Below are positions 1-64,000 of a DNA stretch of 64,000 bases, in pieces. How positions within the stretch are numbered: the stretch's first letter is position 1; every line of letters begins with the position of its first letter. The notes under the pieces are model-generated. The model worked only from the letters and a program-made list of their open reading frames with translations, did no database searches and was not told the origin of the DNA. This DNA is from Thermoplasmata archaeon. Its GTDB lineage: Archaea > Thermoplasmatota > Thermoplasmata > Lutacidiplasmatales > UBA184. The stretch is from positions 9,791-73,790 of the forward strand of contig DASPQC010000009.1 in NCBI GenBank assembly GCA_035625165.1, written 5' to 3'. Both the position numbers and the translations under genes were made by a program.

Positions 1-312
1 GAGATGCGACGCGTCCTCCGTCCCGGCGGGACACTCCTCACCCTCGAGGTCACGGAGCCCGACTCGCCGACCTTCGCCCGGTTCTTCCATGCCTACTTCG
101 ACCGCGTCGTTCCGTCGCTCGGGGCGCTGGTCGCCAGCGCGGGGCCGTACCGGTACCTCCCGGAGTCGCTGAAGAGCCTCCCCGGCCGATCGGCGCTCGT
201 GGACGTCTTCCGGCGGGCCGGGTTCCCGCGGACCGTCGCCTGTCCGCAGTCGCTCGGCATCGTGACGACGTTTCTCGCGGAGGCCGGAGCCGGGCGGGAC
301 CAAAGCCGTTAA
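1..312 (+). CDS. C-terminal fragment (5' end outside window) of a class I SAM-dependent methyltransferase, UbiE/MenG-like
   Basis: The reading frame is open from base 1. 'RVLRPGGTLLTLE' and the C-terminal 'YRYLPESLKSLP...GFPR' resemble UbiE/MenG quinone methyltransferases. UbiD and UbiA genes also occur in the window. Confidence 0.6.
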   Translation, partial: EMRRVLRPGGTLLTLEVTEPDSPTFARFFHAYFDRVVPSLGALVASAGPYRYLPESLKSLPGRSALVDVFRRAGFPRTVACPQSLGIVTTFLAEAGAGRDQSR

Positions 313-336
313 GGAGACGCCGGGCCGTTCGGCCGC

Positions 337-1458
337 GTGCCCGATAGTTCCTTCGACGCGTTCAAGTACGCGCACGCGCGGTGGAGCGAGGTCGCCTGGC
401 TCTCGCAGAACACGAATCATCTCGTGCCACCCGAGGTCGTGCGGGGCGCGCTCGAGGAGGCAATCCGGGCGCGGAGGTACCAGGGGTACCCGGTCATGAC
501 CGGAGACCCCGAGCTCCTCGAGCTCGTGCGGACGGATTTCGGCCTCTCCGGCGCCGTGCCGATGGTCACGGGGGGCGGGACCGAGTCGCTCTACATGATC
601 ACGCGAGCGCTCCTCGCGGCCGGCGACGAGGTCGTCGCGACGGACCCGAGCTACCTCATCATCCACAAGTTCATCGAGCTCGCCGGCGCGCGGACGGTGA
701 ACCTCGACATCTACCGACCGCCGTTCCGCCTCACGGCCGACCAGGTCCAGGCGGCGATCGGGCCGAAGACGAAGATGATCCTCCTCATCGACCCCCTGAA
801 CCCCCTCGGCTCGGGATACCCCCGAGAGGAGGTCCGCGCGATCGCGGAGATCGCCCACGACCACCACCTCTACCTCTTGAACGACGTGACCTACCGGGAC
901 TTCTCCGACGGTCACGCGCTCGCGGCCGAGTTCGCCCCCGAGCAGACCGTGACGGTCTGGTCGGTCTCCAAGAACTGCGGTCTCGCCGGCCTCCGGCTGG
1001 GAGGGTTCCTCGCCCTCCCCGACCTCGCGAAGGCGATCGGACGGTACAACACGAACGACCTCGGGGTGAACGTTCTCGCGCAGGTGGCGGCCGCCGCCGC
1101 CTTGCGCACGAAGCGGTCGTGGATTCCGGAGGTCGTCCGGCAGACCCGCGCGAACGGCGCCCGCATCCGCGAGGTGGTCGGAGGGGTTGAGGGAACCTCG
1201 CTGCCGGTCTATCCGTCGCGCGCGAACATGATGGTGATCGACCTGGGGACGACCGGCGTTTCGCCCGACCGGCTGCAAGAGGAGCTCCTCCGCCGGTACG
1301 ATGTCTTCCTCCGCGCGGGGAACTACCTATCTCCGACCCACGGTCAGCGGTTCATCCGGATCTCGTTCTCGAACCCCCCGTCCGACATCGAACGGTTCGC
1401 CCGCGCCTTCCCGACCGCGGTGGCCACGCTGAGGGCGACCGCTCCGGCGGCCCGCTAG
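337..1458 (+). CDS. PLP-dependent aminotransferase, class I/II
   Basis: 373-aa ORF with a GTG start. Fold-type I blocks 'LIDPLNPLG', the PLP-lysine context 'VWSVSKNCGLAGLRLGG' and C-terminal 'RISFSN' are present. Confidence 0.8.
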   Translation: MPDSSFDAFKYAHARWSEVAWLSQNTNHLVPPEVVRGALEEAIRARRYQGYPVMTGDPELLELVRTDFGLSGAVPMVTGGGTESLYMITRALLAAGDEVVATDPSYLIIHKFIELAGARTVNLDIYRPPFRLTADQVQAAIGPKTKMILLIDPLNPLGSGYPREEVRAIAEIAHDHHLYLLNDVTYRDFSDGHALAAEFAPEQTVTVWSVSKNCGLAGLRLGGFLALPDLAKAIGRYNTNDLGVNVLAQVAAAAALRTKRSWIPEVVRQTRANGARIREVVGGVEGTSLPVYPSRANMMVIDLGTTGVSPDRLQEELLRRYDVFLRAGNYLSPTHGQRFIRISFSNPPSDIERFARAFPTAVATLRATAPAAR

Positions 1459-2330
1459 GCGGGGGAACGGGCCACCCGCACGTCGACCACCACGTGGGTC
1501 CGTCCCGGCCCGTACGGCTTGACCTCCCGGGCGGCGGCCGGCTCGAGGGAGCGGGCGCCCGCCCTCGTCACCGCCTGCTCGACGGCCCGCGCGGCATCCT
1601 TTCGGGCGGACCGCGCATCGGCGGTCGTGTGCACGTGAAGCCAGCCTCCCTCCGCCCGCACGAGCCCGACTGCCCGCTCGACCCAGGGGATTGCGCTCGG
1701 AAGGAACCCGAGAACCACTCGGTCCGCGACCCCTGTGGGGAGCGGCACCTCCCGATTGTCCCCGAGAATCGCCTCCACGCGGTCCGCGACACCATTGAGC
1801 CGGAGGTTCTCCGTTAGGTAGCCGAAGGCGACCGGATTCTTCTCGACGGCCCGGACTCGCGTGCTCGGTCCGGAGCGGGCGGCCGGAATCGCGAAGTAAC
1901 CGATCCCCGCAAACAGGTCGACCATGGTCTCCCCGGGCCGAACGAGGACGCCGATGCGCCGGCGCTCGGTGCGGTTCCCAGCGGCAAACATGAGCCGGGC
2001 CGCGTCGAACCGCCATCGGACCCCGTGCTCGACCACCTCGGTCTCGGTCGGTCCGCCGGCGATCACCTCGACTTGGGGGGACCGGTACTCTCCCGCGATG
2101 GGCCCCGTACGTACGAGTACGGTCACCACTCCGAGCTCCTCCTGCCAGGCGCTCCCGATCACGGGGAACTGCGGCCGCAGCTCCTCGGAGAGCCGGAGGA
2201 GGAGCACCCGGCCCATCCGTTGGTAGCCCGCCGGCAAACGGGCCGCCACATCCTCGCCGGCGACCGCCCGGAGGCGCGAGCGGACCCGTTCGGCCGGAGG
2301 AAGTCGGCGCGGCCCTCCCGCCGGGACCAC
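1455..2330 (-). CDS. tRNA methyltransferase of the Trm5/Taw2 (Met-10+) family
   Basis: SAM-binding motif 'ETMVDLFAGIGYFAIPAA' and the block 'RWRFDAARLMFAAGN' fit this family. The stop codon shares a CTAG with the convergent aminotransferase stop. Confidence 0.75.
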   Translation of the reverse strand: MVPAGGPRRLPPAERVRSRLRAVAGEDVAARLPAGYQRMGRVLLLRLSEELRPQFPVIGSAWQEELGVVTVLVRTGPIAGEYRSPQVEVIAGGPTETEVVEHGVRWRFDAARLMFAAGNRTERRRIGVLVRPGETMVDLFAGIGYFAIPAARSGPSTRVRAVEKNPVAFGYLTENLRLNGVADRVEAILGDNREVPLPTGVADRVVLGFLPSAIPWVERAVGLVRAEGGWLHVHTTADARSARKDAARAVEQAVTRAGARSLEPAAAREVKPYGPGRTHVVVDVRVARSPA

Positions 2331-2349
2331 CGTCGGGCCTCCGGACCGG

Positions 2350-3105
2350 TTAGGAACGGGAACCCGGCGGCCCCTTCTCGAGGATCACCTCGAGGAACTG
2401 CTTGAGGTGGGCCGTGAGGATCGGGTTGTCGGTGAACCCACAGGCGTCGAGGCCCGGCGCCGCGAGCAGCGCGTGAGCGCCGTCCGCGAGCGCCTCCGTC
2501 GCGATGAGGTTCTCCCGCGGCACGTAGGCGACCCCTTCCGGGACCCTCTGGAGCGGAGCGGTGACGAAGGTGACCATCACCCCGCGCTTCACCGCGTGCT
2601 GGATCTTCTTGCCGAGCTCGTCCCTCAGTTCCGCGACCTGGGGGGTGGTCAGGATGAAGGACTGGGTCGACTGGTCGAGCAGGTCCCCGATCTTCTGGAC
2701 GACCTTCTCCCGGCCCGACAGCAGGTAGACGAGCTGCGGTTCGCCGTGCTCGGCGACCACCCGGTGGAGCTGGCCCAGCTGCTCGAACACCTCCTGGATC
2801 GCCCCCTTGAGCGTCTCCGCGACGTCGAGCGGTGGTGTGGGCCGGAAGAGGAGCGGTTTCCCTCCGGTCGGCTGGGCGTAGCCCTTCTCGGCGAGCGACT
2901 CGAGGACCTTGTAGGCGCTTGTCCGTGGAATGCCGGCGGTGGCGGCGAGGGTCGCGGCGTCGCCGACCCCCCGGCCGACCAGGGCGATGTACGCCCGGGC
3001 CTCGTAGTTCGTGAGCCCCACCTTGCCCAAGACCTCCGCCGCCCGGCGGAATTCGTCCGAGGCTTGGTTGCCGAGTGCGATCGCGGTCTCCTCGATCGTT
3101 GCCAT
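2350..3105 (-). CDS. TrmB-family transcriptional regulator
   Basis: N-terminal wHTH 'GLTNYEARAYIALVGRGVGDAATLAATAGIPRTSAYKVLESLAEKGY' is followed by a C-terminal effector-like domain. Confidence 0.75.
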   Translation of the reverse strand: MATIEETAIALGNQASDEFRRAAEVLGKVGLTNYEARAYIALVGRGVGDAATLAATAGIPRTSAYKVLESLAEKGYAQPTGGKPLLFRPTPPLDVAETLKGAIQEVFEQLGQLHRVVAEHGEPQLVYLLSGREKVVQKIGDLLDQSTQSFILTTPQVAELRDELGKKIQHAVKRGVMVTFVTAPLQRVPEGVAYVPRENLIATEALADGAHALLAAPGLDACGFTDNPILTAHLKQFLEVILEKGPPGSRS

Positions 3106-3176
3106 GCGTGAGTGGAGGTCGGACTCCGCCTCCCCGCTTTAAGCCTAGGCTTATGGGGCGGTGCCGCGCCCAGGGC

Positions 3177-4577
3177 TTACGGAACGGGCTCGGTCAGCTT
3201 GAGGAGGGCTGCTTCCCCGAGCAGCGTCTCGACCTCCTCGCGGGTCAACAGGCCCCGCTCGACCAGGAGTTCCTTCAGGGGCCGGTGGGTCCGCTCCACC
3301 TCGTGGAGGAGCTCGGCGACCTTGAGGTATCCGAGCTTCGGGGTGAGCACGGTGCCGATCGCGGCCGACTCCACGAGGAACCGCTCCATCCGGGGCGCGT
3401 TCGCGGTGATGCCGTCCACGCACGACTTCGCGAAGACCGGCAGGTAGTTCGTCAGGATCTGCGCCGCGAACAGGACCTCGTAGGCGGCGAGCGGCATCAT
3501 CACGTTGATCTCGAGCTGGCCGGCCTGTACCGAGTAGGCGGTCGCCGCATCCGCCCCGAGCACGTGGAAGGCGACCATGTCGAGGCACTCCGCCGCCGAG
3601 GGGTTCACCTTCGCCGGCATGATGGAGGAGCCGGGCTGGATCTCGGGGAGGCGGATCTCGTCGAAGCCGGTGGCGGGCCCGCTCGAGAGGAGGCGAAGGT
3701 CGTTCGCGACGCGGACGAGCTCGAGCGCGAGGGTACGCATCCAGCCCGAAGCGGCCCCCAGCGGCCAACGGCTCTGCATCGTCTCGAACGGGTCGCGGGC
3801 CGGCGTGAGCGACAGCTTGGTGAGGCGCGCGAGCTCCTCGACGGCGCGGATGCGGAACCCCTTCACCGAGTTGACGCCGCTCCCGACCGCGCTCCCTCCG
3901 AGCGGGAGCTCCGCCAGCGCACGCTCGACGGCCGGCAGCCCCTCGAGGATGTGCTCGAGGCTGGACGCGTAGGCCTGGAACTCCGCCCCGAGGGTCACCG
4001 GCATCGCGTCCTTGAGGTGCGTCCGCCCGGCCTTCGGTACGCGCCGGAACTCCTCTCCCTTCTTGCGGAGGCTCGCCGCCAGGACCCCCACCGACCCCTT
4101 GAGCTCCCCCAGCGCGAACAACGCCGCCACCTGGGCGGCCGCCGGGTAGGTGTCGTTGGTCGACTGTCCGCGGTTCACGTGGTCGTTGGGACTGAGCGTC
4201 TTGTAGTCCCCGCGCGGCTTCCCCATGATCTCGAGCGCGCGATTCGTGAGCACTTCGTTCACGTTCATGTGGAAGGAAGTGCCGGCACCCGCCTGGAAGA
4301 CGTCCACGATGAACTCGTCCGGGAACTTCCCCGCGGCCATCTCTTCGGCCGCCTGGCTGAGCGCCTTCCCTCGCTCGGCGTCTAGGCCTCCGAGCGCGAC
4401 ATTCGCGCGGATGCAGGCGAGTTTGAGCAGTGCGTAGGCGCGGACCAGGTGGGGGGACGACCGAAGGCCGCTGATGGGGAAGTTCTCGCGGGCGCGAAGC
4501 GACTGGATCCCCCAGTAGGCCGAGTCGGGTACCTCGCGAGGGCCGAGTGAATCCTGTTCAACACGCGGAGGCGTCAT
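3177..4577 (-). CDS. aspA: Aspartate ammonia-lyase / class II fumarase family enzyme (aspartase-like)
   Basis: Lyase-1 signature 'GSSIMPAKVNP' is present. The N-terminus 'EQDSLGPREVPDSAYWGIQSLRARENF' looks more AspA- than FumC-like by recall. I placed the start at ATG 4577 (the track ORF uses TTG 4604) because an A/T-rich box lies about 30 nt upstream. Confidence 0.8.
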   Translation of the reverse strand: MTPPRVEQDSLGPREVPDSAYWGIQSLRARENFPISGLRSSPHLVRAYALLKLACIRANVALGGLDAERGKALSQAAEEMAAGKFPDEFIVDVFQAGAGTSFHMNVNEVLTNRALEIMGKPRGDYKTLSPNDHVNRGQSTNDTYPAAAQVAALFALGELKGSVGVLAASLRKKGEEFRRVPKAGRTHLKDAMPVTLGAEFQAYASSLEHILEGLPAVERALAELPLGGSAVGSGVNSVKGFRIRAVEELARLTKLSLTPARDPFETMQSRWPLGAASGWMRTLALELVRVANDLRLLSSGPATGFDEIRLPEIQPGSSIMPAKVNPSAAECLDMVAFHVLGADAATAYSVQAGQLEINVMMPLAAYEVLFAAQILTNYLPVFAKSCVDGITANAPRMERFLVESAAIGTVLTPKLGYLKVAELLHEVERTHRPLKELLVERGLLTREEVETLLGEAALLKLTEPVP

Positions 4578-4659
4578 CGCCCCCGGAGGCGCCCTTACCG
4601 ACAAAACGTTTGGGCGCGCGGAGCCGGCGAGTCGCCCTCGAAAAACCTTAAGAAAAACG

Positions 4660-6717
4660 GTGGGCCGTCAGAATCTTCCGCCCGCGGCGGTCGGGCCGAG
4701 AAGGCCGGGCTCGTGCGGAGGATTGCCCCAGGGTCCGCGGGGGCGGCCGTCCTTCGCAGGACCCCTGCCTTCATGGGTCGGAGCGGGCCCGATTCACGCC
4801 AACAAAGCGTATAGCGAACCCACGGGCTCGGCCCCGGACGCCGTAGGAGACGGCCCCCTCGTGGTCGACCCGTTCCAGCTCACGATCGACATCGCGGGCA
4901 ACGCCGCCGCGCTCACTCTGCCGGCCCTCCTCTGGGCGGTCCTGTTCCTGCTCGCGTGGGAGAAGGGTCCTTTCGCGGAGAGTCTGGGCCTGGGCCGCAA
5001 AGCGTTCTGGCTCCTCCTCCCCGGGGGCCTCCTCGCCACGTTCGCGATCCTCCCGTTCGCTCCGGTCGCGGGAGACTGGCTCGCGGTGAGCTTCGCGGGC
5101 GCTCTGTTTCCCCTCCTGGTCGGTCTCCTGGCCGTCGGGCGGTACGCCCCCCCGCGCGGTCGCTCCGTCGCCGCCTACCTCGTCTTCCTGCTGCTGGAAA
5201 GCGCCGTCCTGTTTCAGTTCGTGCTGCCGACCGGGTCGTCGTTCGTCGCGCGGGTCGCGGCCACGACTTCCCTCTCGGTTCCGGGAGCCACCACCCTCCT
5301 CGTCCTCCTCGGAGGGTCCACGTTCACCGTCGTGCTCGTGGCCCTCGCGGCTCGGTCGGGCAACCCCTCGTTCCGCGCCGTGGCGCTCCTCGGGGGGCTC
5401 AGCTCGGGAGCGCTGGTCGCCACGTTCGCCGGGACGGCCGCGATCCCGGGCGTGGGAATCACCGAGTGGTTCCCGTACTACCTCCTTCCACCGGTGGCCG
5501 CCGGGCTCATCGCGGTCGCGGTCGCGCCGTGGGTCTTCCCCGGACGGGAGGGTTTCGCGCTGCCGACCGCCTTCCTCGCCACGACCTTCGGGGTGCTCCT
5601 CGGCGCGGACCTCCTCCGTCAACCCCCCCTCTACACGGGGAGCGGGGGCGCGCTCTACACGATCGGAGGCGCGGGGCTCGCCGACCTGGTCTACCTCTCC
5701 GGCCTGCTCGCCCTCGCGGCCGCGTACGCCGGCCACCTGATGGCCGGACGCCCGACCCGCTCGCTCGACCCGGCCGCCCGCGAGGAGACGCCGACCCCGA
5801 TCGGTCGGCTCGCTCGCGGGTTCCGTGCCGGGGTCCGGGGCCAGCTCGCCGATTCGGTCGCGGACTCCGCGCGTTCCGCCCGCGAGGCCGCCGCGCAGGC
5901 CCAGCGGCTGGTCGGCACCGGGTCCCCGCGCGACGACCGACCGTGGGACGGTCTTCCGGTGCCCGGGTGGGTCGTGAGCGACCAAGCGAATCTGGACGCC
6001 GTCGCCCGTTCGGGTACCACCGACCCCCGCGAGGGGTTCCGGGCGTGGCTCGCCGCCCGCTTCCTGGTGGTCCTCGGTCGCGAGCTTGGATTCCGTCGCT
6101 TCGCGACCCTTCGCCGCCGCGTCGCCGCGTTCGCGATCGACCTCGCTCTCCTCGCCGCGGTCGCGGCGGTCCCGTTCATCCTCCTCGCCCTCACGGTCCC
6201 CGGTGACCTGGCGGCCCTGCTCGGCAACCTTGGGTACAACACCGCGATCTACGCGGTGATCAGCGGCTCGTTCCTCTACTTCGTGGTCGCCGAGTCGGTC
6301 TACGGCACGACTCTCGGCAAGTGGCTCCTCGACCTCTGGGTGCGGGACCGCAGCCTCGAGCGGCCCGGCGGCCTCGCGTCGATGCTGCGGAACGTCTCCA
6401 ACCTCCCCGTCCTCACCGTGATGGCGCTCGGGCTCGCGATCGGGATCGCCTTCGGGTCGAAGGTCAGCGCCTCCGGCGGCGTGACACTGGAAGGGGTCGT
6501 CTGGCCGGCCGGCCTCCTTTCGGTCCTCGGAGTGGTGGCCTTCGTGGTCGGCGGGATCGCGCTCCTGGGAGCGATCGGCGCGCTCGGGATCGCGCTCTCG
6601 CCCGAGCGTCAGCGCATCGGGGATCTCTGGGCCGGGACGTGGGTCATCCGGGCGGCGGGTGGGCCGCCATCGGCGCCGGCGGCGCCGACGGTGCCGGAGG
6701 GGGCCCGATTCGGGTGA
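4660..6717 (+). CDS. Polytopic membrane protein: N-terminal multi-TM region (possibly DUF1614-like) fused to a C-terminal RDD-family domain
   Basis: There are more than 10 hydrophobic helices, a soluble Arg/Ala-rich linker, and then RDD-type blocks 'RRVAAFAIDLALL' and 'YGTTLGKWLLDLWVRD'. The true start may be GTG 4861, because the TTAAGAAA box at 4643-4650 is too close to 4660. Confidence 0.6.
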   Translation: MGRQNLPPAAVGPRRPGSCGGLPQGPRGRPSFAGPLPSWVGAGPIHANKAYSEPTGSAPDAVGDGPLVVDPFQLTIDIAGNAAALTLPALLWAVLFLLAWEKGPFAESLGLGRKAFWLLLPGGLLATFAILPFAPVAGDWLAVSFAGALFPLLVGLLAVGRYAPPRGRSVAAYLVFLLLESAVLFQFVLPTGSSFVARVAATTSLSVPGATTLLVLLGGSTFTVVLVALAARSGNPSFRAVALLGGLSSGALVATFAGTAAIPGVGITEWFPYYLLPPVAAGLIAVAVAPWVFPGREGFALPTAFLATTFGVLLGADLLRQPPLYTGSGGALYTIGGAGLADLVYLSGLLALAAAYAGHLMAGRPTRSLDPAAREETPTPIGRLARGFRAGVRGQLADSVADSARSAREAAAQAQRLVGTGSPRDDRPWDGLPVPGWVVSDQANLDAVARSGTTDPREGFRAWLAARFLVVLGRELGFRRFATLRRRVAAFAIDLALLAAVAAVPFILLALTVPGDLAALLGNLGYNTAIYAVISGSFLYFVVAESVYGTTLGKWLLDLWVRDRSLERPGGLASMLRNVSNLPVLTVMALGLAIGIAFGSKVSASGGVTLEGVVWPAGLLSVLGVVAFVVGGIALLGAIGALGIALSPERQRIGDLWAGTWVIRAAGGPPSAPAAPTVPEGARFG

Positions 6718-6994
6718 GCGGGATCGCGATGGACGAGACGTTCGCGTCCCGGCCGTCGCGGTTCACGAGCCGCTCGGTGCTGATCGTGATCGCGCCGAGC
6801 TCGACGTGACCCTCGAGGAACCTCCGCCGGACGACCTCGACCACGTCTACCGCCTTGCCGATGGCGTTCCCGCGCGCCTTCACGACCACGGGGCCTGCCC
6901 CCGAGTTGAGTTGGGAGACGACCTGGAAGACGTAGGTCATGGTCGGCTTCTGGCCGATGTAGACCGTCGCTCCGGGGGGCCCGGCGTCGTTCAT
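6644..6994 (-). CDS. albA: Chromatin protein Alba (Sac10b family)
   Basis: 'VYIGQKPTMTYVFQVVSQL' and 'VVVKARGNAIGKAVDVVEVVRRRF' match the family. The Pro/Ala-rich C-terminal tail runs 74 nt antisense into the preceding gene. Confidence 0.85.
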   Translation of the reverse strand: MNDAGPPGATVYIGQKPTMTYVFQVVSQLNSGAGPVVVKARGNAIGKAVDVVEVVRRRFLEGHVELGAITISTERLVNRDGRDANVSSIAIPLTRIGPPPAPSAPPAPMAAHPPPG

Positions 6995-7115
6995 GCGCCG
7001 CGGGCCAGCCCGCCCCCATAGAAGGCTTTTTTCGGACGGGCCGACGTTACGCTGGGCGGACGGGTTCGTGTTCGCAAAGGTTATCGGCGGGGCCCCGTAC
7101 GCGCGGCGGAGTCGT

Positions 7116-7200
7116 GCAGGGGTGGCCCAGCTTGGTCAAAGGCGCCAGGTTGAGGTCCTGGTCTCGTAGGAGTTCGTGAGTTCAAATCTCACCCCCTGCA
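7116..7200 (+). tRNA. tRNA-Leu (anticodon GAG)
   Basis: Hand-folded cloverleaf: acceptor GCAGGGG/CCCCTGC, anticodon stem CCAGG/CCTGG with loop TTGAGGT, long variable arm, T-loop TTCAAAT and discriminator A. CCA is not encoded. Confidence 0.9.
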
Positions 7201-7219
7201 TACCCCCTAGCGAGGCGCG

Positions 7220-8263
7220 ATGGAAGGCAGCCACTCTCTCTGCCCGAACTGCGGGGCGACGCTCGCGCCGGACGTGCGGGTCTGTCCCGCGTGCCAGTTC
7301 TCCCTCGAGCCGACGGCCCTTCCCCGGATCGATGAATCGGTCGACCCGCCCGACGAGCCGTCACCCGCTCCCGCGGTCGAGGAGGAGCGACCCAAGCCCG
7401 CGCCCGTTCCCCGGGGGACCGCCCCCCGCGCACCGGTGCGGAAGAGCGCGCCCCCCGTCCCGAACCCGTTCGAGGCCGAGCTCTCCCGGCGGCTCGCTCG
7501 CCTGAACCAGTGGGCCGAGGGAGCGCGCGCCCTCGGGACCGACCTGCCCCGCCTTCCCGCGTGGGCCGAGGAGGCGGCAAGGTCGGCTCCGAACCCGGAA
7601 CCTTGGGCCGAGGTGGTCCGCGGCATCGAGCGGATCGCCCAGCGGCGGATTGTCACCGCGTTCGAGGAATGGGACAAACGGACGAAGTCCCGGCTCACCC
7701 GCCTCGAGGCGTACGCTGTCGACAGCCGCCTGGAGCGCGACCAGATCGAGGACGCGTTGCATGCCGCGCGCACCGGCGACATCGCCCAGGCGCTCGCGAC
7801 CTACCACCAGGTCGACCGGGTCGTGACGCTCAAGGAACGGCACCTAGACCAGGCCCGCGAGGAGCTCGAGCGGGTCGTCGCTCTGTTGAAGGACATGGCG
7901 GTGCTCGGGGTCGAACCGCCGGTCGACCCGACCGAGGTCGCCGAAGACCTCGAAGCGGAGCTTCGCGCCGGCAAGCTCGCTTCGTTGAAGCAGCAGATTC
8001 GGGCGCTGAGGCTCCAAGCGGTGAACCGCCTCAAGTCCGGGCTGCCGCGGTACATCGCGCAGTACGGCGACTACCTCCTCGAGGAGCGGAAGCACGGGAC
8101 GGCGACCGAACTCGAGGCGATGCAGCTCGCCCGGGGGGCCCGCGAGTTCTTCCACGGCCGACCGGAGGAAGGGCTGCGCCGGCTGCGCGCGCTCCAGCAG
8201 ACCCACGGACTTCCGGCCGGTGGCCGCGGCCGGGCCGGCGCGTCCCGTGAGGACGGCGCTTAG
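7220..8263 (+). CDS. Hypothetical zinc-ribbon / coiled-coil protein
   Basis: N-terminal 'CPNCGATLAPDVRVCPACQ', a Pro-rich linker and a long helical C-terminal region. GC3-rich codons are consistent with coding. No family recognised. Confidence 0.6.
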   Translation: MEGSHSLCPNCGATLAPDVRVCPACQFSLEPTALPRIDESVDPPDEPSPAPAVEEERPKPAPVPRGTAPRAPVRKSAPPVPNPFEAELSRRLARLNQWAEGARALGTDLPRLPAWAEEAARSAPNPEPWAEVVRGIERIAQRRIVTAFEEWDKRTKSRLTRLEAYAVDSRLERDQIEDALHAARTGDIAQALATYHQVDRVVTLKERHLDQAREELERVVALLKDMAVLGVEPPVDPTEVAEDLEAELRAGKLASLKQQIRALRLQAVNRLKSGLPRYIAQYGDYLLEERKHGTATELEAMQLARGAREFFHGRPEEGLRRLRALQQTHGLPAGGRGRAGASREDGA

Positions 8264-8766
8264 AGGAGCCGCTCGAAGTATCGGACGTCCTCGCCCCAGA
8301 CGTGGCGGTGGAGCAGCCCCGCCTCGGCGAAGCCGAGACGCTTCATCAAGGCCGCTGCTTCCGAGAACCGCGCGAGGAGGTCGACCCACATCGAGGTCGC
8401 ATTCGACCGCTTCGCCCAGTCGACCGCGGTCGTGACGAGCGCGACGCCGATACCCTGACGCCGAGCCTCGGAGTCGACCGCGAGGTGGACCAGGCGGCAG
8501 CTGCCGCGCCGCAGTTCGGCCCCGACGATGCCGAGGAGGCGTCCATCCCGCCGGGCCGCGAAGTACGTGACGCCTTCCATCCAGCTCGTGAACTCGAGCG
8601 GCGTCGGGACCCACGACTTCGTGAACTCGGCCGGCAGTCCGGGGGGAGCCGGGTCCCAGACCCGCTTGTAGAGCGCACAGATCGCCGGCACGTCCTGGGT
8701 CGTGATCCGCTCGACCTGAACGGTCCCGGTGGTGGCGGCGCCACGGTCCGACCCTTGTGCCGTCAC
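8260..8766 (-). CDS. GNAT-family N-acetyltransferase
   Basis: Acetyl-CoA motif 'ARRQGIGVALVTTAVDWAK' in a 168-aa protein. Confidence 0.75.
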   Translation of the reverse strand: MTAQGSDRGAATTGTVQVERITTQDVPAICALYKRVWDPAPPGLPAEFTKSWVPTPLEFTSWMEGVTYFAARRDGRLLGIVGAELRRGSCRLVHLAVDSEARRQGIGVALVTTAVDWAKRSNATSMWVDLLARFSEAAALMKRLGFAEAGLLHRHVWGEDVRYFERLL

Positions 8767-8857
8767 TCCCGTGGGTCCCCCGGTTTCCGCAGGGACGGTA
8801 TGACGCGCGTCGCCTATTGAGCGTTCCCCTTCACGAACGGGCCGGAGCGTCCGCGGC

Positions 8858-10162
8858 TCACGGCGTGTGGCGGGAAGGGGTGCGCGGGAACGGCGTCGTC
8901 TCCCGAATGTGGTCGCGGCGGAGCATCCACCGGAGGAGGCGTTCGATTCCGAGGCCGAAGCCGGCGTGCGGGACGTTCCCGTGACGTCGCAGGTCGAGGT
9001 ACCACTCGTACTCCTTCACGTCGGCGCCGATCTCGCGGATCCGTTCGGTGAGCCGCGGGATGTCGGTCTCACGGCAGGACGCCCCGACGACCTCGCCGTA
9101 CCCCTCGGGAGCGAGGAGGTCGGCGGCCTCGACCGTCCGAGGGTCGTCCGGCGAGCGGAGCATGTAGAACGCCTTGAGCTCCCGCGGAAAGTGGGTGAGG
9201 AACATCGGGGTCTTTTCCTCGAGTGTCAACGCCCGCTCCTCGGCCGTGCCGAGGTCGCTCCCCCAGTGGACGGAAAGGCCCGCGGCCTGCAACCGCTCGA
9301 TCGCCTTCGCGTAGGTAAGGCGCGGGAATGGCGGTTGGATCGCGAGCAGCTCCGCGGGAGGGCGGCCGAGCTGAGCGAGCTCGTTCGGCCGGCGCTCGGC
9401 GACCGTGTGGAGGACGGTCGCGAACATCCGCTCCGTGAACTCGAGGAGATGGTCGAAGTCGCACCACGCGAGCTCCACCTCGAGGTTCAGGAACTCGGTC
9501 AGGTGACGGGGCGTGCGCGACTTCTCTGCACGGAACGACGGGGTGAGCGCCCAGACCCGTTCGTGGGGGAAGAGGAGCGCTTCGAGGTAGAGCTGCGCCG
9601 TCTGGGAGAGGTAGCCCGGGCGGCCGAAGTAGTCGATCTGGAACGCCTCCGCCCCGCCCTCCGCCGCGTTCCCCGAGAGGATCGGGGGCGTCATCTCGAG
9701 GATGTCCTCGCGGTCGAAGAACTCGCGGAACGCGCGGAGCACCTCCGCCTTCACGCGGAAGGTCGCGACGTGTTCCTGGGAGCGAATGGCGAGGTGGCGC
9801 ATGTCGAGGCGGAACTCCTCCGTTTGCTCCGCGAAGATCGGGAATGGCTCGCCGGCGTCGACCACCGTGATGGTGGTCGCTCGCACCTCCCGCCCCCCGG
9901 GCGCGCGCCGGTCCTCGGCGACCGTCCCCTCGACCCAGACCGCCCCTTCGACCTGCACGTGCTCGGCCGCGTCGAACGCGGCGTCGCCGAGCGCGTCCCG
10001 ACGGGCGGTCACTTGGATGACGCCGGTCCGGTCGCGGAGGACGACGAACAGGATCCCTCCCGACGACCGGGAGCGGAGCACCCAGCCCCTCAGTCGGACG
10101 GAGACGCCCATCGCGTCGGGCGCGAACGCCCGCTGGATCGGGTCGAATTCGGGGGCCGTCAC
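8858..10162 (-). CDS. asnS: Asparagine--tRNA ligase (class IIb)
   Basis: 'SFRAEKSRTPRHLTEF', 'GYGEVVGASCRE', 'YEWYLDLRRHGNVPHAGFGLGIERLLRW' and 'FPRTPSR' are present. The YEWYLDLRR block is AsnRS-type rather than AspRS-type. Start set at GTG 10162 (GTGA overlap with the tfs stop, giving 434 aa), with ATG 10189 as the alternative. The 593-aa track ORF is an upstream read-through. Confidence 0.85.
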   Translation of the reverse strand: MTAPEFDPIQRAFAPDAMGVSVRLRGWVLRSRSSGGILFVVLRDRTGVIQVTARRDALGDAAFDAAEHVQVEGAVWVEGTVAEDRRAPGGREVRATTITVVDAGEPFPIFAEQTEEFRLDMRHLAIRSQEHVATFRVKAEVLRAFREFFDREDILEMTPPILSGNAAEGGAEAFQIDYFGRPGYLSQTAQLYLEALLFPHERVWALTPSFRAEKSRTPRHLTEFLNLEVELAWCDFDHLLEFTERMFATVLHTVAERRPNELAQLGRPPAELLAIQPPFPRLTYAKAIERLQAAGLSVHWGSDLGTAEERALTLEEKTPMFLTHFPRELKAFYMLRSPDDPRTVEAADLLAPEGYGEVVGASCRETDIPRLTERIREIGADVKEYEWYLDLRRHGNVPHAGFGLGIERLLRWMLRRDHIRETTPFPRTPSRHTP

Positions 10163-10467
10163 TGGTACTCCCGCCACTTGTGCCCGCATTTCGTGCACTC
10201 GAAGATGCGGGTCTCGGGCTCGTCCGCGCCCCGCGTCTGGCGCAGGACCCAGTAGGCCTCGCCGTTCCCGCACTTCGGACACTGCTCCGCGGTCTTGGGG
10301 AGCGTGGCGTGCTTCACCTCGACCACCGCGACGTCGCGAGGACGGGCGGTCGTGTGACGCACCTCGACCCCCTTGCCCAAAGGCACGGTCGCCCCGCAGG
10401 AGGCGCACCGCCAGACTCCGTGGGCCCGGTCGGGGCGCATGAGACGTTTGCAGTTCGGACAGAACAT
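10159..10467 (-). CDS. tfs: Transcription factor S (TFS / RpoM-like)
   Basis: N-terminal zinc ribbon 'CPNCKRLM...CASCG' and a C-terminal TFIIS-type ribbon 'CPKCGNGEAYWVLRQTRGADEPETRIFECTKCGHKW'. Confidence 0.9.
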   Translation of the reverse strand: MFCPNCKRLMRPDRAHGVWRCASCGATVPLGKGVEVRHTTARPRDVAVVEVKHATLPKTAEQCPKCGNGEAYWVLRQTRGADEPETRIFECTKCGHKWREYQ

Positions 10468-10490
10468 GGGCGGCTCTCGAGCGGGACGGG

Positions 10491-10498
10491 GTTATTTG
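10491..10498 (-). promoter_or_regulatory. Candidate TATA box for tfs-asnS
   Basis: GTTATTTG (minus strand CAAATAAC) about 28 nt upstream of ATG 10467. Confidence 0.35.
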
Positions 10499-10518
10499 AC
10501 GCTTGGGCCCGAAGCCCG

Positions 10519-11925
10519 CTAGCTCAGACGGAGCTCCGGGGCCGCGGCACTGGACGGCGGAGCGTCCGGGGGTGCGACGCTCAGCGGGAGCGGGGAGGCC
10601 TTCGCCCCCGGCGCGGTGAGCTTCCGCATATGCTCCCACCGGCGCGCGAGGTCCTCCTTCGTGCCGATGTCGTGACGGAGGTAGTAGGTCCCGGTTACGT
10701 GGCGGAGCGCCGCCTCGACCCGCTGGCCGGCCTCGTGGATCGCGCTCGCCTCTCCGACGAGGGCGACCCCGCGAGAGGTCCCGAGCCGTACGGTCCCGGG
10801 CCCGGCGGCTTCGACGCTCCCGTAGACGACGTGCACGCCCTCGGCTTCGATCGCTTCCTCGTCAAGAGTGAGGAGCCCGCCGGCCTGGACCCGGCCCCCG
10901 TAGCCGGGGGGGACGAGGTACTTGACCACCGTCGACCGGAGGCGGAACTGGAGGAGGTTCGGGTCGACCCGGCCCATCGCGACGCCGCGGAGGAGTTCGG
11001 AGAAGTCTCCCTTCTCGTAGAGGGTGAGGGTGTTGATCCCTTCCGGGTCGCCGAAGCGGGCGTTGAACTCGAGGAGGCGGGGTCCGGCGGCGGTGAGGAG
11101 ATACCCCCCGTAGAGGATGCCGCGGTAACTCAGTCCTTCCGCTCGGATTGCTGCGACGGCGGCATGAAGGGTCTCGAGGGCCCGGTCACGGTCGGCCCCG
11201 GCGACGAACGGGAGGAGGTGGTCCCGCTGCGAGTAGGAACCCATCCCGCCGGTGTTGCCCCCTTGGTCTCCCTCGAGCGCGCGCTTGAAGTCCTGGACGA
11301 GGGGCATCGGGTAGACCCCCGAATCGGTCACGAACGCCATCAGGCTGAACTCCTCGCCCTCGAGCTTCTCCTCGAGGAGGACCCGGCCCCCTTGGAGGAG
11401 GATCGACTTCGCGTAGACGGCCCCCTCCTTCGCGTCGGCGAAATCGAGGCCCTGGACCCACACCCCCTTGCCGGCGGTGAGCCCGTCGGGCTTCACGACG
11501 AACGGCTGGGGGAAGCTCGCGAGCGCCCGGTCGACCTCCTCGAGCGTCGCGGGGGCGACCCACCGCGGCTGCCCCGGCACCGAGTGGCGGGCGAGGAGCT
11601 CGCGGCAGTAGAGCTTGGAGGTCTCGATCCGAGCCGCCTCCCGGCCCGGTCCCACCGTGGGGATCTGGGCAGCGCGGAGGGCGTCCGCGACGCCCGTCCC
11701 GAGCGGGGCCTCCGGGCCGATGACGGCCGCCTGCACACGCTCGCGCCGGGCAAACTCGACCACGCGGTCCGCCTTGGTCGGGTCGACCCGGGCCGTCGCC
11801 CGAGCGATCCGGTCGAGGCCGGGGTTGGCGTTCGCGCTCGCCACGACGACCTCGACCTCGGCGAGGGCGAGCGTTCGGGCGATCGCGTGTTCTCGGGCTC
11901 CTCCGCCCACGACCAGCCAGCGCAT
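10519..11925 (-). CDS. purD: Phosphoribosylamine--glycine ligase
   Basis: 'RWLVVGGGAREHAIA', 'VVKPDGLTAGKGV', 'GGNTGGMGSY' and 'LLEFNARFGDPE'. Start at ATG 11925, with a TTATAG box about 32 nt upstream. There is a Pro/Ala-rich C-terminal extension. Confidence 0.9.
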   Translation of the reverse strand: MRWLVVGGGAREHAIARTLALAEVEVVVASANANPGLDRIARATARVDPTKADRVVEFARRERVQAAVIGPEAPLGTGVADALRAAQIPTVGPGREAARIETSKLYCRELLARHSVPGQPRWVAPATLEEVDRALASFPQPFVVKPDGLTAGKGVWVQGLDFADAKEGAVYAKSILLQGGRVLLEEKLEGEEFSLMAFVTDSGVYPMPLVQDFKRALEGDQGGNTGGMGSYSQRDHLLPFVAGADRDRALETLHAAVAAIRAEGLSYRGILYGGYLLTAAGPRLLEFNARFGDPEGINTLTLYEKGDFSELLRGVAMGRVDPNLLQFRLRSTVVKYLVPPGYGGRVQAGGLLTLDEEAIEAEGVHVVYGSVEAAGPGTVRLGTSRGVALVGEASAIHEAGQRVEAALRHVTGTYYLRHDIGTKEDLARRWEHMRKLTAPGAKASPLPLSVAPPDAPPSSAAAPELRLS

Positions 11926-11954
11926 GGACGACCCCTCCGCGGAGCCGACGCGGG

Positions 11955-11960
11955 TTATAG
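11955..11960 (-). promoter_or_regulatory. Candidate TATA box for purD
   Basis: TTATAG (minus strand CTATAA) about 32 nt upstream of ATG 11925. This supports the internal start. Confidence 0.35.
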
Positions 11961-12056
11961 GCGCGTCGGGCGACTCCCGGGAACCACCGAGAGGAGCCAC
12001 CTCCGTCCCGCCACGCTTAAGAAGCGGTCGTTGGTGGCCCGGCTCCCGGGGCGCCG

Positions 12057-12344
12057 ATGGAGCTTCGCGTCATCGAGAAGGAACACGACCTGCTCCGCGT
12101 CGAGTTCCCGAGAGGGGAGGAGACGCTCCTCATTCCGCTGGTCGAGGCCCTGCAGGAGGAGGAGAAGGTCGTCGAGGCCCGCTACTTCCTCGGCCACCCG
12201 TTCCTCGACCGCCCGACCCTTCTCGTCCGAACGAAGGGGGAGCGACCCCAGCAGGTGCTGAAGCGGGTGCTGAAGGACCTCGCGGACCTCTACGGCGACC
12301 TCCTGACCGACTTCGAGAAAAAGGCCGACAAGGTCAAGGCCTGA
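12057..12344 (+). CDS. rpoL: DNA-directed RNA polymerase subunit L (Rpo11)
   Basis: 95 aa. 'LRVEFPRGEETLLIPLVEALQEEEKVVEARYFLGHPFLD' resembles the RBP11-like dimerisation fold. Confidence 0.75.
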   Translation: MELRVIEKEHDLLRVEFPRGEETLLIPLVEALQEEEKVVEARYFLGHPFLDRPTLLVRTKGERPQQVLKRVLKDLADLYGDLLTDFEKKADKVKA

Positions 12345-12357
12345 CGGACCGGGCGAC

Positions 12358-13035
12358 ATGCTGAAGGAGTGCGCCCAGCACGGGTACTTCCGAGCGGAGG
12401 CCTGCCCGGTCTGCGGGCAGCCCGGTCGGTTTCTGATGAACGACCGGGAGCTCGACCACCTGGGGCGGATCCTCACCGGCATCCTCCGTCACTTCCCCGA
12501 CCGTTATGGGCTCCAGGTCGACGCCCACGGCTGGGTCCCCCTCGCCCAGATCGCCCGCGCGATCTCGCAGAAGCACCCGCCGTACCACTGGCTACGCGTC
12601 CAGCACTTGGTCGCGATCGCCGAGACGGACGCGAAGGGCCGCTACGAGGTTCGAGACGACCGGGTCCGGGCGACCTACGGCCACACGGTGGATGTCGACT
12701 TGGACCTCCCGACCGAGAACATCCCGGACCAGCTCTACTTCCCGGTGACCCCCGAGGAGGCGTCCATCGTCCTCGAGGTGGGGCTCAAGCCGTCCGACCG
12801 AAAGAAGGTCCACCTGTCGAAGACGGCGGGCGACGCCCTCGCCGCGGGTCGCGTGCGGACCCCCGAACCGACCCTCCTCGAGATCGACGCGAGGCAGGCC
12901 CGTACGGACGGGATCGTGATCAAGCGAGCGGGAAAGACCGTCTACCTAGTGGACGGGGTGCCCGCCCAGTACCTCAAACGGTTCGAGGGGACGGTCGAAT
13001 CTCCCGAGGGCCCGGCCGAAGACGTCCCGCCGTAG
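12358..13035 (+). CDS. kptA: RNA 2'-phosphotransferase (Tpt1/KptA family)
   Basis: 'LGRILTGILRHFPDRYGLQVDAHGWVPL', 'RATYGHTV' and 'KVHLS' blocks, plus an N-terminal Cys/His knuckle 'CAQHGYFRAEACPVCG'. Confidence 0.85.
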   Translation: MLKECAQHGYFRAEACPVCGQPGRFLMNDRELDHLGRILTGILRHFPDRYGLQVDAHGWVPLAQIARAISQKHPPYHWLRVQHLVAIAETDAKGRYEVRDDRVRATYGHTVDVDLDLPTENIPDQLYFPVTPEEASIVLEVGLKPSDRKKVHLSKTAGDALAAGRVRTPEPTLLEIDARQARTDGIVIKRAGKTVYLVDGVPAQYLKRFEGTVESPEGPAEDVPP

Positions 13036-13038
13036 CGC

Positions 13039-13662
13039 CTATCCGAACCCCTCGTCCCCGACGTTCGACTCGTACTCGGTCGTGATGTAGACCGTGACCG
13101 AGAGGTGGGTGGAGGGAGCGTACGGGTTCTCGAACACGAAGTAGAAATTGTCGGTGTAGGGCGCCGAGTAGATGATCCGGCCCGTGGGAGACGGCAGGAT
13201 CGTGTAGGCCGGGCTGGCCTCCGAGTGCGAGTAGAAGTCGACGAACTCGGTGGAGTTATAGACCGCGAGCTCGACCGAGGCGCCGGAGGGGGTCAGGCTC
13301 GTGAAGTTCCCGACGACGTAGTCGCCCCCCGTGATCTCGCCCGAGATGACGGTGAAGTTGCCCGGCCCGATGAGGTAGGAGCCCGCGGTGGTGAGAGGGT
13401 CGGGGACGTTCGGCTCCCCTTGGAGCGCGACCGAGACCAACGAGTAGGTCAGGGCGGCGATCACGCCGACCACGATGAGGGTGCGGACCGCTCCGATGAG
13501 GCGCAGCCGGGTGCGCAGGCGACGGGGGGCCCGGCGAGCCGACTCCGCGGGAAGCGGATCCTCTGCGCCACAGATCGTGCACTTCCGGGCCCCCGGGGGC
13601 ACCGCCACGCCGCAGAAACGACACTCCCCCCAGGTCGCTCGAGCCGATGGCGCCGACGGCAT
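13039..13662 (-). CDS. Hypothetical membrane-anchored zinc-ribbon protein
   Basis: 'CRFCGVAVPPGARKCTICG', then one TM helix 'LIGAVRTLIVVGVIAALTYSLV', then a Tyr/Ser/Thr-rich beta-like ectodomain. Start set at ATG 13662, downstream of the aldehyde dehydrogenase stop. Confidence 0.55.
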   Translation of the reverse strand: MPSAPSARATWGECRFCGVAVPPGARKCTICGAEDPLPAESARRAPRRLRTRLRLIGAVRTLIVVGVIAALTYSLVSVALQGEPNVPDPLTTAGSYLIGPGNFTVISGEITGGDYVVGNFTSLTPSGASVELAVYNSTEFVDFYSHSEASPAYTILPSPTGRIIYSAPYTDNFYFVFENPYAPSTHLSVTVYITTEYESNVGDEGFG

Positions 13663-13720
13663 GGGCGGTCGACGGCCCGTTCTGCCTTTTGGGGTTTCGT
13701 ACGAACCAGGGCGAGGGAGT

Positions 13721-15199
13721 TCAGCCCTTGCGCTTCGGAGGTGCGAGGTGCACGAGGACGTTCTTCCGGCGAGTGTAGTTCTCGACCACGCGCCGTCCCT
13801 GCTCAAACCCGAGGCCGCTCGCCTTGAACCCGCCGAACGGCGTCTGCGGGAAGGAGGTCGGAGGCTCGTTCACGGTCACCATGCCGGCCTCGAGCCGACG
13901 CGCGGTCGAGTGCGCGGTCACGAGGTCGCGGGTCCAGAGCGCCGCGAAGAGGCCGTAGCGGGTGTCGTTCGCGATCCGTATCGCCTCCTCGGCGTCCGTA
14001 AAGGAGAACGTCGCCAGCACCGGCCCGAAGATCTCCTCCCGCACCGCCCGCGACGCCGGAGGGACATCGGTCAGCACCGTAGGCAGCACGAAGTTCCCGT
14101 CTGCCAGCTTCGGGTCAGGGGCACGGCGCCCGCCGGCGAGGACCTTCCCGCCCTCCGACAGCGCGGCTTCGATGTACTCGAGGACGCGAGCGGCCTGGTC
14201 GCGGGAGACGAGGGGGCCCATGTCGACCCCCTCCTCCAGACCGGGGCCGAGGCGCATCGCCTCCGCGATCGGTCGGAGGCGCTCGAGCAGGGGAGCTCGA
14301 ACGCTTTCGTGCACGATCAGGCGGGAGGCGGCCCAGCACATCTGGCCGGCGTTCCCGAAGATCCCGTAGGCGATTCCTTTCGCCGCCCGCTCGAGGTCGG
14401 CGTCCGGAAAGACGATCACCGGGCTCTTCCCGCCGAGCTCGAGGGTGGTCGGGATGACCCGCCGCGCCGCGATCGCGGCGACCCGTTCCCCCACCTCTCC
14501 GCTGCCGGTGAACGAGAGCGAGGCACACCGCGGGTCGGCGACCAGAGCCTCCCCGATCTCACCGCCGTTACCCGGGACCACGTTGAAGATGCCGGGGGGA
14601 ACACCGGCAGTGGCCGCGAGTCGGGCGACGGCGAGGGCGGTGAGCGGCGTAAGGCTCGCCGGCTTGAGGACGACCGAGTTCCCCGCGGCCAGCGCGGGGG
14701 CGACCGAGCGCATCGCGAGGAGGAGCGGGTAGTTCCACGGGGCGATGTGGACCGTGACCCCGAGCGGCTCGCGGACGGTGTAGTCGAACCGCGGCCCCGA
14801 GACGGGAATCGTTTCGCCCTCGAGCTTGTCGGCGAGCCCCGCGACGTACTCGAAGGTCCGCACGACGTAGTTGAGGTCGACCTTCGACTCGCGGAGGGTC
14901 TTCCCCATGTTCCGCGTCTCGAGACGGGCGAGCGTCTCCGCCTCGGACTCGAGGAGGCCGGCGAGCCGGAACAGTGCCTTCGCCCGACGCGCGCCGTCGT
15001 CCGAGGCCCAGTTGGACTCGCGGAACGCCCTCTCCGCGACTTCCATCGCCTGCCGCGCGTCGTCGACGCCGCCGACCGCCACGCGGGCGAGCGGGCGGTT
15101 GGTTGCCGGGTCGAGCAGCGTCCGCGTCTCCCCGCGGGTGCCCGGGACCTCTTCACCGCCGATGAGGAGGCCCTCGACTTTCTCCGAGGAACTGGCCAT
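13721..15199 (-). CDS. NAD(P)+-dependent aldehyde dehydrogenase
   Basis: 'ELGGKSP', the catalytic Cys context 'FGNAGQMCWAASR' and 'EEIFGPV'. Start at ATG 15199. Confidence 0.9.
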   Translation of the reverse strand: MASSSEKVEGLLIGGEEVPGTRGETRTLLDPATNRPLARVAVGGVDDARQAMEVAERAFRESNWASDDGARRAKALFRLAGLLESEAETLARLETRNMGKTLRESKVDLNYVVRTFEYVAGLADKLEGETIPVSGPRFDYTVREPLGVTVHIAPWNYPLLLAMRSVAPALAAGNSVVLKPASLTPLTALAVARLAATAGVPPGIFNVVPGNGGEIGEALVADPRCASLSFTGSGEVGERVAAIAARRVIPTTLELGGKSPVIVFPDADLERAAKGIAYGIFGNAGQMCWAASRLIVHESVRAPLLERLRPIAEAMRLGPGLEEGVDMGPLVSRDQAARVLEYIEAALSEGGKVLAGGRRAPDPKLADGNFVLPTVLTDVPPASRAVREEIFGPVLATFSFTDAEEAIRIANDTRYGLFAALWTRDLVTAHSTARRLEAGMVTVNEPPTSFPQTPFGGFKASGLGFEQGRRVVENYTRRKNVLVHLAPPKRKG

Positions 15200-15306
15200 C
15201 GGTGCCGACCGCCACCGCACGGGGCCCACTTAGATGTTGGGGACCGGGCGTTCGCTGGGGAGAGGGCGGAGCTCCGAGCCGCACCGGCGGTCGCAGGGCT
15301 CCTGGG

Positions 15307-16449
15307 TCAGCCCTGCCACCGGTACGACCTTCCTTTCCACACGATCGGCCGATGACGGACCCCGCGGCGGATCGAGGTGGCGACGACGGCCAGGTAGAAG
15401 CCCACGGCGACGGGGAAGAGGAGACCGTAGATCCACGGGGCGCCGAGCGACCGGGTGAACGCGACGTGCTTCCCGAACAGCGCGAGGTAGAGGAACGCGC
15501 CCATCCCTGCGAGGTAGGGATCCTGGGTGGCGACCCCGAGAGGGAGGAGACCGAGCGGCAGCAGGAACAGGCCGACCAGCCCGACCATGAAGCCGAGCTG
15601 CCGTGCGGTCGAGTAGTCCGTCCCGTGGATGTTCTTGAGCAGCCCCTCCCTCATCTCGGCGCGAGTTCGGTACATCCGGGTCCGCGCAAGCTCGGGAGCC
15701 CAAGCAAGCCGGAGCGTTCGGCCCGCCGCTCGGAACCGCCGCGCGAGGGCGACGTCCTCGAGGACGAGCCCTCGGACGGCCTCGTGCCCTCCGAGCTGTA
15801 CGTAGTCGTCCCGCCGGACGAGGAGGAACTGTCCGTTCGCGAGCGCGGCCCGGGAATCCCGGCGGTTGACCCGGGGGCTGCGGAAGTAGGTCAACACCAT
15901 CTGGACGAAGAACGGGAGGACGGTCCGTTCCCAGAAGCCGACCATCTCCACCTTCGCCCCGATCGACGCGAGCGAAGCGTCTTCTCGCTCGGCCCAGTCG
16001 ACCACGGTCCGAACGGCGGCCGGATGCGTGCCCACGTCGGCGTCCAGAAACAGGACCCATTCACCATCGGTCGCCCGTGCCCCGACGGAGCAGGCCCAGT
16101 TCTTGCCGACCCACCCTTCGGGGAGGGGGGGCTCCTCGAAAAGGCGGACACGTGGCGCGAACGTTTTCGCGATCTCGCGAGTACGGTCGGTCGACCCGCC
16201 GTCCACCACCACGACCTCGAGGTTCGGGTAGTCCTGAGCCAAGATCGCCTGCAGCGTCGACGGAAGGTCGAGTTCCTCGTTCCGCGCCGCGATGACGACA
16301 CTCACCTTGCGACGGGTTGGGATCGTGGAGGAGGGAGGCAGCGGATGGAGCAGGGGCATCTGGTAGGCGAAGAGAATCGCCAGCCCCTGGTAGAGCAGCA
16401 CGGCGACCGCGGCCGCGAGGAGGAGAACGTCTACCCCGAGGGGGAGCAT
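15307..16449 (-). CDS. Family 2 glycosyltransferase with flanking TM helices
   Basis: 'VSVVIAARNEE', 'VVVVDGGSTDRT' and the DxD motif in 'LFLDADV', with N- and C-terminal hydrophobic helices. Confidence 0.8.
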   Translation of the reverse strand: MLPLGVDVLLLAAAVAVLLYQGLAILFAYQMPLLHPLPPSSTIPTRRKVSVVIAARNEELDLPSTLQAILAQDYPNLEVVVVDGGSTDRTREIAKTFAPRVRLFEEPPLPEGWVGKNWACSVGARATDGEWVLFLDADVGTHPAAVRTVVDWAEREDASLASIGAKVEMVGFWERTVLPFFVQMVLTYFRSPRVNRRDSRAALANGQFLLVRRDDYVQLGGHEAVRGLVLEDVALARRFRAAGRTLRLAWAPELARTRMYRTRAEMREGLLKNIHGTDYSTARQLGFMVGLVGLFLLPLGLLPLGVATQDPYLAGMGAFLYLALFGKHVAFTRSLGAPWIYGLLFPVAVGFYLAVVATSIRRGVRHRPIVWKGRSYRWQG

Positions 16450-16469
16450 CCCCCGCCGTAGACCGACCC

Positions 16470-16477
16470 TAATAAAG
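16470..16477. promoter_or_regulatory. Candidate shared (bidirectional) TATA element between the GT2 and hef-like genes
   Basis: TAATAAAG is the only A/T-rich element in the 52-nt divergent spacer. It lies about 25 nt from ATG 16449 (minus) and about 28 nt from GTG 16502 (plus). Confidence 0.4.
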
Positions 16478-16501
16478 CGGCGCCCACTCGCCCGGGGAAG
16501 G

Positions 16502-18118
16502 GTGGAGGGCGTGGGGACTGTCGAACATCCGCGCGTCCGTCCAGGTACCCTGGAAGACCGGGTGTACCAAGCGTCGATCGCTCAGGTGGCGTCCGACCGA
16601 AACACACTGGTTGTCCTGCCTACGGGCCTCGGCAAGACGGCGATCGCGCTCCGCGTCATCGCGGAAGCGCTGCTCCGCGCGCCGACGCGCTCGGTACTGT
16701 TCCTTGCTCCGACCCGCCCGCTCGTAGTACAGCACGCCCGCGAGGTCGCGCGGACGCTCTTCGCCCCCGAGCCGCTCGTCCTCACCGGCGCGATTCCCCC
16801 CGACCGACGGGCCGCGCTCCTCCATCCCCCCCAGGTGATCGTCGCGACTCCGCAGGTCGTGGCGAACGACCTCGAGGACGGCCAGTTCCCGCTCGACACG
16901 CTCTCGCTGATCGTGTTCGACGAAGCGCACCGGGCCGTGGGAGACTACCCCTACGCCGTCATCGGGAAGGCGAACCGGGAGGGCCCCCGCGCCCGCGTGC
17001 TCGCGATGACCGCCTCCCCCGGAGGGAACCTCGCCCGGATTCAGGAAGTGTGGGCGCACCTCGGTATCGAGCGGTTCGAGTACCGCACGGAGCAGAGCCC
17101 GGACGTCGCCCCCTACCTTCACGGAATCGGCGTTGAGACGGTGACCGTTCCGGTCCCCGTGGAGGTCCGCCATCTCGCGATTCTGCTGCGCGCCGCGGTC
17201 CAGCGACAGCTGGACGTCCTCCGCCGCCTCGACCTTCTGCCGGCCGGGGAAGCGACCCGGCGAGCGTTGCTCGAGGTCGGGAGCCGACTCCACCAACGGG
17301 TCGCGGTCGAGCGGGCGCAGGGCGCAACGTCCTCGGGGACCCTCTGGCAGGCCGTCACGGCCCAGGCGGCCGCGATGAAGGGCCTGCACGCCCTCGAGCT
17401 CATCGAGAGCCAGGGAGTGGACGCCCTCCGCGAGTTCCTCTCGCGGCAGACGCCCGCCCCGGGGAAGCGCTGGACTCCCTCTCAGCGGGCGTTCCTCACG
17501 GACGAGGATGTCCGGAAGGTCCAGGAGATCCTCCGGGAGATCACCCTCGAGCACCCGAAGGTCGCGACGACCGTTCGCATCGTGCGGGACGAGCTGCACG
17601 CGAAAGCCGGCGCACGCGTCATCGTCTTCTCCCAGTATCGCGACACCGTCGACCGGCTCGTCGAGGAGTTCGATCACCTCAACGACCCCAAGGTGCGGGC
17701 GGCCCGTTTCGTCGGGCAGGCGGCCCGCGGCGAGGAGGTCGGACTCTCCCAGAAGGTGCAGGTGCACCTCCTCGACCGGTTCCGAGCAGGCGACATCAAC
17801 TGCCTCGTAGCTACCTCGGTCGCGGAGGAGGGGTTGGACATCCCGGCGACCGACCTAGTCGTCTTCTACGAGCCGATCCCGGACGTCATCCGGACGATCC
17901 AGCGCCGCGGGCGGACGGGCCGGGCCCGGACCGGACGGGCCGTCGTGCTGGTCGCCGACGGCACGCGGGACGTCGGCCTGAACCGGGCCGCCTTCTCCCG
18001 CGAGCGGCGGATGCACGAGATGCTCGAGCGAGTGCAGTACGGGGCCGAGCACGGACAGGCCCCTCCGGCGCCGGAACCGAAGCGGCGACAGAAGCTGCTG
18101 AGCGAGTTCCCGGGCTAG
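16502..18118 (+). CDS. hef: Hef/FANCM-like SF2 helicase (helicase-only, no XPF nuclease domain)
   Basis: Motif I 'VVLPTGLGKTAIA', motif II 'IVFDEAHRA', motif III 'MTASPG', motif V 'LVATSVAEEGLDIP' and motif VI 'IQRRGRTGR'. The ORF ends about 40 aa after motif VI. Confidence 0.8.
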   Translation: MEGVGTVEHPRVRPGTLEDRVYQASIAQVASDRNTLVVLPTGLGKTAIALRVIAEALLRAPTRSVLFLAPTRPLVVQHAREVARTLFAPEPLVLTGAIPPDRRAALLHPPQVIVATPQVVANDLEDGQFPLDTLSLIVFDEAHRAVGDYPYAVIGKANREGPRARVLAMTASPGGNLARIQEVWAHLGIERFEYRTEQSPDVAPYLHGIGVETVTVPVPVEVRHLAILLRAAVQRQLDVLRRLDLLPAGEATRRALLEVGSRLHQRVAVERAQGATSSGTLWQAVTAQAAAMKGLHALELIESQGVDALREFLSRQTPAPGKRWTPSQRAFLTDEDVRKVQEILREITLEHPKVATTVRIVRDELHAKAGARVIVFSQYRDTVDRLVEEFDHLNDPKVRAARFVGQAARGEEVGLSQKVQVHLLDRFRAGDINCLVATSVAEEGLDIPATDLVVFYEPIPDVIRTIQRRGRTGRARTGRAVVLVADGTRDVGLNRAAFSRERRMHEMLERVQYGAEHGQAPPAPEPKRRQKLLSEFPG

Positions 18119-18558
18119 CGACCGGTGCTGCCGAACCCACCGTTCCGCGAAGGCAGCGGGGCGACCCGACCGACCCGAAAGCGCACCGGACTGTTGACCA
18201 CGAGTCGCACCTGGCCGATCCGGTCGCCGGCCTCGATGCGGTACCGACCGGGAAAGAGGTAGGTGAGGGGCACTCGAACCTCTCCGGAGTAGTCGTGGTC
18301 AATCGTTCCGGGGGCGTTCGCCATCACGACCCCGCGGGTGGAGAGACCGCTCCGCGGTCGGACCTCGAGGAACGTGCCCCGGGGGCAGCGCATCTTAAAG
18401 CCGGTACGGACGAGCGTCACCTTCCCCGATTCGAGGTCCGCAGCCTGCGCGGCGAAGAGGTCGAAGCAGGCGGAGCCCGCGGTCGCTTTCCGAGGGAGCG
18501 GGACGGAGGGGGTGTCGTCCGCCCGCTCGACCACGACCGTTCGGGGGCGGCTCGGCAC
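18115..18558 (-). CDS. dut: dUTP diphosphatase (trimeric dUTPase)
   Basis: Five dUTPase motifs: 'AGSACFDL', 'PRSGLSTRG', 'GTIDHDYSGEV', 'GDRIGQ' and 'RNGGFGSTG'. Confidence 0.85.
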   Translation of the reverse strand: MPSRPRTVVVERADDTPSVPLPRKATAGSACFDLFAAQAADLESGKVTLVRTGFKMRCPRGTFLEVRPRSGLSTRGVVMANAPGTIDHDYSGEVRVPLTYLFPGRYRIEAGDRIGQVRLVVNSPVRFRVGRVAPLPSRNGGFGSTGR

Positions 18559-18583
18559 GGGGGAACGGAGCTCCTCTCGGTCT

Positions 18584-19312
18584 TTACATCTCCCGCGCCG
18601 GGGCGGCGGGGGGCTCCGACTCGGGAACGGTTCCCTCCGCGGCGAGCCATCGGGCGACCAATCGGCCCTCGGCCCTGCGCAGCGCCTTCCCGACCGCGGG
18701 TGCGCTGCGGCCGAACTGTCGGGAGAAACGGGTCAACGTGATGCGGCGAGGGACCGCGTAGTAGCCGAGCACCCAGGCGCGGGCGATGAGCTTCGCCTGG
18801 AGCGGAGTGAGGGAAGAGCCCTCTTCCGAGAGGTAGGGCCGACCCGAGGCGCGTACGATGCGGTACGGGAACTCCTCGCGGTCGAGCCGACGCAGCACGC
18901 GACGAAGGGCGCGTTCCTCCCCGTGGAACGACGCGAGGACCTTCTCCGGGGTGATGCGGAACGGGGCGGTCGGAGCGATCTCGCCGCCCGCGAGGGAGAG
19001 CCAGCGGGCCAGTCGCTCCGGGTTCTTCTGGCGGACGAGGAGGATGTAGTCCCGGGTCCTCGGCCGTCGCTCGACCAGCTCGAAGCTCTCGAGACCGTAG
19101 AGCGCGCGAATCCTCCGGGACTCCTGCTCGAGCTCGGCGGCGGTCTTGAGCGCCCCGCGGCGCCGCACCCTCAGTAGCTGGAGGCGCCACCCCTTCTCGA
19201 GCCGGAGCGTCTCGAGGAGCTCGACCTCCTCGTACTTGTCGAAGAGGCCCGTGGGGATGACCCCGAGCAGGGTCAGGTCCGACGTGCGAAACTCGAGAGA
19301 GACGGACTGCAT
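18584..19312 (-). CDS. HTH_10 (bacterio-opsin-activator-type) DNA-binding protein
   Basis: C-terminal 'LTPLQAKLIARAWVLGYYAVPRRITLTRFSRQFGRSAPAVGKALRRAEGRLV'. Confidence 0.65.
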   Translation of the reverse strand: MQSVSLEFRTSDLTLLGVIPTGLFDKYEEVELLETLRLEKGWRLQLLRVRRRGALKTAAELEQESRRIRALYGLESFELVERRPRTRDYILLVRQKNPERLARWLSLAGGEIAPTAPFRITPEKVLASFHGEERALRRVLRRLDREEFPYRIVRASGRPYLSEEGSSLTPLQAKLIARAWVLGYYAVPRRITLTRFSRQFGRSAPAVGKALRRAEGRLVARWLAAEGTVPESEPPAAPAREM

Positions 19313-19365
19313 CCGCGCGCCGAGCCGAGGTTCCGATATGAACCTTCGGTTCCGGTCGTGGGTCG

Positions 19366-19374
19366 TTTAATAAG
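19366..19374 (+). promoter_or_regulatory. Candidate TATA box for ubiD-ubiA
   Basis: TTTAATAAG centred about 26 nt upstream of GTG 19396. Confidence 0.45.
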
Positions 19375-19395
19375 CGGGACGTTTCGGCGGCGAAC

Positions 19396-20877
19396 GTGAC
19401 GTTCCGGTCGCTCGGCGAGTTCCTCGCCGACCTCGAGTCGAGCGGCGATCTCGTGCGGGTGCGCCGCCCGGTCTCGCGCGACCTTGAGGTAACGGAGGTC
19501 ACTCAGCGGGTCCTCCGCGCTGGCGGTCCCGCCCTCCTGTTCGAGAACGTTCCCGGGGCCTCGATGCCGGTGGTGACCAACCTCCTCGGCCACGCTCGGC
19601 GCATCGCTCGTGGGCTGGGAGCGGCCACGGTGGACGAGGTCGCCGACCGGGTGGAGAAGCTGGTCCACCTGCGCCCTCCGGCGGGCGTGATGGGGGCTCT
19701 GCGGGACCTGGGCGGGACGATCGAGACCCTCTCGACCTTACGGTCCCTCGCGCCGAAGAGGGTCAGCTCGGCCCCCTGCCAGGAGGTCGAGGAGTCGGTC
19801 GTCGACCTAGACCGGCTCCCGATCCTCCGGTGCTGGCCGAAGGACGGAGGCCGAACGATCACGTTCCCCGTCGTCCTCACGAAGGACCCGGACTCGGGGG
19901 AGCTGCACACCGGCGTCTACCGCCTCCAGCAGTACGGTCGCGACACGCTCGGGATGCATTTCCAGGTCCACCGCGTCGGCGCGAACAACTATCGCAAGTG
20001 GGCCGAGCGGGGCGAGCGGATGCCGGTCGCGGCCGCCATCGGCCTCGACCCAGCGAGCATCTTCTCCGGCCTCGCGCCGGTGCCCGAGGGGATCTCGAAC
20101 TTCGTCTTCGCGGGCTTCCTCCGCTCGGAGCCGGTCGAGCTCGCCCCGGCTCGTTCGGTCGACCTCGAGGTCCCGGCCCAGGCCGAGATCGTGCTGGAGG
20201 GCTATGTCGACCCCACGGAGCGAACGGTCGAGGGGCCGTTCGGCGACCACACCGGCTACTACTCGGCTCCCGAGCCGTTCCCCGTGTTCCACGTCACGCG
20301 GGTGACCCACCGCTCCCGCCCGGTCTACCTGGCGACCGTCACCGGGAAGCCGCCGACCGAGGACGCGGTCCTCGGGTCGGCGGTCACGCGAATCTTCCGA
20401 CCGGTGGTGCGCCTCGTCCTCCCCGAACTGGTCGACATGAACCTCCCGACCGAGGGGCTGTTCATCAACGTCGGTGTCGTCTCGATCAAGAAGGCGTACC
20501 CGGACCACCCGCGGAAGGTGATGCACGCCCTCTGGGGGCTGGGCCAGATGATGTTCGTCCGCTACCTCATCGTGGTCGACCACGACGTGGACGTCCACGA
20601 CCTCTCCGAGGTACTCTACCGGGTTGGGCTGCAGGCCGACCCCGCCCGGGACCTCGAACTGGTCCAGGGGCCGGTCGACCAGCTGTCGATCTCGAATGCC
20701 GTTCCCAACGTGGGGGGGAAGGTCGGGGTCGACGCGACGCGCAAGCGCCCGGAGGACGGCTTCCCGCGACCGTGGCCCGAGGAGATCCGCTCTGACCCGG
20801 CGGCCGCGGAGACGGCGGAGCGACTCCTTCGAGAGGAACCGGCACTCGCCCGCTTGTTCTCACGGCCGGCGACGTGA
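19396..20877 (+). CDS. ubiD: UbiD-family (prFMN-dependent) decarboxylase
   Basis: 'ALLFENVPG', 'TGVYRLQQYG' and 'EGPFGDHTGYYS'. GTG start, with a TTTAATAAG box about 26 nt upstream. Confidence 0.9.
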   Translation: MTFRSLGEFLADLESSGDLVRVRRPVSRDLEVTEVTQRVLRAGGPALLFENVPGASMPVVTNLLGHARRIARGLGAATVDEVADRVEKLVHLRPPAGVMGALRDLGGTIETLSTLRSLAPKRVSSAPCQEVEESVVDLDRLPILRCWPKDGGRTITFPVVLTKDPDSGELHTGVYRLQQYGRDTLGMHFQVHRVGANNYRKWAERGERMPVAAAIGLDPASIFSGLAPVPEGISNFVFAGFLRSEPVELAPARSVDLEVPAQAEIVLEGYVDPTERTVEGPFGDHTGYYSAPEPFPVFHVTRVTHRSRPVYLATVTGKPPTEDAVLGSAVTRIFRPVVRLVLPELVDMNLPTEGLFINVGVVSIKKAYPDHPRKVMHALWGLGQMMFVRYLIVVDHDVDVHDLSEVLYRVGLQADPARDLELVQGPVDQLSISNAVPNVGGKVGVDATRKRPEDGFPRPWPEEIRSDPAAAETAERLLREEPALARLFSRPAT

Positions 20878-21764
20878 GCGACTCCCTTCCGACGCCCTCC
20901 CGCGCGGGGGGCGGGCTCGGTCGATTCCTCGAGATCCAGACCCTCGGCCTCAACCTCGCGTTCGCGCTCGCGTTCCTCTTCCTCGCCGCCCACGGTCTCC
21001 CGTCGATCGAAGTGTTCCTCCTCATCGTGGTCGCGTTCGTCGCGGCGCGGAACGCCGGGCACAGCTTCAACCGCTGGGCCGACCGCTACCTGGACGCCGC
21101 GAACCCTCGAACGCGCGACCGGGCGCTCGTCACCGGGGCCCGGTCGGGCGCCTTCGCGCTCTCGTTCGCCGCCGCCAACGGGGCCATCCTGGTCGTGGCG
21201 GCCTACTTCCTCAACTCCCTCGCCTTTTTCCTTGCCCCGGTCGCGCTCCTCCTCGTCTTCGGCTACAGCTACACCAAGCGCGTCACGTCGTTCACGACCG
21301 CCTTCCTCGGCCTCGTCCAAGCGGTCACGCCCGCCGCGGTCTACATTGCGGTCGAAGGGGAGCTTCCGCTCGTCACCCTCCTCGCGGTCTTCGCCCTCCT
21401 CGCTTGGGGCACCGCGTTCGAGACGATCCACAGCTTGGGAGACCTCGACAGCGACCGGGCCCTCGGGCTCTTCTCGCTCCCGCTGAAGCTCGGGGTCCGG
21501 TGGTCGGTCCGCTTGGTTGGGGTCCTCCACGCGGTCGCCCTTCTTCTGCTGGCCGTCTTTGGCGCGGCCCTCGGGCTCACGGCCCCGTACTTTGCCGCGC
21601 TCGTCGCGATGGCCCTACTGACTGCGGCCACCGACCTAAAGCTCGCCGACCGCCCCCTCGAAAGCCGCGTCCCGTTCGAGCGGCACTTCGCCCTCTCGGT
21701 CCTCTTCCTCGCAGGAACGCTGCTCGCGGTGTTCCTGCCGTTCGGACCGGCCGTACGGCTGTAG
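20874..21764 (+). CDS. ubiA: UbiA-family aromatic prenyltransferase
   Basis: First Asp-rich motif 'NRWADRYLDAANPRT', a second 'HSLGDLDSD', and about 8 TM helices. GTGA start/stop overlap with ubiD. Confidence 0.85.
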   Translation: MSDSLPTPSRAGGGLGRFLEIQTLGLNLAFALAFLFLAAHGLPSIEVFLLIVVAFVAARNAGHSFNRWADRYLDAANPRTRDRALVTGARSGAFALSFAAANGAILVVAAYFLNSLAFFLAPVALLLVFGYSYTKRVTSFTTAFLGLVQAVTPAAVYIAVEGELPLVTLLAVFALLAWGTAFETIHSLGDLDSDRALGLFSLPLKLGVRWSVRLVGVLHAVALLLLAVFGAALGLTAPYFAALVAMALLTAATDLKLADRPLESRVPFERHFALSVLFLAGTLLAVFLPFGPAVRL

Positions 21765-21783
21765 CGGTCTCCGCCGTCGGCGG

Positions 21784-21791
21784 ACTAATGA
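21784..21791 (+). promoter_or_regulatory. Candidate TATA box for the small RHH-like ORF / arcS
   Basis: ACTAATGA centred about 30 nt upstream of ATG 21818. Confidence 0.3.
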
Positions 21792-21817
21792 GGGTCGAAA
21801 CGTCAACGGTACGAACC

Positions 21818-22174
21818 ATGCCGCAGGTCATGATCGGGCTCTCCGCCCGGGACTACCGGACGACGAACGAGGTCTGGCGGCTCGCGAAGCGTCACCTGAA
21901 CCCGGCGGTGCGCCGTCGGATCGGGTGGCGCGGCCGCTCGAGCTTTCTCCGCCAGCTGATGCTCTACGGCTTCGAGAAGGCGAGCGAGAACCCCTCCGAG
22001 TTTTTCCGTGAGGTACGGGACGTCCAGGACCCGCTCATCGGGCGGCGCGGCCGGACCGACGCCGGTGCCGACCGACGCGAGTCCCGCCTCGCCGCATGGG
22101 AATCGTTCTTCCCTCCGGGGACGTCGGCGACCCGCGGCCGCCGTCGCGGGACGAAGGCGGACGAAGGTCCGTAG
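21818..22174 (+). CDS. Small hypothetical protein, possibly ribbon-helix-helix DNA-binding
   Basis: 'VMIGLSARDYRTTNEVWRLAKRH...SSFLRQLMLYGFEK' has a beta-alpha-alpha pattern. Codons are GC3-rich. An ACTAATGA box lies about 30 nt upstream of ATG 21818. Confidence 0.4.
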   Translation: MPQVMIGLSARDYRTTNEVWRLAKRHLNPAVRRRIGWRGRSSFLRQLMLYGFEKASENPSEFFREVRDVQDPLIGRRGRTDAGADRRESRLAAWESFFPPGTSATRGRRRGTKADEGP

Positions 22175-22198
22175 CCGCCTTCCTTCGGCAGACCGACC

Positions 22199-24067
22199 AT
22201 GCGGACGGTGGACCGACTCGACGGGCTCAGCCTCTTCGGACGGGCTACCGCGGGCCCGCTGACGATGACGGTGCCCGCGCTCCTCGAGAGCCGGCGCGAG
22301 GGAGAGGGGGGAGACGGGGTCGGCCTCTTCTCGGAGGGGGCGGCCGCGGGCCGCCGCCGCCTAATCCTCCGCTCGGGAGATGAGAGCCTGCTCCTCGACC
22401 TCCCGATTTTGACTCCCGAAGTGAGCGGGGCGGAAGGAGGAGCGTATCCGATCGGGCCCCGGGCGTCGCTCGTGCACGCGCCCCTCCCCCCCTCAGCGAC
22501 CGAGGAGCTGCGGCGCTCCCGACCCGAACTGATCGTCCTCGGGAACGCCCGCGCTCTCTGGGCGGAGGGAGCCCCGTTCGTCCGCGCAGTACGGGAGATT
22601 CGCAACGGGGTCGGTGGAGCTCCGCTCCTTTGGACGCCCCGGGTCGCGCTCCCGAACCGGATCCCGTTCCTCCTCTACGTGGGGGTCGACCTAGTCGACA
22701 CCACGGAGGGTCGGATGGCGGCCGCCCACGGAGACTACCTCCTCCCCCAGTTCGGGACCGGGGACGCACTCGGGTTCCGGGCCGAGGGGGCCTGCCCGTG
22801 CGCCGGATGCACCGGCCGAGAGACGGTCGACCTTGACCTCCACGCGGTCGCGACCTACCGGAGCGCGCTCGCCGAGGCTCGGGCCGCCGCACGGGCCGGG
22901 CGGCTCCGCGAGCTGGTCGAGTCCCGGACGACCTCGGAGTCCGTCCTGGGCGAGCTCCTGAGGTACGCCGACCGGGAGCTGGGGCCTCTGCTCGAGGAGC
23001 GGGCGATGGTCATCGGAACCGGGACCCGGAACTACGTGATCGCGGAGTCTTATCGACGGCCCGAGATGGTCCGGTTCCGCTCCCGGCTCCTCGAGCGGTA
23101 CCGACCCCCGCCATCGAAGGAGGTCCTCCTCCTCGTCCCGTGCTCGAAGACCAAGCCCTATCGCCTCTCGCGGTCGCACCGACGCTTCGCCTTCGCCCTC
23201 GAGGGGCTGCGTCCCCTTGAGCGGCTGCACGTCGTCTCGGTCTCCTCGCCGATCGGGCTCGTCCCGAGGGAACTCGAGGACGTGCCGCCGGCGCGCCACT
23301 ACGACATACCGGTCACCGGCGACTGGTCCGAAACGGAGCGGGGCTTCGTCACGGGCGCGCTCGCCCATCTCCTCCGAGGGGGCCGCTACCGACGGGCGGT
23401 CGTGCATCTCGACCCGGCGGAGTACGGATTCCTCCGCGAGAGCTTTCCACCCACCCTCCCGGTGGAGTGGACGCTCACGGACGACCGGACCACCTCGACT
23501 GAGGCGCTCCGCCTCCTGCGGTCCGCCGCGAGCCGGGCGCTCGAATCGACCTCGCCCGTCCCGGGCGGAGCGCTGGCCGTGGTCCGCGAGGAGCTTCGCG
23601 AGCTCGCCGCGCTCCAGTTCGGGCGCCGTGCCTCCGAGTCGCTCTTCGCCGATCCGGTCCGCCTCGCCGGACGCCCGTGGTTCCAGCGGGTGACCGACGG
23701 TCGTACCGACTTGGCGACCGTCCGGGAGGAGCGAGGGCTCTTCCACCTGACCGTCGCGGGGGCCCGGCGATTGCTCCCTTCCCCTCCGCTCGCGGTCGAG
23801 GTCGACCCTTCCCTCTCGCTCGAGGGGGACCTCTTCGTGCCCGGCGTCCGCGCGGCCGACGACGCGATCCGGGTCGGGGACTCGGTCATCCTCCTGCGCG
23901 ACGGGATGCTCGCCGGCGTCGGCGAGGCGGCGCTCCCCGGCCGCCTGATGAAGGAGCTCGAGCGCGGACTCGCCGTGCGGGTCCGGCACCGGGAACACGG
24001 TCCCACCGACATGGCCATGACCGAGGGTGCCTCTCCCGGCGACCGCGGGCCGGTGGTCCAGCGGTGA
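22199..24067 (+). CDS. arcS: Archaeosine synthase (TgtA2/ArcS-like: TGT-like domain + DUF5591 + PUA)
   Basis: Zinc site 'CPCAGC', DUF5591-type block 'VLLLVPCSKTKPY' and C-terminal PUA 'VGDSVILLRDGMLAGVGEAALPG...GLAVRVRH'. The last 21 nt overlap tRNA-Val. Confidence 0.8.
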   Translation: MRTVDRLDGLSLFGRATAGPLTMTVPALLESRREGEGGDGVGLFSEGAAAGRRRLILRSGDESLLLDLPILTPEVSGAEGGAYPIGPRASLVHAPLPPSATEELRRSRPELIVLGNARALWAEGAPFVRAVREIRNGVGGAPLLWTPRVALPNRIPFLLYVGVDLVDTTEGRMAAAHGDYLLPQFGTGDALGFRAEGACPCAGCTGRETVDLDLHAVATYRSALAEARAAARAGRLRELVESRTTSESVLGELLRYADRELGPLLEERAMVIGTGTRNYVIAESYRRPEMVRFRSRLLERYRPPPSKEVLLLVPCSKTKPYRLSRSHRRFAFALEGLRPLERLHVVSVSSPIGLVPRELEDVPPARHYDIPVTGDWSETERGFVTGALAHLLRGGRYRRAVVHLDPAEYGFLRESFPPTLPVEWTLTDDRTTSTEALRLLRSAASRALESTSPVPGGALAVVREELRELAALQFGRRASESLFADPVRLAGRPWFQRVTDGRTDLATVREERGLFHLTVAGARRLLPSPPLAVEVDPSLSLEGDLFVPGVRAADDAIRVGDSVILLRDGMLAGVGEAALPGRLMKELERGLAVRVRHREHGPTDMAMTEGASPGDRGPVVQR

Positions 24068-24119
24068 AGACGCCGCGCTTACAACGCGGAGGTCGACGGT
24101 TCGAATCCGTCCCGGCCCA
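24047..24119 (+). tRNA. tRNA-Val (anticodon UAC)
   Basis: Hand-folded 73-nt cloverleaf: acceptor GGGCCGG/CCGGCCC, anticodon stem CCGCG/CGCGG with loop CTTACAA, T-arm GACGG-TTCGAAT-CCGTC, discriminator A, G15 present. Confidence 0.9.
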
Positions 24120-25440
24120 TGTCGGCGGAGGGTCGACCCGCGCCCGGTAACGGCGCGATTGGCCGCAGGTCTCCGTCCGCGGGTTCCTCCCGCCGCTCCG
24201 CCCTCCACAGGTCGATGAAGAGGGCGAGGAGGAGCGCGGTCAGGACGACGTCCATCACTTCGCTCGGCCAGACGACCCCATCGTTCCAGGCCCAGACGTT
24301 GAGGGCGAGGCCGTAGTTCAGGGACCCGACCACCCCGACCCCCCAGAGCCACCATCGGGCCCGGGCGCCGGCGAGGACGACCGGGACGAGCCAGATGAGG
24401 ATGTTCACCGAGAGGAATGGCGTCAACAGCGCGAACCCGACCAGCGTGATCGCGACCGCGCGCACGGGGGAACGGACGTAGAGGCAGCAGGCCGCGACCA
24501 GGGCGACGGTCAGGGTGGCCTGGAGGAGCTCGACGCCGAAGGAGGAGGGGAGGGCGTTGTGGAACAGGAGGGGGCCGTAGAGGTTGAGGGAGAACGAGCG
24601 ACGAGTGATCTGGTTCGTGAAGACCGTTTCGAAGAAGGTTCCACCCCAGAGAGCGAAGGAGAGGAGGGTGACGGCCGCGAACGAGACGAGGCCGGCGAAG
24701 AAGACGAGGACCGGCCGGCGGCGGGCGGAGCCCGAGAGGGAGAGGATCGGGAGGAGGTTCGGGAAGCGGGCCGTCGAGAGGAATCCACCGACCGCGGCCG
24801 CGAGCCGCTCGTTCCGGCGGGCGAGGTAGAGGGCGAGGAGCACGGTCGCGGGGACGATGGCATTCGTCGCTCCGTCAATCTGGTAGGCAATGGTCGGGAC
24901 GAAGAGCGGGGAGGCGAGGAGGAAGAGTAGGATGTACGGTCGGTTCCGCTCGGCCAGGAGCGACGTGAGGGGAAGGAGCGCGAGACCGACCGCGCCCCAC
25001 ACGAGGAAAATCCCGGGAAGCCCCCCGAGGCTTCCGAGGGCGTCCAGCAGGACCGCGGCGAGTCCATACGGGACCTCGATGGTCGTGCCGCAATCCGAGA
25101 CGTTGAAGGGGTCGGTCCCGGCCCAGAGCGCACGGCCCTGGTTGAGTTGGCCGATCGGGTCGCTCACGCCGGGCGGATGGCAACCGTACTGGCCGTGAAG
25201 CAGGCCGTAGACGGTGATTGCCCCGAACCAGACCGCCGCGAAGACGAAGAGCGGCTTCCAGTCGAGGTGGCGGGGGTCGGTCCCGGGGAAGAGCTTCGTC
25301 CAGACGGCCCTCACCCCCTCGCGCACCGACGCGGCGCCCGGCGTCGCGAGGAGGAGGACCAACAGGCCGGCGGCGCACAGGAGAGAGAAGGTCCCCCAAG
25401 CCTCCCACAGAGCGAGCGCGGTGCTTAGCCAATCCGTCAT
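24079..25440 (-). CDS. Polytopic integral membrane protein (function unknown; weakly GT-C/DUF2029-like)
   Basis: At least 10 hydrophobic helices and no soluble domain. Start at ATG 25440. The last 41 nt are antisense to tRNA-Val. Confidence 0.6.
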   Translation of the reverse strand: MTDWLSTALALWEAWGTFSLLCAAGLLVLLLATPGAASVREGVRAVWTKLFPGTDPRHLDWKPLFVFAAVWFGAITVYGLLHGQYGCHPPGVSDPIGQLNQGRALWAGTDPFNVSDCGTTIEVPYGLAAVLLDALGSLGGLPGIFLVWGAVGLALLPLTSLLAERNRPYILLFLLASPLFVPTIAYQIDGATNAIVPATVLLALYLARRNERLAAAVGGFLSTARFPNLLPILSLSGSARRRPVLVFFAGLVSFAAVTLLSFALWGGTFFETVFTNQITRRSFSLNLYGPLLFHNALPSSFGVELLQATLTVALVAACCLYVRSPVRAVAITLVGFALLTPFLSVNILIWLVPVVLAGARARWWLWGVGVVGSLNYGLALNVWAWNDGVVWPSEVMDVVLTALLLALFIDLWRAERREEPADGDLRPIAPLPGAGRPSADMGRDGFEPSTSAL

Positions 25441-25671
25441 CCGGGCTCCGGACGGGTCCGCCGGCCGCGCGAAGCCGACCCTGGGTATTTCATGGTTGAG
25501 CTGGCCCCACAGAATCGCCGAAGGGGCGTGGTTTCCGGCGGAACGCGGACGATGGGTGCGCGTCACCGGGCGCGGACGATTAGGCGCTCCGAACCTCCGC
25601 CCCGTAGCCCGCCGGGCCCTCCCGGCGACTTACCGACGCTATTGTCGAAGCTATAGTCTACATCGATTTTC

Positions 25672-25679
25672 TATATATT
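25672..25679 (+). promoter_or_regulatory. Candidate TATA box for the PhoU-like gene
   Basis: TATATATT in an otherwise GC-rich 262-nt intergenic region, centred about 28 nt upstream of ATG 25703 (leaderless geometry). Confidence 0.5.
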
Positions 25680-25702
25680 CGGCCGGCCGCCTGTGTCGGA
25701 CG

Positions 25703-26728
25703 ATGAAGCAGACCGAGACTGAGGGGACCGGGGAGACTGCCCCGGAAAGTTCCCCGGAACCCATCCCCCGCGCCCGCCGGCGCGACCGACCGACCGGACC
25801 GAATTCCCTGCCCGCCCTCCGTCCGGGCGGTGCTTCCCGACCGACCGAGACGGGACCCGCCATCGCGACCCTCGATATCGGCCGAGGAGAGCCGCCCGAG
25901 CATGTGTTCCGCCGGCTCCTCGGCGCCTACCTCGGCGGGGCCCGAGAGTTTGTGCTCCGCGAGCGGCCCCGCATCTCACCGACCACCCGCGAGGTCGTCC
26001 GAACGTTCTGCCGCCGTACTCGCCAACCCGAGATCCTCTCGGACGAGGGGGGCCTCCTGCGCCTTCGCGACCTGGCCTACGACAGTCCGGTTTCCCTTCC
26101 CCAACGGATCGAGCGGATGGGTCGCCTCGTCGTGGAGTTCCACCGTGAGTCGGTCGATGCGTGGGCCCGCCTGCCCCTCGGCGAGGACGGGTACTGGGAA
26201 CGCCGCGACGACGAGATCGACCGGGAGGCGTGGTACATCCAGCGACTTGCCGCCCTCCGCCTGGGGGCGGAGGGACCGAACACGACCCACCTCGGAACTT
26301 GGACGGTCGCGCGCAGCCTCGAACGGATCGCCGACCATGCGGTCACGCTGGGCGAGACCGGCCGCCGGCTGGTCGAGCTCCCGAATGGGGTCGGGCCGAT
26401 CACCCCGCTGAAGCAGTTCCATCGCCAGGCGATGGAGCACCTGGAAGGGGTGCTCGCGGTGACCGATGGGTCGGGCGCCAACGACCTTCTCGACATGGGG
26501 GAGGCGCTGATGGCCTCCGGACGGGCCCTCTCCGAACGGCTGCTGCCCGCGGTCAACGGCATCATGACCCCCCCGGCGACGGCCGCCGCCGTCGCTCGCA
26601 TCCTCGAGTCGATCCAGCGGACGATCGCGTACAGTCAGGACATTGCCCAGGTCGTCCTCGACCGGTCGCTCGCCTTCGTCGCCTCCGAGGAGGGAGAGGG
26701 CGCCCGCCCTCCGGTGCCGGCTATATAG
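25703..26728 (+). CDS. PhoU-domain protein (phosphate-uptake-regulator-like)
   Basis: Two PhoU-type helical repeats containing 'LERIADHAVTLGE' and 'IQRTIAYSQDIAQ', plus a disordered Pro/Glu/Thr-rich N-terminus. ATG 25703 lies 28 nt downstream of TATATATT. Confidence 0.75.
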   Translation: MKQTETEGTGETAPESSPEPIPRARRRDRPTGPNSLPALRPGGASRPTETGPAIATLDIGRGEPPEHVFRRLLGAYLGGAREFVLRERPRISPTTREVVRTFCRRTRQPEILSDEGGLLRLRDLAYDSPVSLPQRIERMGRLVVEFHRESVDAWARLPLGEDGYWERRDDEIDREAWYIQRLAALRLGAEGPNTTHLGTWTVARSLERIADHAVTLGETGRRLVELPNGVGPITPLKQFHRQAMEHLEGVLAVTDGSGANDLLDMGEALMASGRALSERLLPAVNGIMTPPATAAAVARILESIQRTIAYSQDIAQVVLDRSLAFVASEEGEGARPPVPAI

Positions 26729-26804
26729 CCTCCGAACTCGGACGACGCCCATCGGAAGGATTTTCAACCCCGATTCGTTCGACGCCTTCCCTTCCTTGGC
26801 GTCG

Positions 26805-27341
26805 ATGGCACGGCATAACGGCTCGACCAAGAGCGTTCGCGTGGTCGTCTTCCGTCACGGCCCCGCCGAAGACCGCGACCCGGTCCGCTGGCCGAACGAT
26901 GAGCGGCGGCCGCTTACGTCCAAGGGCCGCTCCCAGACCCGACGGGCGGCGAAGGGACTCGCCCGTGTGACCGACCCGGTCTCCCGGGTCGCCTCGAGTG
27001 CGGCCGACCGTGCTGTCTCGTCCGCCCAGATGGTCCGCGCCGCGCTGGACGACCCTCCGAAGCTCGAGACGTGGCCCGAGCTCGCTCCGGGGAACCTCCC
27101 GAGCCCGATCTTCGACCGCCTGAAGCGGTGTGTCCGCTCCGGCGAGGAGGTCCTCCTGGTCGGCCATGAACCGACCCTCGCCGAGTTCGTCGGCCTCGCC
27201 CTGACGGGCGACGGCGCCCCGGTCGTCCGTCTGACGAAAGGGGGCGCCGCTTGCCTCGAGTTCCCGGTCGGGGTGAGGCCGGGCGGAGGACGGCTCGTCT
27301 GGCTGCTCACGCGGAAGCAGCTCGCGGACGGGGCGTCGTAG
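26805..27341 (+). CDS. sixA: Phosphohistidine phosphatase SixA-like (histidine phosphatase superfamily)
   Basis: 'VVVFRHGPAEDR' (RHG motif), 'RPLTSKGRSQ' and 'LLVGHEPTL'. Start at ATG 26805. Confidence 0.7.
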   Translation: MARHNGSTKSVRVVVFRHGPAEDRDPVRWPNDERRPLTSKGRSQTRRAAKGLARVTDPVSRVASSAADRAVSSAQMVRAALDDPPKLETWPELAPGNLPSPIFDRLKRCVRSGEEVLLVGHEPTLAEFVGLALTGDGAPVVRLTKGGAACLEFPVGVRPGGGRLVWLLTRKQLADGAS

Positions 27342-28038
27342 GGCCCTTCGGCCGCGCCGCGTAGAGCGGCGCCACCAGCGACCGGACGTCCGTGTGGACC
27401 TGCTCGGGGGTCCGGTTCGCGTCCACGCGGTGGAAACGGTACTGGTCGGCCATCCAGTCGAACTCCTTCGAAAGGCGCTCCTGGTAGAGGAAGAAGCTCT
27501 CGAAGAGGTCCCGCGAGAGCGAGAGGTCCATCCCGCTCTCCCAGTAATCGAGCGACCCGTACTTCGAGATCGACCGATGGAGGAGGATCTCGGGCCGTGC
27601 CTCGAGGAAGACGATGACGTCCGGGCGGACCGCGAACGAGTAGAGCTCGCGGGCCCACTCGCGGGTCGCCCCGCGGACGATCGCGCGGGCCATCAGCGTG
27701 TAGATGTACCGGTCGGCGAGCACGGTGCTGCCCGCGGAGAGCGCCGGGATGATCTTGTTCTCGAGCTGGTCGGCGAAGTCGGCCGCGTAGAGGAGCGCCA
27801 TCGTGGTCGCCGCGAGCGTGTGGCCCTTCTTCGCCTGGTCGATCTCGGCGCTGACGAGGTCGGAGCGGCGGAGACCCGTGTCGACCACCGCGTGACCCTC
27901 GACCTCGAGCCACTCCTTGAGAAGGGTCACCTCCGTGGTCCGGCCCGAGCCGTCCGCCCCCTCGAGGACGACCAGCCGGCCGTGGAGGGGACCGGTGGGC
28001 ATCCCGGGAAGGCGGGTCCCGTACGTCCTACCCGTCAT
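27307..28038 (-). CDS. Thymidylate-kinase-like P-loop protein 2 (Walker A Lys replaced by Arg)
   Basis: 'LVVLEGADGSGRTTE' (GRT instead of GKS/T), DRY motif 'ADRYIYTLMA', and the insert 'LDYWESGMDLSLSRD' shared with its upstream paralog. The ATG overlaps the paralog's stop by 11 nt. Confidence 0.8.
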   Translation of the reverse strand: MTGRTYGTRLPGMPTGPLHGRLVVLEGADGSGRTTEVTLLKEWLEVEGHAVVDTGLRRSDLVSAEIDQAKKGHTLAATTMALLYAADFADQLENKIIPALSAGSTVLADRYIYTLMARAIVRGATREWARELYSFAVRPDVIVFLEARPEILLHRSISKYGSLDYWESGMDLSLSRDLFESFFLYQERLSKEFDWMADQYRFHRVDANRTPEQVHTDVRSLVAPLYAARPKGPTTPRPRAASA

Positions 28039-28726
28039 GCATCAGCCTCTCGACCGTCGGGAAACCGTCCAGGAGCGGGCGGACCGCCGCGCGGAGGTCG
28101 GCCTGAATCTGCTCGACCCGCCGGGTGGAGTCCACCACCGTGAAGCGGTCGCTCTGCGCGAGCTTCTCGTACTCGCGCTTGAGCCGGTTCTGGAACTTGA
28201 GGTAGCTCTCCTCGACATCGTCCGATAGGCCGAGGTCCATCCCGGCCTCGTAGTAGTTGATCTTGAGCCGGGAGGCGAGCTTCCGCCGCAGCGTGACCGA
28301 CACCGGGACGCGGAAGTAGAAGACCCGGTCCGGGCGGGGGGCGAAGGAGTAGATCGTCCGCACCCACGCAGGGTCGCAGCCGCGCGCGGCGTCCCGCACG
28401 AACGCCGTGTAGGCGTAGCGGTCGCAGACGACCAAGTAGCCCGCCCGCAGCGGAGGAAGCATCTTCCGCTCGAAGCGGTCGGCGAAGTCGGTGGCGTGGA
28501 GGAGGCTGAAGGTGGTCGGAGTCAGGAGGTTCTTCTTCTTGCCGCGCCGGATCACGCCCGAGACGAGCTCCGACGAGTTCCACTCGGTGAAGAAGACGCG
28601 GTAGCCCTGCGACTGGAGCCACTTCCCCAGCAGCGCGGCCTGGGTCGACTTCCCGCTCCCATCCAGTCCCTCGAAAACGAGGAGCCGGCCCGGATAGCCG
28701 TGGTTCGGGGAGGGCGTCTCAGGCAT
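28028..28726 (-). CDS. Thymidylate-kinase-like P-loop protein 1 (canonical Walker A)
   Basis: 'LLVFEGLDGSGKSTQ', DRY motif 'CDRYAYTAFV' and insert 'INYYEAGMDLGLSDD'. ATG 28726 overlaps the ppx stop by 8 nt. Only the C-terminal 232 aa of the 494-aa track ORF are credible. Confidence 0.85.
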   Translation of the reverse strand: MPETPSPNHGYPGRLLVFEGLDGSGKSTQAALLGKWLQSQGYRVFFTEWNSSELVSGVIRRGKKKNLLTPTTFSLLHATDFADRFERKMLPPLRAGYLVVCDRYAYTAFVRDAARGCDPAWVRTIYSFAPRPDRVFYFRVPVSVTLRRKLASRLKINYYEAGMDLGLSDDVEESYLKFQNRLKREYEKLAQSDRFTVVDSTRRVEQIQADLRAAVRPLLDGFPTVERLMHDG

Positions 28727-30275
28727 CACGGAACCGAACCTCGAGGTCGAACACCCGCTCCATCGGCCGTCGCGCCTTCTCGGGCCACCGGGGCGGTAGC
28801 GCCGTATCGGTCGGGGTAGAAAAGGTAACGCCCAGAGTGCGCGAGCCGTTCGGCAGGGAAAACCGGGGCCGGGCCGGCGCGAGGAGTTCCGCGACCTCGA
28901 GGAGGGCCCCCAGCTTGACCGCCGTGTCGAGCTCCTCCCCGCCGACGATGGGGAGAAAATCCCGCTTCCACTCGGAGGGGGGGTCGTCCCCCTCGTGGAG
29001 CCAGGCGGCCATCCCGGCGAGCAGGACCTCCCGCTGGTCGAGCCCCCAGATCGGGTAGCTTTGGATGAGATAGGAGGCGTGAGCGGGATGGTTCCACAGG
29101 TCGACCGACGACCCCGCATCGTGCATGCCGGCGGCGACCCGAAGCGCGAGCCGCTCGGATGGACCTCCGCCGAACCGCAAGGCGACGAGGTCATAGAGCG
29201 AGAGCGCGGCGTCGACCAGCCCACGCCCCGAGTCGACCTTGAGCGAGAACGATTCCCCGGCGGCGGCGACCGAGCGGTCGGCGAGGCTCTCGGCGGTCGC
29301 GGGGAGCTCGGCGCCGATCGCCTCGAGGGCGATCCCTTCCCGGATCCCCGTACCCGAAACGATGATTCGCTCCGCGCCGAACGCTCGGGTCGTCTCCTCC
29401 AGGACCGCGACCCCCGCGAGCACGACATCCGCCCGGTCGTTCCCGATACCGGGGACGGCTCGCCGCTTCGCCGCGGGCATCTCGGCGAGGAGCTCGTGGA
29501 GTGCCGAGACATCCCGCGCGTAGAGGGGGTAGCCGTGAACCCGCCGGATCGGCCAGTCCCTCAGCTCGATCGCGGCGCGCGCGAGCGAACGGACGGTTCC
29601 TCCGACGCCGACGAGGCGGTAGGAGTGCTTCCCGAACGCCTTCACGACCGAGGCCAGTGTGCCGCGGACGTGCTCGCGGAGCGTCTCCCACTCCCGCCGT
29701 TTCGGCGGGTCGTGGTCGAGGAAGCGCTTCGAGAGCCGAAGCACGCCCAGCGGAAGGCTGACGGAGTTCCGCAGACCCCCCGATCTCACCTCGGCGAGCT
29801 GCATCGAACCCCCGCCCAGGTCGAAGATGACCTCGTTCTCGAGGGGCCAGGCACTCGCGACCCCGAGGTACGCATACCGGGCCTCCTCCGTCCCCGGGAG
29901 AATCCGAAGGGTTACCCCGGTCGCCCGTTCCACCTCGTGCACGAACTCGGTCGCGTTCGTGGCGTCCCGGACGGCGCTGGTCGCGACCGCGAGCGTTCGC
30001 CCGAGACCGAGCGACCGGGCGACCTCGGAGAACCGTCGTACCGTGCCCACCCCGCGCGCGACCGCCTCCTCCGAGAGGCTGCCGTCCGGCAGGAGGCCGA
30101 GGCCGAGCCGCGGGGCGTCCTTCGTCTCGTAGATCGCGCGGACCGCCCGCGAGCGCGAGGCCTCGAAAGCTACGAAGCGCGCCGTGTTCGACCCGATGTC
30201 GATGACGCCGAGCGTGCTGGCCGGGCGACTGGGACGCGAGTCTCGAAGCGTCACCGTCACGCGGGCCCGGTTCAT
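28719..30275 (-). CDS. ppx: Exopolyphosphatase / guanosine pentaphosphate phosphohydrolase (Ppx/GppA family)
   Basis: ASKHA motifs 'LGVIDIGSNTARFVAFE' and 'VIFDLGGGSMQL', plus a C-terminal helical HD-like domain ('HDAGSSVDLWNHPAHASYLI'). Confidence 0.9.
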   Translation of the reverse strand: MNRARVTVTLRDSRPSRPASTLGVIDIGSNTARFVAFEASRSRAVRAIYETKDAPRLGLGLLPDGSLSEEAVARGVGTVRRFSEVARSLGLGRTLAVATSAVRDATNATEFVHEVERATGVTLRILPGTEEARYAYLGVASAWPLENEVIFDLGGGSMQLAEVRSGGLRNSVSLPLGVLRLSKRFLDHDPPKRREWETLREHVRGTLASVVKAFGKHSYRLVGVGGTVRSLARAAIELRDWPIRRVHGYPLYARDVSALHELLAEMPAAKRRAVPGIGNDRADVVLAGVAVLEETTRAFGAERIIVSGTGIREGIALEAIGAELPATAESLADRSVAAAGESFSLKVDSGRGLVDAALSLYDLVALRFGGGPSERLALRVAAGMHDAGSSVDLWNHPAHASYLIQSYPIWGLDQREVLLAGMAAWLHEGDDPPSEWKRDFLPIVGGEELDTAVKLGALLEVAELLAPARPRFSLPNGSRTLGVTFSTPTDTALPPRWPEKARRPMERVFDLEVRFRDA

Positions 30276-30295
30276 GCCCCGGGGAAGAAGCGTTC

Positions 30296-30302
30296 CATTA
30301 AG
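30296..30302 (-). promoter_or_regulatory. Candidate TATA box for the ppx-tmkL1-tmkL2 operon
   Basis: CATTAAG (minus strand CTTAATG) about 24 nt upstream of ATG 30275, within the 85-nt divergent spacer shared with the CHAD gene. Confidence 0.3.
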
Positions 30303-30360
30303 CCCCTTGGCACCGACCGGCCCGACCCTGGGTCGGCCCCGAATCCCTTTCTAGACGACC

Positions 30361-31290
30361 GTGTTCCGGCGAGCGGAGGAGGAGCATCTGCCCCCGTCCC
30401 CGCGCCCCGCGCGCCCTGTGCAGCTCTCGGCCGAGCTCCACCGTCGCCTCGACTCCGTCACGCATCGGGTCGACCACGCCATCACCGAGCCCCATCCATC
30501 GGTCGAGAGCCTCCACCAGCTCCATCGGGAGATGCGCCGCCTCCTGGTCGGGCTCAACATCTGGGCGCAACTCCTGCCTCAGCGAGAGCGGGACGCGTTG
30601 CGGCCGGTCGTGCGCCGCTGGAAGCGGTTGAGCCGACTGGTTGGTCAGGTCCGCGACCACGACGTGGTTCTCTCGCTCCTCGAGGAGGTGGAGTCGGCCC
30701 GGGTCCCCCCGGAAGACGCCCGCGGCTACCACGAGTTCCTAAGCCGCCTCCGCGATGACACGCGCACCGGTCGCGAGCTCCTCCGGGCGTTCCTGCGAAC
30801 CGAGCGGGAGGCCCGTCTGCTCGAGGAAGTGGGCGTCGCGATCGACTCGACGCCGCTGCACACGGCCGGTGTCCGTCTCCGGCGGCTCCTCGCGGTTGAG
30901 ACCGAGTACCGCTGGGGCCGGGTGCGGAAGGCCCACCGGAAGGCCCGTCGGCGGCCGACGGTCGACCGCTTGCACCGGCTGCGGATTCGCCTCCGGCAGC
31001 TTCGCCACACGGCCGACCTCGTCGGTATCGTCGACCCGCAGGCGGTCGCCTCCATCCCCGTCGCGTTCCGCCGACTCCAGGCGCACCTGGGTCGCCTCCA
31101 CGACCTGGACGTGGCGCTGCTCACCTTGGACCCCGAGCGAGCCGAGATGGCTTGGGGAGAAGCGCTCCGGGTCCGCCGCCGGCGTGAGCGACGGGCCGCC
31201 CGCCGGGCGCTCGCCTCCCTCGCGGTCGCGCCGGCCCGCCGCCGGCGGAAAGTGGCGCCGCGGGTCCGGAGGGCGACCGTACGTCGCTAG
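30361..31290 (+). CDS. CHAD-domain protein
   Basis: All-helical with His/Arg-rich repeats 'LHQLHREMRRL', 'LHRLRIRLRQLRHTADL' and 'LQAHLGRLHDLDV'. GTG start, with GTG 30418 as the alternative. Divergent from ppx. Confidence 0.75.
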   Translation: MFRRAEEEHLPPSPRPARPVQLSAELHRRLDSVTHRVDHAITEPHPSVESLHQLHREMRRLLVGLNIWAQLLPQRERDALRPVVRRWKRLSRLVGQVRDHDVVLSLLEEVESARVPPEDARGYHEFLSRLRDDTRTGRELLRAFLRTEREARLLEEVGVAIDSTPLHTAGVRLRRLLAVETEYRWGRVRKAHRKARRRPTVDRLHRLRIRLRQLRHTADLVGIVDPQAVASIPVAFRRLQAHLGRLHDLDVALLTLDPERAEMAWGEALRVRRRRERRAARRALASLAVAPARRRRKVAPRVRRATVRR

Positions 31291-31382
31291 CTTCGGCTCC
31301 CGGACATCCCCCGGCCACGGACGGGGTCGCTCGCGAGAGCCTCCGGGCGGCGCTCGCGGAGACCGGAGCGATCGGCGCGACC

Positions 31383-32813
31383 GTGCGCCAGCTCGCGGCG
31401 CGCCTCTCGGACTCCACCTTCCGAGTCGTGACCACCCTCGATGAACTCGAAAAGGGAGGGGAGGTGCTCCGCATGGGCCGCGGCCTCTGGGTCCTCCGCG
31501 ACTTCGAGCAGCTTACCGGGCGGGACGACTTCGCCGGGCCGGCGGAGTTCGTTGAACGGTTCGAACGAGAGGAGGGGGTGGCGCTCGGCCGCTACGACGG
31601 TCCGATCACGTTTCGGTCGAACGAGGAGCTCCCCGTCCATCGATGGTGGCCGTACGTCCAGGGATTCTCGGCGGAGTTCGTTCGAGGAATCCTCGACCGG
31701 ACCCCGCACGGGAGGGGCTTCCGGGTCCTCGACCCGTTCGCCGGCAGCGGCACCACGCTCGTCGAGGCGCGACGCGCCGGGGGACGGGCCGTCGGGTCGG
31801 AGCTGCTCGCGCCGGCCGTCCTCGCGGCGCGCGTCAAGACGAACTTCGAGCTCGACCCGACCGAGCTCGCTTCGGCCGCCGAGCGTTTGCTCAGGTCCGC
31901 GGCCCGAGCGCGGGCGGGACCGCTCCCGTTCCTGCGTGAGACTCGTCGCCAGTTCCGCCCGGCGGCCCTGGCCGAACTCACCCGTCTGAAGGCGACCTTG
32001 CCGCCCGAGGACGGCGCGACCGCCGATGCGCTCCGTCTCGCCTTCGGGAGGATCCTGATCCCCTCGAGCCGGCTGCACCGTTCCCCTTGCCTCGGCTACG
32101 CGCGCTCGGCCCCCGGGGCGGGCCCCCTCCCGTTCGAGCGTTTCCGGGCGGCGGTGGCCGCGATGGCCGAGGACCTCGCCGCCCTCCGAACGGAACGGGT
32201 CCGATGGGGCCCGCCCGCCGACGTGCGCCGGGAGGATGCCCGCTCGGCCCGGTGGCCCGCGGGGAAGATCGACCTCGCGGTCACGAGCCCGCCGTACGTG
32301 AACGGCATGGACTACGTGATGAACTACAAGCTCGACCTCGCCTGGCTGGGGTACGCGCGGTCGTACGGAGACCTGGCGGCTCTCCGGCGCGCCGAGGTCG
32401 CCTGCGACAACCTCCCGCGGGCGGAGACGGCGCCGTTCCTCCACACGCAGGACCTGCCCGACCCGTGGCTTGAGGAGATCCTCCCGCGAATTCGCGACAA
32501 CGTCCACCGCAAAGGGAGCTACCGCCGCTCGGACGTCCACGCCGTCGTCCACCGTTACTTTGCGGATGTGGCGGAAGTGATGGCCGGCGTCCGTAGGGCG
32601 CTCCGACCGGGGGGACGGTTCGTCCTCGTGGTCGGCGACTCCCTGCTCGCGGGTGTCTACGTGCCCGGCGACCTCCTCCTCGCACGGATCGGCCGGTCGC
32701 TCGGCCTCAAGGTCGTCTCGGTGGAAGTCGCTCGCAAGCGTCGCAGCGGCCAGCGACGGAGTTTCGAGCTCCGCGAGTCGGTGGTCACCCTCGAGCGCCC
32801 GTCCGGCTCTTAG
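31383..32813 (+). CDS. DNA (N4-cytosine/N6-adenine) methyltransferase with N-terminal wHTH-like region
   Basis: SAM motif I 'VLDPFAGSGTTLVEA', catalytic motif IV 'DLAVTSPPYVNGMDY' about 180 aa later, and 'ALRPGGRFVLVVGD'. N-terminal 'VRQLAARLSDSTFRVVTTLDELEKGGEVLRMGRGLWVL'. Confidence 0.75.
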   Translation: MRQLAARLSDSTFRVVTTLDELEKGGEVLRMGRGLWVLRDFEQLTGRDDFAGPAEFVERFEREEGVALGRYDGPITFRSNEELPVHRWWPYVQGFSAEFVRGILDRTPHGRGFRVLDPFAGSGTTLVEARRAGGRAVGSELLAPAVLAARVKTNFELDPTELASAAERLLRSAARARAGPLPFLRETRRQFRPAALAELTRLKATLPPEDGATADALRLAFGRILIPSSRLHRSPCLGYARSAPGAGPLPFERFRAAVAAMAEDLAALRTERVRWGPPADVRREDARSARWPAGKIDLAVTSPPYVNGMDYVMNYKLDLAWLGYARSYGDLAALRRAEVACDNLPRAETAPFLHTQDLPDPWLEEILPRIRDNVHRKGSYRRSDVHAVVHRYFADVAEVMAGVRRALRPGGRFVLVVGDSLLAGVYVPGDLLLARIGRSLGLKVVSVEVARKRRSGQRRSFELRESVVTLERPSGS

Positions 32814-32874
32814 AAGAGGGCTCCCCACCGGGCGGGACGTTGGGTTCTTCCCCCGGGCGGGTCTCTCCCCCGCG

Positions 32875-33162
32875 ATGTTCTGTCCGGTCTGCGGGCGGAC
32901 GCTCCAGGGTCCGGCTTCTCCGACGGTGCCGTTCCCCATCTACGTCTGTCCGCACGACGGAGTCGTTCACGACCAGCGCCGGGAGCTCTGGCACGGGCTT
33001 CCGAACGAGATCGCGAAGCTCCACTGCCCGATCTGCGGGGGCCGCATGGAGTTCGAGCCGAAGGAGCCGCCCCATCGCATCTTCTTCTGCTACCAGTGCG
33101 GGACGACGTACGACCGCGAGCGAGGCGCTTGGTTCGGTCTGACCTACTACCGCCCGCCGTGA
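32875..33162 (+). CDS. Small double zinc-ribbon protein
   Basis: 95 aa with 'CPVCG...CPHDG' and 'CPICGG...CYQCG'. Confidence 0.5.
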   Translation: MFCPVCGRTLQGPASPTVPFPIYVCPHDGVVHDQRRELWHGLPNEIAKLHCPICGGRMEFEPKEPPHRIFFCYQCGTTYDRERGAWFGLTYYRPP

Positions 33163-33237
33163 CCGGGCGCAGTCGCTGCCGGTCGAGAGAAACCCTTAAC
33201 CGCCGCCGGGGCGGCTGGACCTCATCGCGGAGGAGAG

Positions 33238-33981
33238 ATGCCCGCTCGTGAACCGGTGCCCCGGTTCCTCGAACCGCTGCTCGGCGTGGTCTTCGACCTC
33301 GACGGAACGCTCGTACTGTCGCACCACGACTTCGGCCGGATCCGCTCGACCGTCGTTCGGATCGCGGAGCGGCACGGGGTGATGCCGGGACGGCTCTCGG
33401 TCCAGGAGCCGGTCCACCGGATCGTCGAGACGGCCCGCGAGGAGATGCGGACGAAGGGTCTCCCGGATACGGAGTTCTTCCGTTTCGAGGCCGAGTACTC
33501 GAAGGCGGTCGACGAGATCGAGCTCGAGGCGCTTCCCCGTACGGTGCCGCGACCGGGGGCCCCCCAGCTCCTCCAGGGACTCGCCAGCCGGGGGTTCCGG
33601 CTCGGGGTCCTCACGCGGAGCTCCGAACACTTCGCCCGAGCCGCCCTCGACAAGGTCGGGCTCGCGCCGTTCTTCTCGTACTTGAGGAGCCGAAGCGCCC
33701 CGGGACCGGCGAAGCCGTCGCCCGACTCGCTCCTGCTCGTGCTTCGCGAGATGGGGGTACCGCTCGACCGTGCGCTGTTCGTCGGCGACCACCTCATCGA
33801 TGCGGAGACGGCCACCCGCGCCCGGGTCCGGTTCTACGCGGTCCTACCGGAGCCGAGCGAGGCGACCGCGGTGACCATGACGACCGACCGGTTCCTCGCC
33901 GCGGGGGCTTCCGCGGTCGCGCGCGACCTCTTCGAGCTCGCGAAGCACTTGGACGTCCGCGCCACGGCCCACGCGGCGTAG
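33238..33981 (+). CDS. HAD-superfamily hydrolase (phosphatase-like)
   Basis: Motif I 'VVFDLDGTLV', motif II 'LGVLTRS', 'AKPSPD', and motif IV 'FVGDHLIDAE'. Confidence 0.8.
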   Translation: MPAREPVPRFLEPLLGVVFDLDGTLVLSHHDFGRIRSTVVRIAERHGVMPGRLSVQEPVHRIVETAREEMRTKGLPDTEFFRFEAEYSKAVDEIELEALPRTVPRPGAPQLLQGLASRGFRLGVLTRSSEHFARAALDKVGLAPFFSYLRSRSAPGPAKPSPDSLLLVLREMGVPLDRALFVGDHLIDAETATRARVRFYAVLPEPSEATAVTMTTDRFLAAGASAVARDLFELAKHLDVRATAHAA

Positions 33982-34010
33982 CGACCGACCCGCGCGACCG
34001 AAGACGTCGG

Positions 34011-35006
34011 CTACAGATACTCGGCCCAAGCGTGGATGACCGCGCGCTCGGCCGTGGCCCACGCCTCGGGGACCTGGTTCCACCCGTTGCGGAGGTCCCC
34101 GACGCAGTAGAGCCCGGGGATCGGCTCACCGGTGGCCGCGGAAAGGGCACGGCAATCCTCGTCGGTGACCACGTACCCGTCCGGGTCGAAGCGACAACCG
34201 AGCGAGCGCGGGATCTCGTGGTGCATGTCGTACCATCCGAGCGCGGAGAATCCACGGTCGAAGCTCCGGTGACTCCCGTCCGCGAAAGTCACCCCGAAGC
34301 GCTTCTCGCGGATCTCGTCAAAGCCCGTCATCTCCGCGGGGACGTGGGCGATCCGGTGCTCCTTCAGCGCCTCGAGCAGAGTCGTCCGTTCCTCCCCTTC
34401 GGTTCCCTCGAGGAGCGGGTGACCGTGGGTGAGGAGCTCAACCGCCTTCGGTTCGAAGTGCAGGATGTCGAGGGCCGTCCGGGCCGCGAAGGCATCGTGG
34501 CCGATCACGGCGACCGTCTTTCCCTCAAGCTCGTGCCCGTCGCAGATGAGGCAGAAGTTCACGAGGCCGAAGTTGGCCCACGGGAAGATCGGGTCGATCT
34601 TCCCGCCCACCGCCGCGATCCGGTCGACCACGCCCATCGCGAGGATGAGCGCACGGCTCTCGGTGCGGTGCGTCTGCTTCAGCCAGTCGAACACGACCGA
34701 GAACCCCCGGTCGGTCCGCTGGGCGGCGACCGCGCGGGCCGGGGTGAAGTAGCCGACGCGTTCGCTGAACCGCTTCACCGCGGCGACCTGCAGGTCGAGG
34801 AGCTGGTGGCCCGAGACCCCGTCGGGAAACCCGGGGATGTTGTCCATCCGCGGCGCGTAGTACGACCGCGAGTACTTCGGCCCACGGTCGATCACCGCGG
34901 CCGTGTAGTGAAGAAGGGCCGCCTTGAGGCCGGCCTGGAGCCCCGCATGACCGCCCCCGAGCACCACGATGTCGTACCGTTCCTTGAGGCGGGGAGGACC
35001 GGGCAT
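34011..35006 (-). CDS. Thioredoxin-reductase-like FAD-dependent pyridine nucleotide-disulfide oxidoreductase
   Basis: 'YDIVVLGGGHAGLQAGLKAA', redox CxxC in 'FCLICDGHE', 'VAVIGHDAFAA' and 'LYCVGD'. Start at ATG 35006. Confidence 0.75.
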   Translation of the reverse strand: MPGPPRLKERYDIVVLGGGHAGLQAGLKAALLHYTAAVIDRGPKYSRSYYAPRMDNIPGFPDGVSGHQLLDLQVAAVKRFSERVGYFTPARAVAAQRTDRGFSVVFDWLKQTHRTESRALILAMGVVDRIAAVGGKIDPIFPWANFGLVNFCLICDGHELEGKTVAVIGHDAFAARTALDILHFEPKAVELLTHGHPLLEGTEGEERTTLLEALKEHRIAHVPAEMTGFDEIREKRFGVTFADGSHRSFDRGFSALGWYDMHHEIPRSLGCRFDPDGYVVTDEDCRALSAATGEPIPGLYCVGDLRNGWNQVPEAWATAERAVIHAWAEYL

Positions 35007-35141
35007 CTCGCGGGCGAGCGGGCGGCAGGATTTGATGGCTCGCTCGGCGCCGTCGCGGCCCGGCGGCCTGCGTAACGGTCCCGGCGTCGGCAAATCTTAA
35101 ACCCTGACCGCTTCCTCGGTCGTGTCGGGTTCCCGACCGCC

Positions 35142-36287
35142 GTGCCGTCCGCCGCCGACGAGGCCGCGCTGCGGGGGACTTTGCTTCTCGAGGACGGGAC
35201 TCGCTTCGATGGAACAGGGTTCGGCGCCGCGGGCCGCCGGGTCGGCGAGGTCGTCTTCACGACCGGGATGGTCGGATATCCCGAGTCGCTCACCGACCCC
35301 TCGTTCCGCGGTCAGCTCCTCACCTTCACCTACCCGCTCCTCGGAAACTACGGGGTGCCGCCCGCCGGGGCACGTGACCCAGACGGCCTCCCCCTCCTCG
35401 AGAGCGGTGGGCTCCAGGTCCGCGGCGTGCTGGTGCGAGGAACGACCCGACCGAACCACTGGTCGAGCGACCGCTCGCTCGAGGACTGGCTTTCGGACGA
35501 GGGGATCCCCGGACTCCGCGGCATCGACACGCGTCGCTTGACCGAGCACCTGCGGTCGGAAGGGGTCGTCCGCGGCGTCCTCGATGTGGGCCCGGCGGAC
35601 CGTCCCGTCCGGGTCGAAGAGCTCCGTCGGGCGATCGCTGCGGCCCCCCGCTACGGAGACGAGCCGTTCATGAAGGAGGTCGCTCCGCGGAGGCCCGAGC
35701 TGCTCCGGCGGAACGGCGGTCCGCTCGTCGCCGTCCTCGACTGCGGGGTGAAGGCCAGCATCCTCCGGGCGTTGCTCGACCGCGGGGCTTCCGTCCTCCG
35801 ACTGCCGTACGACCATGAGGTCCCGCGCACGTGGGAAGGACGCCGGGTGAAGGGACTCCTGGTCGGGAACGGTCCGGGGGACCCGGCGCAGCTCAAGCCG
35901 GCGATCGAGGAGCTCGCGCGACCGTCCAACCGGGCCCTTCCGACCCTGGGGATCTGCCTCGGCCACCAGCTCCTCGCGCTCGCCCGCGGGGCGACCACGT
36001 TCAAGCTCAAGTACGGTCACCGCGGCCAGAACAAGACCGTCTGCTTCTCCGACGGCCGCGCGCTGATCGTGAGCGAGAACCACGGCTACGCGGTCGACCC
36101 CCGGTCGCTCAAGGGGACCGATCTTCAGGCGTGGGCGACCAACCCCGACGACGGGACCCTCGAGGGACTCCGCGACGCGGGAGGCCGGGTCCTCGCCCTC
36201 CAGGGCCACCCGGAGGGCCACCCGGGCCCCCAGGAAGCCGGGTTCGTCTTCGACCGGTTCGTGGCGAAGGTGAAGCGACGCGCATGA
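35142..36287 (+). CDS. carA: Carbamoyl-phosphate synthase small (glutaminase) subunit
   Basis: 'GMVGYPESLTDPS', catalytic Cys in 'LGICLGHQLL', and 'LQGHPE'. Confidence 0.9.
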   Translation: MPSAADEAALRGTLLLEDGTRFDGTGFGAAGRRVGEVVFTTGMVGYPESLTDPSFRGQLLTFTYPLLGNYGVPPAGARDPDGLPLLESGGLQVRGVLVRGTTRPNHWSSDRSLEDWLSDEGIPGLRGIDTRRLTEHLRSEGVVRGVLDVGPADRPVRVEELRRAIAAAPRYGDEPFMKEVAPRRPELLRRNGGPLVAVLDCGVKASILRALLDRGASVLRLPYDHEVPRTWEGRRVKGLLVGNGPGDPAQLKPAIEELARPSNRALPTLGICLGHQLLALARGATTFKLKYGHRGQNKTVCFSDGRALIVSENHGYAVDPRSLKGTDLQAWATNPDDGTLEGLRDAGGRVLALQGHPEGHPGPQEAGFVFDRFVAKVKRRA

Positions 36288-39200
36288 CGGTGTCGAAGCC
36301 CGAGAAGGTGATCGTCCTCGGGAGCGGCGCGCTCAAGATCGGCGAGGCCGGCGAGTTCGACTACTCCGGCAGCCAGTGCCTGAAGGCGCTCGAGGAGGAG
36401 GAGGTCTTTGCCGTGGTCGTCAACCCGAACATCGCGACCCTCCAGACCGACCCCCCGCGTCGCGGCCGCGTCTACTTCCAGCCGCTCGTTCCCGAGTTTG
36501 TCGCGCCGATACTTTCGGCCGAGCGGCCGGACGGGATCCTTCTCTCCTTCGGCGGCCAGACCGCGCTCAACTTGGGCATCCAGCTCTCCGACCGCGGGGA
36601 CCTCCGACGGACGGGCACCCGGGTCCTCGGGACCCCGCTCGCGGGCATCAAGGCGACCGAGGACCGGGCGAAGTTCGTCCGCGCGATGGCCCGGGCGCGC
36701 GTCCCCACCCTCCCCAGCCGCGCGGTCTACTCGGTCGAGGAGGCGCTCGAGGCGGCCGAGACGATCGGCTACCCCAGCATGGTTCGGGTCGCCTTCACGC
36801 TCGGCGGGAAGGGCGGCGGCGTCGGACGGAATCCCACCGAGCTCCAGGAGGTGGTCGAGCGGGGGCTCCGGGCGAGCCCCGTGGGGCAGGTGCTGCTCGA
36901 GCGGTACGTCGGGGCGTTCAAGCAGCTCGAGTACGAGGTCGTCCGGGACGGCCGAGGGAACGCGCTCACCGTCTGCAACATGGAGAACGTCCTCGGGATG
37001 CGCGTCCACACGGGGGACAACGTCGTGGTCGCCCCGAGCCAGACGCTCACCGACCACGAGTACCAGCTCCTCCGCCGCGCGGCGCTCCGAGCGGTCGAGG
37101 AGTGCGGGATCGTCGGTGAGTGCAACATCCAGTTCTGTCTCGACACGAAGAGCGACGAGTACTACGCCATCGAGATCAACGCGCGGCTCTCCCGGTCGAG
37201 CGCGCTCGCCAGCAAGGCGACGGGCTACCCCCTCGCCTACGTCGCGACCAAGCTCGCGCTCGGTTACTCGCTACCGGAGCTCAAGAACCGGATCACCGGC
37301 GTCACGACGGCCTGCTTCGAGCCGTCCCTTGACTATATCGTGGTGAAGCTGCCCCGCTGGGACCTGGACAAGTTCGCCCGGGCCGACCGCCGGCTGGGCC
37401 CGTCCATGAAGTCGGTCGGGGAGGTGATGGGAATCGGGGCCTCGTTCCCCGAGGCGCTGTTGAAGGCGGTCCGGATGGGCGACCCCCGCGCGGACCTCCT
37501 GCCCCCCGAGACCCCTCGCCCCGCCCCCGAGGTGTTGGCGGACCTCGCCGCGCCCACCCCGGAGGTCCTTTACCGCGTCCTCGAGGCGCTGCGCGGGGGG
37601 GTCGACCCCGAGCTCATCGCCCGGACGTCGTTCATCGACCGGTGGTTCGTGGACGCGCTCGGCGAAGTCGAGCGGGCCCATCGCGCGCTCCGCGCGGTCT
37701 CGGACGGGGAGATTCCCGCGCCGCTCCTGCGGTCGGCGAAGGAGCTCGGACTCTCGGACCGGGCGATCGGGCGCGCCGCGCAGCTGGACGAGGAGGAGGT
37801 GCGGCGACGACGGTTGGCGGCGGGCATCCGGCCGCGGGTCCGCATGATCGACACCCTCGCCGGGGAGTGGCCGGCCCGGACGAACTACCTCTACCTCACC
37901 TACCGGGCGGACGCGGACGACGTCCGTCCGATGCCCCGCGGCTCCGCGCTCGTGGTCGGTGCCGGCCCGTACCGGATCGGCTCGAGCGTGGAGTTCGACT
38001 GGTCGACCATGAACCTCGTGGACGGGCTCCGCGCCGAGGGGGTCCCGAAGGTCGCGGTGCTGAACTCCAACCCCGAGACGGTGTCGACCGACTATGACCG
38101 GTCGGACCGCCTCTACTTCGAGGAGATCACGCTGGAGCGCGTCCGCGACATCCAGGACTTCGAGGGGTTCACCGGGGTCGTGACCTGCGTCGGCAGCCAG
38201 CTCGCCCAGAACTTGACCCCGCTCCTCGCGATGTGCGGGATCCCGGTCCTCGGGACTCCCGCAGCGTCCATCGACACCGCCGAGGACCGGGCCCGGTTCG
38301 CCCGCCTCCTGGAGGAGCTCCACATCCCCCAGCCGGCCTGGCGCGCGTTCACGACCGTCGACGAGGCTGCGGAGTTCGCGGACGAGGTCGGCTACCCGGT
38401 CCTCGTGCGGCCCTCCTACGTCCTCAGCGGGCAGGCGATGCGGGTAATCGCCGGCCGTGCGGACCTCGCGCGGTTCCTCGGCGAGGCGGCCCGGATCTCG
38501 CCGGAGCACCCGGTCGTGATTACGAAGTTCGTGGAGGGGGCGGCCGAGGTCGAGCTGGACGCGATCTCGGACGGGAAACGCGTCCTGGTCGCCGGCATCC
38601 TGGAGCACGTCGAACGGGCCGGGGTCCATTCGGGGGACGCGATCTTCTGCCTCCCACCCCGCCACACTCCGCCCGCGGTCCAGGAGGAGCTCCTCGATGC
38701 GGCCCGGCGGCTCGCCCGGACCCTGGCGATCCGCGGCCCGTTCAACGTCCAGTTCCTGGTGAAGGACCGGGCGTACCAGATCATCGAGCTCAATCTGAGG
38801 GCGAGCCGGTCGCTCCCGTTCCTCACGAAGGCGACCGGCCTCCCGCTGCTCCGGGAAGCCGCCCGCGCGATGCTCGGCCGCTCGATCTCGCGGGACGGGG
38901 TCGCGCCCCTGCCGCCGGGCCGCTGGGGGGTGAAGGTGCCCCAGTTCTCGTTCCTTCAGCTCGCCGGCTCCGACCCCCTCTTGGGCGTCGAGATGCAGTC
39001 AACCGGGGAGGTCGCCTGCTTCGGGCCGACGTTCTCGGATGCGCTCGTGAAGGCGCTGGTCGCGACCGGGGTTCGCCTCGTCCCGCGGCGGGGGACGGCG
39101 TTCCTCTCGGTCGGCGGTCCCGAGCTCAAGGAGGACCTCCTGCCGGTTGCCCGCCGGCTGGGGGAGCTCGGACTCAAGGTCGCCGCGACCGAGGACACGG

Positions 39201-39607
39201 CCGCGTTCCTGACGGCGCGCGGGGTCCGGAGGGTCGAGACGCTCCACAAGGTCTCCGAACCCGACCGGCACCCGAACGTGCTCGAGGCCCTCGACCGCGG
39301 TGGAATCGACCTCCTCCTCAACGTCCCCCTTTCGTTGACCCAGGAGAAGTTCGAGCGGATGCTCGAGGACGAGTACGTCCTCCGCCGCCGGGCCGTGGAA
39401 CTCGGGATCCCGCTCTTCACCAGTCTCGAGGGGTTCGCCGCCTACGTCGAGGGGGTCGCATGGCTCGAAGAACACCCCCTCACGGTCGACTCGCTCTACG
39501 GAACGTCGGAGGGCGTGGGACCGTTCCCCGCTCCGTCCCTGTCCGGGATCCCGGTCGTTCCCCGCCGGCACCGCGGAGCCCGCCGGCGAACGCGAGCCCG
39601 TCGGTAG
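36284..39607 (+). CDS. carB: Carbamoyl-phosphate synthase large subunit
   Basis: Two ATP-grasp halves with 'GEAGEFDYSGSQ' and 'EINARLSRSSALASKATGYPLA', plus an MGS-like C-terminus. ATG 36284 overlaps the carA stop (ATGA). The 1258-aa track ORF is an upstream extension. Confidence 0.95.
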   Translation: MTVSKPEKVIVLGSGALKIGEAGEFDYSGSQCLKALEEEEVFAVVVNPNIATLQTDPPRRGRVYFQPLVPEFVAPILSAERPDGILLSFGGQTALNLGIQLSDRGDLRRTGTRVLGTPLAGIKATEDRAKFVRAMARARVPTLPSRAVYSVEEALEAAETIGYPSMVRVAFTLGGKGGGVGRNPTELQEVVERGLRASPVGQVLLERYVGAFKQLEYEVVRDGRGNALTVCNMENVLGMRVHTGDNVVVAPSQTLTDHEYQLLRRAALRAVEECGIVGECNIQFCLDTKSDEYYAIEINARLSRSSALASKATGYPLAYVATKLALGYSLPELKNRITGVTTACFEPSLDYIVVKLPRWDLDKFARADRRLGPSMKSVGEVMGIGASFPEALLKAVRMGDPRADLLPPETPRPAPEVLADLAAPTPEVLYRVLEALRGGVDPELIARTSFIDRWFVDALGEVERAHRALRAVSDGEIPAPLLRSAKELGLSDRAIGRAAQLDEEEVRRRRLAAGIRPRVRMIDTLAGEWPARTNYLYLTYRADADDVRPMPRGSALVVGAGPYRIGSSVEFDWSTMNLVDGLRAEGVPKVAVLNSNPETVSTDYDRSDRLYFEEITLERVRDIQDFEGFTGVVTCVGSQLAQNLTPLLAMCGIPVLGTPAASIDTAEDRARFARLLEELHIPQPAWRAFTTVDEAAEFADEVGYPVLVRPSYVLSGQAMRVIAGRADLARFLGEAARISPEHPVVITKFVEGAAEVELDAISDGKRVLVAGILEHVERAGVHSGDAIFCLPPRHTPPAVQEELLDAARRLARTLAIRGPFNVQFLVKDRAYQIIELNLRASRSLPFLTKATGLPLLREAARAMLGRSISRDGVAPLPPGRWGVKVPQFSFLQLAGSDPLLGVEMQSTGEVACFGPTFSDALVKALVATGVRLVPRRGTAFLSVGGPELKEDLLPVARRLGELGLKVAATEDTAAFLTARGVRRVETLHKVSEPDRHPNVLEALDRGGIDLLLNVPLSLTQEKFERMLEDEYVLRRRAVELGIPLFTSLEGFAAYVEGVAWLEEHPLTVDSLYGTSEGVGPFPAPSLSGIPVVPRRHRGARRRTRARR

Positions 39608-39657
39608 TCGGCCGGGAGTATCCCTCAGCCGCGGTCCGAGGACCGCGGGCCCGAAGC

Positions 39658-40341
39658 CTACGAGGTGATCGGGAGCTTGGTGACGGTGTACTCCGGCACC
39701 ACGGTCGACGTGTCGAGCACCTCGGCGATCCCGCGGATCCGCTCGGTCACGAAGTCGAGCACCATCCGCTTGTTGGAGGCGCTCGGCGGGAACTGGAGGA
39801 CGGCCAGCATGTCCCAGTCGCCCGTCAAGAAGTGGAGCTCCTTCACCTCGGGGAACGTCTCCAGGAGGCGGCGGATCCGGTCGAGGTCCCCGCCGCGGAT
39901 CTTGAGGTAGGTGAAGGCGCGGACGTGCTTCAGCTCGGTCGGCATCATCGCCGCCAGATTGTCCTCGGTGAACTGCGCCGCTCCCTCGAGCCGGCTCCCG
40001 AGCGGAGAGATGAGGACCGGGAACGTCTGGACGCCGCGGAGATGCTCCGCGACCAGCCGCTCCAGGCGTCCGACCTTCTCGATGTCCACCACGTGCACGT
40101 GGTAGCCGCGGCGAACGGCCAGCTCCTCGGTGAGGGCGACGCACCGCGACTGGTCGTCCGAGAGGAACAGGATCGCGTCGCCCGCGACCACCCCCGGTTC
40201 GTTCTGGTTGTGGGGGGGCGCGCCCATCACCGGCGTCGTGGTGGCGGGGCCGGCGGGGGACGTGGCGGAGGTCCGGTAGAACGTCGTGACGACCCGCTTC
40301 GACTGGACGTAGAGCGTAAGCTCGAGATGCTCGTCCGGCAT
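39658..40341 (-). CDS. Fusion protein: thioredoxin-fold-like domain (no CxxC) + Lrp/AsnC-type RAM (ligand-binding) domain
   Basis: The middle region 'AILFLSDDQSRCVALTEELAVRRGYHVHVVDIE...TFPVLISPLGSRLEG' is Trx/Grx-like. The C-terminal 'AFTYLKIRGGDLDRIRRLLETFPEVKELHFLTGDWDMLAVLQF' is the AsnC C-terminal type. There is no N-terminal HTH. Confidence 0.6.
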   Translation of the reverse strand: MPDEHLELTLYVQSKRVVTTFYRTSATSPAGPATTTPVMGAPPHNQNEPGVVAGDAILFLSDDQSRCVALTEELAVRRGYHVHVVDIEKVGRLERLVAEHLRGVQTFPVLISPLGSRLEGAAQFTEDNLAAMMPTELKHVRAFTYLKIRGGDLDRIRRLLETFPEVKELHFLTGDWDMLAVLQFPPSASNKRMVLDFVTERIRGIAEVLDTSTVVPEYTVTKLPITS

Positions 40342-40366
40342 GGTCGGTGCCCTCGAGCGGCGCGGT

Positions 40367-40378
40367 CTATTTAATAGA
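40367..40378 (-). promoter_or_regulatory. Candidate TATA box for the Trx-like/RAM fusion gene
   Basis: Near-palindromic TCTATTTAATAGA centred about 31 nt upstream of ATG 40341 on the minus strand. Confidence 0.4.
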
Positions 40379-40443
40379 ACCCGCAGAGGGGCCCCCGCCC
40401 ATCGGGCGGGGGAAAGGGTTCGGCGCGGGAAACGGGGAGGCCT

Positions 40444-40944
40444 TCAGTAGCGCTTGTAGGAGTCGGAGCGCTCCCGGCCCCCACCGCCGCCACCACCGCC
40501 ACCGCCGCCGCCACTGTAGCGGCCGCCGCCGCCGTAGCCGCCACGGTCGCGGTATCCCCCACCGCCGAACGACCGCCGCTCGCTCTCGAACTCCTGCTGG
40601 CTCATGTCGAGCGACTGGTTGATGTCGCCGATCGTCTCGGTCGACTTTGTCAGGTTCCCGTACCGGCCGACGTTGAGCCGCATGTGGCCGCGCACGAGCG
40701 AGACGTAGCCGTTGTCGACCAGAATGACCTCGTCCTTCTGGATCGACCCGATCTGCTCGTTCCACAGGGAGAGGATGATCGTGGCCGTGTCGTCGCCGAC
40801 CACGGCCTCACAGACCTTCCTCGGGTCCCCGAACTTGCCCATCACTTCCTTGGCGTCCCCGATGTTGAGGACCTTCGCAAGGACGTTCACTTGCTTCGAG
40901 TTCGGCGTCAGGTCTCGCACTTTCGTCAAGGGCTTGTCTGCCAT
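40444..40944 (-). CDS. ssb: Single-OB-fold single-stranded DNA-binding protein (Sulfolobus-SSB type) with Gly/Arg-rich tail
   Basis: 'VRDLTPNSKQVNVLAKVL', 'EAVVGDDTATIILSLWNEQIGSI' and 'RLNVG' align by eye with crenarchaeal SSB. The C-terminal tail is 'GGGGYRDRGGYGGGGRYSGGGGGGGGGGGGRER'. Confidence 0.8.
   Translation of the reverse strand: MADKPLTKVRDLTPNSKQVNVLAKVLNIGDAKEVMGKFGDPRKVCEAVVGDDTATIILSLWNEQIGSIQKDEVILVDNGYVSLVRGHMRLNVGRYGNLTKSTETIGDINQSLDMSQQEFESERRSFGGGGYRDRGGYGGGGRYSGGGGGGGGGGGGRERSDSYKRY
40477..40568 (-). repeat. GCC/ACC trinucleotide low-complexity tract (encodes the Gly/Arg tail of SSB)
   Basis: A run of ccaccgccgccaccaccgccaccgccgccgcc... on the plus strand corresponds to GGN codons on the minus strand, including 12 consecutive Gly. 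Confidence 0.6.
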
Positions 40945-41092
40945 CTCTTTCGCCTCGTTCTGCGTTCTCGTTCGCTTTCGAGGGAATCCCCAAGCGTCAA
41001 TCGTCGCGCGAACTCTCGTCGCAGAAGAAGGACGGGCAGGACGCTCGAACCGGGTTGCTCGCGGATTCCTCGGACGGCCATGGACCGCAGGG

Positions 41093-41100
41093 GGATATAA
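41093..41100. promoter_or_regulatory. Candidate TATA element between the ssb and TPR genes
   Basis: ATATAAAG (minus strand CTTTATAT) is the only strong A/T box in the spacer. It would give ssb a leader of roughly 125 nt and place a plus-strand TSS upstream of GTG 41216. Confidence 0.3.
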
Positions 41101-41215
41101 AGACGGCGTGCCGCCGGAGCGCGGCCTCGGCGGCGACCGGGGCGGGGACGACTTCTCGGTCCGCCGAAGGAACGGCAGGCTTTTCCATCCGAGCCGCCTG
41201 CGCCCACCACCGGGT

Positions 41216-41971
41216 GTGACGCAGCGTTTCGACCTCGGTGTACACTACTTCCTCCGTCGGGAGTACGAGGGAGCGGTGCGGGCGTTCCGCGACGTGGTCC
41301 GCGACGAGCCGACCAATGCCGCCGCCTGGTCCTACTACGGGATCTCGCTCGCGCATGTCGGCCAGGCCCCGGAGGCGGAGGGCGCGCTCGCCCGCGCCAT
41401 CGCGCTCGCCCCGCGGAACGGGGAGGCTTGGTTCCACTTGGGAGTCGCCCGTTCGCTCCGCGAGGAGTGGGGCGAGGCGGTAACGGCCTACCGGCATGCG
41501 GTGGCGCTGGAGCCGAACGACATGGTCGCCTGGCACCGGCTGGGAGTCGCCCTCTCGGAGTCGGGGGACGAGGAGTCGGCCTCCGCGGCGTTCGAGCGGG
41601 CCCTGGTCCTCTCGCAGGACGTGGGGCCGGAGGAGGAGGGAGCCACGGCGAGCCCCCCGCGCCGGATGGACGACCACTTGGGTGAGGTCGGCGAACGGGA
41701 GGGCGCTCGCGAAGCGAAGAGCTGGCTCGACCTCGCGCTCTCGCTGCTCTCGTTGGGGGACGAGGAGGAGGCAATCGCGGCCTACGAGCGGGCCTTCACG
41801 CTCGACCCGGAGCGGGCCCGGCGTTCGCTGTTCCGACCGATGCTCCGACTCGTCACGACGCTCGAGGGGGGAGAATCGGAGGGGGCCCCCGGTCCCTCGC
41901 CCGCCCCGGCTCCCTCGCGACCGGAGGAGCTTCGGCCCCGCCCGGTCCCACCGCGCCCTGAGGTCGGGTAA
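41216..41971 (+). CDS. TPR-repeat protein
   Basis: At least 4 TPR units ('AAAWSYYGISLAHVGQAPEAEGALARAIALAP', 'GEAWFHLGVARS...', 'MVAWHRLGVALS...'). The start is uncertain. GTG 41216 is the first in-frame start after the ATATAAAG box at 41093-41100, and GTG 41108 is the alternative. Confidence 0.7.
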   Translation: MTQRFDLGVHYFLRREYEGAVRAFRDVVRDEPTNAAAWSYYGISLAHVGQAPEAEGALARAIALAPRNGEAWFHLGVARSLREEWGEAVTAYRHAVALEPNDMVAWHRLGVALSESGDEESASAAFERALVLSQDVGPEEEGATASPPRRMDDHLGEVGEREGAREAKSWLDLALSLLSLGDEEEAIAAYERAFTLDPERARRSLFRPMLRLVTTLEGGESEGAPGPSPAPAPSRPEELRPRPVPPRPEVG

Positions 41972-42015
41972 GCGTTCCCGGTCTTCAGCGGGACACCGGT
42001 GCGATCAGGACCGGT

Positions 42016-43173
42016 CTAGCCGGGCCTGGGGGGAGCCGTGATGATCGTCTCCTCGGCCCAGCTCTTCACCTTCTCCCTCGCCTCGGCCTGGTGGCGGTAG
42101 AAGGCGTGGACCCGCTCGATGAGCTGGGACTTACACTCTCCGCAGAGGAGCTTTCCGGACCGGCATCCCTCGGTGATCTCGGCGAACTTCTGGTCGGTCT
42201 CCGCGAACCGGGTCCGCCAGAGCGCCCAGATCGAGCAGACCTCGGGGGTCGCGCCCAGACGCCGCTGTTCCTCGACGGTCGCTCGCCCGCCGGTGAAGCC
42301 GTTGCGGACCTTCCGCTCGACCACCTTCGGCGGGTCGTTCAGGAAGAGGGCGTTGTCGGCCGAGTTCCCGGTGGTCGACATCGCGGCGTCCCCCAGAAGC
42401 CCCGGAATCATCTGGCTGTGGAGCAGCGCCGGCTTCGGGTAGCCCAACCCCTCGGCGAGGTCCCGAGTGACGCGGAAGTGCGGGTCCTGGTCGATCCCGC
42501 ACGGGATGAGGCAGGGGACCGACCGGCCCTCGGCCCAGGACGGGTAGAAGCAGGGGACCGACTGGAGCGCGGTGTAGAAGACGAGCCCGATGTTCGTGCT
42601 CGGCTTGAACCCGAAGACGGCCTTCACGGTCGAGTAGGTGACCTTCTGCGCGACCCGGACCGCGAGCGGGTAGAGCGCGGAGATCGAGCGGGTGTCGAAG
42701 AAGACGTGGGTCCGCTTCGGGTCGAACCCGAGCGCGAGGATGTCGTAGAGGTTCTCCATCCCCCACTTCTCGGTCTCCTCGGGGGTGAGCCCCGAGCGGG
42801 CCCAGAACTTCTCGTCGTCGGTGATCTGGATGTACATCGGAACGCCGAGCCGCTTCTGGAACCACCGGCAGAGGTCGAACGCCACCAGGTGGGAGGTGTG
42901 GAGAGGCCCCGAGGGGCCCCGCCCCGAGTAGAGGAAGAACGGCCGTCCGTTGACGAACCCGTCCAGGAGCGGCCCCAGGTCGCGGTGGGAGTAGTAGATC
43001 CCTCGCGAGAGGAGCGGGTGGAGGTCGCCCCCGACCGTGTGGTGCACCTTCGCGAGGAGCTGCGGCGTCACCTCCTGCGTGCCGAACAGCTCCCGAAGGC
43101 GCGCGTAGTCGATCCGGCCCTTGACCTCGTATGGGGTCACCACGAACTCTTCGGTCGGCTTCGGATCCGGCAT
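42016..43173 (-). CDS. trpS: Tryptophan--tRNA ligase (archaeal/eukaryotic type)
   Basis: 'SGRGPSGPLHTSHLVAF' (HIGH region), 'IQITDDEKF' and a degenerate KMSKS 'AAMST'. Start at ATG 43173. Confidence 0.85.
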   Translation of the reverse strand: MPDPKPTEEFVVTPYEVKGRIDYARLRELFGTQEVTPQLLAKVHHTVGGDLHPLLSRGIYYSHRDLGPLLDGFVNGRPFFLYSGRGPSGPLHTSHLVAFDLCRWFQKRLGVPMYIQITDDEKFWARSGLTPEETEKWGMENLYDILALGFDPKRTHVFFDTRSISALYPLAVRVAQKVTYSTVKAVFGFKPSTNIGLVFYTALQSVPCFYPSWAEGRSVPCLIPCGIDQDPHFRVTRDLAEGLGYPKPALLHSQMIPGLLGDAAMSTTGNSADNALFLNDPPKVVERKVRNGFTGGRATVEEQRRLGATPEVCSIWALWRTRFAETDQKFAEITEGCRSGKLLCGECKSQLIERVHAFYRHQAEAREKVKSWAEETIITAPPRPG

Positions 43174-43189
43174 CCTCGGCCCCGCGACG

Positions 43190-43498
43190 CTACCCTTCCG
43201 GGAACGTGATCTTCGAGAGGATCGACTCCCGTTCCCCGAGCGGGACCCCGGCCGTGGAGAGCGCGTCCGCGACGCACGAACGCGAGTGGTCGAAGTAGAT
43301 CGTGTGGCCGCACGAGGGGCAGCTGGCCCAGCCCTGGATGAGGCGTCTAAGCCCCTCCCGCGAGGACGAGGAATCCCGTCGAGCGAACCGGTCGACCAGG
43401 ATCGCACCTCCCGCCGCGTTCTCGAGGTTGGAGAGCGGCACCCTCACCTGAGTGTTGCAGATCGGACAGCGGGCCGGGTTTCGGCAGGTGCACCCCAT
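43190..43498 (-). CDS. Small C4 zinc-ribbon protein
   Basis: 'CPICN' and 'CPSCGH' pairs. ATG 43498 lies about 31 nt downstream of a CTTTTAGG box. The gene is 16 nt upstream of trpS. Confidence 0.5.
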   Translation of the reverse strand: MGCTCRNPARCPICNTQVRVPLSNLENAAGGAILVDRFARRDSSSSREGLRRLIQGWASCPSCGHTIYFDHSRSCVADALSTAGVPLGERESILSKITFPEG

Positions 43499-43524
43499 GG
43501 TCGGTAGCGTATCTAGTGTCCCCA

Positions 43525-43532
43525 CCTAAAAG
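43525..43532 (-). promoter_or_regulatory. Candidate TATA box for the zinc-ribbon gene / trpS
   Basis: CCTAAAAG (minus strand CTTTTAGG) about 31 nt upstream of ATG 43498. Confidence 0.35.
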
Positions 43533-43590
43533 CGCCACGGTCCGCCCTTGGGGGGGATACCCTCATCCGAGAGCGCCCGTATTTCCCGTC

Positions 43591-43929
43591 GTGGGCGACA
43601 CCGCGGAGGAGGCGGCCGCCGAGCTCAAGCTCACGATGCTCGAGCTCCTCCGGCAGCTCAACCGCTCGGAGATGGAGCGGCAGGACGTGGCCGGTGTCGA
43701 GCTCGAGGAGCTGCGCTTCCTCCTCTCGAGGGCCCGGCTCCCGCAGCTCACGCTCGAGGAAGCGAAACGGGCGATGGAGGTGCTCGTCGCGAACGGCTAC
43801 GCACGGGAGCTCACCGACCCCGAGTACGCCTGGAGCCGTGGCCGGACGGTCCGAGAGCGGTTCACCATCACGACCGAGGGGAAGGAGTTCCTCCTCCACG
43901 AAATCGAGCGCACTGGGCGGGTCGAGTAG
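43591..43929 (+). CDS. Small winged-helix-like protein, paralog A
   Basis: 112 aa. 'LTMLELLRQLNRSE' and the C-terminal 'RFTITTEGKEFLLHEIERTGRVE' parallel the next gene. GTG start chosen by alignment with paralog B. Confidence 0.55.
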   Translation: MGDTAEEAAAELKLTMLELLRQLNRSEMERQDVAGVELEELRFLLSRARLPQLTLEEAKRAMEVLVANGYARELTDPEYAWSRGRTVRERFTITTEGKEFLLHEIERTGRVE

Positions 43930-43991
43930 GGCCGGTGGGTCGAGGACGAGCCGGCGTCCTTTATGTAGGGGGACCTCGCGTAGATTCCGCG

Positions 43992-44333
43992 ATGCCCACT
44001 GGTGAGGCCCCGGACCCGGTCCGGGCCACCTTGGTCGCGATCCTGCAGCAGCTCAACCGCGTCGAGTCGATCCACGAGGGACGAGCGAAGGACCAGGCGC
44101 TCGAGCTCGCCGACATCGAGCGAATGCTCGACCGATTCTGGGCGATCGAGCGCGGGGGAGTGAAGGTACCGCTCGCCCTCGGCCTTCTCGTGCGGAACCG
44201 CCTGGTCGAGGTCCACTCCGGCAGCGACTACCCGCGGCGGGCGACCCCCAGCGGCCGAGCCCGCTACCGCATCACGGCCGAGGGGAAGCGGTTCCTGGTC
44301 GAGGCGCTCGAGAAGACCGACCGGATCGCCTGA
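43992..44333 (+). CDS. Small winged-helix-like protein, paralog B
   Basis: 113 aa. 'ATLVAILQQLNRVE' and 'RYRITAEGKRFLVEALEKTDRIA' parallel paralog A. Confidence 0.55.
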   Translation: MPTGEAPDPVRATLVAILQQLNRVESIHEGRAKDQALELADIERMLDRFWAIERGGVKVPLALGLLVRNRLVEVHSGSDYPRRATPSGRARYRITAEGKRFLVEALEKTDRIA

Positions 44334-44375
44334 ACGGCCTTCCGCTCTCGAGAACTTCGCGCCGGTTCGCCAACC

Positions 44376-44384
44376 GTTAAGTAG
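44376..44384 (+). promoter_or_regulatory. Candidate TATA box for rps15-recJ-gyrA
   Basis: GTTAAGTAG centred about 30 nt upstream of ATG 44410. Confidence 0.4.
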
Positions 44385-44409
44385 GGCACGCGTGTCGCGC
44401 GTTTCCCCG

Positions 44410-44865
44410 ATGTCGCGTATCCATTCCGGGCGCAAGGGCCGAGCCGGCTCGCACCGCCCGTACCCGCTCACGAAGCCGGAGTGGGTCACCGCGACCCAGG
44501 ACGAGATCGTCGAGCAGGCGGTCCGCCTGTCGAAAGCCGGGCGGCTCGGGGCCCAGATCGGCCAGACGCTCCGGGACGGCTACGGGGTCCCCTCCGCACG
44601 CGCGGTCACCGGGAAGCGCCTCGGGACCTTGCTCGCCGAGAAAGGGGTGAAGCCGGAGATTCCGGAGGACCTTCAGGCGCTCCTGAAGCGGGTCGTCCAC
44701 CTCCAGCGCCACCTCGAAGCCCATCCGAACGACCTCTCCAACCGGCGGGGCTTGACCCTGCTCGAGTCCCGGATCCGACGGCTGGCCCGGTACTACCGGC
44801 AGCGCCGACGGATCCCCGAGAACTGGCGGTACTCGGCCGCCGGTGCAGCGCTCCAGGTGGAGTGA
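44410..44865 (+). CDS. rps15: 30S ribosomal protein S15 (uS15)
   Basis: 'MSRIHSGRKGRAGS' and C-terminal 'LLESRIRRLARYYR'. ATG 44410 lies about 30 nt downstream of a GTTAAGTAG box. Confidence 0.9.
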   Translation: MSRIHSGRKGRAGSHRPYPLTKPEWVTATQDEIVEQAVRLSKAGRLGAQIGQTLRDGYGVPSARAVTGKRLGTLLAEKGVKPEIPEDLQALLKRVVHLQRHLEAHPNDLSNRRGLTLLESRIRRLARYYRQRRRIPENWRYSAAGAALQVE

Positions 44866-46262
44866 TGCCCTCGGGCCCGGACGGCTTCGTTTCCGACCCA
44901 CGGTACACCGAAGAGTTCGGCCGCGCTCGCTCCCTTCTGCTGGGCCAGCCCGGTCGCTGGCGGGTCATCTATCACTACGACGGGGACGGGGTGTCGGCCG
45001 CCTCGTCCGCTCTCCGCGCCTTCGGCCGGTTGGGCTACCCGGCCCAGGCGACTCCGCTGATGGGGGTCGAGCGCGAGCGGATGGAGGAGCTCCTCGCGAG
45101 CACTCCCGGCCCGGTGCTCGTGACCGACACGGGGGCGACGTGGCTCGACCTGTTCGCCCGTCACCCGCACCCGGTGGTGGTGCTCGACCACCACCGCTAC
45201 GCCGGGGTCCCCCATCCCCCAGACCTTCCGCCCCACGTCGCGTTCGTCAACCCGCTCGACTGGGGGGTCGACGGGATGACCGAGATGTGCGCCGGCACGC
45301 TCACCTGGCTCTTCACCGTCTTCCTCGACCCCGTCAACTGGGACAACGCCCCGTGGGGCCTCTCGGGGGCGATTGCGGACCGGCAGCATGTGGGAGGTTT
45401 CCGTGGCTTGAACGGTCGGCTGGTCGAGGAGGCGGTCCGCCGATCGATCATCCAGCGACGGCCGGGCCTCGCGCTCTACGGCCCCTCGCTCTCCGAGGCC
45501 CTCACGCGGAGCACGGACCCGTTCTTCCGCGGCCTCTCCGGCCGTCCCCCCGCCGCCGCCGAATTCCTCCGCGGCCTCAACCTCGACCCTCGACGCCCAC
45601 CCGCCGACCTGACGGCCGGCGAGGCGAACGGCCTGGGCGAGGCGTTGAAGCACCATCTCGAGGCCGCCCATGTCCTCCCGGAGTTCGTGGCGCTGGTCGA
45701 CCAGGAGCGGTTCTTCGTCCCGTCGCTGGGGCTGGACGCCGAGGAGGTCTCGAACCTCCAGAACGCCAGCGGTCGGGCCGGGATCCCCGGGGTGGGGGTC
45801 GCCTTCGCCTTGGGGGACCGCAGCGCCGAAGCCCGCAGCCGGGCCGCGGAGCAGGAGTGGAGGGAGGGAATCCTGCGGGGGCTCTTGCGAGTGGAGGATG
45901 AAGGCGTTAATTCGATGCGGTTCCTTCGTTGGTTCGAGAGCCCCGAGACGACCCTCGCGGGCACCCAGGCCGGACTCGCGATGAACTTCCTCCTCCCCCC
46001 CGACCTCCCCGTGTTCGTCTTCTCCGAACGACCCCCCGAGCAGTCGAAAGTGAGCGGCCGCGGGACGAACCGCCTGGTCACCCGCGGGCTCAACCTGGCC
46101 GCGGTCTGCCGCGACGCCGCCGCCGAGGTGGGTGGCGAAGGCGGGGGTCACCCGGTGGCAGCCGGTGCCTCGATCCCCGCCGGGAGCCGGGACCGCTTCC
46201 TCGAGGCCGCGGACCGCATCCTGAGCACCCAGCTCGCCGTTCCGGGAGGGGCTGCGCGATGA
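44865..46262 (+). CDS. RecJ-like DHH/DHHA1 phosphoesterase (GAN/Cdc45-RecJ family)
   Basis: 'HYDGDGVSA', 'LVTDTG', 'VVLDHHR' and DHHA1 'GGGHPVAAG'. The ATG shares 1 nt with the rps15 stop (TGATG). Confidence 0.8.
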
Positions 46263-48913
46263 CCGACGCCCCGCCCGCGACGCCGGCCCCGCCGGTCGAC
46301 AAGGTGCGGGACCACCCGCTCGAGGTGGAGATGCACCGCTCGTACATCGATTACGCCATGAGCGTCATCGTCGGGCGGGCGCTCCCCTTCGGCCGGGACG
46401 GGCTCAAACCGGCCCAGCGACGGATCCTCTGGTCGATGTGGGAGTCCGGAGCGACCCACGACCACGCCTACCGCAAGAGCGCGCGGACGGTGGGCGACGT
46501 CCTCGGGAAGTACCACCCGCACGGCGACATGGCGGTCTACGACACGCTCGTTCGGATGGCGCAGCCGTTCAGCCTCCGCTACCCCTTGATCGACGGTCAG
46601 GGGAACTTCGGGTCGATCGACGGAGACGCGCCGGCGGCGATGCGCTACACGGAGGCCCGCCTCTCCCCGATTGCCGAGGAGATGCTTCTCGACATCGAGA
46701 AGGAGACGGTCGACTGGTCGGACAACTTCGACGGGACGCTCAAGGAGCCGCTCCTGCTCCCCTCCAAGGTCCCCAATCTCCTCGTGAACGGCTCCGCGGG
46801 GATCGCCGTCGGCATGGCGACCAACATGCCCCCCCACAACCTGGGGGAGGTGGTCGACGCGCTCCTGCTGCTCCTCGCCCGGCCCGAGGCGGCCTTGGAT
46901 GAGATCATGAAGGTCCTCCCCGGCCCGGACTTCCCGACGGGAGGCTATCTCTCGCAGGAGGGGATCCGCGAAGCGTACGAGACCGGGCGCGGGATGGTCC
47001 ACCTCCGCGGCACCGCCGAGATCCGCGAGCGCGGAGAGCGGGACGAGATCGTCATCACCGAGGTCCCGTACGAGGTCAACAAGGCCCAGCTGCTCGAGCT
47101 GATCGCCGACCTCGTGAAGGCGAAGCGGATCGACGGCATCACCGACCTCCGGGACGAGTCGGACCGTTCGGGGACGAGCGTCGTCCTCGAGCTGCGCCGG
47201 GACGCGCCGAGCGAGATCGTCCTCAACCGGCTCTACGAGCACACGCCGCTCGAGACGAGTTTCGGCGTGATCAACCTCTGCCTCGTGGGCGGACGCCCCC
47301 GCGTCCTCCCGCTCAAGGAGCTCTTGGAGCTCCACCTGACGCACCGGCGGGAGACGCTGACCCGCCGGACGAAGTTCGACCTCAAGAAGGCGGAGGAGCG
47401 GCTCCACATCCTCGAGGGATTCCTCACCGCCATCGACCACATCGACGAGGTCATCCGCATCATCCGGCGCTCGCGGGACGCCCAGGTCGCCGAGACGAGC
47501 CTCATGGGGAAATTCCTGCTCTCCTCCGAGCAGGCGAAGGCGATCCTCGACATGCGCCTCGCGCGCCTGACGGCGCTCGAGCGCGAGTCGGTCGAGAAGG
47601 AGAAGGCGGAGAAGGAGGCGCTCGTCCGCCACCTCAAGGAGGTCCTCGGCTCGCCGAAGCTTCTGGACCGCCTCATCGTGGACGAGCTCACCGACCTCAA
47701 GACGCGGTTCGGCGACCCCCGGAGGACCCGCATCGTCCCGGCGTTCACGGAACGGACCCTCGCGGACCTGATACCGGACATGGACGTGGTCGTCCTCGTC
47801 ACCCGCGACGGCTACGTGAAGCGCCTCCCCCTCGACCAGTACCGCCGTCAACGCCGTGGTGGCCGCGGCCTCGTCCAGATGGAGACGAAGGAGGAGGACA
47901 TCGTCATCCGCACCTTCGTGACGCGGACGCACGACGACGTCCTGTTCTTCACCACGCTGGGCCGGGTCTACCGCCTGAAGGCCTACGAGCTCCCCGAGGG
48001 GAGCCGCCACTCGAAGGGGAAGGCGATCATCAACCTCCTCCCGCGGCTCAAGGACGGCGAGCACGTCCGCACGCTCCTCCCGCTCCACGACCTCGCCGGG
48101 GAGGGAGCGCTCCTGTTCGCGACCCGGCGCGGCATCGTGAAACGGACGACCCTGGACCAGTTCCAGAACATCCGCACGAGCGGGATCCAGGCCGTCCTCC
48201 TCGACGAGGGGGACGAGCTGGTGGACGTGATGCTCGTCACCGGTGACTCGACCGAGATCCTGCTCTCCACCCACGCGGGCCAGCTGGTCCGTTTCGCCCT
48301 CGGCGAGGTCCGTCCGATGGGCCGCGCGACCTACGGGGTGATCGGGGTCCGGCTCTCCAAGTCGAAGGACGACCGCGTGGTCGCGATGGCGGTCGTGAGC
48401 CCGCGGTACCCGAACCTCCTCTCGCTCACGACCACCGGCTTCGGGAAACGGACGCCGATCGCCGACTACCGCGAGACCAAGCGGGGCGCGAAAGGGGTCC
48501 GCACGATCAAGACCGGAGGGCGGAACGGAACGGTGGTCGCCGTCCTGCCGACGACGGACGCGTCCGAGCTCCTCGTCACCACCCAGCGGGGGATCACCAT
48601 CCGCATGGCGGTCAAGGGCATCCGCACGCAGTCGAGGAACACCCTCGGCGTCCGCGTCATCCGGCTGGACGAGGGGGACGAGGTCCGGGACGCCATCACG
48701 ATCGAGCCCTCGATCGAGGGGAACGGGGGCGAAGCGGCCGAGGCGCCTCCCGAGGCCGAGGGGAAGAAGGTCACCCGCGAGCCCGAGCGAACGCCGGCGC
48801 CGGACGAGGAGGAGCCCCCCGCGGAGCCGGAGGACGAATCGGACGACAGCCCTCCGTCCGAGCCGGACGACGAGGACAAGGAGGACGACCGTGCGTCGTC
48901 ATCGAAGGGGTAA
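46259..48913 (+). CDS. gyrA: DNA gyrase subunit A
   Basis: '[15 protein letters not shown]', '[11 protein letters not shown]', active-site Tyr in '[10 protein letters not shown]', '[15 protein letters not shown]', a beta-pinwheel CTD and an acidic tail. ATGA overlap with the recJ-like stop. Confidence 0.95.
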
Positions 48914-48917
48914 GACG

Positions 48918-49073
48918 ATGCTCGTCTGCCCGAAGTGCGGCTCCGAGAAGGTCGCACTGATCGCGGGGTCGATCGTCGGCCAGGTCTACCATTGCGGGAA
49001 GTGCGACTACGTGGGGTCGCTCGTCCTCGAGGTCGACATCGACGACGACGGGACCCCGGTGACCTCGACCTGA
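48918..49073 (+). CDS. Small zinc-ribbon protein
   Basis: 51 aa with 'CPKCGS...CGKCDY'. It starts 5 nt after the gyrA stop. Confidence 0.45.
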   Translation: MLVCPKCGSEKVALIAGSIVGQVYHCGKCDYVGSLVLEVDIDDDGTPVTST

Positions 49074-50357
49074 CTAGAAATCCGGTTCGGTGGTCGCGAG
49101 CGGCTCGGCCGGGAGCGCCGCACTCTCGGCGAGCGTCCGGCCGCGGGCGACCAACTGGAGCGCCCGGACCGTCTCCCGCACGTCGTGGGTCCGGACGAGG
49201 TCGACCCCTCGCTCGGCCGCGAGGACGGCCGCGGCGAGCCCGGCCTCCATGCGGTCGAGCGGGCCGCCGGAGCCGAGCGCCCAGCCGAGGAACGACTTCC
49301 GCGAGGCCCCGAGGAGGACCGGGAATCCGAGGCTGCGGAACTCGTCCGCGTGCCAGAGGAGCTCGAGGCTCTGGGCCGCCGTCTTCCCGAACCCGAGGCC
49401 CGGGTCGATGAGGAGGCGGTCCGGCTCGATCCCGTCCGCGACCGCGCGGTCGGTCGCCGCGGCGAGCGTCCGGTAGACCTCGCCCCGAAGGTCGACGTAG
49501 TCCGTGTTCGACTGCATCGTCTCGGGGGTGCCGCGCATGTGCATCACGACCGCCGCGGCGCCGGTGCGGGCGACCACGCGACGCATCTCCTCGGTTCGGA
49601 GCCCTTCGACGTCGTTCACGAGGTCCGCACCGGCCTCGACCGCCTTCGCGGCGACCTCCGCGTGGCGGGTGTCGATCGAAAGCGGGACCTTGAAGCGTCC
49701 CCGCAGGCGGTCGAGGACGGGCCCGACCCGCTTCCACTCGACCTCCGCGCTCACCGAGGTGGCCCCCGGCCGTGTCGACTCGCCCCCGATGTCGATCACG
49801 TCGGCCCCTTCCGAGGCCATCGTCTCGGCGCGCGCGACCGCGAGGTCGGGCGCAAGGTACCGGCCGCCGTCCGAGAACGAGTCCGGGGTGACGTTCACGA
49901 CCCCCATCACCCGCGGGCGGTCCCCGAGCGTGATCGTCCGGTGGGCGGCCTTGAGCGGGCGCGGTCCGTGCGCGACGAAGCTCCGCAGCGCGCGGTCGAG
50001 CTCCTCCGAAAGCTCCGCCAGGCGGAATGGCTGCCGGCGGAGCTTCGGGAGGAGGCGACGGTACTGGCCCCACGTCGCGAGGAGGACGACCGGCGTCTGG
50101 GCGACCGAATGGTCGGCGACGCCCCGTGCATGGGCCGCGTCGCCGCCGACGCTCAGGAGCTCCTGCTTCAGGATGGGCGCGGCCTTCAGCGAGACCTCGT
50201 CCAGGCGGACGGCGAAGATGCGGCCCTTGCGGGTCATGATGCCGACCCCCTCAGGGTCGGAGGCGGTCGCGCCGATCTCCCGCGCGATCTCGGGAAGGGT
50301 CGTGGCCGACAGGACCCGGGCGTGGAACCGATGCGGGCGTGGGGCCGGCTCCGCCAT
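49074..50357 (-). CDS. folP: Dihydropteroate synthase with an extra ~130-aa N-terminal domain
   Basis: 'VMGVVNVTPDSFSDGG', 'VIDIGGESTRPG', 'SIDT', 'VNDV', 'DPGLGFGK' and 'LLGASRKSF'. Start at ATG 50357. Confidence 0.85.
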   Translation of the reverse strand: MAEPAPRPHRFHARVLSATTLPEIAREIGATASDPEGVGIMTRKGRIFAVRLDEVSLKAAPILKQELLSVGGDAAHARGVADHSVAQTPVVLLATWGQYRRLLPKLRRQPFRLAELSEELDRALRSFVAHGPRPLKAAHRTITLGDRPRVMGVVNVTPDSFSDGGRYLAPDLAVARAETMASEGADVIDIGGESTRPGATSVSAEVEWKRVGPVLDRLRGRFKVPLSIDTRHAEVAAKAVEAGADLVNDVEGLRTEEMRRVVARTGAAAVVMHMRGTPETMQSNTDYVDLRGEVYRTLAAATDRAVADGIEPDRLLIDPGLGFGKTAAQSLELLWHADEFRSLGFPVLLGASRKSFLGWALGSGGPLDRMEAGLAAAVLAAERGVDLVRTHDVRETVRALQLVARGRTLAESAALPAEPLATTEPDF

Positions 50358-50452
50358 GGCAGTTGAAGACCGCGGCCCCCCAAAAGGCCGACGGAACGAA
50401 CGGGGCGCACGGTTTTCTCTCGACGGGCCTCTCCGGGGCCGGAGGCGATCCG

Positions 50453-51220
50453 GTGCCACCGCGTCCCCGCCTCGTGGCCGTCGACGGCCCGTCGGCGTCG
50501 GGGAAGAGCACAGTCGTCGCGCGGCTCGCCCGGACCCAGGACTGGGTGCCGCTCGCCGAGGCGTACGACCGCACGACCCCGCCCATCGACCTTCACTTCT
50601 CCTCGCTCCCTGAGCTGGCCCGGATCGAACGGACCCTCCTCGAAGAGGAGGCGAACCGATGGACCGTCGCGCGCGCGCTCCTTCACCGGGGCTGGTCGGT
50701 CATCGCGGACACCGGGTTTCTCGGCCCGCTCACCTACACCCGCGGGCTCGTCGGGGAGGGGCTGGCTTCGCCCGGGCTCCTGTCCGAGCTCGCCGAGCGG
50801 GCGCAGCGACTGGCGCTCCGAAGGCGGTGGGGCCTTCCTGACCTCACCGTCTACCTTCAAGTGCCCGAGCGGCTCCGGCGAGAACGGGCCCGGCTCGACC
50901 GGGCCCACCATCCACCGGACCTCTATGCCCGGCACGAGGCGGTCGCTCGGCGCGAGGCGTTCTTCTACGAGACCGAATGGCCGAGCATCGACCGTTCCGC
51001 CGTGTATGTAGTTCCGGCCGCCGGGCCCACCGACCGAATCGCGGCCCGGGTGGCGGAACGCGTGCGCCGTTCGCTGCCCCGTGGGACGGCCGCGCGCCAC
51101 CTGCCCCGGCTGCTCGCCACCCTTTCGGTTCCCCCGGGCGCCCTCCTTCGAGGAACGGCGACCCGGTCGTCGGCAACCGTTAAGAAGACGACCCGTCCTG
51201 CCCACCACCCCCGCCGATGA
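50453..51220 (+). CDS. P-loop NTPase / nucleotide-kinase-like protein (specificity unknown)
   Basis: Walker A 'LVAVDGPSASGKSTVV' and Walker-B-like 'WSVIADTG'. Start set at GTG 50453 to avoid overlapping the divergent folP. The stop overlaps the Sm gene ATG (ATGA). Confidence 0.55.
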   Translation: MPPRPRLVAVDGPSASGKSTVVARLARTQDWVPLAEAYDRTTPPIDLHFSSLPELARIERTLLEEEANRWTVARALLHRGWSVIADTGFLGPLTYTRGLVGEGLASPGLLSELAERAQRLALRRRWGLPDLTVYLQVPERLRRERARLDRAHHPPDLYARHEAVARREAFFYETEWPSIDRSAVYVVPAAGPTDRIAARVAERVRRSLPRGTAARHLPRLLATLSVPPGALLRGTATRSSATVKKTTRPAHHPRR

Positions 51221-51429
51221 AACCGCTCGACGTCCTCCACGACAACCTGCACAAGCGGGTCCTGGTCGAGACGAAGGGCGGACGCTCGTTCCGCGGGGTC
51301 CTGGACGCCTACGACCAGCACCTGAACCTCGTGCTCTCGGGGGCTGAGGAGGTCGTGAAGGACGTCGTCACCCCGCACGCGGGCGTGACGCTCGTGCGCG
51401 GCGACTCGATCATCTACGTCTCACCGTAG
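51217..51429 (+). CDS. Sm-like archaeal protein (SmAP/LSm)
   Basis: Sm1 'RVLVETKGGRSFRGVLDAYDQHLNLVL' and Sm2 'VTLVRGDSIIYV'. Confidence 0.9.
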   Translation: MKPLDVLHDNLHKRVLVETKGGRSFRGVLDAYDQHLNLVLSGAEEVVKDVVTPHAGVTLVRGDSIIYVSP

Positions 51430-51440
51430 GAGGGGTTCGA

Positions 51441-51602
51441 ATGGGAAAGGGAACACCGGCCCGACGTGGAGGGAAGATCGTCCACGTCATCTGCCGCCGG
51501 TGCGGCCGCCACTCGTACCACCGGCAGAAGAAGGTCTGCGCCTCCTGCGGGTTCGGCGCGAACTCCCGCCGCCGCGGCTACGACTGGGCGAAGCTGAGGT
51601 AG
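51441..51602 (+). CDS. rpl37e: 50S ribosomal protein L37e
   Basis: Not in the ORF track because it is under 60 aa. My translation is MGKGTPARRGGKIVHVICRRCGRHSYHRQKKVCASCGFGANSRRRGYDWAKLR, with the C4 zinc knuckle typical of L37e. The Sm-L37e linkage is typical of archaea. Confidence 0.9.
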   Translation: MGKGTPARRGGKIVHVICRRCGRHSYHRQKKVCASCGFGANSRRRGYDWAKLR

Positions 51603-52185
51603 GCGGACGCCCCGGCCGGGGCCGCGAGACGGAAGGCTCATCTCGGATCGCAAAGCGGAGCGGGCGCTCGACCGCCTGACGGATTCCGACCCGCGGGCCG
51701 ACCACGACCGCCCGCGGCCGGCGTCCCCGCGCGAGCACCATCACCCGGCGGTCTCGGGTCGCATCTCGCCCGTCGTCCGAGAGGGTGAGGCCGAGGTGGC
51801 GGCAGAGGCGCCCCGGGCCGCTCGTTCTCCCATCGGCCCCGAGGTTCGGGGTTCCGGCTCGGAGGAGGACGGCTTCGCCGCAGCGGGTGACGAGGTTCGC
51901 GCAAACGACCTGATGGATCTGGAAGACGTAGAGGGTCCCCGGTCGGCCGAACATCGAGCGGTTGCGCCGGGTCGGACCCCGGAACGCGTGGCTCGCCGGA
52001 TCTCCGCGGACGTACGCCTCCGTCTCGGAGAGGAGCACCGACCGTTCCTCCGCGCCGTCCCGCACGACCAGCGTCGTGCCGAGCAGCGCCCGCGCGACGC
52101 GGACCGTCGGACGGTCGAAGAACGACCGACCGAGCCGACGTCGCGGCTCAGAGGATCTTCCCTCGGTCGACCAGCGGTCGGCCAT
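51487..52185 (-). CDS. mpg: DNA-3-methyladenine glycosylase (AAG/Mpg family)
   Basis: 'FFDRPTVRVARALLG' and 'ETEAYVRGDPASHAFRGPTRRNRSMFGRPGTLYVFQIHQ'. The last ~44 aa form an Arg/Ser/Gly-rich tail that is antisense to rpl37e. Confidence 0.8.
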   Translation of the reverse strand: MADRWSTEGRSSEPRRRLGRSFFDRPTVRVARALLGTTLVVRDGAEERSVLLSETEAYVRGDPASHAFRGPTRRNRSMFGRPGTLYVFQIHQVVCANLVTRCGEAVLLRAGTPNLGADGRTSGPGRLCRHLGLTLSDDGRDATRDRRVMVLARGRRPRAVVVGPRVGIRQAVERPLRFAIRDEPSVSRPRPGRPPTSASPSRSRGGGSSRRTRRRRRPSSAGGTSGGRTGGR

Positions 52186-53257
52186 CGACCGCGACCGTCG
52201 CCTCCCCGACCGTGATCCAGGAAAGGAAGCGGCACCGGTTCCGCCCCCCGTAGTGGGTGTTTCCTCCGATCGCGACCGTGACGGTTCCGGCCGGCTGGTC
52301 CTCGGCCTGGGGGACCGACCGGTCGAGCGCGTCGTTCAGACCGAGCGCGACCAGCCCCACCGTCTCCCGGCCGCGCGGGGCGGCGGCGAACTCCTCGTCG
52401 AACGCCTCCCCCCCGTCGGTGTACCAGTAGTTGCGAAGGCGGCCCCCCTCGAGCTCCCATTGGGCCCCTTCGACCCGGCCCGGCCGAAGGAAGCTCGGTC
52501 GGTTGGAGACGGCCACCCCGGTCGCCGAATGCTCGTCGACGGCGACCACGACCGACCCGGCGGGAGCGGTCGCCACGACCTGGCCCCGGCGGCGGTCCTC
52601 GGCGTCGACCTGGCCGTCGTCCACCCACGGGGTCCGCCCCCGCAGACGAAAACGGACGTCCGTGCCGTTCCCGGCCTGCAGGTGCAGCTCGCGGCCCCGG
52701 GCCAGCAGGCGGGCCGCCTTCGCCCCGTTCGCCTTGAGCTCGCCGTAGTCCACCTGGGTGATACCGCGGACGAGCTGGCTCCGCCAGAGCGCCCCCGGGA
52801 CCGCCCAGTGTTCGGCCTGCGCATCCGAAGCGTACCCGAGGAGGCAGCGGACCGCTCGCAGGCCGGTCGCCCGCGCCCGGCGGAGCCACTCGTCTTCCGC
52901 GCCCAGGAACGGGGACTGGAGCTGGGGCGGGAGCGCGTGCAGGCGGGGCCGGTCGGCTGGTCCGGGAAAGTAGAGGAAGGCATCGGCGTGCCGTAACGCG
53001 GAGCGAGCGGGCGACGAGAGTCGGGCCCAGCTCCGCGGAGAGACGGCGGTGTCGAGACTGTGCCAGAAGGCGCCCTCGTCCTCGAGGAGGAGGAGCGGAC
53101 GGGCGCCGATGCGGCGGGATTCGGCGACCAGGGCGCTCGCCCACGGGAGCGTGTGGTTCCAGGTCGAGACGACCAGATGTTCCCCCCGACGCAGGGAGAG
53201 CGCGCTCCCGACCAGGGCGCGAGCGACGGCCGTCGGGGTCCCCCCGTCCGCGGGCAC
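52148..53257 (-). CDS. M29 (AmpS/aminopeptidase T)-like protein
   Basis: The overall layout and blocks 'HLVVSTWNHTLPWASALV' and 'GTVTVAIGGN' resemble thermophilic aminopeptidases. Several expected metal-ligand positions look substituted by eye. Confidence 0.5.
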   Translation of the reverse strand: MPADGGTPTAVARALVGSALSLRRGEHLVVSTWNHTLPWASALVAESRRIGARPLLLLEDEGAFWHSLDTAVSPRSWARLSSPARSALRHADAFLYFPGPADRPRLHALPPQLQSPFLGAEDEWLRRARATGLRAVRCLLGYASDAQAEHWAVPGALWRSQLVRGITQVDYGELKANGAKAARLLARGRELHLQAGNGTDVRFRLRGRTPWVDDGQVDAEDRRRGQVVATAPAGSVVVAVDEHSATGVAVSNRPSFLRPGRVEGAQWELEGGRLRNYWYTDGGEAFDEEFAAAPRGRETVGLVALGLNDALDRSVPQAEDQPAGTVTVAIGGNTHYGGRNRCRFLSWITVGEATVAVDGRPLVDRGKIL

Positions 53258-53344
53258 CGCCGACGAAGGGGAAGGACGGGGTTAAGAGTTTGGAGAGGGC
53301 GCGGCACGCCGAGGCTATTGGAGGCCCTCTCTTCCCGCCGCTCG

Positions 53345-54055
53345 ATGCAGCGGCCGGTGCCGGAGGAGCTGGGGACGTTCTCGATCGTCGCGTCGGACGT
53401 CGAGCGGGGTTTCTGGGGGGTGGCCGTCTCCACCCACCCGATCTCGGTCGGGGCGACCGTCCCCTGGGCGGAATGGAGGGTGGGGGCGATCGCGACCCAG
53501 GCCCTCTCCAATTACGGATACGGCCCGGAGGGACTCTCCCTCCTCCGCCGCGGGCTCTCGGCTCCCGAGGTCGTCCGCCGGCTGACCGACGCGGACCGGA
53601 AGCGAGAGCACCGGCAGCTCGCGGTCGTCGACCGACGCGGAAGGGTGGCGGCGTGGACGGGGAAGAAATGCCTCGACTCCGCGCTCCACATCACGGGGGA
53701 GGGTTTCTCCTGCCAGGGGAACCTTCTCGCGAGCGACGACGTGGTGAAGGCGATGGCCCGAAACTTCGAGGCGAGCCGCGGTTCGCTCGACCTCCGCCTG
53801 TTCGGCGCGGTCGAGGCGGGCCTCCGGGCGGGTGGGGACCGGCGCGGAGTCCAGTCCGCGGCGCTCGTGGTCGTACACCGCGAGCCGTGGTTCGACCGTG
53901 CCTCAAGCGACCGGTGGACGGACCTTCGGGTTGACCAGCACCCACGACCGGTCGCCGAGCTCGGGAGGATCCTCCGGATCGACCACGAGCTCACGCGAAA
54001 GTTCCTGAGAGCCCGGACAGCCCGGCTACGGCGTCGGCGCCGAGCGAGAGGCTGA
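53345..54055 (+). CDS. DUF1028-family (Ntn-hydrolase-like) protein
   Basis: 'GTFSIVASDVERGFWGVAVSTHPISVGATVPWAEWRVGAIATQALSN' is typical of DUF1028. Start at ATG 53345. Confidence 0.6.
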   Translation: MQRPVPEELGTFSIVASDVERGFWGVAVSTHPISVGATVPWAEWRVGAIATQALSNYGYGPEGLSLLRRGLSAPEVVRRLTDADRKREHRQLAVVDRRGRVAAWTGKKCLDSALHITGEGFSCQGNLLASDDVVKAMARNFEASRGSLDLRLFGAVEAGLRAGGDRRGVQSAALVVVHREPWFDRASSDRWTDLRVDQHPRPVAELGRILRIDHELTRKFLRARTARLRRRRRARG

Positions 54056-55336
54056 GCGACGGACTCCGGCCGCCCCGGTGAGGACGGCGTGGGAGCGGAG
54101 GGACCGCACGATCTTCTGGGACGAGGCCCCGGACCGAGCCAGCCGACGGGCCGTGCGGACGATCAGTCGTCCGGCGTCGTCGAATGGAGGGGCGAACGCC
54201 GGTCGGACGAATGGCGAGGGAAAGTTCCTCCACGCACCCTTTCGAACCGCGGCACGCCGGACCACCTCTCGAACCCGGCGGGCACGGGAGAAATCCCTGA
54301 GGTCCCGCAGCAGCTCCTCGGAGACCCCGTTCGCCCGGCCCGCGCGGACGAGGGCGAGGAGCTTCTCGGGTCGATGGCGACGCGCTGCCCCGCCGCGGCC
54401 GAGGACCCCGTTGAAGTAGAGGAACGGCCCCCGCACCTCGAGCGCCTCGAGCAGCGTGCGGCTCCCGGTCACGACCCGGACGGAGGCTTCCCGGAACCGG
54501 AGGCTCCACGCGGGGGACGGTTGGGGACCCTGGGTCAGCTCGACCCACTCCTCGTCCGGTCGGTACCGCCAAGGACGCGGGGAGCGGATCGTGAGGTGCA
54601 CTTTCCGGCCCGACTCCTTGAGCCCGCGGACGACTGCAGGAGCGATCCGCTCCGCGCTCGCGGGGCTCGCGTACCAGACCCACGATTCCTGTTCCCGAGA
54701 GGTGCCGCGCGGACTGGGTCGGAACCGCCTGGACCAGAGCGGCCCCGTCTGGACCGCTTCGGGCATCTCGCGGGCGAACGAGGAGTCCGGCGCGAACGTC
54801 GCAAAGAGGTGGAGCACGTTCGGACGGTCGAACGCGCGAAACTCCCGGAACGCGGCTCGGAATCGCTCGACGTCCCCGGCGGCGCGCGACTGCTTCCCGC
54901 GGCGGGAAAGCGCCCGGGCCCGGACCCCGCCCTCCCTCAGGCGTTCAAGGTTCTCCCGGCGGACGGTGAGCGTACGGGCGAACTCCTCGAGGCTCAGATG
55001 GAGCGTGCGGTCGGAGCCGTACGTCCGCTCGATATCGCTGGCCTCGTGGGCCCAGGGGCCCTCCCGCCCTAGTGGCCCGGGACGGCCGGGCGCAGCGTTG
55101 AGGCCGAACGCCGGGGAGACGGTGAGCGCCGCCGCGGCCCGAGGGTGAAGCGCGTGGGTCCGCCGGAGCGCCGGCCACGCCCACGGTCCGTCCACCCCTC
55201 GCGGGAGCGGCCGCCCCGGGCGGCGGTAGAGCTCGACCCGAAAGCCGGCCCGACGAAGTGCGCGACCAGCGGCGAGCACCTCCTCGATGTCCCCGAGCCC
55301 GCCTCCGACCACGGCCGGGAAGAGGTAGACGTCCAC
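54026..55336 (-). CDS. Hypothetical 436-aa protein (possibly GT-B-like fold)
   Basis: N-terminal 'VDVYLFPAVVGGGLGDIEEVLAAGRALRRAGFRVELY' resembles a Gly-rich glycosyltransferase N-terminus. No family recognised. GTG 55336 was chosen to avoid overlapping the upstream GNAT. Confidence 0.5.
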   Translation of the reverse strand: MDVYLFPAVVGGGLGDIEEVLAAGRALRRAGFRVELYRRPGRPLPRGVDGPWAWPALRRTHALHPRAAAALTVSPAFGLNAAPGRPGPLGREGPWAHEASDIERTYGSDRTLHLSLEEFARTLTVRRENLERLREGGVRARALSRRGKQSRAAGDVERFRAAFREFRAFDRPNVLHLFATFAPDSSFAREMPEAVQTGPLWSRRFRPSPRGTSREQESWVWYASPASAERIAPAVVRGLKESGRKVHLTIRSPRPWRYRPDEEWVELTQGPQPSPAWSLRFREASVRVVTGSRTLLEALEVRGPFLYFNGVLGRGGAARRHRPEKLLALVRAGRANGVSEELLRDLRDFSRARRVREVVRRAAVRKGAWRNFPSPFVRPAFAPPFDDAGRLIVRTARRLARSGASSQKIVRSLRSHAVLTGAAGVRRSASRSAPTP

Positions 55337-55358
55337 GCCGCCCCGTGGCGGCGGCCGT

Positions 55359-56294
55359 TCACCCGACGGGCCGGTAGAGCGTCGAGACCGAGATGGCATG
55401 GTGGAACCCGGCCGCCTCGAGGGCGGCCCGCGCCTGGGGTGGTTCGTTCGCGGCCACGCTGACGAGCCGGGGCGCCTTCCGTCCGGCACACCAGGCGGCC
55501 GCGGTCCGCGTGAGCGCGGCGCCGAGGTCGGGGGGCACGGTATCGGAGAGGAGCGGCTCCGAGAGGTGGCCGGCCTCGGTCGCCGCGGTGATCGCCCCCG
55601 AGACGTACCCCTCCGCCCCGTGGCCCCGGTCGATGACCCACGCGGCGACCTCCGTCGCCATCGCGTGGTTCAAGCGGGGGGACGGGCGGAACGAGCTTGG
55701 CGACGCCGGCAGAACCTCCTGGACGGCGGCTGGAACGGTTCGCTGCGAGACCCCGAGGAGGACCCCCGCGTCGGCCGCGGCGAACGGGCGGACCTGCGGT
55801 GGAGGAACGAACGGGAGGAGCGAGACGGGCCGGTCGTGGACATAGAGGCCCGTTCCGCGGAGGCGACGGTATCCGGCGGAGTCGTAGAGATGCACGGCCC
55901 GGGAGTTCGAGTCGAGCACGTCCAGCACCACGTAGGGCCGCCCTCGCCGGGCGGTGATCGCGCGGGCCTCCTCGAGGAGGCGCCGCGCGAGGCCGCGCCC
56001 TCGGTAGGCCGGGTCGACCACGACCATCGCGAGGTAGCCGGCGCGCGGCGTGAACGAGACCATCGTGGTCCCGACGATCTGGCCGTCCGCTTCGAAGACC
56101 AGGAAGCGGAACGGCGACCGACCCAGCAGACGCGCGAGCGCGAGGAGGAGGCGGGTGTCCCAGCGGAAGGCACGGGAGACGATCCTCTCGAACCCTTCCG
56201 GACGGGTGCCGAGGAGCGCCTCTTCCTCAGGGAACTCCCGGGTGAGGAACGTGAACACCCGTTCGGTGTCGCCCCGACGGAGGTCGCGGAGCAT
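55359..56294 (-). CDS. Two-domain GNAT-family acetyltransferase
   Basis: First domain 'YLAMVVVDPAYRGRGLARRLLEEA' (acetyl-CoA motif), followed by a second GNAT-like half. The ATG shares 1 nt with the HEAT-protein stop. Confidence 0.7.
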   Translation of the reverse strand: MLRDLRRGDTERVFTFLTREFPEEEALLGTRPEGFERIVSRAFRWDTRLLLALARLLGRSPFRFLVFEADGQIVGTTMVSFTPRAGYLAMVVVDPAYRGRGLARRLLEEARAITARRGRPYVVLDVLDSNSRAVHLYDSAGYRRLRGTGLYVHDRPVSLLPFVPPPQVRPFAAADAGVLLGVSQRTVPAAVQEVLPASPSSFRPSPRLNHAMATEVAAWVIDRGHGAEGYVSGAITAATEAGHLSEPLLSDTVPPDLGAALTRTAAAWCAGRKAPRLVSVAANEPPQARAALEAAGFHHAISVSTLYRPVG

Positions 56295-57778
56295 CAGGCC
56301 TCTTCGTCGTCGGTCGAGGCGAAGAGGGCGCCCTCCAGGAGCGACCTCAAGGTCGGAGGGCCGCGCTCGGGGGTGAGCTCGGGTGGCGGGAGACGGGCGG
56401 CCCGGTCGAGGTCATCCTCCTCGAGGCCCTCGCGGGCGTCCCGAAGCGCCCGGTGGATGAGCGCGTCGGGGGAGTGCTCGCAGAGACGACCGAGCGCCTG
56501 GACGGTGGCGTCGAACAGGCGGCTCTCCGCGTCCGATTGAAGCGGCTCCTCCGAGCCCCCGGCGTCGGTGGCGGCCATCGAGTCGGCCCGGGTCGGACGG
56601 AACTGGTAGAGCAGGCGGACGAGCTCCTCGCGCGCCCCATCGTCCCCGAGCCGACCGAGGGCCCAGACGGCGGCGAGACGCACCTCCGCGGCCGGGTCGT
56701 CGAGCTCGTCGCGAATCCGCGGCGCGGCCTCGGAGAGACCGAGTCGGCCGAGGGCGTAGATCGCTCCTCGCCGCGGCCACGCGTGCGGGTCGCGAAGGGT
56801 GGTGAGCAACGCAGGGAGGTCGTCCGGCGACCCGACCGCGCCGAGCGCCACCGCGGCGGCTCCCCGGACCGACCAGGAAGGGTCGCCGAGGTGGGCGAGC
56901 GCGACCGTCCGCGCCTCGGGGGCCTTCATGTCGGCGAGGGCATGGACCGCGCAGGTCCGAACCCATCGGGCCGGGTGCTCGGCGGAGGCGACCAAGGAGG
57001 GCACGGCCGACGGGTCCCCGATCCGGCCGAGGGCGACGAGGACCGCGGGTTTTTCCCAGCTCTTCGGGGAGGCGAGGAGCTCGAGGAGCCGGGGGACGCT
57101 TTCGCGGTCGCGCACGCGACCGGCGACCACCGCGGCCGCGACCCGGACCCGGGCCGACGGGTCGTGAAGGAATCCGCGGAGCCGCTCCATCGTCCGGTCG
57201 TCCGCGGCGTGGCCGACCGCGAGCACCGCCACCCGGCGGACCCGGTCGACCGGATCGGCGAGGGCCGCTTCGGCCTCCGACCGCGCGGCTGGGGTAGCGA
57301 TCTGCCCGAGGGCGATGACGACCGCCTGGCGGACCTCCCAGACCGGGTCGTCCCGCCGGGCCGCGAGCGCCGTCACCGACTCCGGCGGAGCGAGGGACGC
57401 GAGGGCGAACGCCGCCTTGCACCGGACGGAAGCGTCCGGGTCGGAGAGCGACCGCTCGAGTTCGAGCCGGCTCTCGGGCCGGCCGACCGCCCCGAGCGCC
57501 TCCACGGCGGCGCGCCGCACTCCGGCCTCGGGGTCGGTCAGCGCCGCGCTGAGCGCGCTCCGGGCCCTCGGGTCCTTGAGCATCCCGAGCGCGATCGCCG
57601 CCGTCTGGCGGACACCCGCGACCGGGTCGCTGAGCGCGACGAGGAGCGGCCCCAGGTCGGGGACGACCCCCCGGCGGACCGCCTCCCGGATCTCCGCAGC
57701 CCGCCGGGCGGGCGAGTCGACCGCCGGCGCGGGGTCCGAGGGGCGACGGCGGGCGCGCGGGGCCATCGTGGAACCCAC
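56294..57778 (-). CDS. HEAT-repeat (PBS-lyase-like) protein
   Basis: At least 10 repeats of the form 'D..VR..A..ALG.....A...L...L.D' across 494 aa. Confidence 0.75.
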   Translation of the reverse strand: MGSTMAPRARRRPSDPAPAVDSPARRAAEIREAVRRGVVPDLGPLLVALSDPVAGVRQTAAIALGMLKDPRARSALSAALTDPEAGVRRAAVEALGAVGRPESRLELERSLSDPDASVRCKAAFALASLAPPESVTALAARRDDPVWEVRQAVVIALGQIATPAARSEAEAALADPVDRVRRVAVLAVGHAADDRTMERLRGFLHDPSARVRVAAAVVAGRVRDRESVPRLLELLASPKSWEKPAVLVALGRIGDPSAVPSLVASAEHPARWVRTCAVHALADMKAPEARTVALAHLGDPSWSVRGAAAVALGAVGSPDDLPALLTTLRDPHAWPRRGAIYALGRLGLSEAAPRIRDELDDPAAEVRLAAVWALGRLGDDGAREELVRLLYQFRPTRADSMAATDAGGSEEPLQSDAESRLFDATVQALGRLCEHSPDALIHRALRDAREGLEEDDLDRAARLPPPELTPERGPPTLRSLLEGALFASTDDEEA

Positions 57779-57789
57779 CGAGAGGGTGA

Positions 57790-60126
57790 CTAAACGTTAC
57801 CGCCGCTCGCCGCTGTCGCGAGGAGGGCGCGCTGGGCCCGGCTCTCGGGGGAGCGGTACCGCTCGCGGGCCGGGGGGTCGGCGACCCTCCATCGCCCGAG
57901 GAGCTCCTCGCGTCGGACACCGAGCGGGGCGAGGAGGGTCTCCGCCGCGCGGGCGAGGATCTCGAGGTAGGCGTCGACGTCGTACCGCTCGTCGCCCGTC
58001 AAGAGCTCCGCCGCCCGGACCCGGCCGCGCCACGAACGGCTCCGCCGGTCGAGGAGGACGAACCGCACGGCCTCGCCGGCATCGCGGACCGCCCCGGCCT
58101 CCGCGAGCTGGCGGAGCGCCGCGACCGAGTCGGTGAACGTGACGAACGCCTCCGGTGCCTGGCCGATCCGGTGGTCGATCAGGAGCTCCTCGACCGGCCA
58201 GCCTCCCTCCCGGAGCCGCGCGGCGAACAGGTCGGCCCGGGCCAGGGCGCGGGGCAGGAGGGCCCGGATCCCTTCGGCGTCCCGCGCGCTCCGGAAGAGG
58301 GCGAGGACCTCCCCCTCGAAGCGGCGGACGAGCTCGGTCGTGTCGTGGCGTCGGGCGCCGATCCCACGCAGCTTGAACTCCCCGTGTTCGTAGAGGCCGT
58401 AGTAGCGGTTCGGGACGCCGAGGCCGTGGGTCACCGCCGGCAGGAAGACGACCCAGCGGTACCGCCCCTCGTAGCCGAGCGGGAGGTCGAAGCGGGCGCT
58501 CATCCGCTCCGCGAACGCCACCGGGTCGGGCGGGTGCGCCGGGTCGGTCGGCGCGAGCCAGAGCGAGTCGACGATCCCGTGGACGACCGAGTAGCCGGCC
58601 CGCTCCGCCTCCGGCAGGAGGTCGGCCAAGAGCGCGCGGGCGTAGGCGTTGATCGCTTCGTGGCACTCGATCCGGCCGAACCGGGCGTTGCGGTACCCTT
58701 GGTAACCGAAGGCGGTGACGAGGACCCATTTCAGCATCTTCACCCGCCGCTTCAGGCGGGCCTCCTCGTCGGCCGGGAGCCCCGGCCGCTTGAGCGCCGC
58801 CTTGTAGGCGAGGCGACGGGCGAGGAGCGGGGCGAGCGTCCGCGGGATGAGCCCGACCCGGCGGAGGCACGACCGGTAGCCGAGCCCCGGCGCTACGACC
58901 GGGCTCTTCGGGCAGCAGCGGCAGTCGAGCGTCTCCGCCGAGAGGTTCTTGCGGACCATGATGTGCGGGTAGAGGCTCGCGAAGTCGAACTCGTCGATCC
59001 GGTCGAAGACGCCGACCGGCGGGAGGAAGATTACCCCGCCGCGGTCGGCCCGGACGAGGTGGTCGGCCCGACGGAACCCCTCGGGCCGGTTCTTCTTCCA
59101 CGGGACGTGGGCCCCGAGGCGGAGCGCCGTCGCCATCTCCATCGCGGTGAAGCAGGTCCCGGGCGACTGGCGGACGACCGTCTGGAGCGAGAGGCGGGAG
59201 AGGCGGGCGGCGTCCACGAGGCCGGCGATCGAGGCGTCATCGAACAGGAACGAGTTCCCCCGGTCGACGTGGAACCGCCCGGGGACCGGATAGCTCGCGT
59301 CGCGGTGGAGGACGCGGCCGTACGACTCGAACGAGCGCGCCGGCCGCGACGGGCGGAACGCGACCGCCTCCCGGCCGAGGACGAACTCCTCGGGGGGGAG
59401 GCCCACCGCGGCCGCCCGCCGGTAGAGCCAGGGAAGGTCGAACGAATCGCCGCCGTCGGTCAGGAGGACGTCCGGGTCGGCGCGCGCGAGCTCATCGACC
59501 AGGGCGCGGAGGAGCTCCGTCTCGGGCCCCTCCAGGGTCGCTTCCCCGAGCCGCACCGACCCCAGGCGACCGTCCGGCGGCGGGATGCGGCCCCGTCGCT
59601 CTCCCGCGACCCGCACCTCGAGGGGAGCGACCGTGAGGGGCGGGGTCGGGTAGTCGACCGTCTCCGCCGGCTCGGTCGCGGCGAGCGCCGCGCCGTGACC
59701 GACCACCGGGGCGAACGGGAAGAGCCCGTGGGTGAGATGGTAGAGCTGCGGCGGGGTCAGGTCGACGTCGTAGAGGGTGAACCGCCCGTAGCCGCCGAGC
59801 GCATCGACCGCCCGGGCGAGCGACCGGCGCGCCGCGTTCCGCGCGGGGACGACCGTGAGGACCGGCCGCGCGCGACGGTCGAAGAGCGAGGGGCGGCCGC
59901 TCCCGAGCTCGACCGAGGCGACGTCCGGTCGCTCGCGGAGCGTGCGGGCGAGCGAAGCGAGCTCCTCCCTCGGCCCCTCGAGGAGGAACGGCGGACGGTA
60001 CTCGACCGCGGTCCGCCGGACGCGGCCGGTCCGGCGCTCCTTCACCCAGAGGACGACCGAGCGTCCGTCCGCGCTCTCGGTGATGTCGAGAAGCCAGCCG
60101 TCGGGCGTCGGGGAGGCTCCGTCCAC
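57790..60126 (-). CDS. polB: Family B DNA polymerase, divergent motifs
   Basis: Exo II 'GGDSFDLPWLYRRA', motif A 'DFASLYPHIM', motif B-like 'KWVLVTAFGYQGYRNARFG' and motif C-like 'VVHGIVDSLW' in a 778-aa protein. Confidence 0.9.
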   Translation of the reverse strand: MDGASPTPDGWLLDITESADGRSVVLWVKERRTGRVRRTAVEYRPPFLLEGPREELASLARTLRERPDVASVELGSGRPSLFDRRARPVLTVVPARNAARRSLARAVDALGGYGRFTLYDVDLTPPQLYHLTHGLFPFAPVVGHGAALAATEPAETVDYPTPPLTVAPLEVRVAGERRGRIPPPDGRLGSVRLGEATLEGPETELLRALVDELARADPDVLLTDGGDSFDLPWLYRRAAAVGLPPEEFVLGREAVAFRPSRPARSFESYGRVLHRDASYPVPGRFHVDRGNSFLFDDASIAGLVDAARLSRLSLQTVVRQSPGTCFTAMEMATALRLGAHVPWKKNRPEGFRRADHLVRADRGGVIFLPPVGVFDRIDEFDFASLYPHIMVRKNLSAETLDCRCCPKSPVVAPGLGYRSCLRRVGLIPRTLAPLLARRLAYKAALKRPGLPADEEARLKRRVKMLKWVLVTAFGYQGYRNARFGRIECHEAINAYARALLADLLPEAERAGYSVVHGIVDSLWLAPTDPAHPPDPVAFAERMSARFDLPLGYEGRYRWVVFLPAVTHGLGVPNRYYGLYEHGEFKLRGIGARRHDTTELVRRFEGEVLALFRSARDAEGIRALLPRALARADLFAARLREGGWPVEELLIDHRIGQAPEAFVTFTDSVAALRQLAEAGAVRDAGEAVRFVLLDRRSRSWRGRVRAAELLTGDERYDVDAYLEILARAAETLLAPLGVRREELLGRWRVADPPARERYRSPESRAQRALLATAASGGNV

Positions 60127-60133
60127 GGCCGGC

Positions 60134-60343
60134 CTAGTGGCGGACGCGGGCCGTCGCGGGCTCCGAGGGGAGCCGACGCGCGAGGTCGGTGAGGACGGAG
60201 AGGAGGATCGATTCCAGAAGGTCCGGGCTCCCGACGTACGTCGCCTGGGCGACGTACCGCCGCGCCCCCGTCCGGACGAGGTCGAAGGCGGCCCGCTCCT
60301 CGGGCGTCGTGAGGAGCCGCGCGAATTCGTCCCAGCGTTTCAT
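60134..60343 (-). CDS. Small (69 aa) helical hypothetical protein
   Basis: The ATG overlaps the stop of the RadA-like gene (ATGA), and the ORF ends 7 nt before the polB ATG. Codons are GC3-rich. No family recognised. Confidence 0.45.
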   Translation of the reverse strand: MKRWDEFARLLTTPEERAAFDLVRTGARRYVAQATYVGSPDLLESILLSVLTDLARRLPSEPATARVRH

Positions 60344-61212
60344 CCGCTCCTCGAGCGCCTGACGGTACGTCGGGGCGGTACGTCCCACGCGATCACCTCC
60401 TCGGCGGCCGACCGGCCGCCAAACTCCTCCATCCCCCGCTGGCCGGGAGCGCGCGGGACGAACGCGAGCCGGGCGTCGTCCCGGAGCGCCCGGGCCCGGA
60501 GCGCGACCGGCCCCCGTTCGAAGTAGACCAGGTCGGCCCAACGCAGCCCCTCCTCCGCGAGGCCCGAGAACCGCTCGAGGACCCCCGGCCCGAGCGTCAG
60601 GAGGAGCGGGACCGGGACGTCGTGGAGGAGCGCGCCCAAGGTCCGGGCGACGTGACGGAGGAGGGCCTCCCGCTCGTCGGCCGGCACCTCGTCGTCCAGG
60701 AAGAGGGTGGGGAGGTCGTGGCCGACGAGGAGCGTGGGGGGATGGCGGCGGACCTCGCGGGCCCACGCCTCCACGAGCGCGACCATCTGGTAGGCCGTGA
60801 ACGCCCGAGCGATGCGGATCCGCCGGAGCGTCTCGGTCGCGTCGACCCCGAGCGAGCGGCCGAGCTCCCCCACGCGGTACGGATGGAACCGGTTGGCCCC
60901 CTCGAGGAGGGAGAGGCGACCGCGGGCGACCGCGTTCCCCGCGTAGACCATCTCGAGGATCGGTTCCACCGCGACCTTGGGGCCGCACCAGAGAGTTGCC
61001 TCGCCCGGGCGGAACCGGGCAGCGAGCCAGGGGAAGAGCGCCGGCGCGGAGGGAAGGCACGGGGACGGGCGGGCTCTCGAGCGGCGGGGCGCGAGGCGGA
61101 GACGGAGGCCGGGGACCGACGGAGCGAGCGACGGCTCCTCGGGCCGGAACGGCTCGAAGAGGAGCGCATCCTCCGGCGGGAGCGTGGGCTCCACCGTGAA
61201 CGTCTCGGTCAT
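60340..61212 (-). CDS. RadA/RadB-like RecA-fold protein lacking a Walker A motif
   Basis: 'RIRIARAFTAYQMVALVE' matches the RadA block ..aRAyNsdHQm.. and 'PTLLVGHDLPTLF' is Walker B-like. At the Walker A position the sequence is 'LWCGPKVAVEPILEM'. Confidence 0.65.
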   Translation of the reverse strand: MTETFTVEPTLPPEDALLFEPFRPEEPSLAPSVPGLRLRLAPRRSRARPSPCLPSAPALFPWLAARFRPGEATLWCGPKVAVEPILEMVYAGNAVARGRLSLLEGANRFHPYRVGELGRSLGVDATETLRRIRIARAFTAYQMVALVEAWAREVRRHPPTLLVGHDLPTLFLDDEVPADEREALLRHVARTLGALLHDVPVPLLLTLGPGVLERFSGLAEEGLRWADLVYFERGPVALRARALRDDARLAFVPRAPGQRGMEEFGGRSAAEEVIAWDVPPRRTVRRSRSG

Positions 61213-61323
61213 CGTCCTCGACCGGTCGCCTCTAGGCGCCCGGCCGCTCTAAAGCGGCGGTTCGGGAGACGTTGAAACGGCCCGGGAACGGGGCGTTTCC
61301 GTGGGACCGGCGCGGAGGCGCGG

Positions 61324-62088
61324 CTAGTCGAGCCGGGAACGGGTCGCCGGAGGGGCGAGCCCGAGGAGCTCCGAGAGCGAACGGCAGTTCACGGCCGCGT
61401 CCCCGCGGAAGTGGTTGTTGAAGAACCCGTAGACCACGGACGCTTCCTCCGCGAGCGACCGGATCCGAGGCGCCCACGCCGAGATCTCGGCGGCCGAATA
61501 GGTGTAGTCGTACCAGGTCGGCGAGCCGTGGCCGTGCCAGCGAACGTAACTGAAGGGAGCGGTCACGTCGGTCGCGACCGGAAGGTGCGGTCCGTCCACG
61601 ATCACGTTCGCGAGCCCGAACTCCCGGAGCAGTGCGTACGATTCGGGGACGAGCCAAGACCGATCGCGGAACTCGACCGCGACCGGAAGGTCCTTCGGAA
61701 GCGTCTCGTAGAACGCCCGCACGGTACCGGGCTCGAACGGCAGGGAGGGGGGAAGTTGGAGGAGCCCGGCCGCGAACCGCCCGGCGTCCCGCAACGGGCG
61801 GACGACCGCGAGGAACCGGTGGAGCTCCTCGTCCGCGTTCACGAGCCGGAGGTCGTGGGTGATCGACTGGGGGAACTTCGCCGCGAACCGGAACTTGGGC
61901 GGCGTGCGCCGGACCCAGGACGCCGCGACCGACGGCGGGGGAAGCCGGTAGAACGTCGAGTTGACCTCGACGATCGGGAAGAGGCCGGCGTAGTAGTGCA
62001 GCCGGTCCGAGACGCCGCGCGGCGGGTAGACCTTGCCGACCCACTCGGGGTAGTCCCAGCCGCTGGTGCCGAGGACGACCTCGCCCAT
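61324..62088 (-). CDS. DUF72-family protein
   Basis: 'VVLGTSGWDYPEWVGKVYP' and 'VEVNSTFYRLP' are typical of DUF72. Confidence 0.8.
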   Translation of the reverse strand: MGEVVLGTSGWDYPEWVGKVYPPRGVSDRLHYYAGLFPIVEVNSTFYRLPPPSVAASWVRRTPPKFRFAAKFPQSITHDLRLVNADEELHRFLAVVRPLRDAGRFAAGLLQLPPSLPFEPGTVRAFYETLPKDLPVAVEFRDRSWLVPESYALLREFGLANVIVDGPHLPVATDVTAPFSYVRWHGHGSPTWYDYTYSAAEISAWAPRIRSLAEEASVVYGFFNNHFRGDAAVNCRSLSELLGLAPPATRSRLD

Positions 62089-62173
62089 CGCCCCTCTCCC
62101 GAGGAACGGGCCGGGCTCCCCTAAAACTCTCCCTAAGGTCGAGAAACGCTATGAGCCGCCCCGGTTCCGTGGG

Positions 62174-62464
62174 ATGGGAACCGCGATGGTTCAAGTCGAC
62201 ATCGACATCGCGAAGTGCACCGGCTGTTCGCACTGCAAGGACGTTTGCCCCGTGAACGTCTTCGAGCTCCGCCCCCGGGACCAGGTCCCGGACGTCGTGG
62301 ACGACGCGGCCGTCGGCGCGAAGTTCCAGTTCCGGGGGGAGAAGTCGCTCGCGGTCCTCGGGCCGGAGTGCATCGTCTGCGAGGCGTGCCTCTTCGAGTG
62401 CGAGGGGGAGTGCATCCTCATCACGGACGAAGAGGGAAACGTCCACCGCTCCGTCTACAAGTAG
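62174..62464 (+). CDS. 4Fe-4S dicluster ferredoxin-like protein
   Basis: 'CTGCSHCKDVCP' and 'CIVCEACLFECEGEC'. ATG 62174, with ATG 62186 as the alternative. Confidence 0.75.
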   Translation: MGTAMVQVDIDIAKCTGCSHCKDVCPVNVFELRPRDQVPDVVDDAAVGAKFQFRGEKSLAVLGPECIVCEACLFECEGECILITDEEGNVHRSVYK

Positions 62465-62476
62465 GGGGGCGGTCCG

Positions 62477-63154
62477 ATGGGTTCCTCGGCCCGGTTCTTC
62501 CGTTCGCCGGACAAGCTCCGCGCCTGGTTCGAAGCGCACCACGCCGACGAACGGGAGCTCTGGGTCGGCTTCCACAAGGCGCACACCGGTCGGGTGGGGG
62601 TCGACTACGTCGCGGCCGTCGAGGAGGCACTCTGTTTCGGCTGGATCGACACGACGGTCCGACGACTGGACGAGGACCGGTACGCCCACCGCTTCGCGCC
62701 CCGCCGGCGGGGGAGTCAGTGGAGCGCCGTCAACCGCGAGCGCTTCGCACGCCTCCTTCGCGAAGGCCGGATGGCGCCGGCCGGAAGACGCGCTTTTGCC
62801 GAACGCACGGAGGATCGCTCGACCTCCGACGCGCGTCGACCTAGCGACCTCGCCCCCGACCAGCTCGCCCGCCTTCGCGCGGACCCGAACGCCTGGGGTT
62901 ACTACTCCCGACAACCTCCGAGCTATCGGCGCCTGGCCGCCTACTGGGTCTTAAGCGCCGTTCGACCCGAGACCCGGGAGCGGCGGCTCCGGGAGCTCGT
63001 CGTCGCGTCCGCGGCCGACACGCGGCCCCGCGCCTTCCAGGTGGCCCGAGAGGACCGGACCGCTCCTTCCGAGGCCCGGGCCCGGGCGAAGAAGGGCGTC
63101 CGGACCGCTCCCGCGCGCCGTCGCCGGCGAGGCGGGTCGGGAGCGCTTAAATAG
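62477..63154 (+). CDS. YdeI/OmpD-associated family protein
   Basis: 'FFRSPDKLRAWFEAHH', 'ELWVGFHK', 'EEALCFGWID' and 'YRRLAAYWV'. Confidence 0.6.
   Translation: MGSSARFFRSPDKLRAWFEAHHADERELWVGFHKAHTGRVGVDYVAAVEEALCFGWIDTTVRRLDEDRYAHRFAPRRRGSQWSAVNRERFARLLREGRMAPAGRRAFAERTEDRSTSDARRPSDLAPDQLARLRADPNAWGYYSRQPPSYRRLAAYWVLSAVRPETRERRLRELVVASAADTRPRAFQVAREDRTAPSEARARAKKGVRTAPARRRRRGGSGALK
63146..63154 (+). promoter_or_regulatory. Candidate TATA box for atpF-atpA
   Basis: CTTAAATAG overlaps the stop codon of the preceding gene and is centred about 28 nt upstream of GTG 63178. Confidence 0.4.
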
Positions 63155-63177
63155 CGGAGAAACCCGCCGCTTCCGCC

Positions 63178-63516
63178 GTGCCCGAGGCGCCGAACGATCG
63201 CGGGGAGACCGTTGTGCTCGGCGAGCGTGAGCTCGCGATCGGCTTCCGCCTGATCGGGCTCAAGGACGTGATCGACGTCACGCCCGAGAACATGGTCGAG
63301 CAGTTCGAGCGCGTGATGGACGAGGGGCGGTACAACCTCGTTATCGCCAGCCAATCGATCCGCGCCCGCCTTTCCGATTCCCAGCGGCTGGCGGCAGACA
63401 GCTCCCTCCGACCGCTGGTGGTCTTCGTCCCGACCCCGTCCGGTGAGTACGAGGTCGAAAGCATCAACGCGCTGGCGAAGCGCGTCCTGGGCGTCACGCT
63501 CCAAGTGCCGGCATAG
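63178..63516 (+). CDS. atpF: A-type (A1Ao) ATP synthase subunit F
   Basis: '[17 protein letters not shown]', '[10 protein letters not shown]' and 'PLVVFVP'. GTG 63178 lies about 28 nt downstream of a CTTAAATAG box, with GTG 63214 as the alternative. Confidence 0.8.
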
Positions 63517-63529
63517 TTCGGAGAAGAAG

Positions 63530-64000
63530 ATGGCAGGGGTCGTGGGTCGAGTTTCCGGTCCGGTCGTCATCGCCGAAGGCCTCGTGGACGCAAAGATGTA
63601 CGACGTCGTCCGCGTTGGGTCGCTCGGCCTCGTGGGGGAAATCATCCGTTTGGTCGGGGGGACCGCGACCGTCCAGGTCTACGAGGACACGACCGGGATT
63701 CGACCCGGAGACCCGGTGGAGACGACGGGCCAAGCGCTCAGCGTCGAGCTCGGACCGGGCCTCCTCGCGTCCATCTACGACGGGGTCCAGCGACCGCTCG
63801 ATGTGATTCAGAAGAGCGCGGGCGACTTCATCACTCGAGGGTTCGTCGCGGCGCCGCTCGACGAGAAGAAGGTCTGGGCGTTCACCGCCACAGCGAAACC
63901 GGGGAGCGAGGTCACTCCCGGGACGATCGTTGGAACCGTCCAGGAGACCGAGCTCATCCTCCACAGGATCCTGATCCCGCCCAACGTCTCGGGAACGCTG
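63530..64000 (+). CDS. atpA: A-type ATP synthase catalytic subunit A (N-terminal fragment; continues past window end)
   Basis: My translation from ATG 63530 begins [63 protein letters not shown]..., the typical N-terminal beta-barrel of subunit A. It is absent from the ORF track because there is no stop within the window. Confidence 0.9.

Follow-up and report, generated by a model that had tools for sequence, protein, structure and literature searches.

Ppx and the two thymidylate-kinase-like proteins TmkL1 and TmkL2, encoded together on the minus strand of a stretch of 64,000 nucleotides from a Thermoplasmata archaeon (hereafter the window), very likely constitute a polyphosphate (polyP) operon of the PPK3 type. 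The arrangement of the genes, their orthology, the conserved motifs and the synteny behind this reading are directly observed, and the activity, the heteromeric state and the direction of flux would follow by analogy with the Sulfolobus enzyme. In Sulfolobus acidocaldarius, Saci_2019 (cPPK3) and Saci_2020 (rPPK3) make up a heteromeric polyphosphate kinase (Höfmann et al., JBC 2026, PMC12995831; bioRxiv 10.1101/2024.08.28.610084), a report to which a preliminary description of this DNA had correctly pointed. The synthesis of polyP in archaea without PPK1 or PPK2 had been a long-standing gap, closed by PPK3 in 2024-2026. The present locus is a new member of the published family, in a lineage absent from the main text of PMC12995831: Thermoplasmata are mentioned neither there nor in the main text of the preprint, and no paper combining PPK3 with Thermoplasmat* was found. 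With it, the known range of PPK3 comes to include a Thermoplasmata lineage that is uncultured and apparently derives from soil.

Table 1. Features of the ppx-TmkL1-TmkL2 locus and its neighbours (coordinates are those of the window)
Feature	Position	Strand	Remarks
PhoU-domain protein, 341 aa	25703..26728	+	Upstream of SixA, same strand; PF01895, 37 bits; called gene
SixA-like histidine phosphatase, 178 aa	26805..27341	+	Convergent; RHG motif; PF00300 and TIGR00249 sixA; called gene
TmkL2, predicted regulatory subunit rPPK3, 243 aa	27307..28038	-	Walker A Lys→Arg (GADGSGRTT), DRY, ADQxEN; pI 6.6
Overlap of 11 nt, TmkL1 stop TAG (28030-28028) and TmkL2 ATG (28038-28036)	28028..28038	-	ATGACGGGTAG, read directly
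TmkL1, predicted catalytic subunit cPPK3, 232 aa	28028..28726	-	Walker A GLDGSGKST, DRY, invariant TEWNSS and E-A-G-x-D; pI 9.6
Overlap of 8 nt, ppx stop TGA (28721-28719) and TmkL1 ATG (28726-28724)	28719..28726	-	ATGCCTGA, read directly
ppx, exopolyphosphatase of the Ppx/GppA family, 518 aa	28719..30275	-	First operon gene; PF02541, 193.7 bits, and domain III
AT-rich TATA-like box	30295..30302	-	CTTAATGG, ~24 nt upstream of the ppx ATG; read directly
CHAD-domain protein, 290 aa as called	30418..31290	+	Divergent from ppx; PF05235, 85 bits

Direct reading of the DNA bears out the three overlapping minus-strand genes of the preliminary description, with both overlaps at the lengths it gave (Table 1). 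In Sulfolobales-type loci, the corresponding overlaps in the called genes are 1-4 nt (ppx/c) and 16-28 nt (c/r). Both kinase starts are backed by homologues: relatives of 232-233 aa align with TmkL1 across 100% of its length, and the alignments with r-type proteins of other phyla begin at residue 4-6 of TmkL2. The three genes are probably expressed as one translationally coupled message, with the TATA-like box as the probable promoter of a leaderless ppx-c-r transcript; a comparison of 18 Thermoplasmata loci shows an AT-rich box at about the same distance from ppx in most of them. An Rfam scan of the window returned two tRNAs only, with no riboswitch or leader near the operon.

The linkage to CHAD, PhoU-like and SixA-like genes that had been proposed is borne out by Pfam matches to all three. 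The ppx product scores 276.9 bits against TIGR03706 (exo_poly_only), under the cutoff of 307, and the SixA-like gene, whose 3' end overlaps that of TmkL2 by 35 nt, scores 69 bits against TIGR00249, under the cutoff of 74.5. The CHAD gene is divergent from ppx, as described, but the spacer of 85 nt holds only for a GTG start at 30361; the start chosen by the gene caller leaves 142 nt. The characterisation of the genome as GC-rich, gyrase-encoding and euryarchaeon-like holds, since the window has a GC content of 71%, encodes GyrA at 45929-48913, and has genes whose closest relatives carry the name 'Thermoplasmata archaeon'. A Pfam scan of 26 window ORFs revealed no PPK1, no PPK2 and no further Tmk; the ORFs at 51741-53144 and 54026-55489 have no Pfam match.

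Judged by profile models, both kinase-like proteins would be called dTMP kinases. TmkL1 and TmkL2 score 97.9 and 75.8 bits, respectively, against Pfam Thymidylate_kin (PF02223) and 107.2 and 88.9 bits against the NCBIfam dTMP-kinase equivalog TIGR00041, both above its cutoff of 83.25, and the database names of their homologues are all 'dTMP kinase'. With canonical Tmk (T. thermophilus, 5x7j; Aquifex aeolicus, 2pbr) they share the fold, a P-loop of the type GxDGxGK[ST]T, the DRY motif and the LID Arg. Moreover, the homologue STK_15430 (ST1543) of Sulfurisphaera tokodaii (2plr, 4nzy, 4rzx, 5h70) was deposited and first published as a thymidylate kinase, and the window ORFs scanned hold no other tmk. 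All of this would suit a pair of which one or both members were an ordinary housekeeping dTMP kinase merely lying beside ppx. We regard this as highly improbable; the preliminary description, too, had called it unlikely. Identity to canonical Tmk is only 28-32%, and the dTMP-binding residues are replaced in TmkL1, in TmkL2 and in all 240 close orthologues: the 'REP' motif has become TEWNSS (c) or TGLRRS (r), the 'ADR' Arg has given way to DF in both, and the stacking Phe is His or Tyr (in the alignment of TmkL1 with T. thermophilus Tmk, REP→EWN, ADR→TDF and F→H). These replacements agree with the published account, which finds neither the EP motif nor the residues that bind dTMP conserved (PMC12995831). 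In the assays of that paper, dTDP is formed by Saci_0893 but not by Saci_2019 and Saci_2020 (PMC12995831). Earlier work on ST1543 itself measured ADP formation only, and the strict pairing of c with r next to ppx, SixA and CHAD across phyla (see below) also argues against a housekeeping role. The PF02223 and TIGR00041 models do not tell PPK3 subunits from Tmk; considering that both subunits pass the equivalog model, PPK3 is systematically misannotated. Signatures that distinguish the subunits are TEWNSS and HA.DF.DR for c, and G.D..GR[ST]T and DF.DQ.EN for r.

The similarity searches point to PPK3 in a consistent manner. In a phmmer search of the PDB, TmkL1 matches STK_15430 (2plr/5h70) with 212 bits (E 5.5e-62), and its best canonical Tmk match reaches 66 bits; TmkL2 likewise finds ST1543 as its best match (138 bits), well ahead of any canonical Tmk. 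TmkL1 is 50% identical to Saci_2019 (218 bits). The AlphaFold2 model of TmkL1 (pLDDT 90.5) gave eight top Foldseek matches that are all ST1543 (TM 0.91-0.94, rmsd 1.5-2.1 Å), and it superimposes on 5h70 with an rmsd of 1.5 Å and a TM of 0.94, while the model of TmkL2 (pLDDT 85.5) has ST1543 as its best structural match as well (TM 0.85-0.88). STK_15430, at 213 aa, is without the N- and C-terminal extensions of TmkL1 and TmkL2. The Walker A Lys (GLDGSGKST), the DRX Arg (CDRYAY) and the LID Arg, R148, are intact in TmkL1 and invariant across c-types, and TmkL1 and Saci_2019 agree in their residues at Walker A, DRY, TEWNSS, the basic cleft and E-A-G-x-D. On these grounds TmkL1 is a clear cPPK3 orthologue.

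Two further features set the pair apart from canonical Tmk. First, the c-subunit appears to have a strongly basic cleft, as judged solely from conserved Lys/Arg columns and pI: TmkL1 keeps all 12 basic columns whose conservation is confined to c-types, whereas at the sequence level TmkL2 is without most of them, and the calculated pI values are 9.60 and 6.61, against family medians of 9.28 for c and 6.48 for r. Second, both proteins carry 4 + 9 additional residues after the LID. The preliminary description had called this segment a helical insert; the extension is real, but in the TmkL1 model residues 152-170 are mostly coil and precede a long helix (171-192), and the extension is family-wide, being present in Sulfolobales cPPK3 too. 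A segment E-[AS]-G-M-D is likewise common to TmkL1 and TmkL2.

TmkL2 is more divergent, with 29% identity to Saci_2020, and it shares with that protein the ADQxEN signature, the loss of the basic-cleft residues and the lower pI. A neighbor-joining tree of 172 sequences (Kimura distances, 200 bootstraps) contains a split of all r-types, including TmkL2 and five Sulfolobales-type rPPK3s, with 89% support, and a split of all c-types, including TmkL1, with 86.5%; because the tree has a single canonical Tmk as outgroup, the c/r division is taken as unrooted evidence only. TmkL2 is thus placed by sequence in the rPPK3 clade. Scores of 143 bits against c-types and 100 bits against Saci_2020 had suggested that TmkL2 arose independently, by a recent duplication of TmkL1. 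This origin was rejected on the finding that Saci_2020 scores best against TmkL2, on the r split, and on the Walker-A Lys-to-Arg change that four other Sulfolobales-type r-subunits share with TmkL2. Neither TmkL1 nor TmkL2 has a match to the PPK2 profile PF03976 at E ≤ 0.01. Comparison with canonical Tmk and the Sulfolobus pair puts both proteins in PPK3 clades and, with the matching order ppx→c→r, supports the earlier proposal that this operon is the same kind of module as that of Sulfolobus.

How general is the association of these genes? A search of species-representative genomes with sequence patterns specific for c-types gave at least 593 matching stretches, and the best 80 loci, 23 from Thermoplasmata and 57 from other groups (including Nitrososphaerota, Methanocella and many bacterial phyla), were compared. 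In 79 of the 80, an r-type gene lies immediately downstream of the c-type gene, the exception being cut off at a contig end, and ppx and SixA are usually present. Among the best 80, ppx occurs in 23/23 Thermoplasmata loci and 42/57 others, SixA in 20 and CHAD in 19 of the 23 Thermoplasmata loci, and an adjoining PhoU gene in 14/23 Thermoplasmata loci versus 7/57 others; the synteny that the preliminary description had envisaged is conserved across relatives. The distance matrices of c and r correlate (r = 0.91-0.94), and two independent assemblies have a natural c-r fusion protein beside ppx; together with the strict co-occurrence, these findings lend indirect support to a heteromer. One reservation about the analogy is that, of the family members sampled, SaPPK3 is the most distant, with 45-48% (c) and 28-38% (r) identity to the Thermoplasmata proteins.

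By analogy with SaPPK3, which is an alpha2beta2 complex in which r stimulates c (PMC12995831), TmkL2 would be a paralogous partner that oligomerises with the catalytic subunit and activates it. The published inactivity of the r-subunit was explained by loss of the DRX Arg (PMC12995831). TmkL2, however, retains this Arg within D109-R110-Y111 (ADRYIY), together with the LID Arg and an intact P-loop geometry in which Arg replaces Lys, which makes the label 'inactive regulatory subunit' less safe for this protein. The motifs FEGLDGSGKST/CDRYAY and LEGADGSGRTT/ADRYIY are indeed present in the two proteins as first described. All non-Sulfolobus loci have an r-subunit with DRY or DRF, and DGY is found only in Sulfolobales-type r-subunits, so loss of the DRX Arg seems to be a trait of Sulfolobales and not a defining property of the family. 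The Walker-A Lys-to-Arg change occurs in 120/120 close TmkL2 orthologues, in the r-subunits of all those non-Sulfolobus loci for which the P-loop was read, and in 4/5 Sulfolobales-type r-subunits; in the alignments it is a family-wide hallmark of r-subunits, and Walker-A Arg with DRY kept is their common state. Saci_2020 itself combines Gly at the DRX position with an atypical P-loop Lys.

These observations raise the tentative possibility that the r-subunit, here and in most of the family, is not inert. Instead, it might have a ligand-binding or catalytic site, formed by the Walker-A Arg, DRY, the LID Arg, the r-specific Arg58 and E-S-G-x-D, and might bind either a nucleotide (energy-charge sensing) or the polyP chain, with kinetics and regulation then unlike those of SaPPK3. 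Indeed, the r-type columns of the 80-locus alignment (R33 99%, D29 99%, D109/R110 100/99%, R118 99%, R58 99%) are as conserved as the catalytic columns of c-types, with R122, R155 and E167/G169/D171 conserved as well, and Saci_2020 is also without D29, R118, E167 and G169, which would make it a degenerate outlier from which inactivity has been generalised. Replacement of the Walker-A Lys by Arg in P-loop kinases, however, usually cripples phosphoryl transfer. The basic cleft is also missing in r-types, the fusion protein P0362 has an r P-loop degenerated further to GSDYSGHYQ, which argues that one lineage at least can do without the site, and the conservation may stem from structural or interface constraints only. 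We consider a functional r site possible but doubtful, and favour TmkL2 as an activating partner of TmkL1. Either way, the comparison suggests that what was concluded from Saci_2020 about an 'inactive' subunit should be examined again in a more typical r-subunit, such as TmkL2. If the r site were functional, regulation of PPK3 in soil Thermoplasmata, in ammonia-oxidising archaea and in many bacterial phyla would go beyond the published model, for example by sensing ATP/ADP or by holding a polyP end.

TmkL1, by the same analogy, would be the catalytic P-loop kinase, binding ATP or ADP at the nucleotide site of Tmk and carrying out the reaction ATP + polyP(n) <-> ADP + polyP(n+1), while the conserved basic cleft may take the polyP chain in place of the dTMP pocket. 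In SaPPK3, the specific activity is ~50-fold higher from polyP to ATP, and polyP was made only with an ATP-recycling system (PMC12995831). Considering that the operon also encodes a degradative PPX, the enzyme could physiologically be solely a polyP-consuming kinase of ADP (or of another NDP or NMP), with polyP made by some other enzyme. This alternative seems unlikely, because the SaPPK3 reaction is reversible with an equilibrium ATP/ADP of ~3-4, under typical cellular ratios, and most PPK3-encoding genomes are without PPK1 and PPK2 (PMC12995831); the window ORFs scanned against Pfam contain no alternative synthase. On the preferred reading of a reversible PPK3, and again following SaPPK3, ATP would be regenerated from polyP at low ATP/ADP and polyP built at high ATP/ADP, with the neighbouring PPX, CHAD, SixA-like and PhoU-like proteins serving to hydrolyse polyP, to bind it and, probably, to exert control in response to phosphate.

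The resemblance to S. acidocaldarius extends to gene order. There the cluster reads SixA-PPX-cPPK3 (Saci_2019)-rPPK3 (Saci_2020)-CHAD (PMC12995831), and, as here, two adjacent Tmk-fold paralogs, c then r, overlap just downstream of ppx (Saci_2018), with SixA and CHAD in the cluster. The differences are that CHAD and SixA are co-directional in S. acidocaldarius, whereas here CHAD is divergent, SixA is convergent and a PhoU-domain gene is added, and that the host of SaPPK3 is a thermoacidophilic crenarchaeon and the present host a mesophile-like Thermoplasmata archaeon with high GC. An analogy with the two-domain class II PPK2 (P. aeruginosa PA3455) has also been drawn (PMC12995831), in which an active P-loop module is joined to an inactive, oligomerising paralog and polyP-dependent nucleotide phosphorylation is preferred, as in PPK3. 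PPK2 is nevertheless a different family, its modules correspond to separate polypeptides here, and the ADP and polyP sites are swapped between PPK2 and PPK3 (PMC12995831).

The many bacterial phyla among the 80 best loci go far beyond 'a few bacteria', and phosphorus-cycling surveys that count ppk1 and ppk2 alone will overlook it. As a separate observation, close homologues of TmkL1 and TmkL2 number in the thousands in public metagenomes, and all are labelled 'dTMP kinase'.

The paper referred to in the preliminary description, in which two adjacent tmk-annotated genes of Sulfolobus acidocaldarius encode a polyphosphate kinase, does exist (Höfmann et al., JBC 2026, PMC12995831; preprint 10.1101/2024.08.28.610084). 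Saci_2019 is the catalytic subunit (cPPK3) and Saci_2020 the regulatory subunit (rPPK3) of an alpha2beta2 reversible enzyme (SaPPK3) that prefers the direction polyP + ADP → ATP; the operon reads SixA-PPX-cPPK3-rPPK3-CHAD, and the true dTMP kinase of the organism is Saci_0893 (PMC12995831). As traits of the family, the authors list a dTMPK fold in which ATP-site residues are conserved but dTMP-site residues, including the EP motif, are not, a basic cleft whose conservation is limited to c, and absence of the DRX arginine from r (PMC12995831).

In the present window, the three minus-strand reading frames ppx, TmkL1 and TmkL2 and both of their overlaps were confirmed, the overlaps by direct reading. 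Homologues back both Tmk-like starts: relatives of 232-233 aa align over 100% of TmkL1, and the N-terminal extension of TmkL2 aligns with r-types of other phyla from residue 4-6. The ppx product matches Ppx-GppA (Pfam, 193.7 bits), and the proposed CHAD, SixA-like and PhoU-like neighbours all have family matches. A GC-rich, gyrase-encoding genome had been described; the window is 71% GC and encodes GyrA, and the close homologues that carry a name all come from MAGs labelled "Thermoplasmata archaeon". The TmkL2 and SixA-like genes converge and overlap at their 3' ends.

Coordinates of the features discussed (window positions unless a fetched locus, L, is named)
Feature	Position	Strand	Length	Remark
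PhoU-like gene	25703-26728		341 aa as called	PhoU match
SixA-like gene	26805-27341	+	178 aa as called	His_Phos_1/SixA match
TmkL2/SixA-like 3' overlap	27307-27341		35 nt	
TmkL2	27307-28038	-		
TmkL1/TmkL2 overlap	28028-28038	-	11 nt	ATGACGGGTAG, TmkL1 stop and TmkL2 start
TmkL1	28028-28726	-		
ppx/TmkL1 overlap	28719-28726	-	8 nt	ATGCCTGA, ppx stop and TmkL1 start
ppx	28719-30275	-		
TATA-like box, ppx	30295-30302	-		CTTAATGG
TATA-like box, CHAD	30347-30354	+		TTTCTAGA
CHAD gene	30418-31290		290 aa as called	CHAD match
ORF	31383-32813	+	446 aa as called	faint N6_N4 DNA methyltransferase match
ORF	32875-33162	+	95 aa	faint Cas12f1-like TNB (zinc-ribbon) match
ORF	51741-53144	-	467 aa	
ORF	54026-55489	-	487 aa	
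HEAT-repeat protein	56294-57778		494 aa	
Saci_2020	L001 5621-6253			GIMSSGKTT
Four other Sulfolobales-type r-subunits	L086 4626-5243; L087 4624-5256; L088 4627-5262; L089 4624-5271			G.EGSGR[ST]
P0362	L090 5001-6383; L091 5001-6383		460 aa	NCBI GCA_026626995.1; Logan SRR22299285
P0364	L092/L093 5001-7091			

TmkL1 is a cPPK3 orthologue. Its best match among PDB sequences is STK_15430 (ST1543; 2plr/5h70), the Sulfurisphaera tokodaii cPPK3 homologue deposited as a dTMP kinase (212 bits, E 5.5e-62, versus 66 bits for the best canonical Tmk), and its identity to Saci_2019 is 50% (218 bits), as against 32% to T. thermophilus Tmk. The eight top Foldseek matches of its AlphaFold2 model (pLDDT 90.5, pTM 0.87) are ST1543 chains (TM 0.91-0.94, rmsd 1.5-2.1 Å, E ~1e-21), with canonical Tmks ranking below at E ~1e-12. 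TmkL1 carries the c-type invariants GxDGSGK, TEWNSS, KK..LTP, HA.DF..R and DRY.YTA..RD..RG, as well as R148, R153, E-A-G-x-D, Q179 and R212. In the alignment, the REP, stacking F and ADR motifs of the canonical dTMP site are replaced by EWN, H and TDF.

TmkL2 is an rPPK3 orthologue, even though its pairwise scores (179 bits to TmkL1, 143 to Saci_2019, 100 to Saci_2020) place it nearer the c-types. STK_15430 is again its best PDB sequence match (138 bits; canonical Tmk reaches 52), and ST1543 the best fold match of its predicted model. Saci_2020, for its part, scores best with TmkL2 (100 bits, versus 78 for its own partner, Saci_2019), and the two proteins have in common ADQxEN where c-types carry ADR[FY]E[RK]. 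Most of twelve c-only basic columns are lost in TmkL2, and its pI is 6.61 (TmkL1, 9.60; family medians, 6.48 for r and 9.28 for c). Near-invariant r-type residues are R58, Y84, D87, D90, E93, R118, R122, R155 and E167/G169/D171.

TmkL2 departs from the published description of rPPK3 in keeping D-R-Y, while its Walker-A lysine is arginine (GADGSGRTT). This replacement occurs in 120 of 120 close orthologues, wherever the r-subunit P-loop of a non-Sulfolobus locus was read, and in the r-subunits of S. tokodaii, M. sedula and two uncultured Sulfolobales-type loci; Saci_2020 is the exception, atypical even among the five Sulfolobales-type r-subunits examined. All five of these have DGY for DRY, and loss of the DRX arginine is confined to them. 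Because the TmkL2 site residues are conserved, its "inactive" status is less certain than that of Saci_2020; the same conservation is what favours a functional r-site, a tentative reading that we consider rather unlikely.

A neighbour-joining tree (200 bootstraps, read as unrooted) was built from 172 sequences of c and r type, four added Sulfolobales-type r-subunits among them. In 89% of the replicates all 85 r-types, including TmkL2 and five Sulfolobales-type sequences, separate from the other sequences; for all c-types the figure is 86.5%. TmkL1 and TmkL2 fall in the c and r splits with the Sulfolobus pair, a comparison that had been proposed earlier; the Thermoplasmata clades have bootstraps of 100% (r) and 97.5% (c). 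Could the pair nonetheless be a housekeeping dTMP kinase? This alternative is disfavoured, as the preliminary description anticipated: the dTMP site is gone, both proteins lie in PPK3 clades, published dTMPK assays of orthologues were negative, and the earlier "Tmk" assignment of ST1543 was based on ADP formation only. The family is nevertheless systematically misannotated. TmkL1 and TmkL2 score 97.9 and 75.8 bits with Pfam Thymidylate_kin, they exceed the cutoff (83.25) of the NCBIfam dTMP-kinase equivalog TIGR00041 (107.2 and 88.9 bits), and every named homologue is labelled dTMP or thymidylate kinase.

One genome per GTDB species was scanned with c-specific patterns, giving at least 600 matching stretches, of which at least 593 were confirmed. 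The best 80 of these include 23 Thermoplasmata MAGs at 69-91% identity; at 51-60%, the archaea are Nitrososphaerota and a Methanocella MAG. Bacteria among the best 80 are Acidobacteriota, Chloroflexota (including cultured Dictyobacter alpinus), Deltaproteobacteria, Planctomycetota and Nitrospirota, and further Bacillota, Bacteroidota, Verrucomicrobiota, Gemmatimonadota, Chlorobiaceae and Omnitrophica, among others. The suggested synteny survey bore out the pairing: r directly follows c in 79 of the 80 loci, the exception stopping at a contig edge. PPX is present in all 23 Thermoplasmata loci, with SixA in 20, CHAD in 19 and PhoU in 14, usually as CHAD← ppx→c→r→ ←SixA ←PhoU; the figures for the other 57 loci are 42, 34, 14 and 7. 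With their pairwise distances correlated (r = 0.91-0.94), c and r move together as one unit. The Thermoplasmata proteins are nearer to their bacterial and Nitrososphaerota counterparts (54% for c, 47% for r) than to those of Sulfolobales (45% and 32%). At E ≤ 1e-30, TmkL2 matches 204 representatives (50% clustering).

PPK3 was reported from Sulfolobaceae, Nitrososphaeraceae and "a few bacteria" (PMC12995831). Thermoplasmata are absent from the main text of both versions (PMC12995831 and preprint), and our literature search found no paper linking PPK3 to Thermoplasmat*. New relative to that text are the Thermoplasmata host, a far broader bacterial spread, the PhoU linkage, and the Walker-A K→R change in place of DRX loss as general r-subunit hallmark.

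Natural fusions lend indirect support to a putative physical c-r complex. P0362, found in two independent assemblies, is a single-chain c-r protein with a degenerate r-domain P-loop (GSDYSGHYQ) and DRY kept, flanked by a divergent NUDIX gene before and ppx after (4-nt overlap). P0364, P0384 and P0391 (650-696 aa) join two Tmk-like domains to a Ppx-GppA domain III/HD module; the P0364 locus, with two CotH-family genes and an MgtC/DUF4956 gene, may be another polyP-related cluster. More distant relatives (P0492, P0496, P0438 and P0441, ~136-153 bits to TmkL2) combine a single Tmk-like domain with InPase (inorganic pyrophosphatase), or with SPX plus DUF2252/APH-like domains.

Anatomy, orthology, conserved motifs and synteny all mark this operon as the same kind of module as the Sulfolobus pair, as had been supposed, with activity inferred from SaPPK3. 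By that analogy, TmkL1 would transfer phosphate reversibly between the ATP γ-position and a polyP end in the basic cleft, and TmkL2 would oligomerise with TmkL1 and activate it. The system would draw on polyP to buffer ATP when energy charge is low, and build polyP at high ATP/ADP, with PPX, CHAD, SixA and PhoU modulating polyP and phosphate status. A purely polyP-consuming role is possible because SaPPK3 has a ~50-fold kinetic preference for polyP + ADP → ATP.

Both TATA-like boxes are AT-rich and lie in the GC-rich ppx-CHAD spacer, one of them facing CHAD. The other precedes the ppx ATG by ~24 nt, a spacing suggestive of a leaderless ppx-c-r mRNA. Most of 18 Thermoplasmata loci compared have similar boxes, the ppx box at about the same distance. 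An Rfam scan of the window found no element near the operon. The two ORFs adjoining CHAD may be a mobile-element remnant. The 467- and 487-aa ORFs have no Pfam match at E ≤ 1e-4 and may be spurious, in 71% GC sequence, or novel proteins; a HEAT-repeat protein is also encoded in the window.

Follow-up and report, generated by a model that had tools for sequence, protein, structure and literature searches.

A probable PolB2 mutasome operon followed head to tail by a clade-conserved HEAT-GNAT-GT-B module in a peat Thermoplasmata archaeon

The locus lies within a 64-kb stretch of DNA (the window, analyzed as a whole) from a peat Thermoplasmata archaeon belonging to a clade with UBA184 and Ca. Lutacidiplasma among its members. 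Six open reading frames follow one another on the minus strand (Table 1), coding in order for a RadA/Rad51 paralog (iRadA), a small protein (PPB2), a B-family DNA polymerase (PolB2), a HEAT-repeat protein, a tandem-GNAT acetyltransferase, and a protein with a GT-B glycosyltransferase-like fold. A first-pass annotation had described this array as a tight six-gene operon, a status that we regard as presumptive. Its coordinates and spacings are confirmed in the sequence except for two starts that are revised below: iRadA and the next frame overlap in an ATGA (4 nt, 60340-60343), a 7-nt gap precedes the polymerase gene, the HEAT and GNAT genes overlap by 1 nt in a TGATG (at 56294), and 22 nt precede the last gene. 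The domain calls were also correct (weak Rad51, DNA_pol_B, HEAT_2, and GNAT, with the last protein matching no Pfam family). Five of the six frames pass a codon-position-bias filter (GC3 of 0.90 to 0.95, in DNA of 70 to 75% GC); the 436-aa frame falls outside the passing set and is backed instead by an independent gene call and by homologs.

Among relatives, the co-directional block extends by two genes, and most related loci continue with an M29-like peptidase directly after GT-B (67 of the 76 loci with room have it, nine lack it), and then a methylpurine-DNA glycosylase (MPG). MPG, found in all 76 loci with room, closes the conserved block and overlaps the M29-like gene by a median of 25 nt. 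In the window, an opposite-strand DUF1028 gene cuts the six-gene block off from this pair, an insertion between GT-B and M29-MPG for which tblastn found no counterpart in the other loci. On the other side, a 111-nt spacer separates iRadA from a DUF72 gene; the median distance in related loci is 181 nt, and often exceeds 1 kb with intervening genes. The repair genes DUF72 and MPG bracket the block, which fits a common repair theme.

Table 1. Features of the locus, numbered from the first nucleotide of the window
Feature	Position	Strand	Basis or remark
DUF72 (UVDE-like TIM barrel), separate upstream gene	61324..62088	-	Pfam DUF72 E 2e-64
PolB2-operon promoter element (putative)	61247..61278	-	GTTTCAAC box + spacer + TATA-like CTTTAGAG
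Distal box GTTTCAAC	61271-61278	-	
TATA-like CTTTAGAG	61247-61254	-	within short palindrome CCGC-TTTAGA-GCGG
iRadA, inactivated RadA/Rad51 paralog, 290 aa	60340..61212	-	Rad51 Pfam + PDB RadA cores
Shine-Dalgarno GGAGGTGATC for PPB2	60391-60400	-	perfect; within iRadA coding sequence
PPB2 (arCOG07300 type), 84 aa	60134..60388	-	start moved to GTG 60388
PolB2 (Dpo2-type B-family DNA polymerase), 778 aa	57790..60126	-	NCBIfam + motif C
TATA-like TTTAGT	57789..57794	-	overlaps PolB2 stop; 23-28 nt ahead of HEAT ATG
HEAT-repeat protein, 490 aa	56294..57766	-	HEAT_2, HEAT_PBS
Tandem-GNAT acetyltransferase, 311 aa	55359..56294	-	Pfam + AF2/Foldseek
GT-B fold glycosyltransferase-like protein, 436 aa	54026..55336	-	AF2 + Foldseek
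DUF1028 gene	53345..54055	+	Pfam DUF1028 E 4e-71; gene call
M29-like (aminopeptidase T / NicX-like)	52148..53257	-	Peptidase_M29 E 1e-9
Methylpurine-DNA glycosylase (MPG/AAG family)	51487..52185	-	Pur_DNA_glyco E 1e-42

The polymerase matches two generic NCBIfam 'type B DNA polymerase' models (NF004418 and NF004416; E 1e-118 and 1e-104) in preference to three 'DNA-directed DNA polymerase I' equivalog models (1e-33 or weaker), a difference of about 70 to 85 orders of magnitude. Motif A (DFASLYP) is retained, and motif C reads HGIVDSLWL, with IVD replacing DTD and the first catalytic Asp substituted; this 9-mer is identical to that of many catalogued PolB2 proteins. The N-terminal 400 aa share 34% identity with the catalogued Thermoplasmata M9B2D PolB2 (E 4e-79), and the Pfam exonuclease domain is matched over only 42 residues, below the cut-off. 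A grouping with standard PolB3, raised in the first-pass annotation, is not what the IVD motif indicates. That the enzyme is nonetheless an ordinary replicative PolB3, and the cluster a replication rather than a damage-tolerance module, could be argued from its Pfam DNA_pol_B match, from PDB matches to Thermococcales PolB (E 4e-35), and from the finding of no second polymerase gene among the scanned large ORFs of the window, although 64 kb cannot show genome-wide absence of PolB3 or PolD. We consider this extremely improbable given the substituted catalytic Asp, the barely detectable exonuclease domain, the accompanying iRadA and PPB2 genes, and the alignments, which start at residue 10 with a catalogued PolB2 but only from residue ~200 to 290 onward with PDB PolB3 enzymes.

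The first gene had been taken to encode a Walker-A-less RadA paralog, and this is borne out: a RadA core is recognizable (PDB RadA ATPase cores, E 7e-6, confined to residues 97 to 200; Pfam Rad51, E 1e-3, below the cut-off), the P-loop position reads GPKVAVEP without GK[ST], and Walker B is missing too, with LLVGHD at the 'LLIVDS' position. The N-terminal HhH domain is absent, the first ~50 aa are weakly conserved across orthologs, and a PIP-like QRGMEEFG is conserved at residues 262 to 269. For the second gene, previously reported as a 69-aa ORF, the true start lies 45 nt further upstream, and an independent gene caller gives the same 84-aa product, beginning MGRTAPTYRQ. The first 49 nt of PPB2 lie within the 3' end of iRadA, and translation would begin at this internal GTG with the help of the perfect Shine-Dalgarno sequence, under which the iRadA residues A-E-E-V-I are conserved in orthologs. 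Precomputed Pfam matches place PPB2 in PF26485 (DUF8156), as in related loci. Identity across species is 74 to 97%, and the N-terminus MGRTAPTYR, which contains the MGRT motif of the literature, Arg3 and Arg9 included, is nearly invariant (at least 90% conserved in ~58 species).

Judged by sequence, these three genes are the published class-1a PolB2 operon, iRadA-PPB2-PolB2 (Makarova, Krupovic & Koonin 2014, PMC4104785; Timinskas, Timinskas & Venclovas 2025, PMC11791011). All three families, their order, and their single strand are matched, as are the IVD motif C, the loss of Walker A and B from iRadA, a PPB2 of ~85 to 90 aa with an MGRT arm, a PIP-like Qxx[LIM]ExFG close to the iRadA C-terminus, and a nearby DUF72 gene, which is among the enriched neighbors of the 1,823 PolB2 operons analyzed in 2025 (PMC11791011); the published catalogue already includes Thermoplasmata representatives arranged in this way. 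The finding is thus largely explained by known work, and the earlier claim that PolB operons with a pseudo-RadA were undescribed is wrong, such operons having been in the literature since 2013-2014. The proposal of a damage-tolerance polymerase with accessory subunits holds for genes 1 to 3, where it is not new, but is not supported for the HEAT, tandem-GNAT, and 436-aa proteins as further subunits, considering the HEAT gene's own TATA-like box, the split or incomplete loci, and the sister lineage described below. The locus departs from published PolB2 operons in that these three genes, undescribed in this position, trail the triad without a real spacer, orc1/cdc6 and SRAP genes are not adjacent, and a clade-specific promoter element is conserved. 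In the 2025 analysis, HEAT is outside the 20 commonest PolB2 neighbor domains, and GNAT, present in 59 of 1,823 neighborhoods, is listed but undiscussed.

Published models predict that PolB2 operon products form a PolB2-iRadA-PPB2x3 complex, with the MGRT arm of a single PPB2 inserted between PolB2 and iRadA, and by homology the triad products would assemble in the same way. The complex would probably be tethered to PCNA via the iRadA C-terminal QRGMEEFG motif and carry out error-prone lesion bypass synthesis without proofreading, perhaps upon damage induction; in Saccharolobus islandicus, damage-induced mutagenesis genetically requires PolB2. There is a conceptual likeness to Escherichia coli Pol V (UmuD'2C-RecA-ATP), a parallel drawn in PMC11791011, since both pair an error-prone polymerase with two partners, one a RecA-family protein and the other a small oligomeric accessory protein. 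However, Pol V is a Y-family enzyme with active RecA, the PolB2 system is B-family, the two are not homologous, and the activation of UmuD by self-cleavage has no evident counterpart at the PolB2 locus.

The A/T-rich box noted earlier at 61247-61254 is real and conserved in related loci, and forms part of a composite element in which a conserved spacer (16 nt in the window, N17 in the pattern) separates it from the distal box; the center of the TATA is ~38 nt ahead of the iRadA ATG. The composite occurs once in the window, with a match in 0 of 100 shuffles, and a relaxed version has 50 matches across ~1.3 Mb of related loci; 49 lie immediately ahead of iRadA (a gene carried by 57 loci), and one lies elsewhere. 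Its distribution identifies this as a conserved, previously unreported, putative promoter element specific to the PolB2 operon, and iRadA-PPB2-PolB2 would be expressed from it through the distal box and the TTTAGA TATA box, with a short leader. In Sulfolobales, a damage-responsive promoter element, 5'-ANTTTC-3', is bound by Orc1-2 (Sun et al. 2018, PMC6061795), and S. islandicus dpo2 is Orc1-2-dependent (PMC6061795). Both systems have a short conserved GTTTC-containing box in the PolB2/dpo2 operon promoter, but the defining A two bases before TTTC reads C or T here, the box lies ~25 nt upstream of the TATA (roughly -60 to -67 relative to the ATG, against -23 to -55 for the Sulfolobales element), and the neighborhood lacks an orc1/cdc6 gene. 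The two may be alike by chance.

Further promoter-like signals lie within the block. The HEAT start had been placed at 57778, which is probably four codons early; the gene call and orthologs favor ATG 57766 (MAPRAR...), and the gap to the polymerase gene becomes 23 nt instead of 11 nt. An A/T-rich hexamer is present at -36 to -22 of HEAT in 71% of 65 orthologous loci compared with a 5% background, usually as CTTTTAGC or GATATTAG at -31 to -29, and at the same distance from M29 in 82% of loci, typically as CCTTAATCG overlapping the GT-B stop TAA. The corresponding values for PPB2, PolB2, GNAT, GT-B, and MPG are 0 to 3%, and only HEAT and M29 among the internal genes have a TATA-like box ~30 nt ahead of the start. 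The final PolB2 sense codon is A/T-ending in 40 of 68 loci despite a window-gene GC3 of 0.95, and A/T-ending last codons with TAG/TAA stops occur exactly at the HEAT and M29 junctions, though GC3 is ~0.9. We infer that the boxes are promoters, such that the HEAT module would most likely be transcribed as a leaderless mRNA from a separate promoter that overlaps the stop codon of PolB2, and M29-MPG from a further promoter of their own; the T-run at the PolB2 stop might just as well act as a terminator. Because the PolB2-HEAT gap has no room for a classical terminator, read-through co-transcription is likely at some level. Metatranscriptome contigs cover parts of iRadA/PPB2, GT-B, and M29 only, with the junctions outside their coverage.

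The HEAT protein matches HEAT_2 in seven stretches (E 2e-68) and HEAT_PBS (E 7e-27), and ends in a conserved PPT(L/V)RxLF(E/D) followed by an acidic tail. In the GNAT protein, Pfam Acetyltransf_1 (E 4e-18) covers residues 45 to 142 only, and the AF2 model (pLDDT 86, pTM 0.83) has two alpha/beta domains. Its best Foldseek matches are the tandem GNATs VipF, the clavulanate-pathway GNAT, MAB_4324, and MshD (E 1e-15 to 1e-11, TM 0.5 to 0.68), with which it shares two GNAT-fold domains per chain and an acetyl-CoA R/QxxGxG/A motif on one of them, at 14 to 18% sequence identity to any solved tandem GNAT. The motif (R98-x-x-G101-x-A103, invariant) is in the N-terminal domain, whose closest profiles are VipF, RimI, YpeA, Naa10/20/30, and archaeal Ard1, whereas the active domain of MshD is the C-terminal one; there is also a weak NCBIfam MshD match (E 1e-5).

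No member of the 436-aa family reaches threshold in Pfam or PDB sequence searches. The AF2 model (pLDDT 91.7, pTM 0.90) matches the GT1 enzymes UGT89C1, GtfA, and CalG together with EarP (E 3e-7 to 2e-5, TM 0.4 to 0.5), and the protein is likely a GT-B glycosyltransferase, GT1/EarP-like by fold. The family is small and restricted to Thermoplasmata (clustered at 50% identity, only 84 representatives in a set of 1.84 billion proteins). EarP (PF10093) is the one Pfam family that recurs among its matches, weakly and in 4 of 40 members (best E 0.002). EarP (GT104, the EF-P arginine rhamnosyltransferase) and GT1 enzymes (GtfA, CalG, plant UGTs) have the two-Rossmann-domain GT-B fold in common with it. 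Near-invariant motifs are VTGSR...PFLYFNG...RxxxEK and an N-terminal GxGD in the beta1 loop (QQGWGD in distant members), which presumably corresponds to the GD-containing loop of EarP and GtfA; TGSR stands at what we take to be the EarP sugar-binding motif. Archaea have aIF5A rather than EF-P. Relatives at 26 to 40% identity are in unrelated, non-repair gene contexts. Together, the domains of the three proteins hint that a protein or small molecule could be acetylated and glycosylated on a scaffold formed by the HEAT repeats.

Gene order, proposed earlier as a check, is conserved: HEAT, tandem GNAT, and GT-B follow PolB2 in all 56 related-species loci with enough flank, and wherever there is room (56 of 56 loci) PolB2 and HEAT are same-strand neighbors, even where GT-B identity falls to 44%, at a median gap of 22 nt. 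Elsewhere, PolB2 and HEAT are separated by 2.9 kb of ABC permease genes on the opposite strand (L081), an AlkZ-like glycosylase gene is inserted between them (L044), HEAT is absent (L046 and L078), or, in a sister lineage (L006), Fer4(-) is followed by HEAT-GNAT-GT-B-M29-MPG-DUF72 and the triad is missing from the position immediately ahead of HEAT. The ~20-kb region is syntenic throughout among relatives, and the argument from PolB2-HEAT adjacency is weakened accordingly. We think it likely that the locus combines a PolB2 mutasome operon with a second, clade-conserved module, head to tail, and HEAT-GNAT-GT-B looks like a separately promoted, clade-specific neighbor module that is previously undescribed.

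Alternatively, all six genes (eight in relatives) could be a single damage-inducible operon in which HEAT, GNAT, GT-B, and M29 assist or regulate the PolB2 mutasome in this clade, for instance by modifying iRadA, PCNA, or the N-terminal arm of PPB2, or by serving as a scaffold for the complex. Consistent with this are the invariant adjacency in those 56 loci, the very short gaps or overlaps at all junctions, the repair genes sharing the block (MPG, DUF72, and the AlkZ-like gene of L044), the resemblance of the GNAT N-domain to protein N-terminal acetyltransferases and of GT-B to the protein-arginine glycosyltransferase EarP (but also to GT1), and the invariant Met-Gly-Arg-Thr arm of PPB2. This is unlikely, however, in view of the conserved TATA-like boxes ahead of HEAT and M29, the opposite-strand genes of L081, the loss of HEAT from two genomes and of M29 from nine, the L006 module without an adjoining triad, the whole-region synteny, and the published PolB2 neighborhoods, where HEAT is outside the 20 commonest domains and GNAT occurs in only 59 of 1,823. 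It also seems improbable that the HEAT, GNAT, and GT-B genes, alone or together with M29, encode a small-molecule pathway unrelated to DNA and lie beside PolB2 by chance, for example one making a sugar-containing thiol, solute, or cofactor by a logic analogous to that of MshA/BshA (GT-B) and MshD (tandem GNAT). The GNAT fold matches do include MshD, the clavulanate-pathway GNAT, a histidine acetyltransferase, and a glucosamine N-acetyltransferase, those of GT-B include GT1 natural-product glycosyltransferases and BshA, and both the weak MshD profile match and the non-repair contexts of GT-B relatives point the same way. Nonetheless, MshB/MshC-like and sugar-nucleotide genes are absent from the block, the low GT-B TM-scores do not discriminate between families, and the module is accompanied by MPG in every locus, and by DUF72 in L006.

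The first three genes of the minus-strand cluster are a new member of the PolB2 mutasome operon, an arrangement that the first-pass annotation took to be undescribed and that is already in the literature. The operon is archaeal and widespread, has also moved to bacteria, and encodes PolB2 (Dpo2), an inactivated RadA (iRadA) and PPB2 (arCOG07300), a helical protein of ~90 aa; AlphaFold models predict a PolB2-iRadA-PPB2x3 complex (Makarova 2014 PMC4104785; Timinskas 2025 PMC11791011). The gene order iRadA-PPB2-PolB2 defines class 1a, and DUF72 is among the enriched neighbours (Timinskas 2025 PMC11791011); the window shares both this order and a nearby DUF72 gene. The three genes are adjacent on one strand, with a 49-nt overlap between iRadA and PPB2 and a 7-nt gap before PolB2 (the corresponding medians over 56 species loci are -49 and +2 nt). 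By homology, their products would constitute a PCNA-tethered, proofreading-deficient B-family polymerase acting with iRadA and a PPB2 trimer, such that the core of the locus adds a member, rather than a concept, to the textbook-in-the-making archaeal PolB2 mutasome. The next three genes, encoding a HEAT-repeat protein, a tandem GNAT and a GT-B-fold protein, are best read as the first half of an adjoining module that is specific to this clade and has its own promoter. The damage-tolerance role proposed at the outset for all six genes is thus retained for iRadA, PPB2 and PolB2, which match the published operon, and not for the latter three, for which a separate unit is favoured.

Features of the PolB2 operon and the adjoining HEAT block, in window positions
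Feature	Position	Strand	Remarks
DUF72 gene	61324-62088	-	upstream of iRadA
Promoter element GTTTCAAC-N16-17-CTTTAGAG	61247-61278	-	32 nt, upstream of iRadA
iRadA	60340-61212	-	
Shine-Dalgarno for PPB2, GGAGGTGATC	60391-60400	-	perfect, 10 nt, 2 nt upstream of GTG, within iRadA coding sequence
PPB2	60134-60388	-	84 aa, GTG start
PolB2	57790-60126	-	
TATA-like box TTTAGT	57789-57794	-	before HEAT; window instance of conserved hexamer
HEAT-repeat protein	56294-57766	-	490 aa, most likely ATG start
Conserved HEAT C-terminus	56294-56420	-	
Tandem GNAT	55359-56294	-	
GT-B protein	54026-55336	-	436 aa
DUF1028 gene	53345-54055	+	convergent, overlaps GT-B 3' end by ~30 nt
M29-like gene	52148-53257	-	
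MPG	51487-52185	-	
Ribosomal L37e	51441-51602	+	convergent with MPG

Reading the sequence confirmed the six minus-strand reading frames and their junctions as first annotated, and two of the start codons have been revised. The HEAT and GNAT genes share 1 nt (56294), GNAT and the GT-B gene are 22 nt apart, and a 111-nt spacer separates DUF72 from the cluster. Five of the six frames pass a codon-position-bias filter, with GC3 of 0.90 to 0.95 in DNA of 70 to 75% GC; the exception is the GT-B frame, which is supported by a gene call and homologs. The domain assignments also hold, with Pfam and NCBIfam returning a weak Rad51 match, a B-family polymerase, seven HEAT_2 stretches and a GNAT domain, and no family for the 436-aa protein. 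Rfam and tRNA scans gave no match in the cluster or nearby.

The small gene had been drawn as a 69-aa open reading frame sharing a 4-nt ATGA overlap (60340-60343) with iRadA. This is too short, as the true start is a GTG 45 nt upstream, from which PPB2 reads MGRTAPTYRQALEERMKRW...; gene calls in the matching ENA contig and in relatives likewise give 84 to 90 aa, with a precomputed DUF8156 match. For the 84-aa window protein, the match to PF26485 (DUF8156) is found in the precomputed annotation only, and a local Pfam search gave none. The N-terminus, MGRTAPTYR, carries the characteristic MGRT arm, including Arg3 and Arg9, as in the published motif, and the arm is nearly invariant (at least 90% conserved in ~58 species). 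With an internal GTG and a perfect Shine-Dalgarno sequence lying inside iRadA, annotation by eye or by automated means easily loses this functionally critical arm. For HEAT, gene calls and orthologs indicate that the start is most likely an ATG (MAPRAR...) downstream of the one first chosen.

Published iRadA proteins have a Rad51/RadA ATPase-core fold without ATPase residues or an N-terminal domain. Only residues 97 to 200 of the window iRadA align with RadA ATPase cores; its sequence has no GxxxxGK[ST] P-loop, the Walker B Asp position is occupied by His, and an HhH domain is lacking, as the N-terminal ~50 aa are unconserved. The strong conservation of its C-terminal tail is accounted for by the 49 nt that are dual-coding with PPB2. 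Near the C-terminus is a conserved QRG(M/I)EEFG, which resembles, by eye rather than by the authors' profile score, the QSHLEAFG and QLRLEAFG listed as PCNA motifs of Thermoplasmata iRadA; a clamp-binding motif in iRadA or PolB2 is present in some members only (Timinskas 2025 PMC11791011).

PolB2 has an intact motif A (DFASLYP), and its motif C, HGIVDSLWL, aligns with the SDTDGFF region of Thermococcales PolB with IVD in place of DTD. Many catalogued PolB2 proteins are tabulated with exactly this 9-mer, and most members of the group have a replacement at the first Asp of the motif C DxD (Timinskas 2025 PMC11791011). Residues 10 to 406 are 34% identical to the catalogued PolB2 of Thermoplasmata archaeon M9B2D (E 4e-79). 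Solved PolB3 enzymes align only from residue ~200 to 290 onwards, and the exonuclease domain is barely detectable (a Pfam match confined to residues 202 to 243, E 1e-3, below cut-off); in sequence alignment, the ExoII NGDNFD position reads GGDSFD and no DxE is alignable for ExoI. For the PolB2 group, the proofreading exonuclease domain is described as decayed in structure and lacking an active site. NCBIfam gives two generic 'type B DNA polymerase' models (E 1e-118 and 1e-104) and three 'DNA-directed DNA polymerase I' equivalog models at E 1e-33 or weaker. A replicative PolB3 is rejected, as motif C is not intact and the exonuclease domain falls under the Pfam threshold; the standard PolB3 that the first-pass annotation had named as the case against its own proposal is not what the IVD motif indicates. 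No second polymerase (PolB3 or PolD) is present among the ten largest other open reading frames of the 64-kb window, which encode CarB, GyrA, an archaeosine TGT-like protein, a DEAD helicase, Ppx/GppA, ALDH, PurD, UbiD, RDD/DUF1614 and one unknown protein. We note that metagenome contig depth over the conserved central part of PolB2 (57800-59400) is 2 to 5 times that of the flanks, which indicates that several related strains map there at identities of at least 95%.

The A/T-rich box noticed earlier upstream of iRadA is real and belongs to a 32-nt conserved promoter element. The element occurs once in the window; of 57 loci, 49 have it upstream of iRadA, and ~1.3 Mb of loci contain one further occurrence. 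A TATA-like TTTAGA is embedded in a short palindrome ~38 nt before the iRadA ATG. In Sulfolobales, the Orc1-2 DNA damage response element is the promoter hexanucleotide 5'-ANTTTC-3' (Sun 2018 PMC6061795). The window's distal box shares GTTTC with this element, but lies elsewhere in the promoter, and the box, (C/T)GTTTCAAC, is not an ANTTTC element, as every locus inspected has C or T in place of the A; the likeness is better treated as a lead than as a match. Sharply conserved and, across dozens of Thermoplasmata from soil and peat, confined to the PolB2 operon, the element offers a handle for finding a damage-response regulator outside Sulfolobales.

The HEAT protein is a long solenoid of the E-Z/PBS type, matching 14 Pfam families of the HEAT_2, HEAT, HEAT_PBS and HEAT_EZ types. 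An AlkC/AlkD-type glycosylase is rejected, as DNA_alkylation is absent from these 14 families. Deoxyhypusine hydroxylase is a HEAT-repeat di-iron enzyme with four His-Glu metal-binding motifs in its repeats; this identity is also rejected, as the repeats read VRxxAAxALG and have no HE pairs. The C-terminus carries a conserved EELDRxARLPLPE ... PPT(L/V)RxLF(E/D)xA(I/L)P followed by an acidic tail, which looks like a docking peptide and is possibly clamp-binding-like; it was not seen in the distant ortholog of locus L006. The AF2 model of the GNAT protein (pLDDT 86) has two domains, and its Foldseek list is headed by tandem GNATs (VipF, a clavulanate-pathway enzyme, MAB_4324 and MshD), from which it is predicted to be a genuine tandem GNAT. 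The acetyl-CoA motif RxxGxA is invariant in the N-domain, which is closest by profile to VipF, RimI, YpeA, Naa10/20/30 and archaeal Ard1; no acetyl-CoA motif was seen in the C-domain.

The AF2 model of the 436-aa protein has a GT-B glycosyltransferase fold (pLDDT 91.7, pTM 0.90) and resembles GT1 enzymes and EarP (Foldseek E 3e-7 to 2e-5, TM 0.4 to 0.5). It shares the GT-B fold with EarP (GT104), with matches to 7cox, 5wxi and 5wxk at E 5e-6 to 2e-5 and target-normalised TM of 0.47 to 0.50, and GT1 enzymes match as well or better by E-value. Membership of EarP PF10093 is rejected for the window protein, which has no match at E <= 0.1; weak matches occur in 4 of 40 family members (best E 0.002), making PF10093 the sole Pfam family matched by more than one. 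GT1 membership is likewise rejected, there being no match of the window protein to UDPGT or Glyco_transf_28 type Pfam models and one weak Glyco_transf_28 match among the 40 members (E 0.16). A PDB sequence search with two family profiles (A1 and A2) gave nothing meaningful, and no Pfam model is significant for the window protein. The family is small, with 84 representatives at 50% identity among 1.84 billion proteins, and every named match is a Thermoplasmata MAG.

When one genome per species was scanned, 136 genomes contained a GT-B relative, and the best 80 of these 136 were kept; the loci were searched by tblastn with ten window proteins. Except for two with generic labels (one 'bacterium' and one 'Thermoplasmatota archaeon'), the 80 are MAGs of Thermoplasmata that come from peat and acid soils, with UBA184 and Ca. 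Lutacidiplasma silvani among them. The gene order, whose conservation in relatives had been proposed as a check, is retained, with PolB2 upstream of the HEAT module on the same strand in all 56 loci with enough flank. The full block iRadA-PPB2-PolB2-HEAT-GNAT-GT-B-M29-MPG is present in 45 loci, with median junctions of -49, +2, +22, -4, +13, +24 and -25 nt. Downstream of GT-B, all 76 loci with enough room have MPG and 67 of them have M29, and DUF72 is at a variable distance, often with other genes between. GT-B identity is 50 to 64% in the 80 loci, and the block persists down to 44%. The DUF1028 gene, which splits GT-B from M29-MPG, was found in the window only, among ~90 related loci. A metagenome scan with a distant GT-B homolog (P0168) found no relative, and a second scan (A4) found a single locus, L090, with GT-B in an unrelated context.

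The HEAT module could be functionally linked to PolB2; transcription may run on into it from the PolB2 promoter, and it may act in the damage response. The adjacency of PolB2 and HEAT is invariant, their junction leaves no room for a terminator, and repair genes (DUF72 and MPG) flank the block; in locus L044, the gene inserted exactly between PolB2 and HEAT (6117-7451, plus strand) encodes a DNA glycosylase, an AlkZ-like interstrand-crosslink glycosylase (PF06224, E 8.5e-31) whose start overlaps the PolB2 stop. However, ~20 kb of the region is syntenic in the clade, with V-ATPase F, ferredoxin and DUF72, and then L37e, LSm, GyrA and S15, also conserved, and therefore conserved adjacency alone says little. 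The module also appears to have promoters of its own: A/T-rich TATA-like hexamers lie 22 to 36 nt before the start codon of HEAT in 71% of loci and of M29 in 82%, compared with 0 to 3% for PPB2, PolB2, GNAT, GT-B and MPG and a background of 5%. Both boxes overlap upstream stop codons, with A/T-ending last codons and TAG or TAA stops despite GC3 near 0.9. In established archaeal promoter geometry, such a spacing between TATA box and start codon fits leaderless transcripts, as those of HEAT and M29 would be.

The two units can also be found apart. In L081, 2.9 kb of opposite-strand ABC-permease genes separate PolB2 from HEAT, and L013, like L044, has a same-strand insert between them; L046 and L078 have no HEAT gene, with GNAT starting 70 to 120 nt after PolB2. 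In L006 (GT-B 35% identical), a minus-strand ferredoxin gene is followed by HEAT-GNAT-GT-B-M29-MPG-DUF72, and the PolB2 triad is absent upstream of HEAT. More distant GT-B homologs stand alone, often with DUF998: in L088 (7838-9853), L089 (6498-8594) and L090 (10007-12064), GT-B homologs of 26 to 40% identity precede an open reading frame of ~200 aa, annotated in L088 and L089 as DUF998 (a membrane protein), without HEAT or GNAT, which suggests that the ancestral partner of the GT-B family was different. A functional link is possible, and a separately promoted neighbouring module is the favoured reading. The previously undescribed block of HEAT, tandem GNAT, novel GT-B, M29-like and MPG genes is always beside PolB2, DUF72 and MPG in the species sampled. 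It may represent a new repair-associated activity, although the present evidence favours a separate unit. It is conceivable, but in our judgment very improbable, that the HEAT protein, tandem GNAT, EarP/GT1-like GT-B and M29-like peptidase form a protein-modification module for the damage response of this clade, which would process a repair or translesion factor by trimming, acetylation or glycosylation and so turn the PolB2 mutasome on or off. The most attractive target would be the invariant Met-Gly-Arg-Thr arm at the PPB2 N-terminus, which the published models place between PolB2 and iRadA (Timinskas 2025 PMC11791011), and such a switch would, if true, be a functional analogue of the UmuD-to-UmuD' activation of Pol V.

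The window sequence occurs in peat metagenomes, and only two peat metatranscriptomes contain 6 to 7% of its words. Their contigs cover iRadA with the PPB2 start (60332-61019), GT-B (54548-54747) and M29, and these genes are therefore probably expressed; neither metatranscriptome has a junction-spanning contig. One contig of DNA sequencing run X1 passes from 55791, within GNAT, to 60389, one base ahead of the PPB2 start, and omits the 4597 nt between them; the joint has nine extra letters, its short side spans only 21 nt, and the contig may reflect either strain variation or chimeric assembly. The window MPG frame has an Arg-rich, low-complexity C-terminal extension, overlaps the L37e gene by ~115 nt, and is missing from the genes called on the matching ENA contig. 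On the long-read MAG chromosome of L002/L008, gene calls over DUF72, PPB2 and PolB2 (L002, 3552-7582) are fragmented or on the opposite strand, and the three genes are intact in L003, a short-read contig of the same organism; the broken calls are likely assembly frameshift errors. The V-type ATPase A subunit gene of L002 (14293-17184) contains an intein with a LAGLIDADG endonuclease domain.
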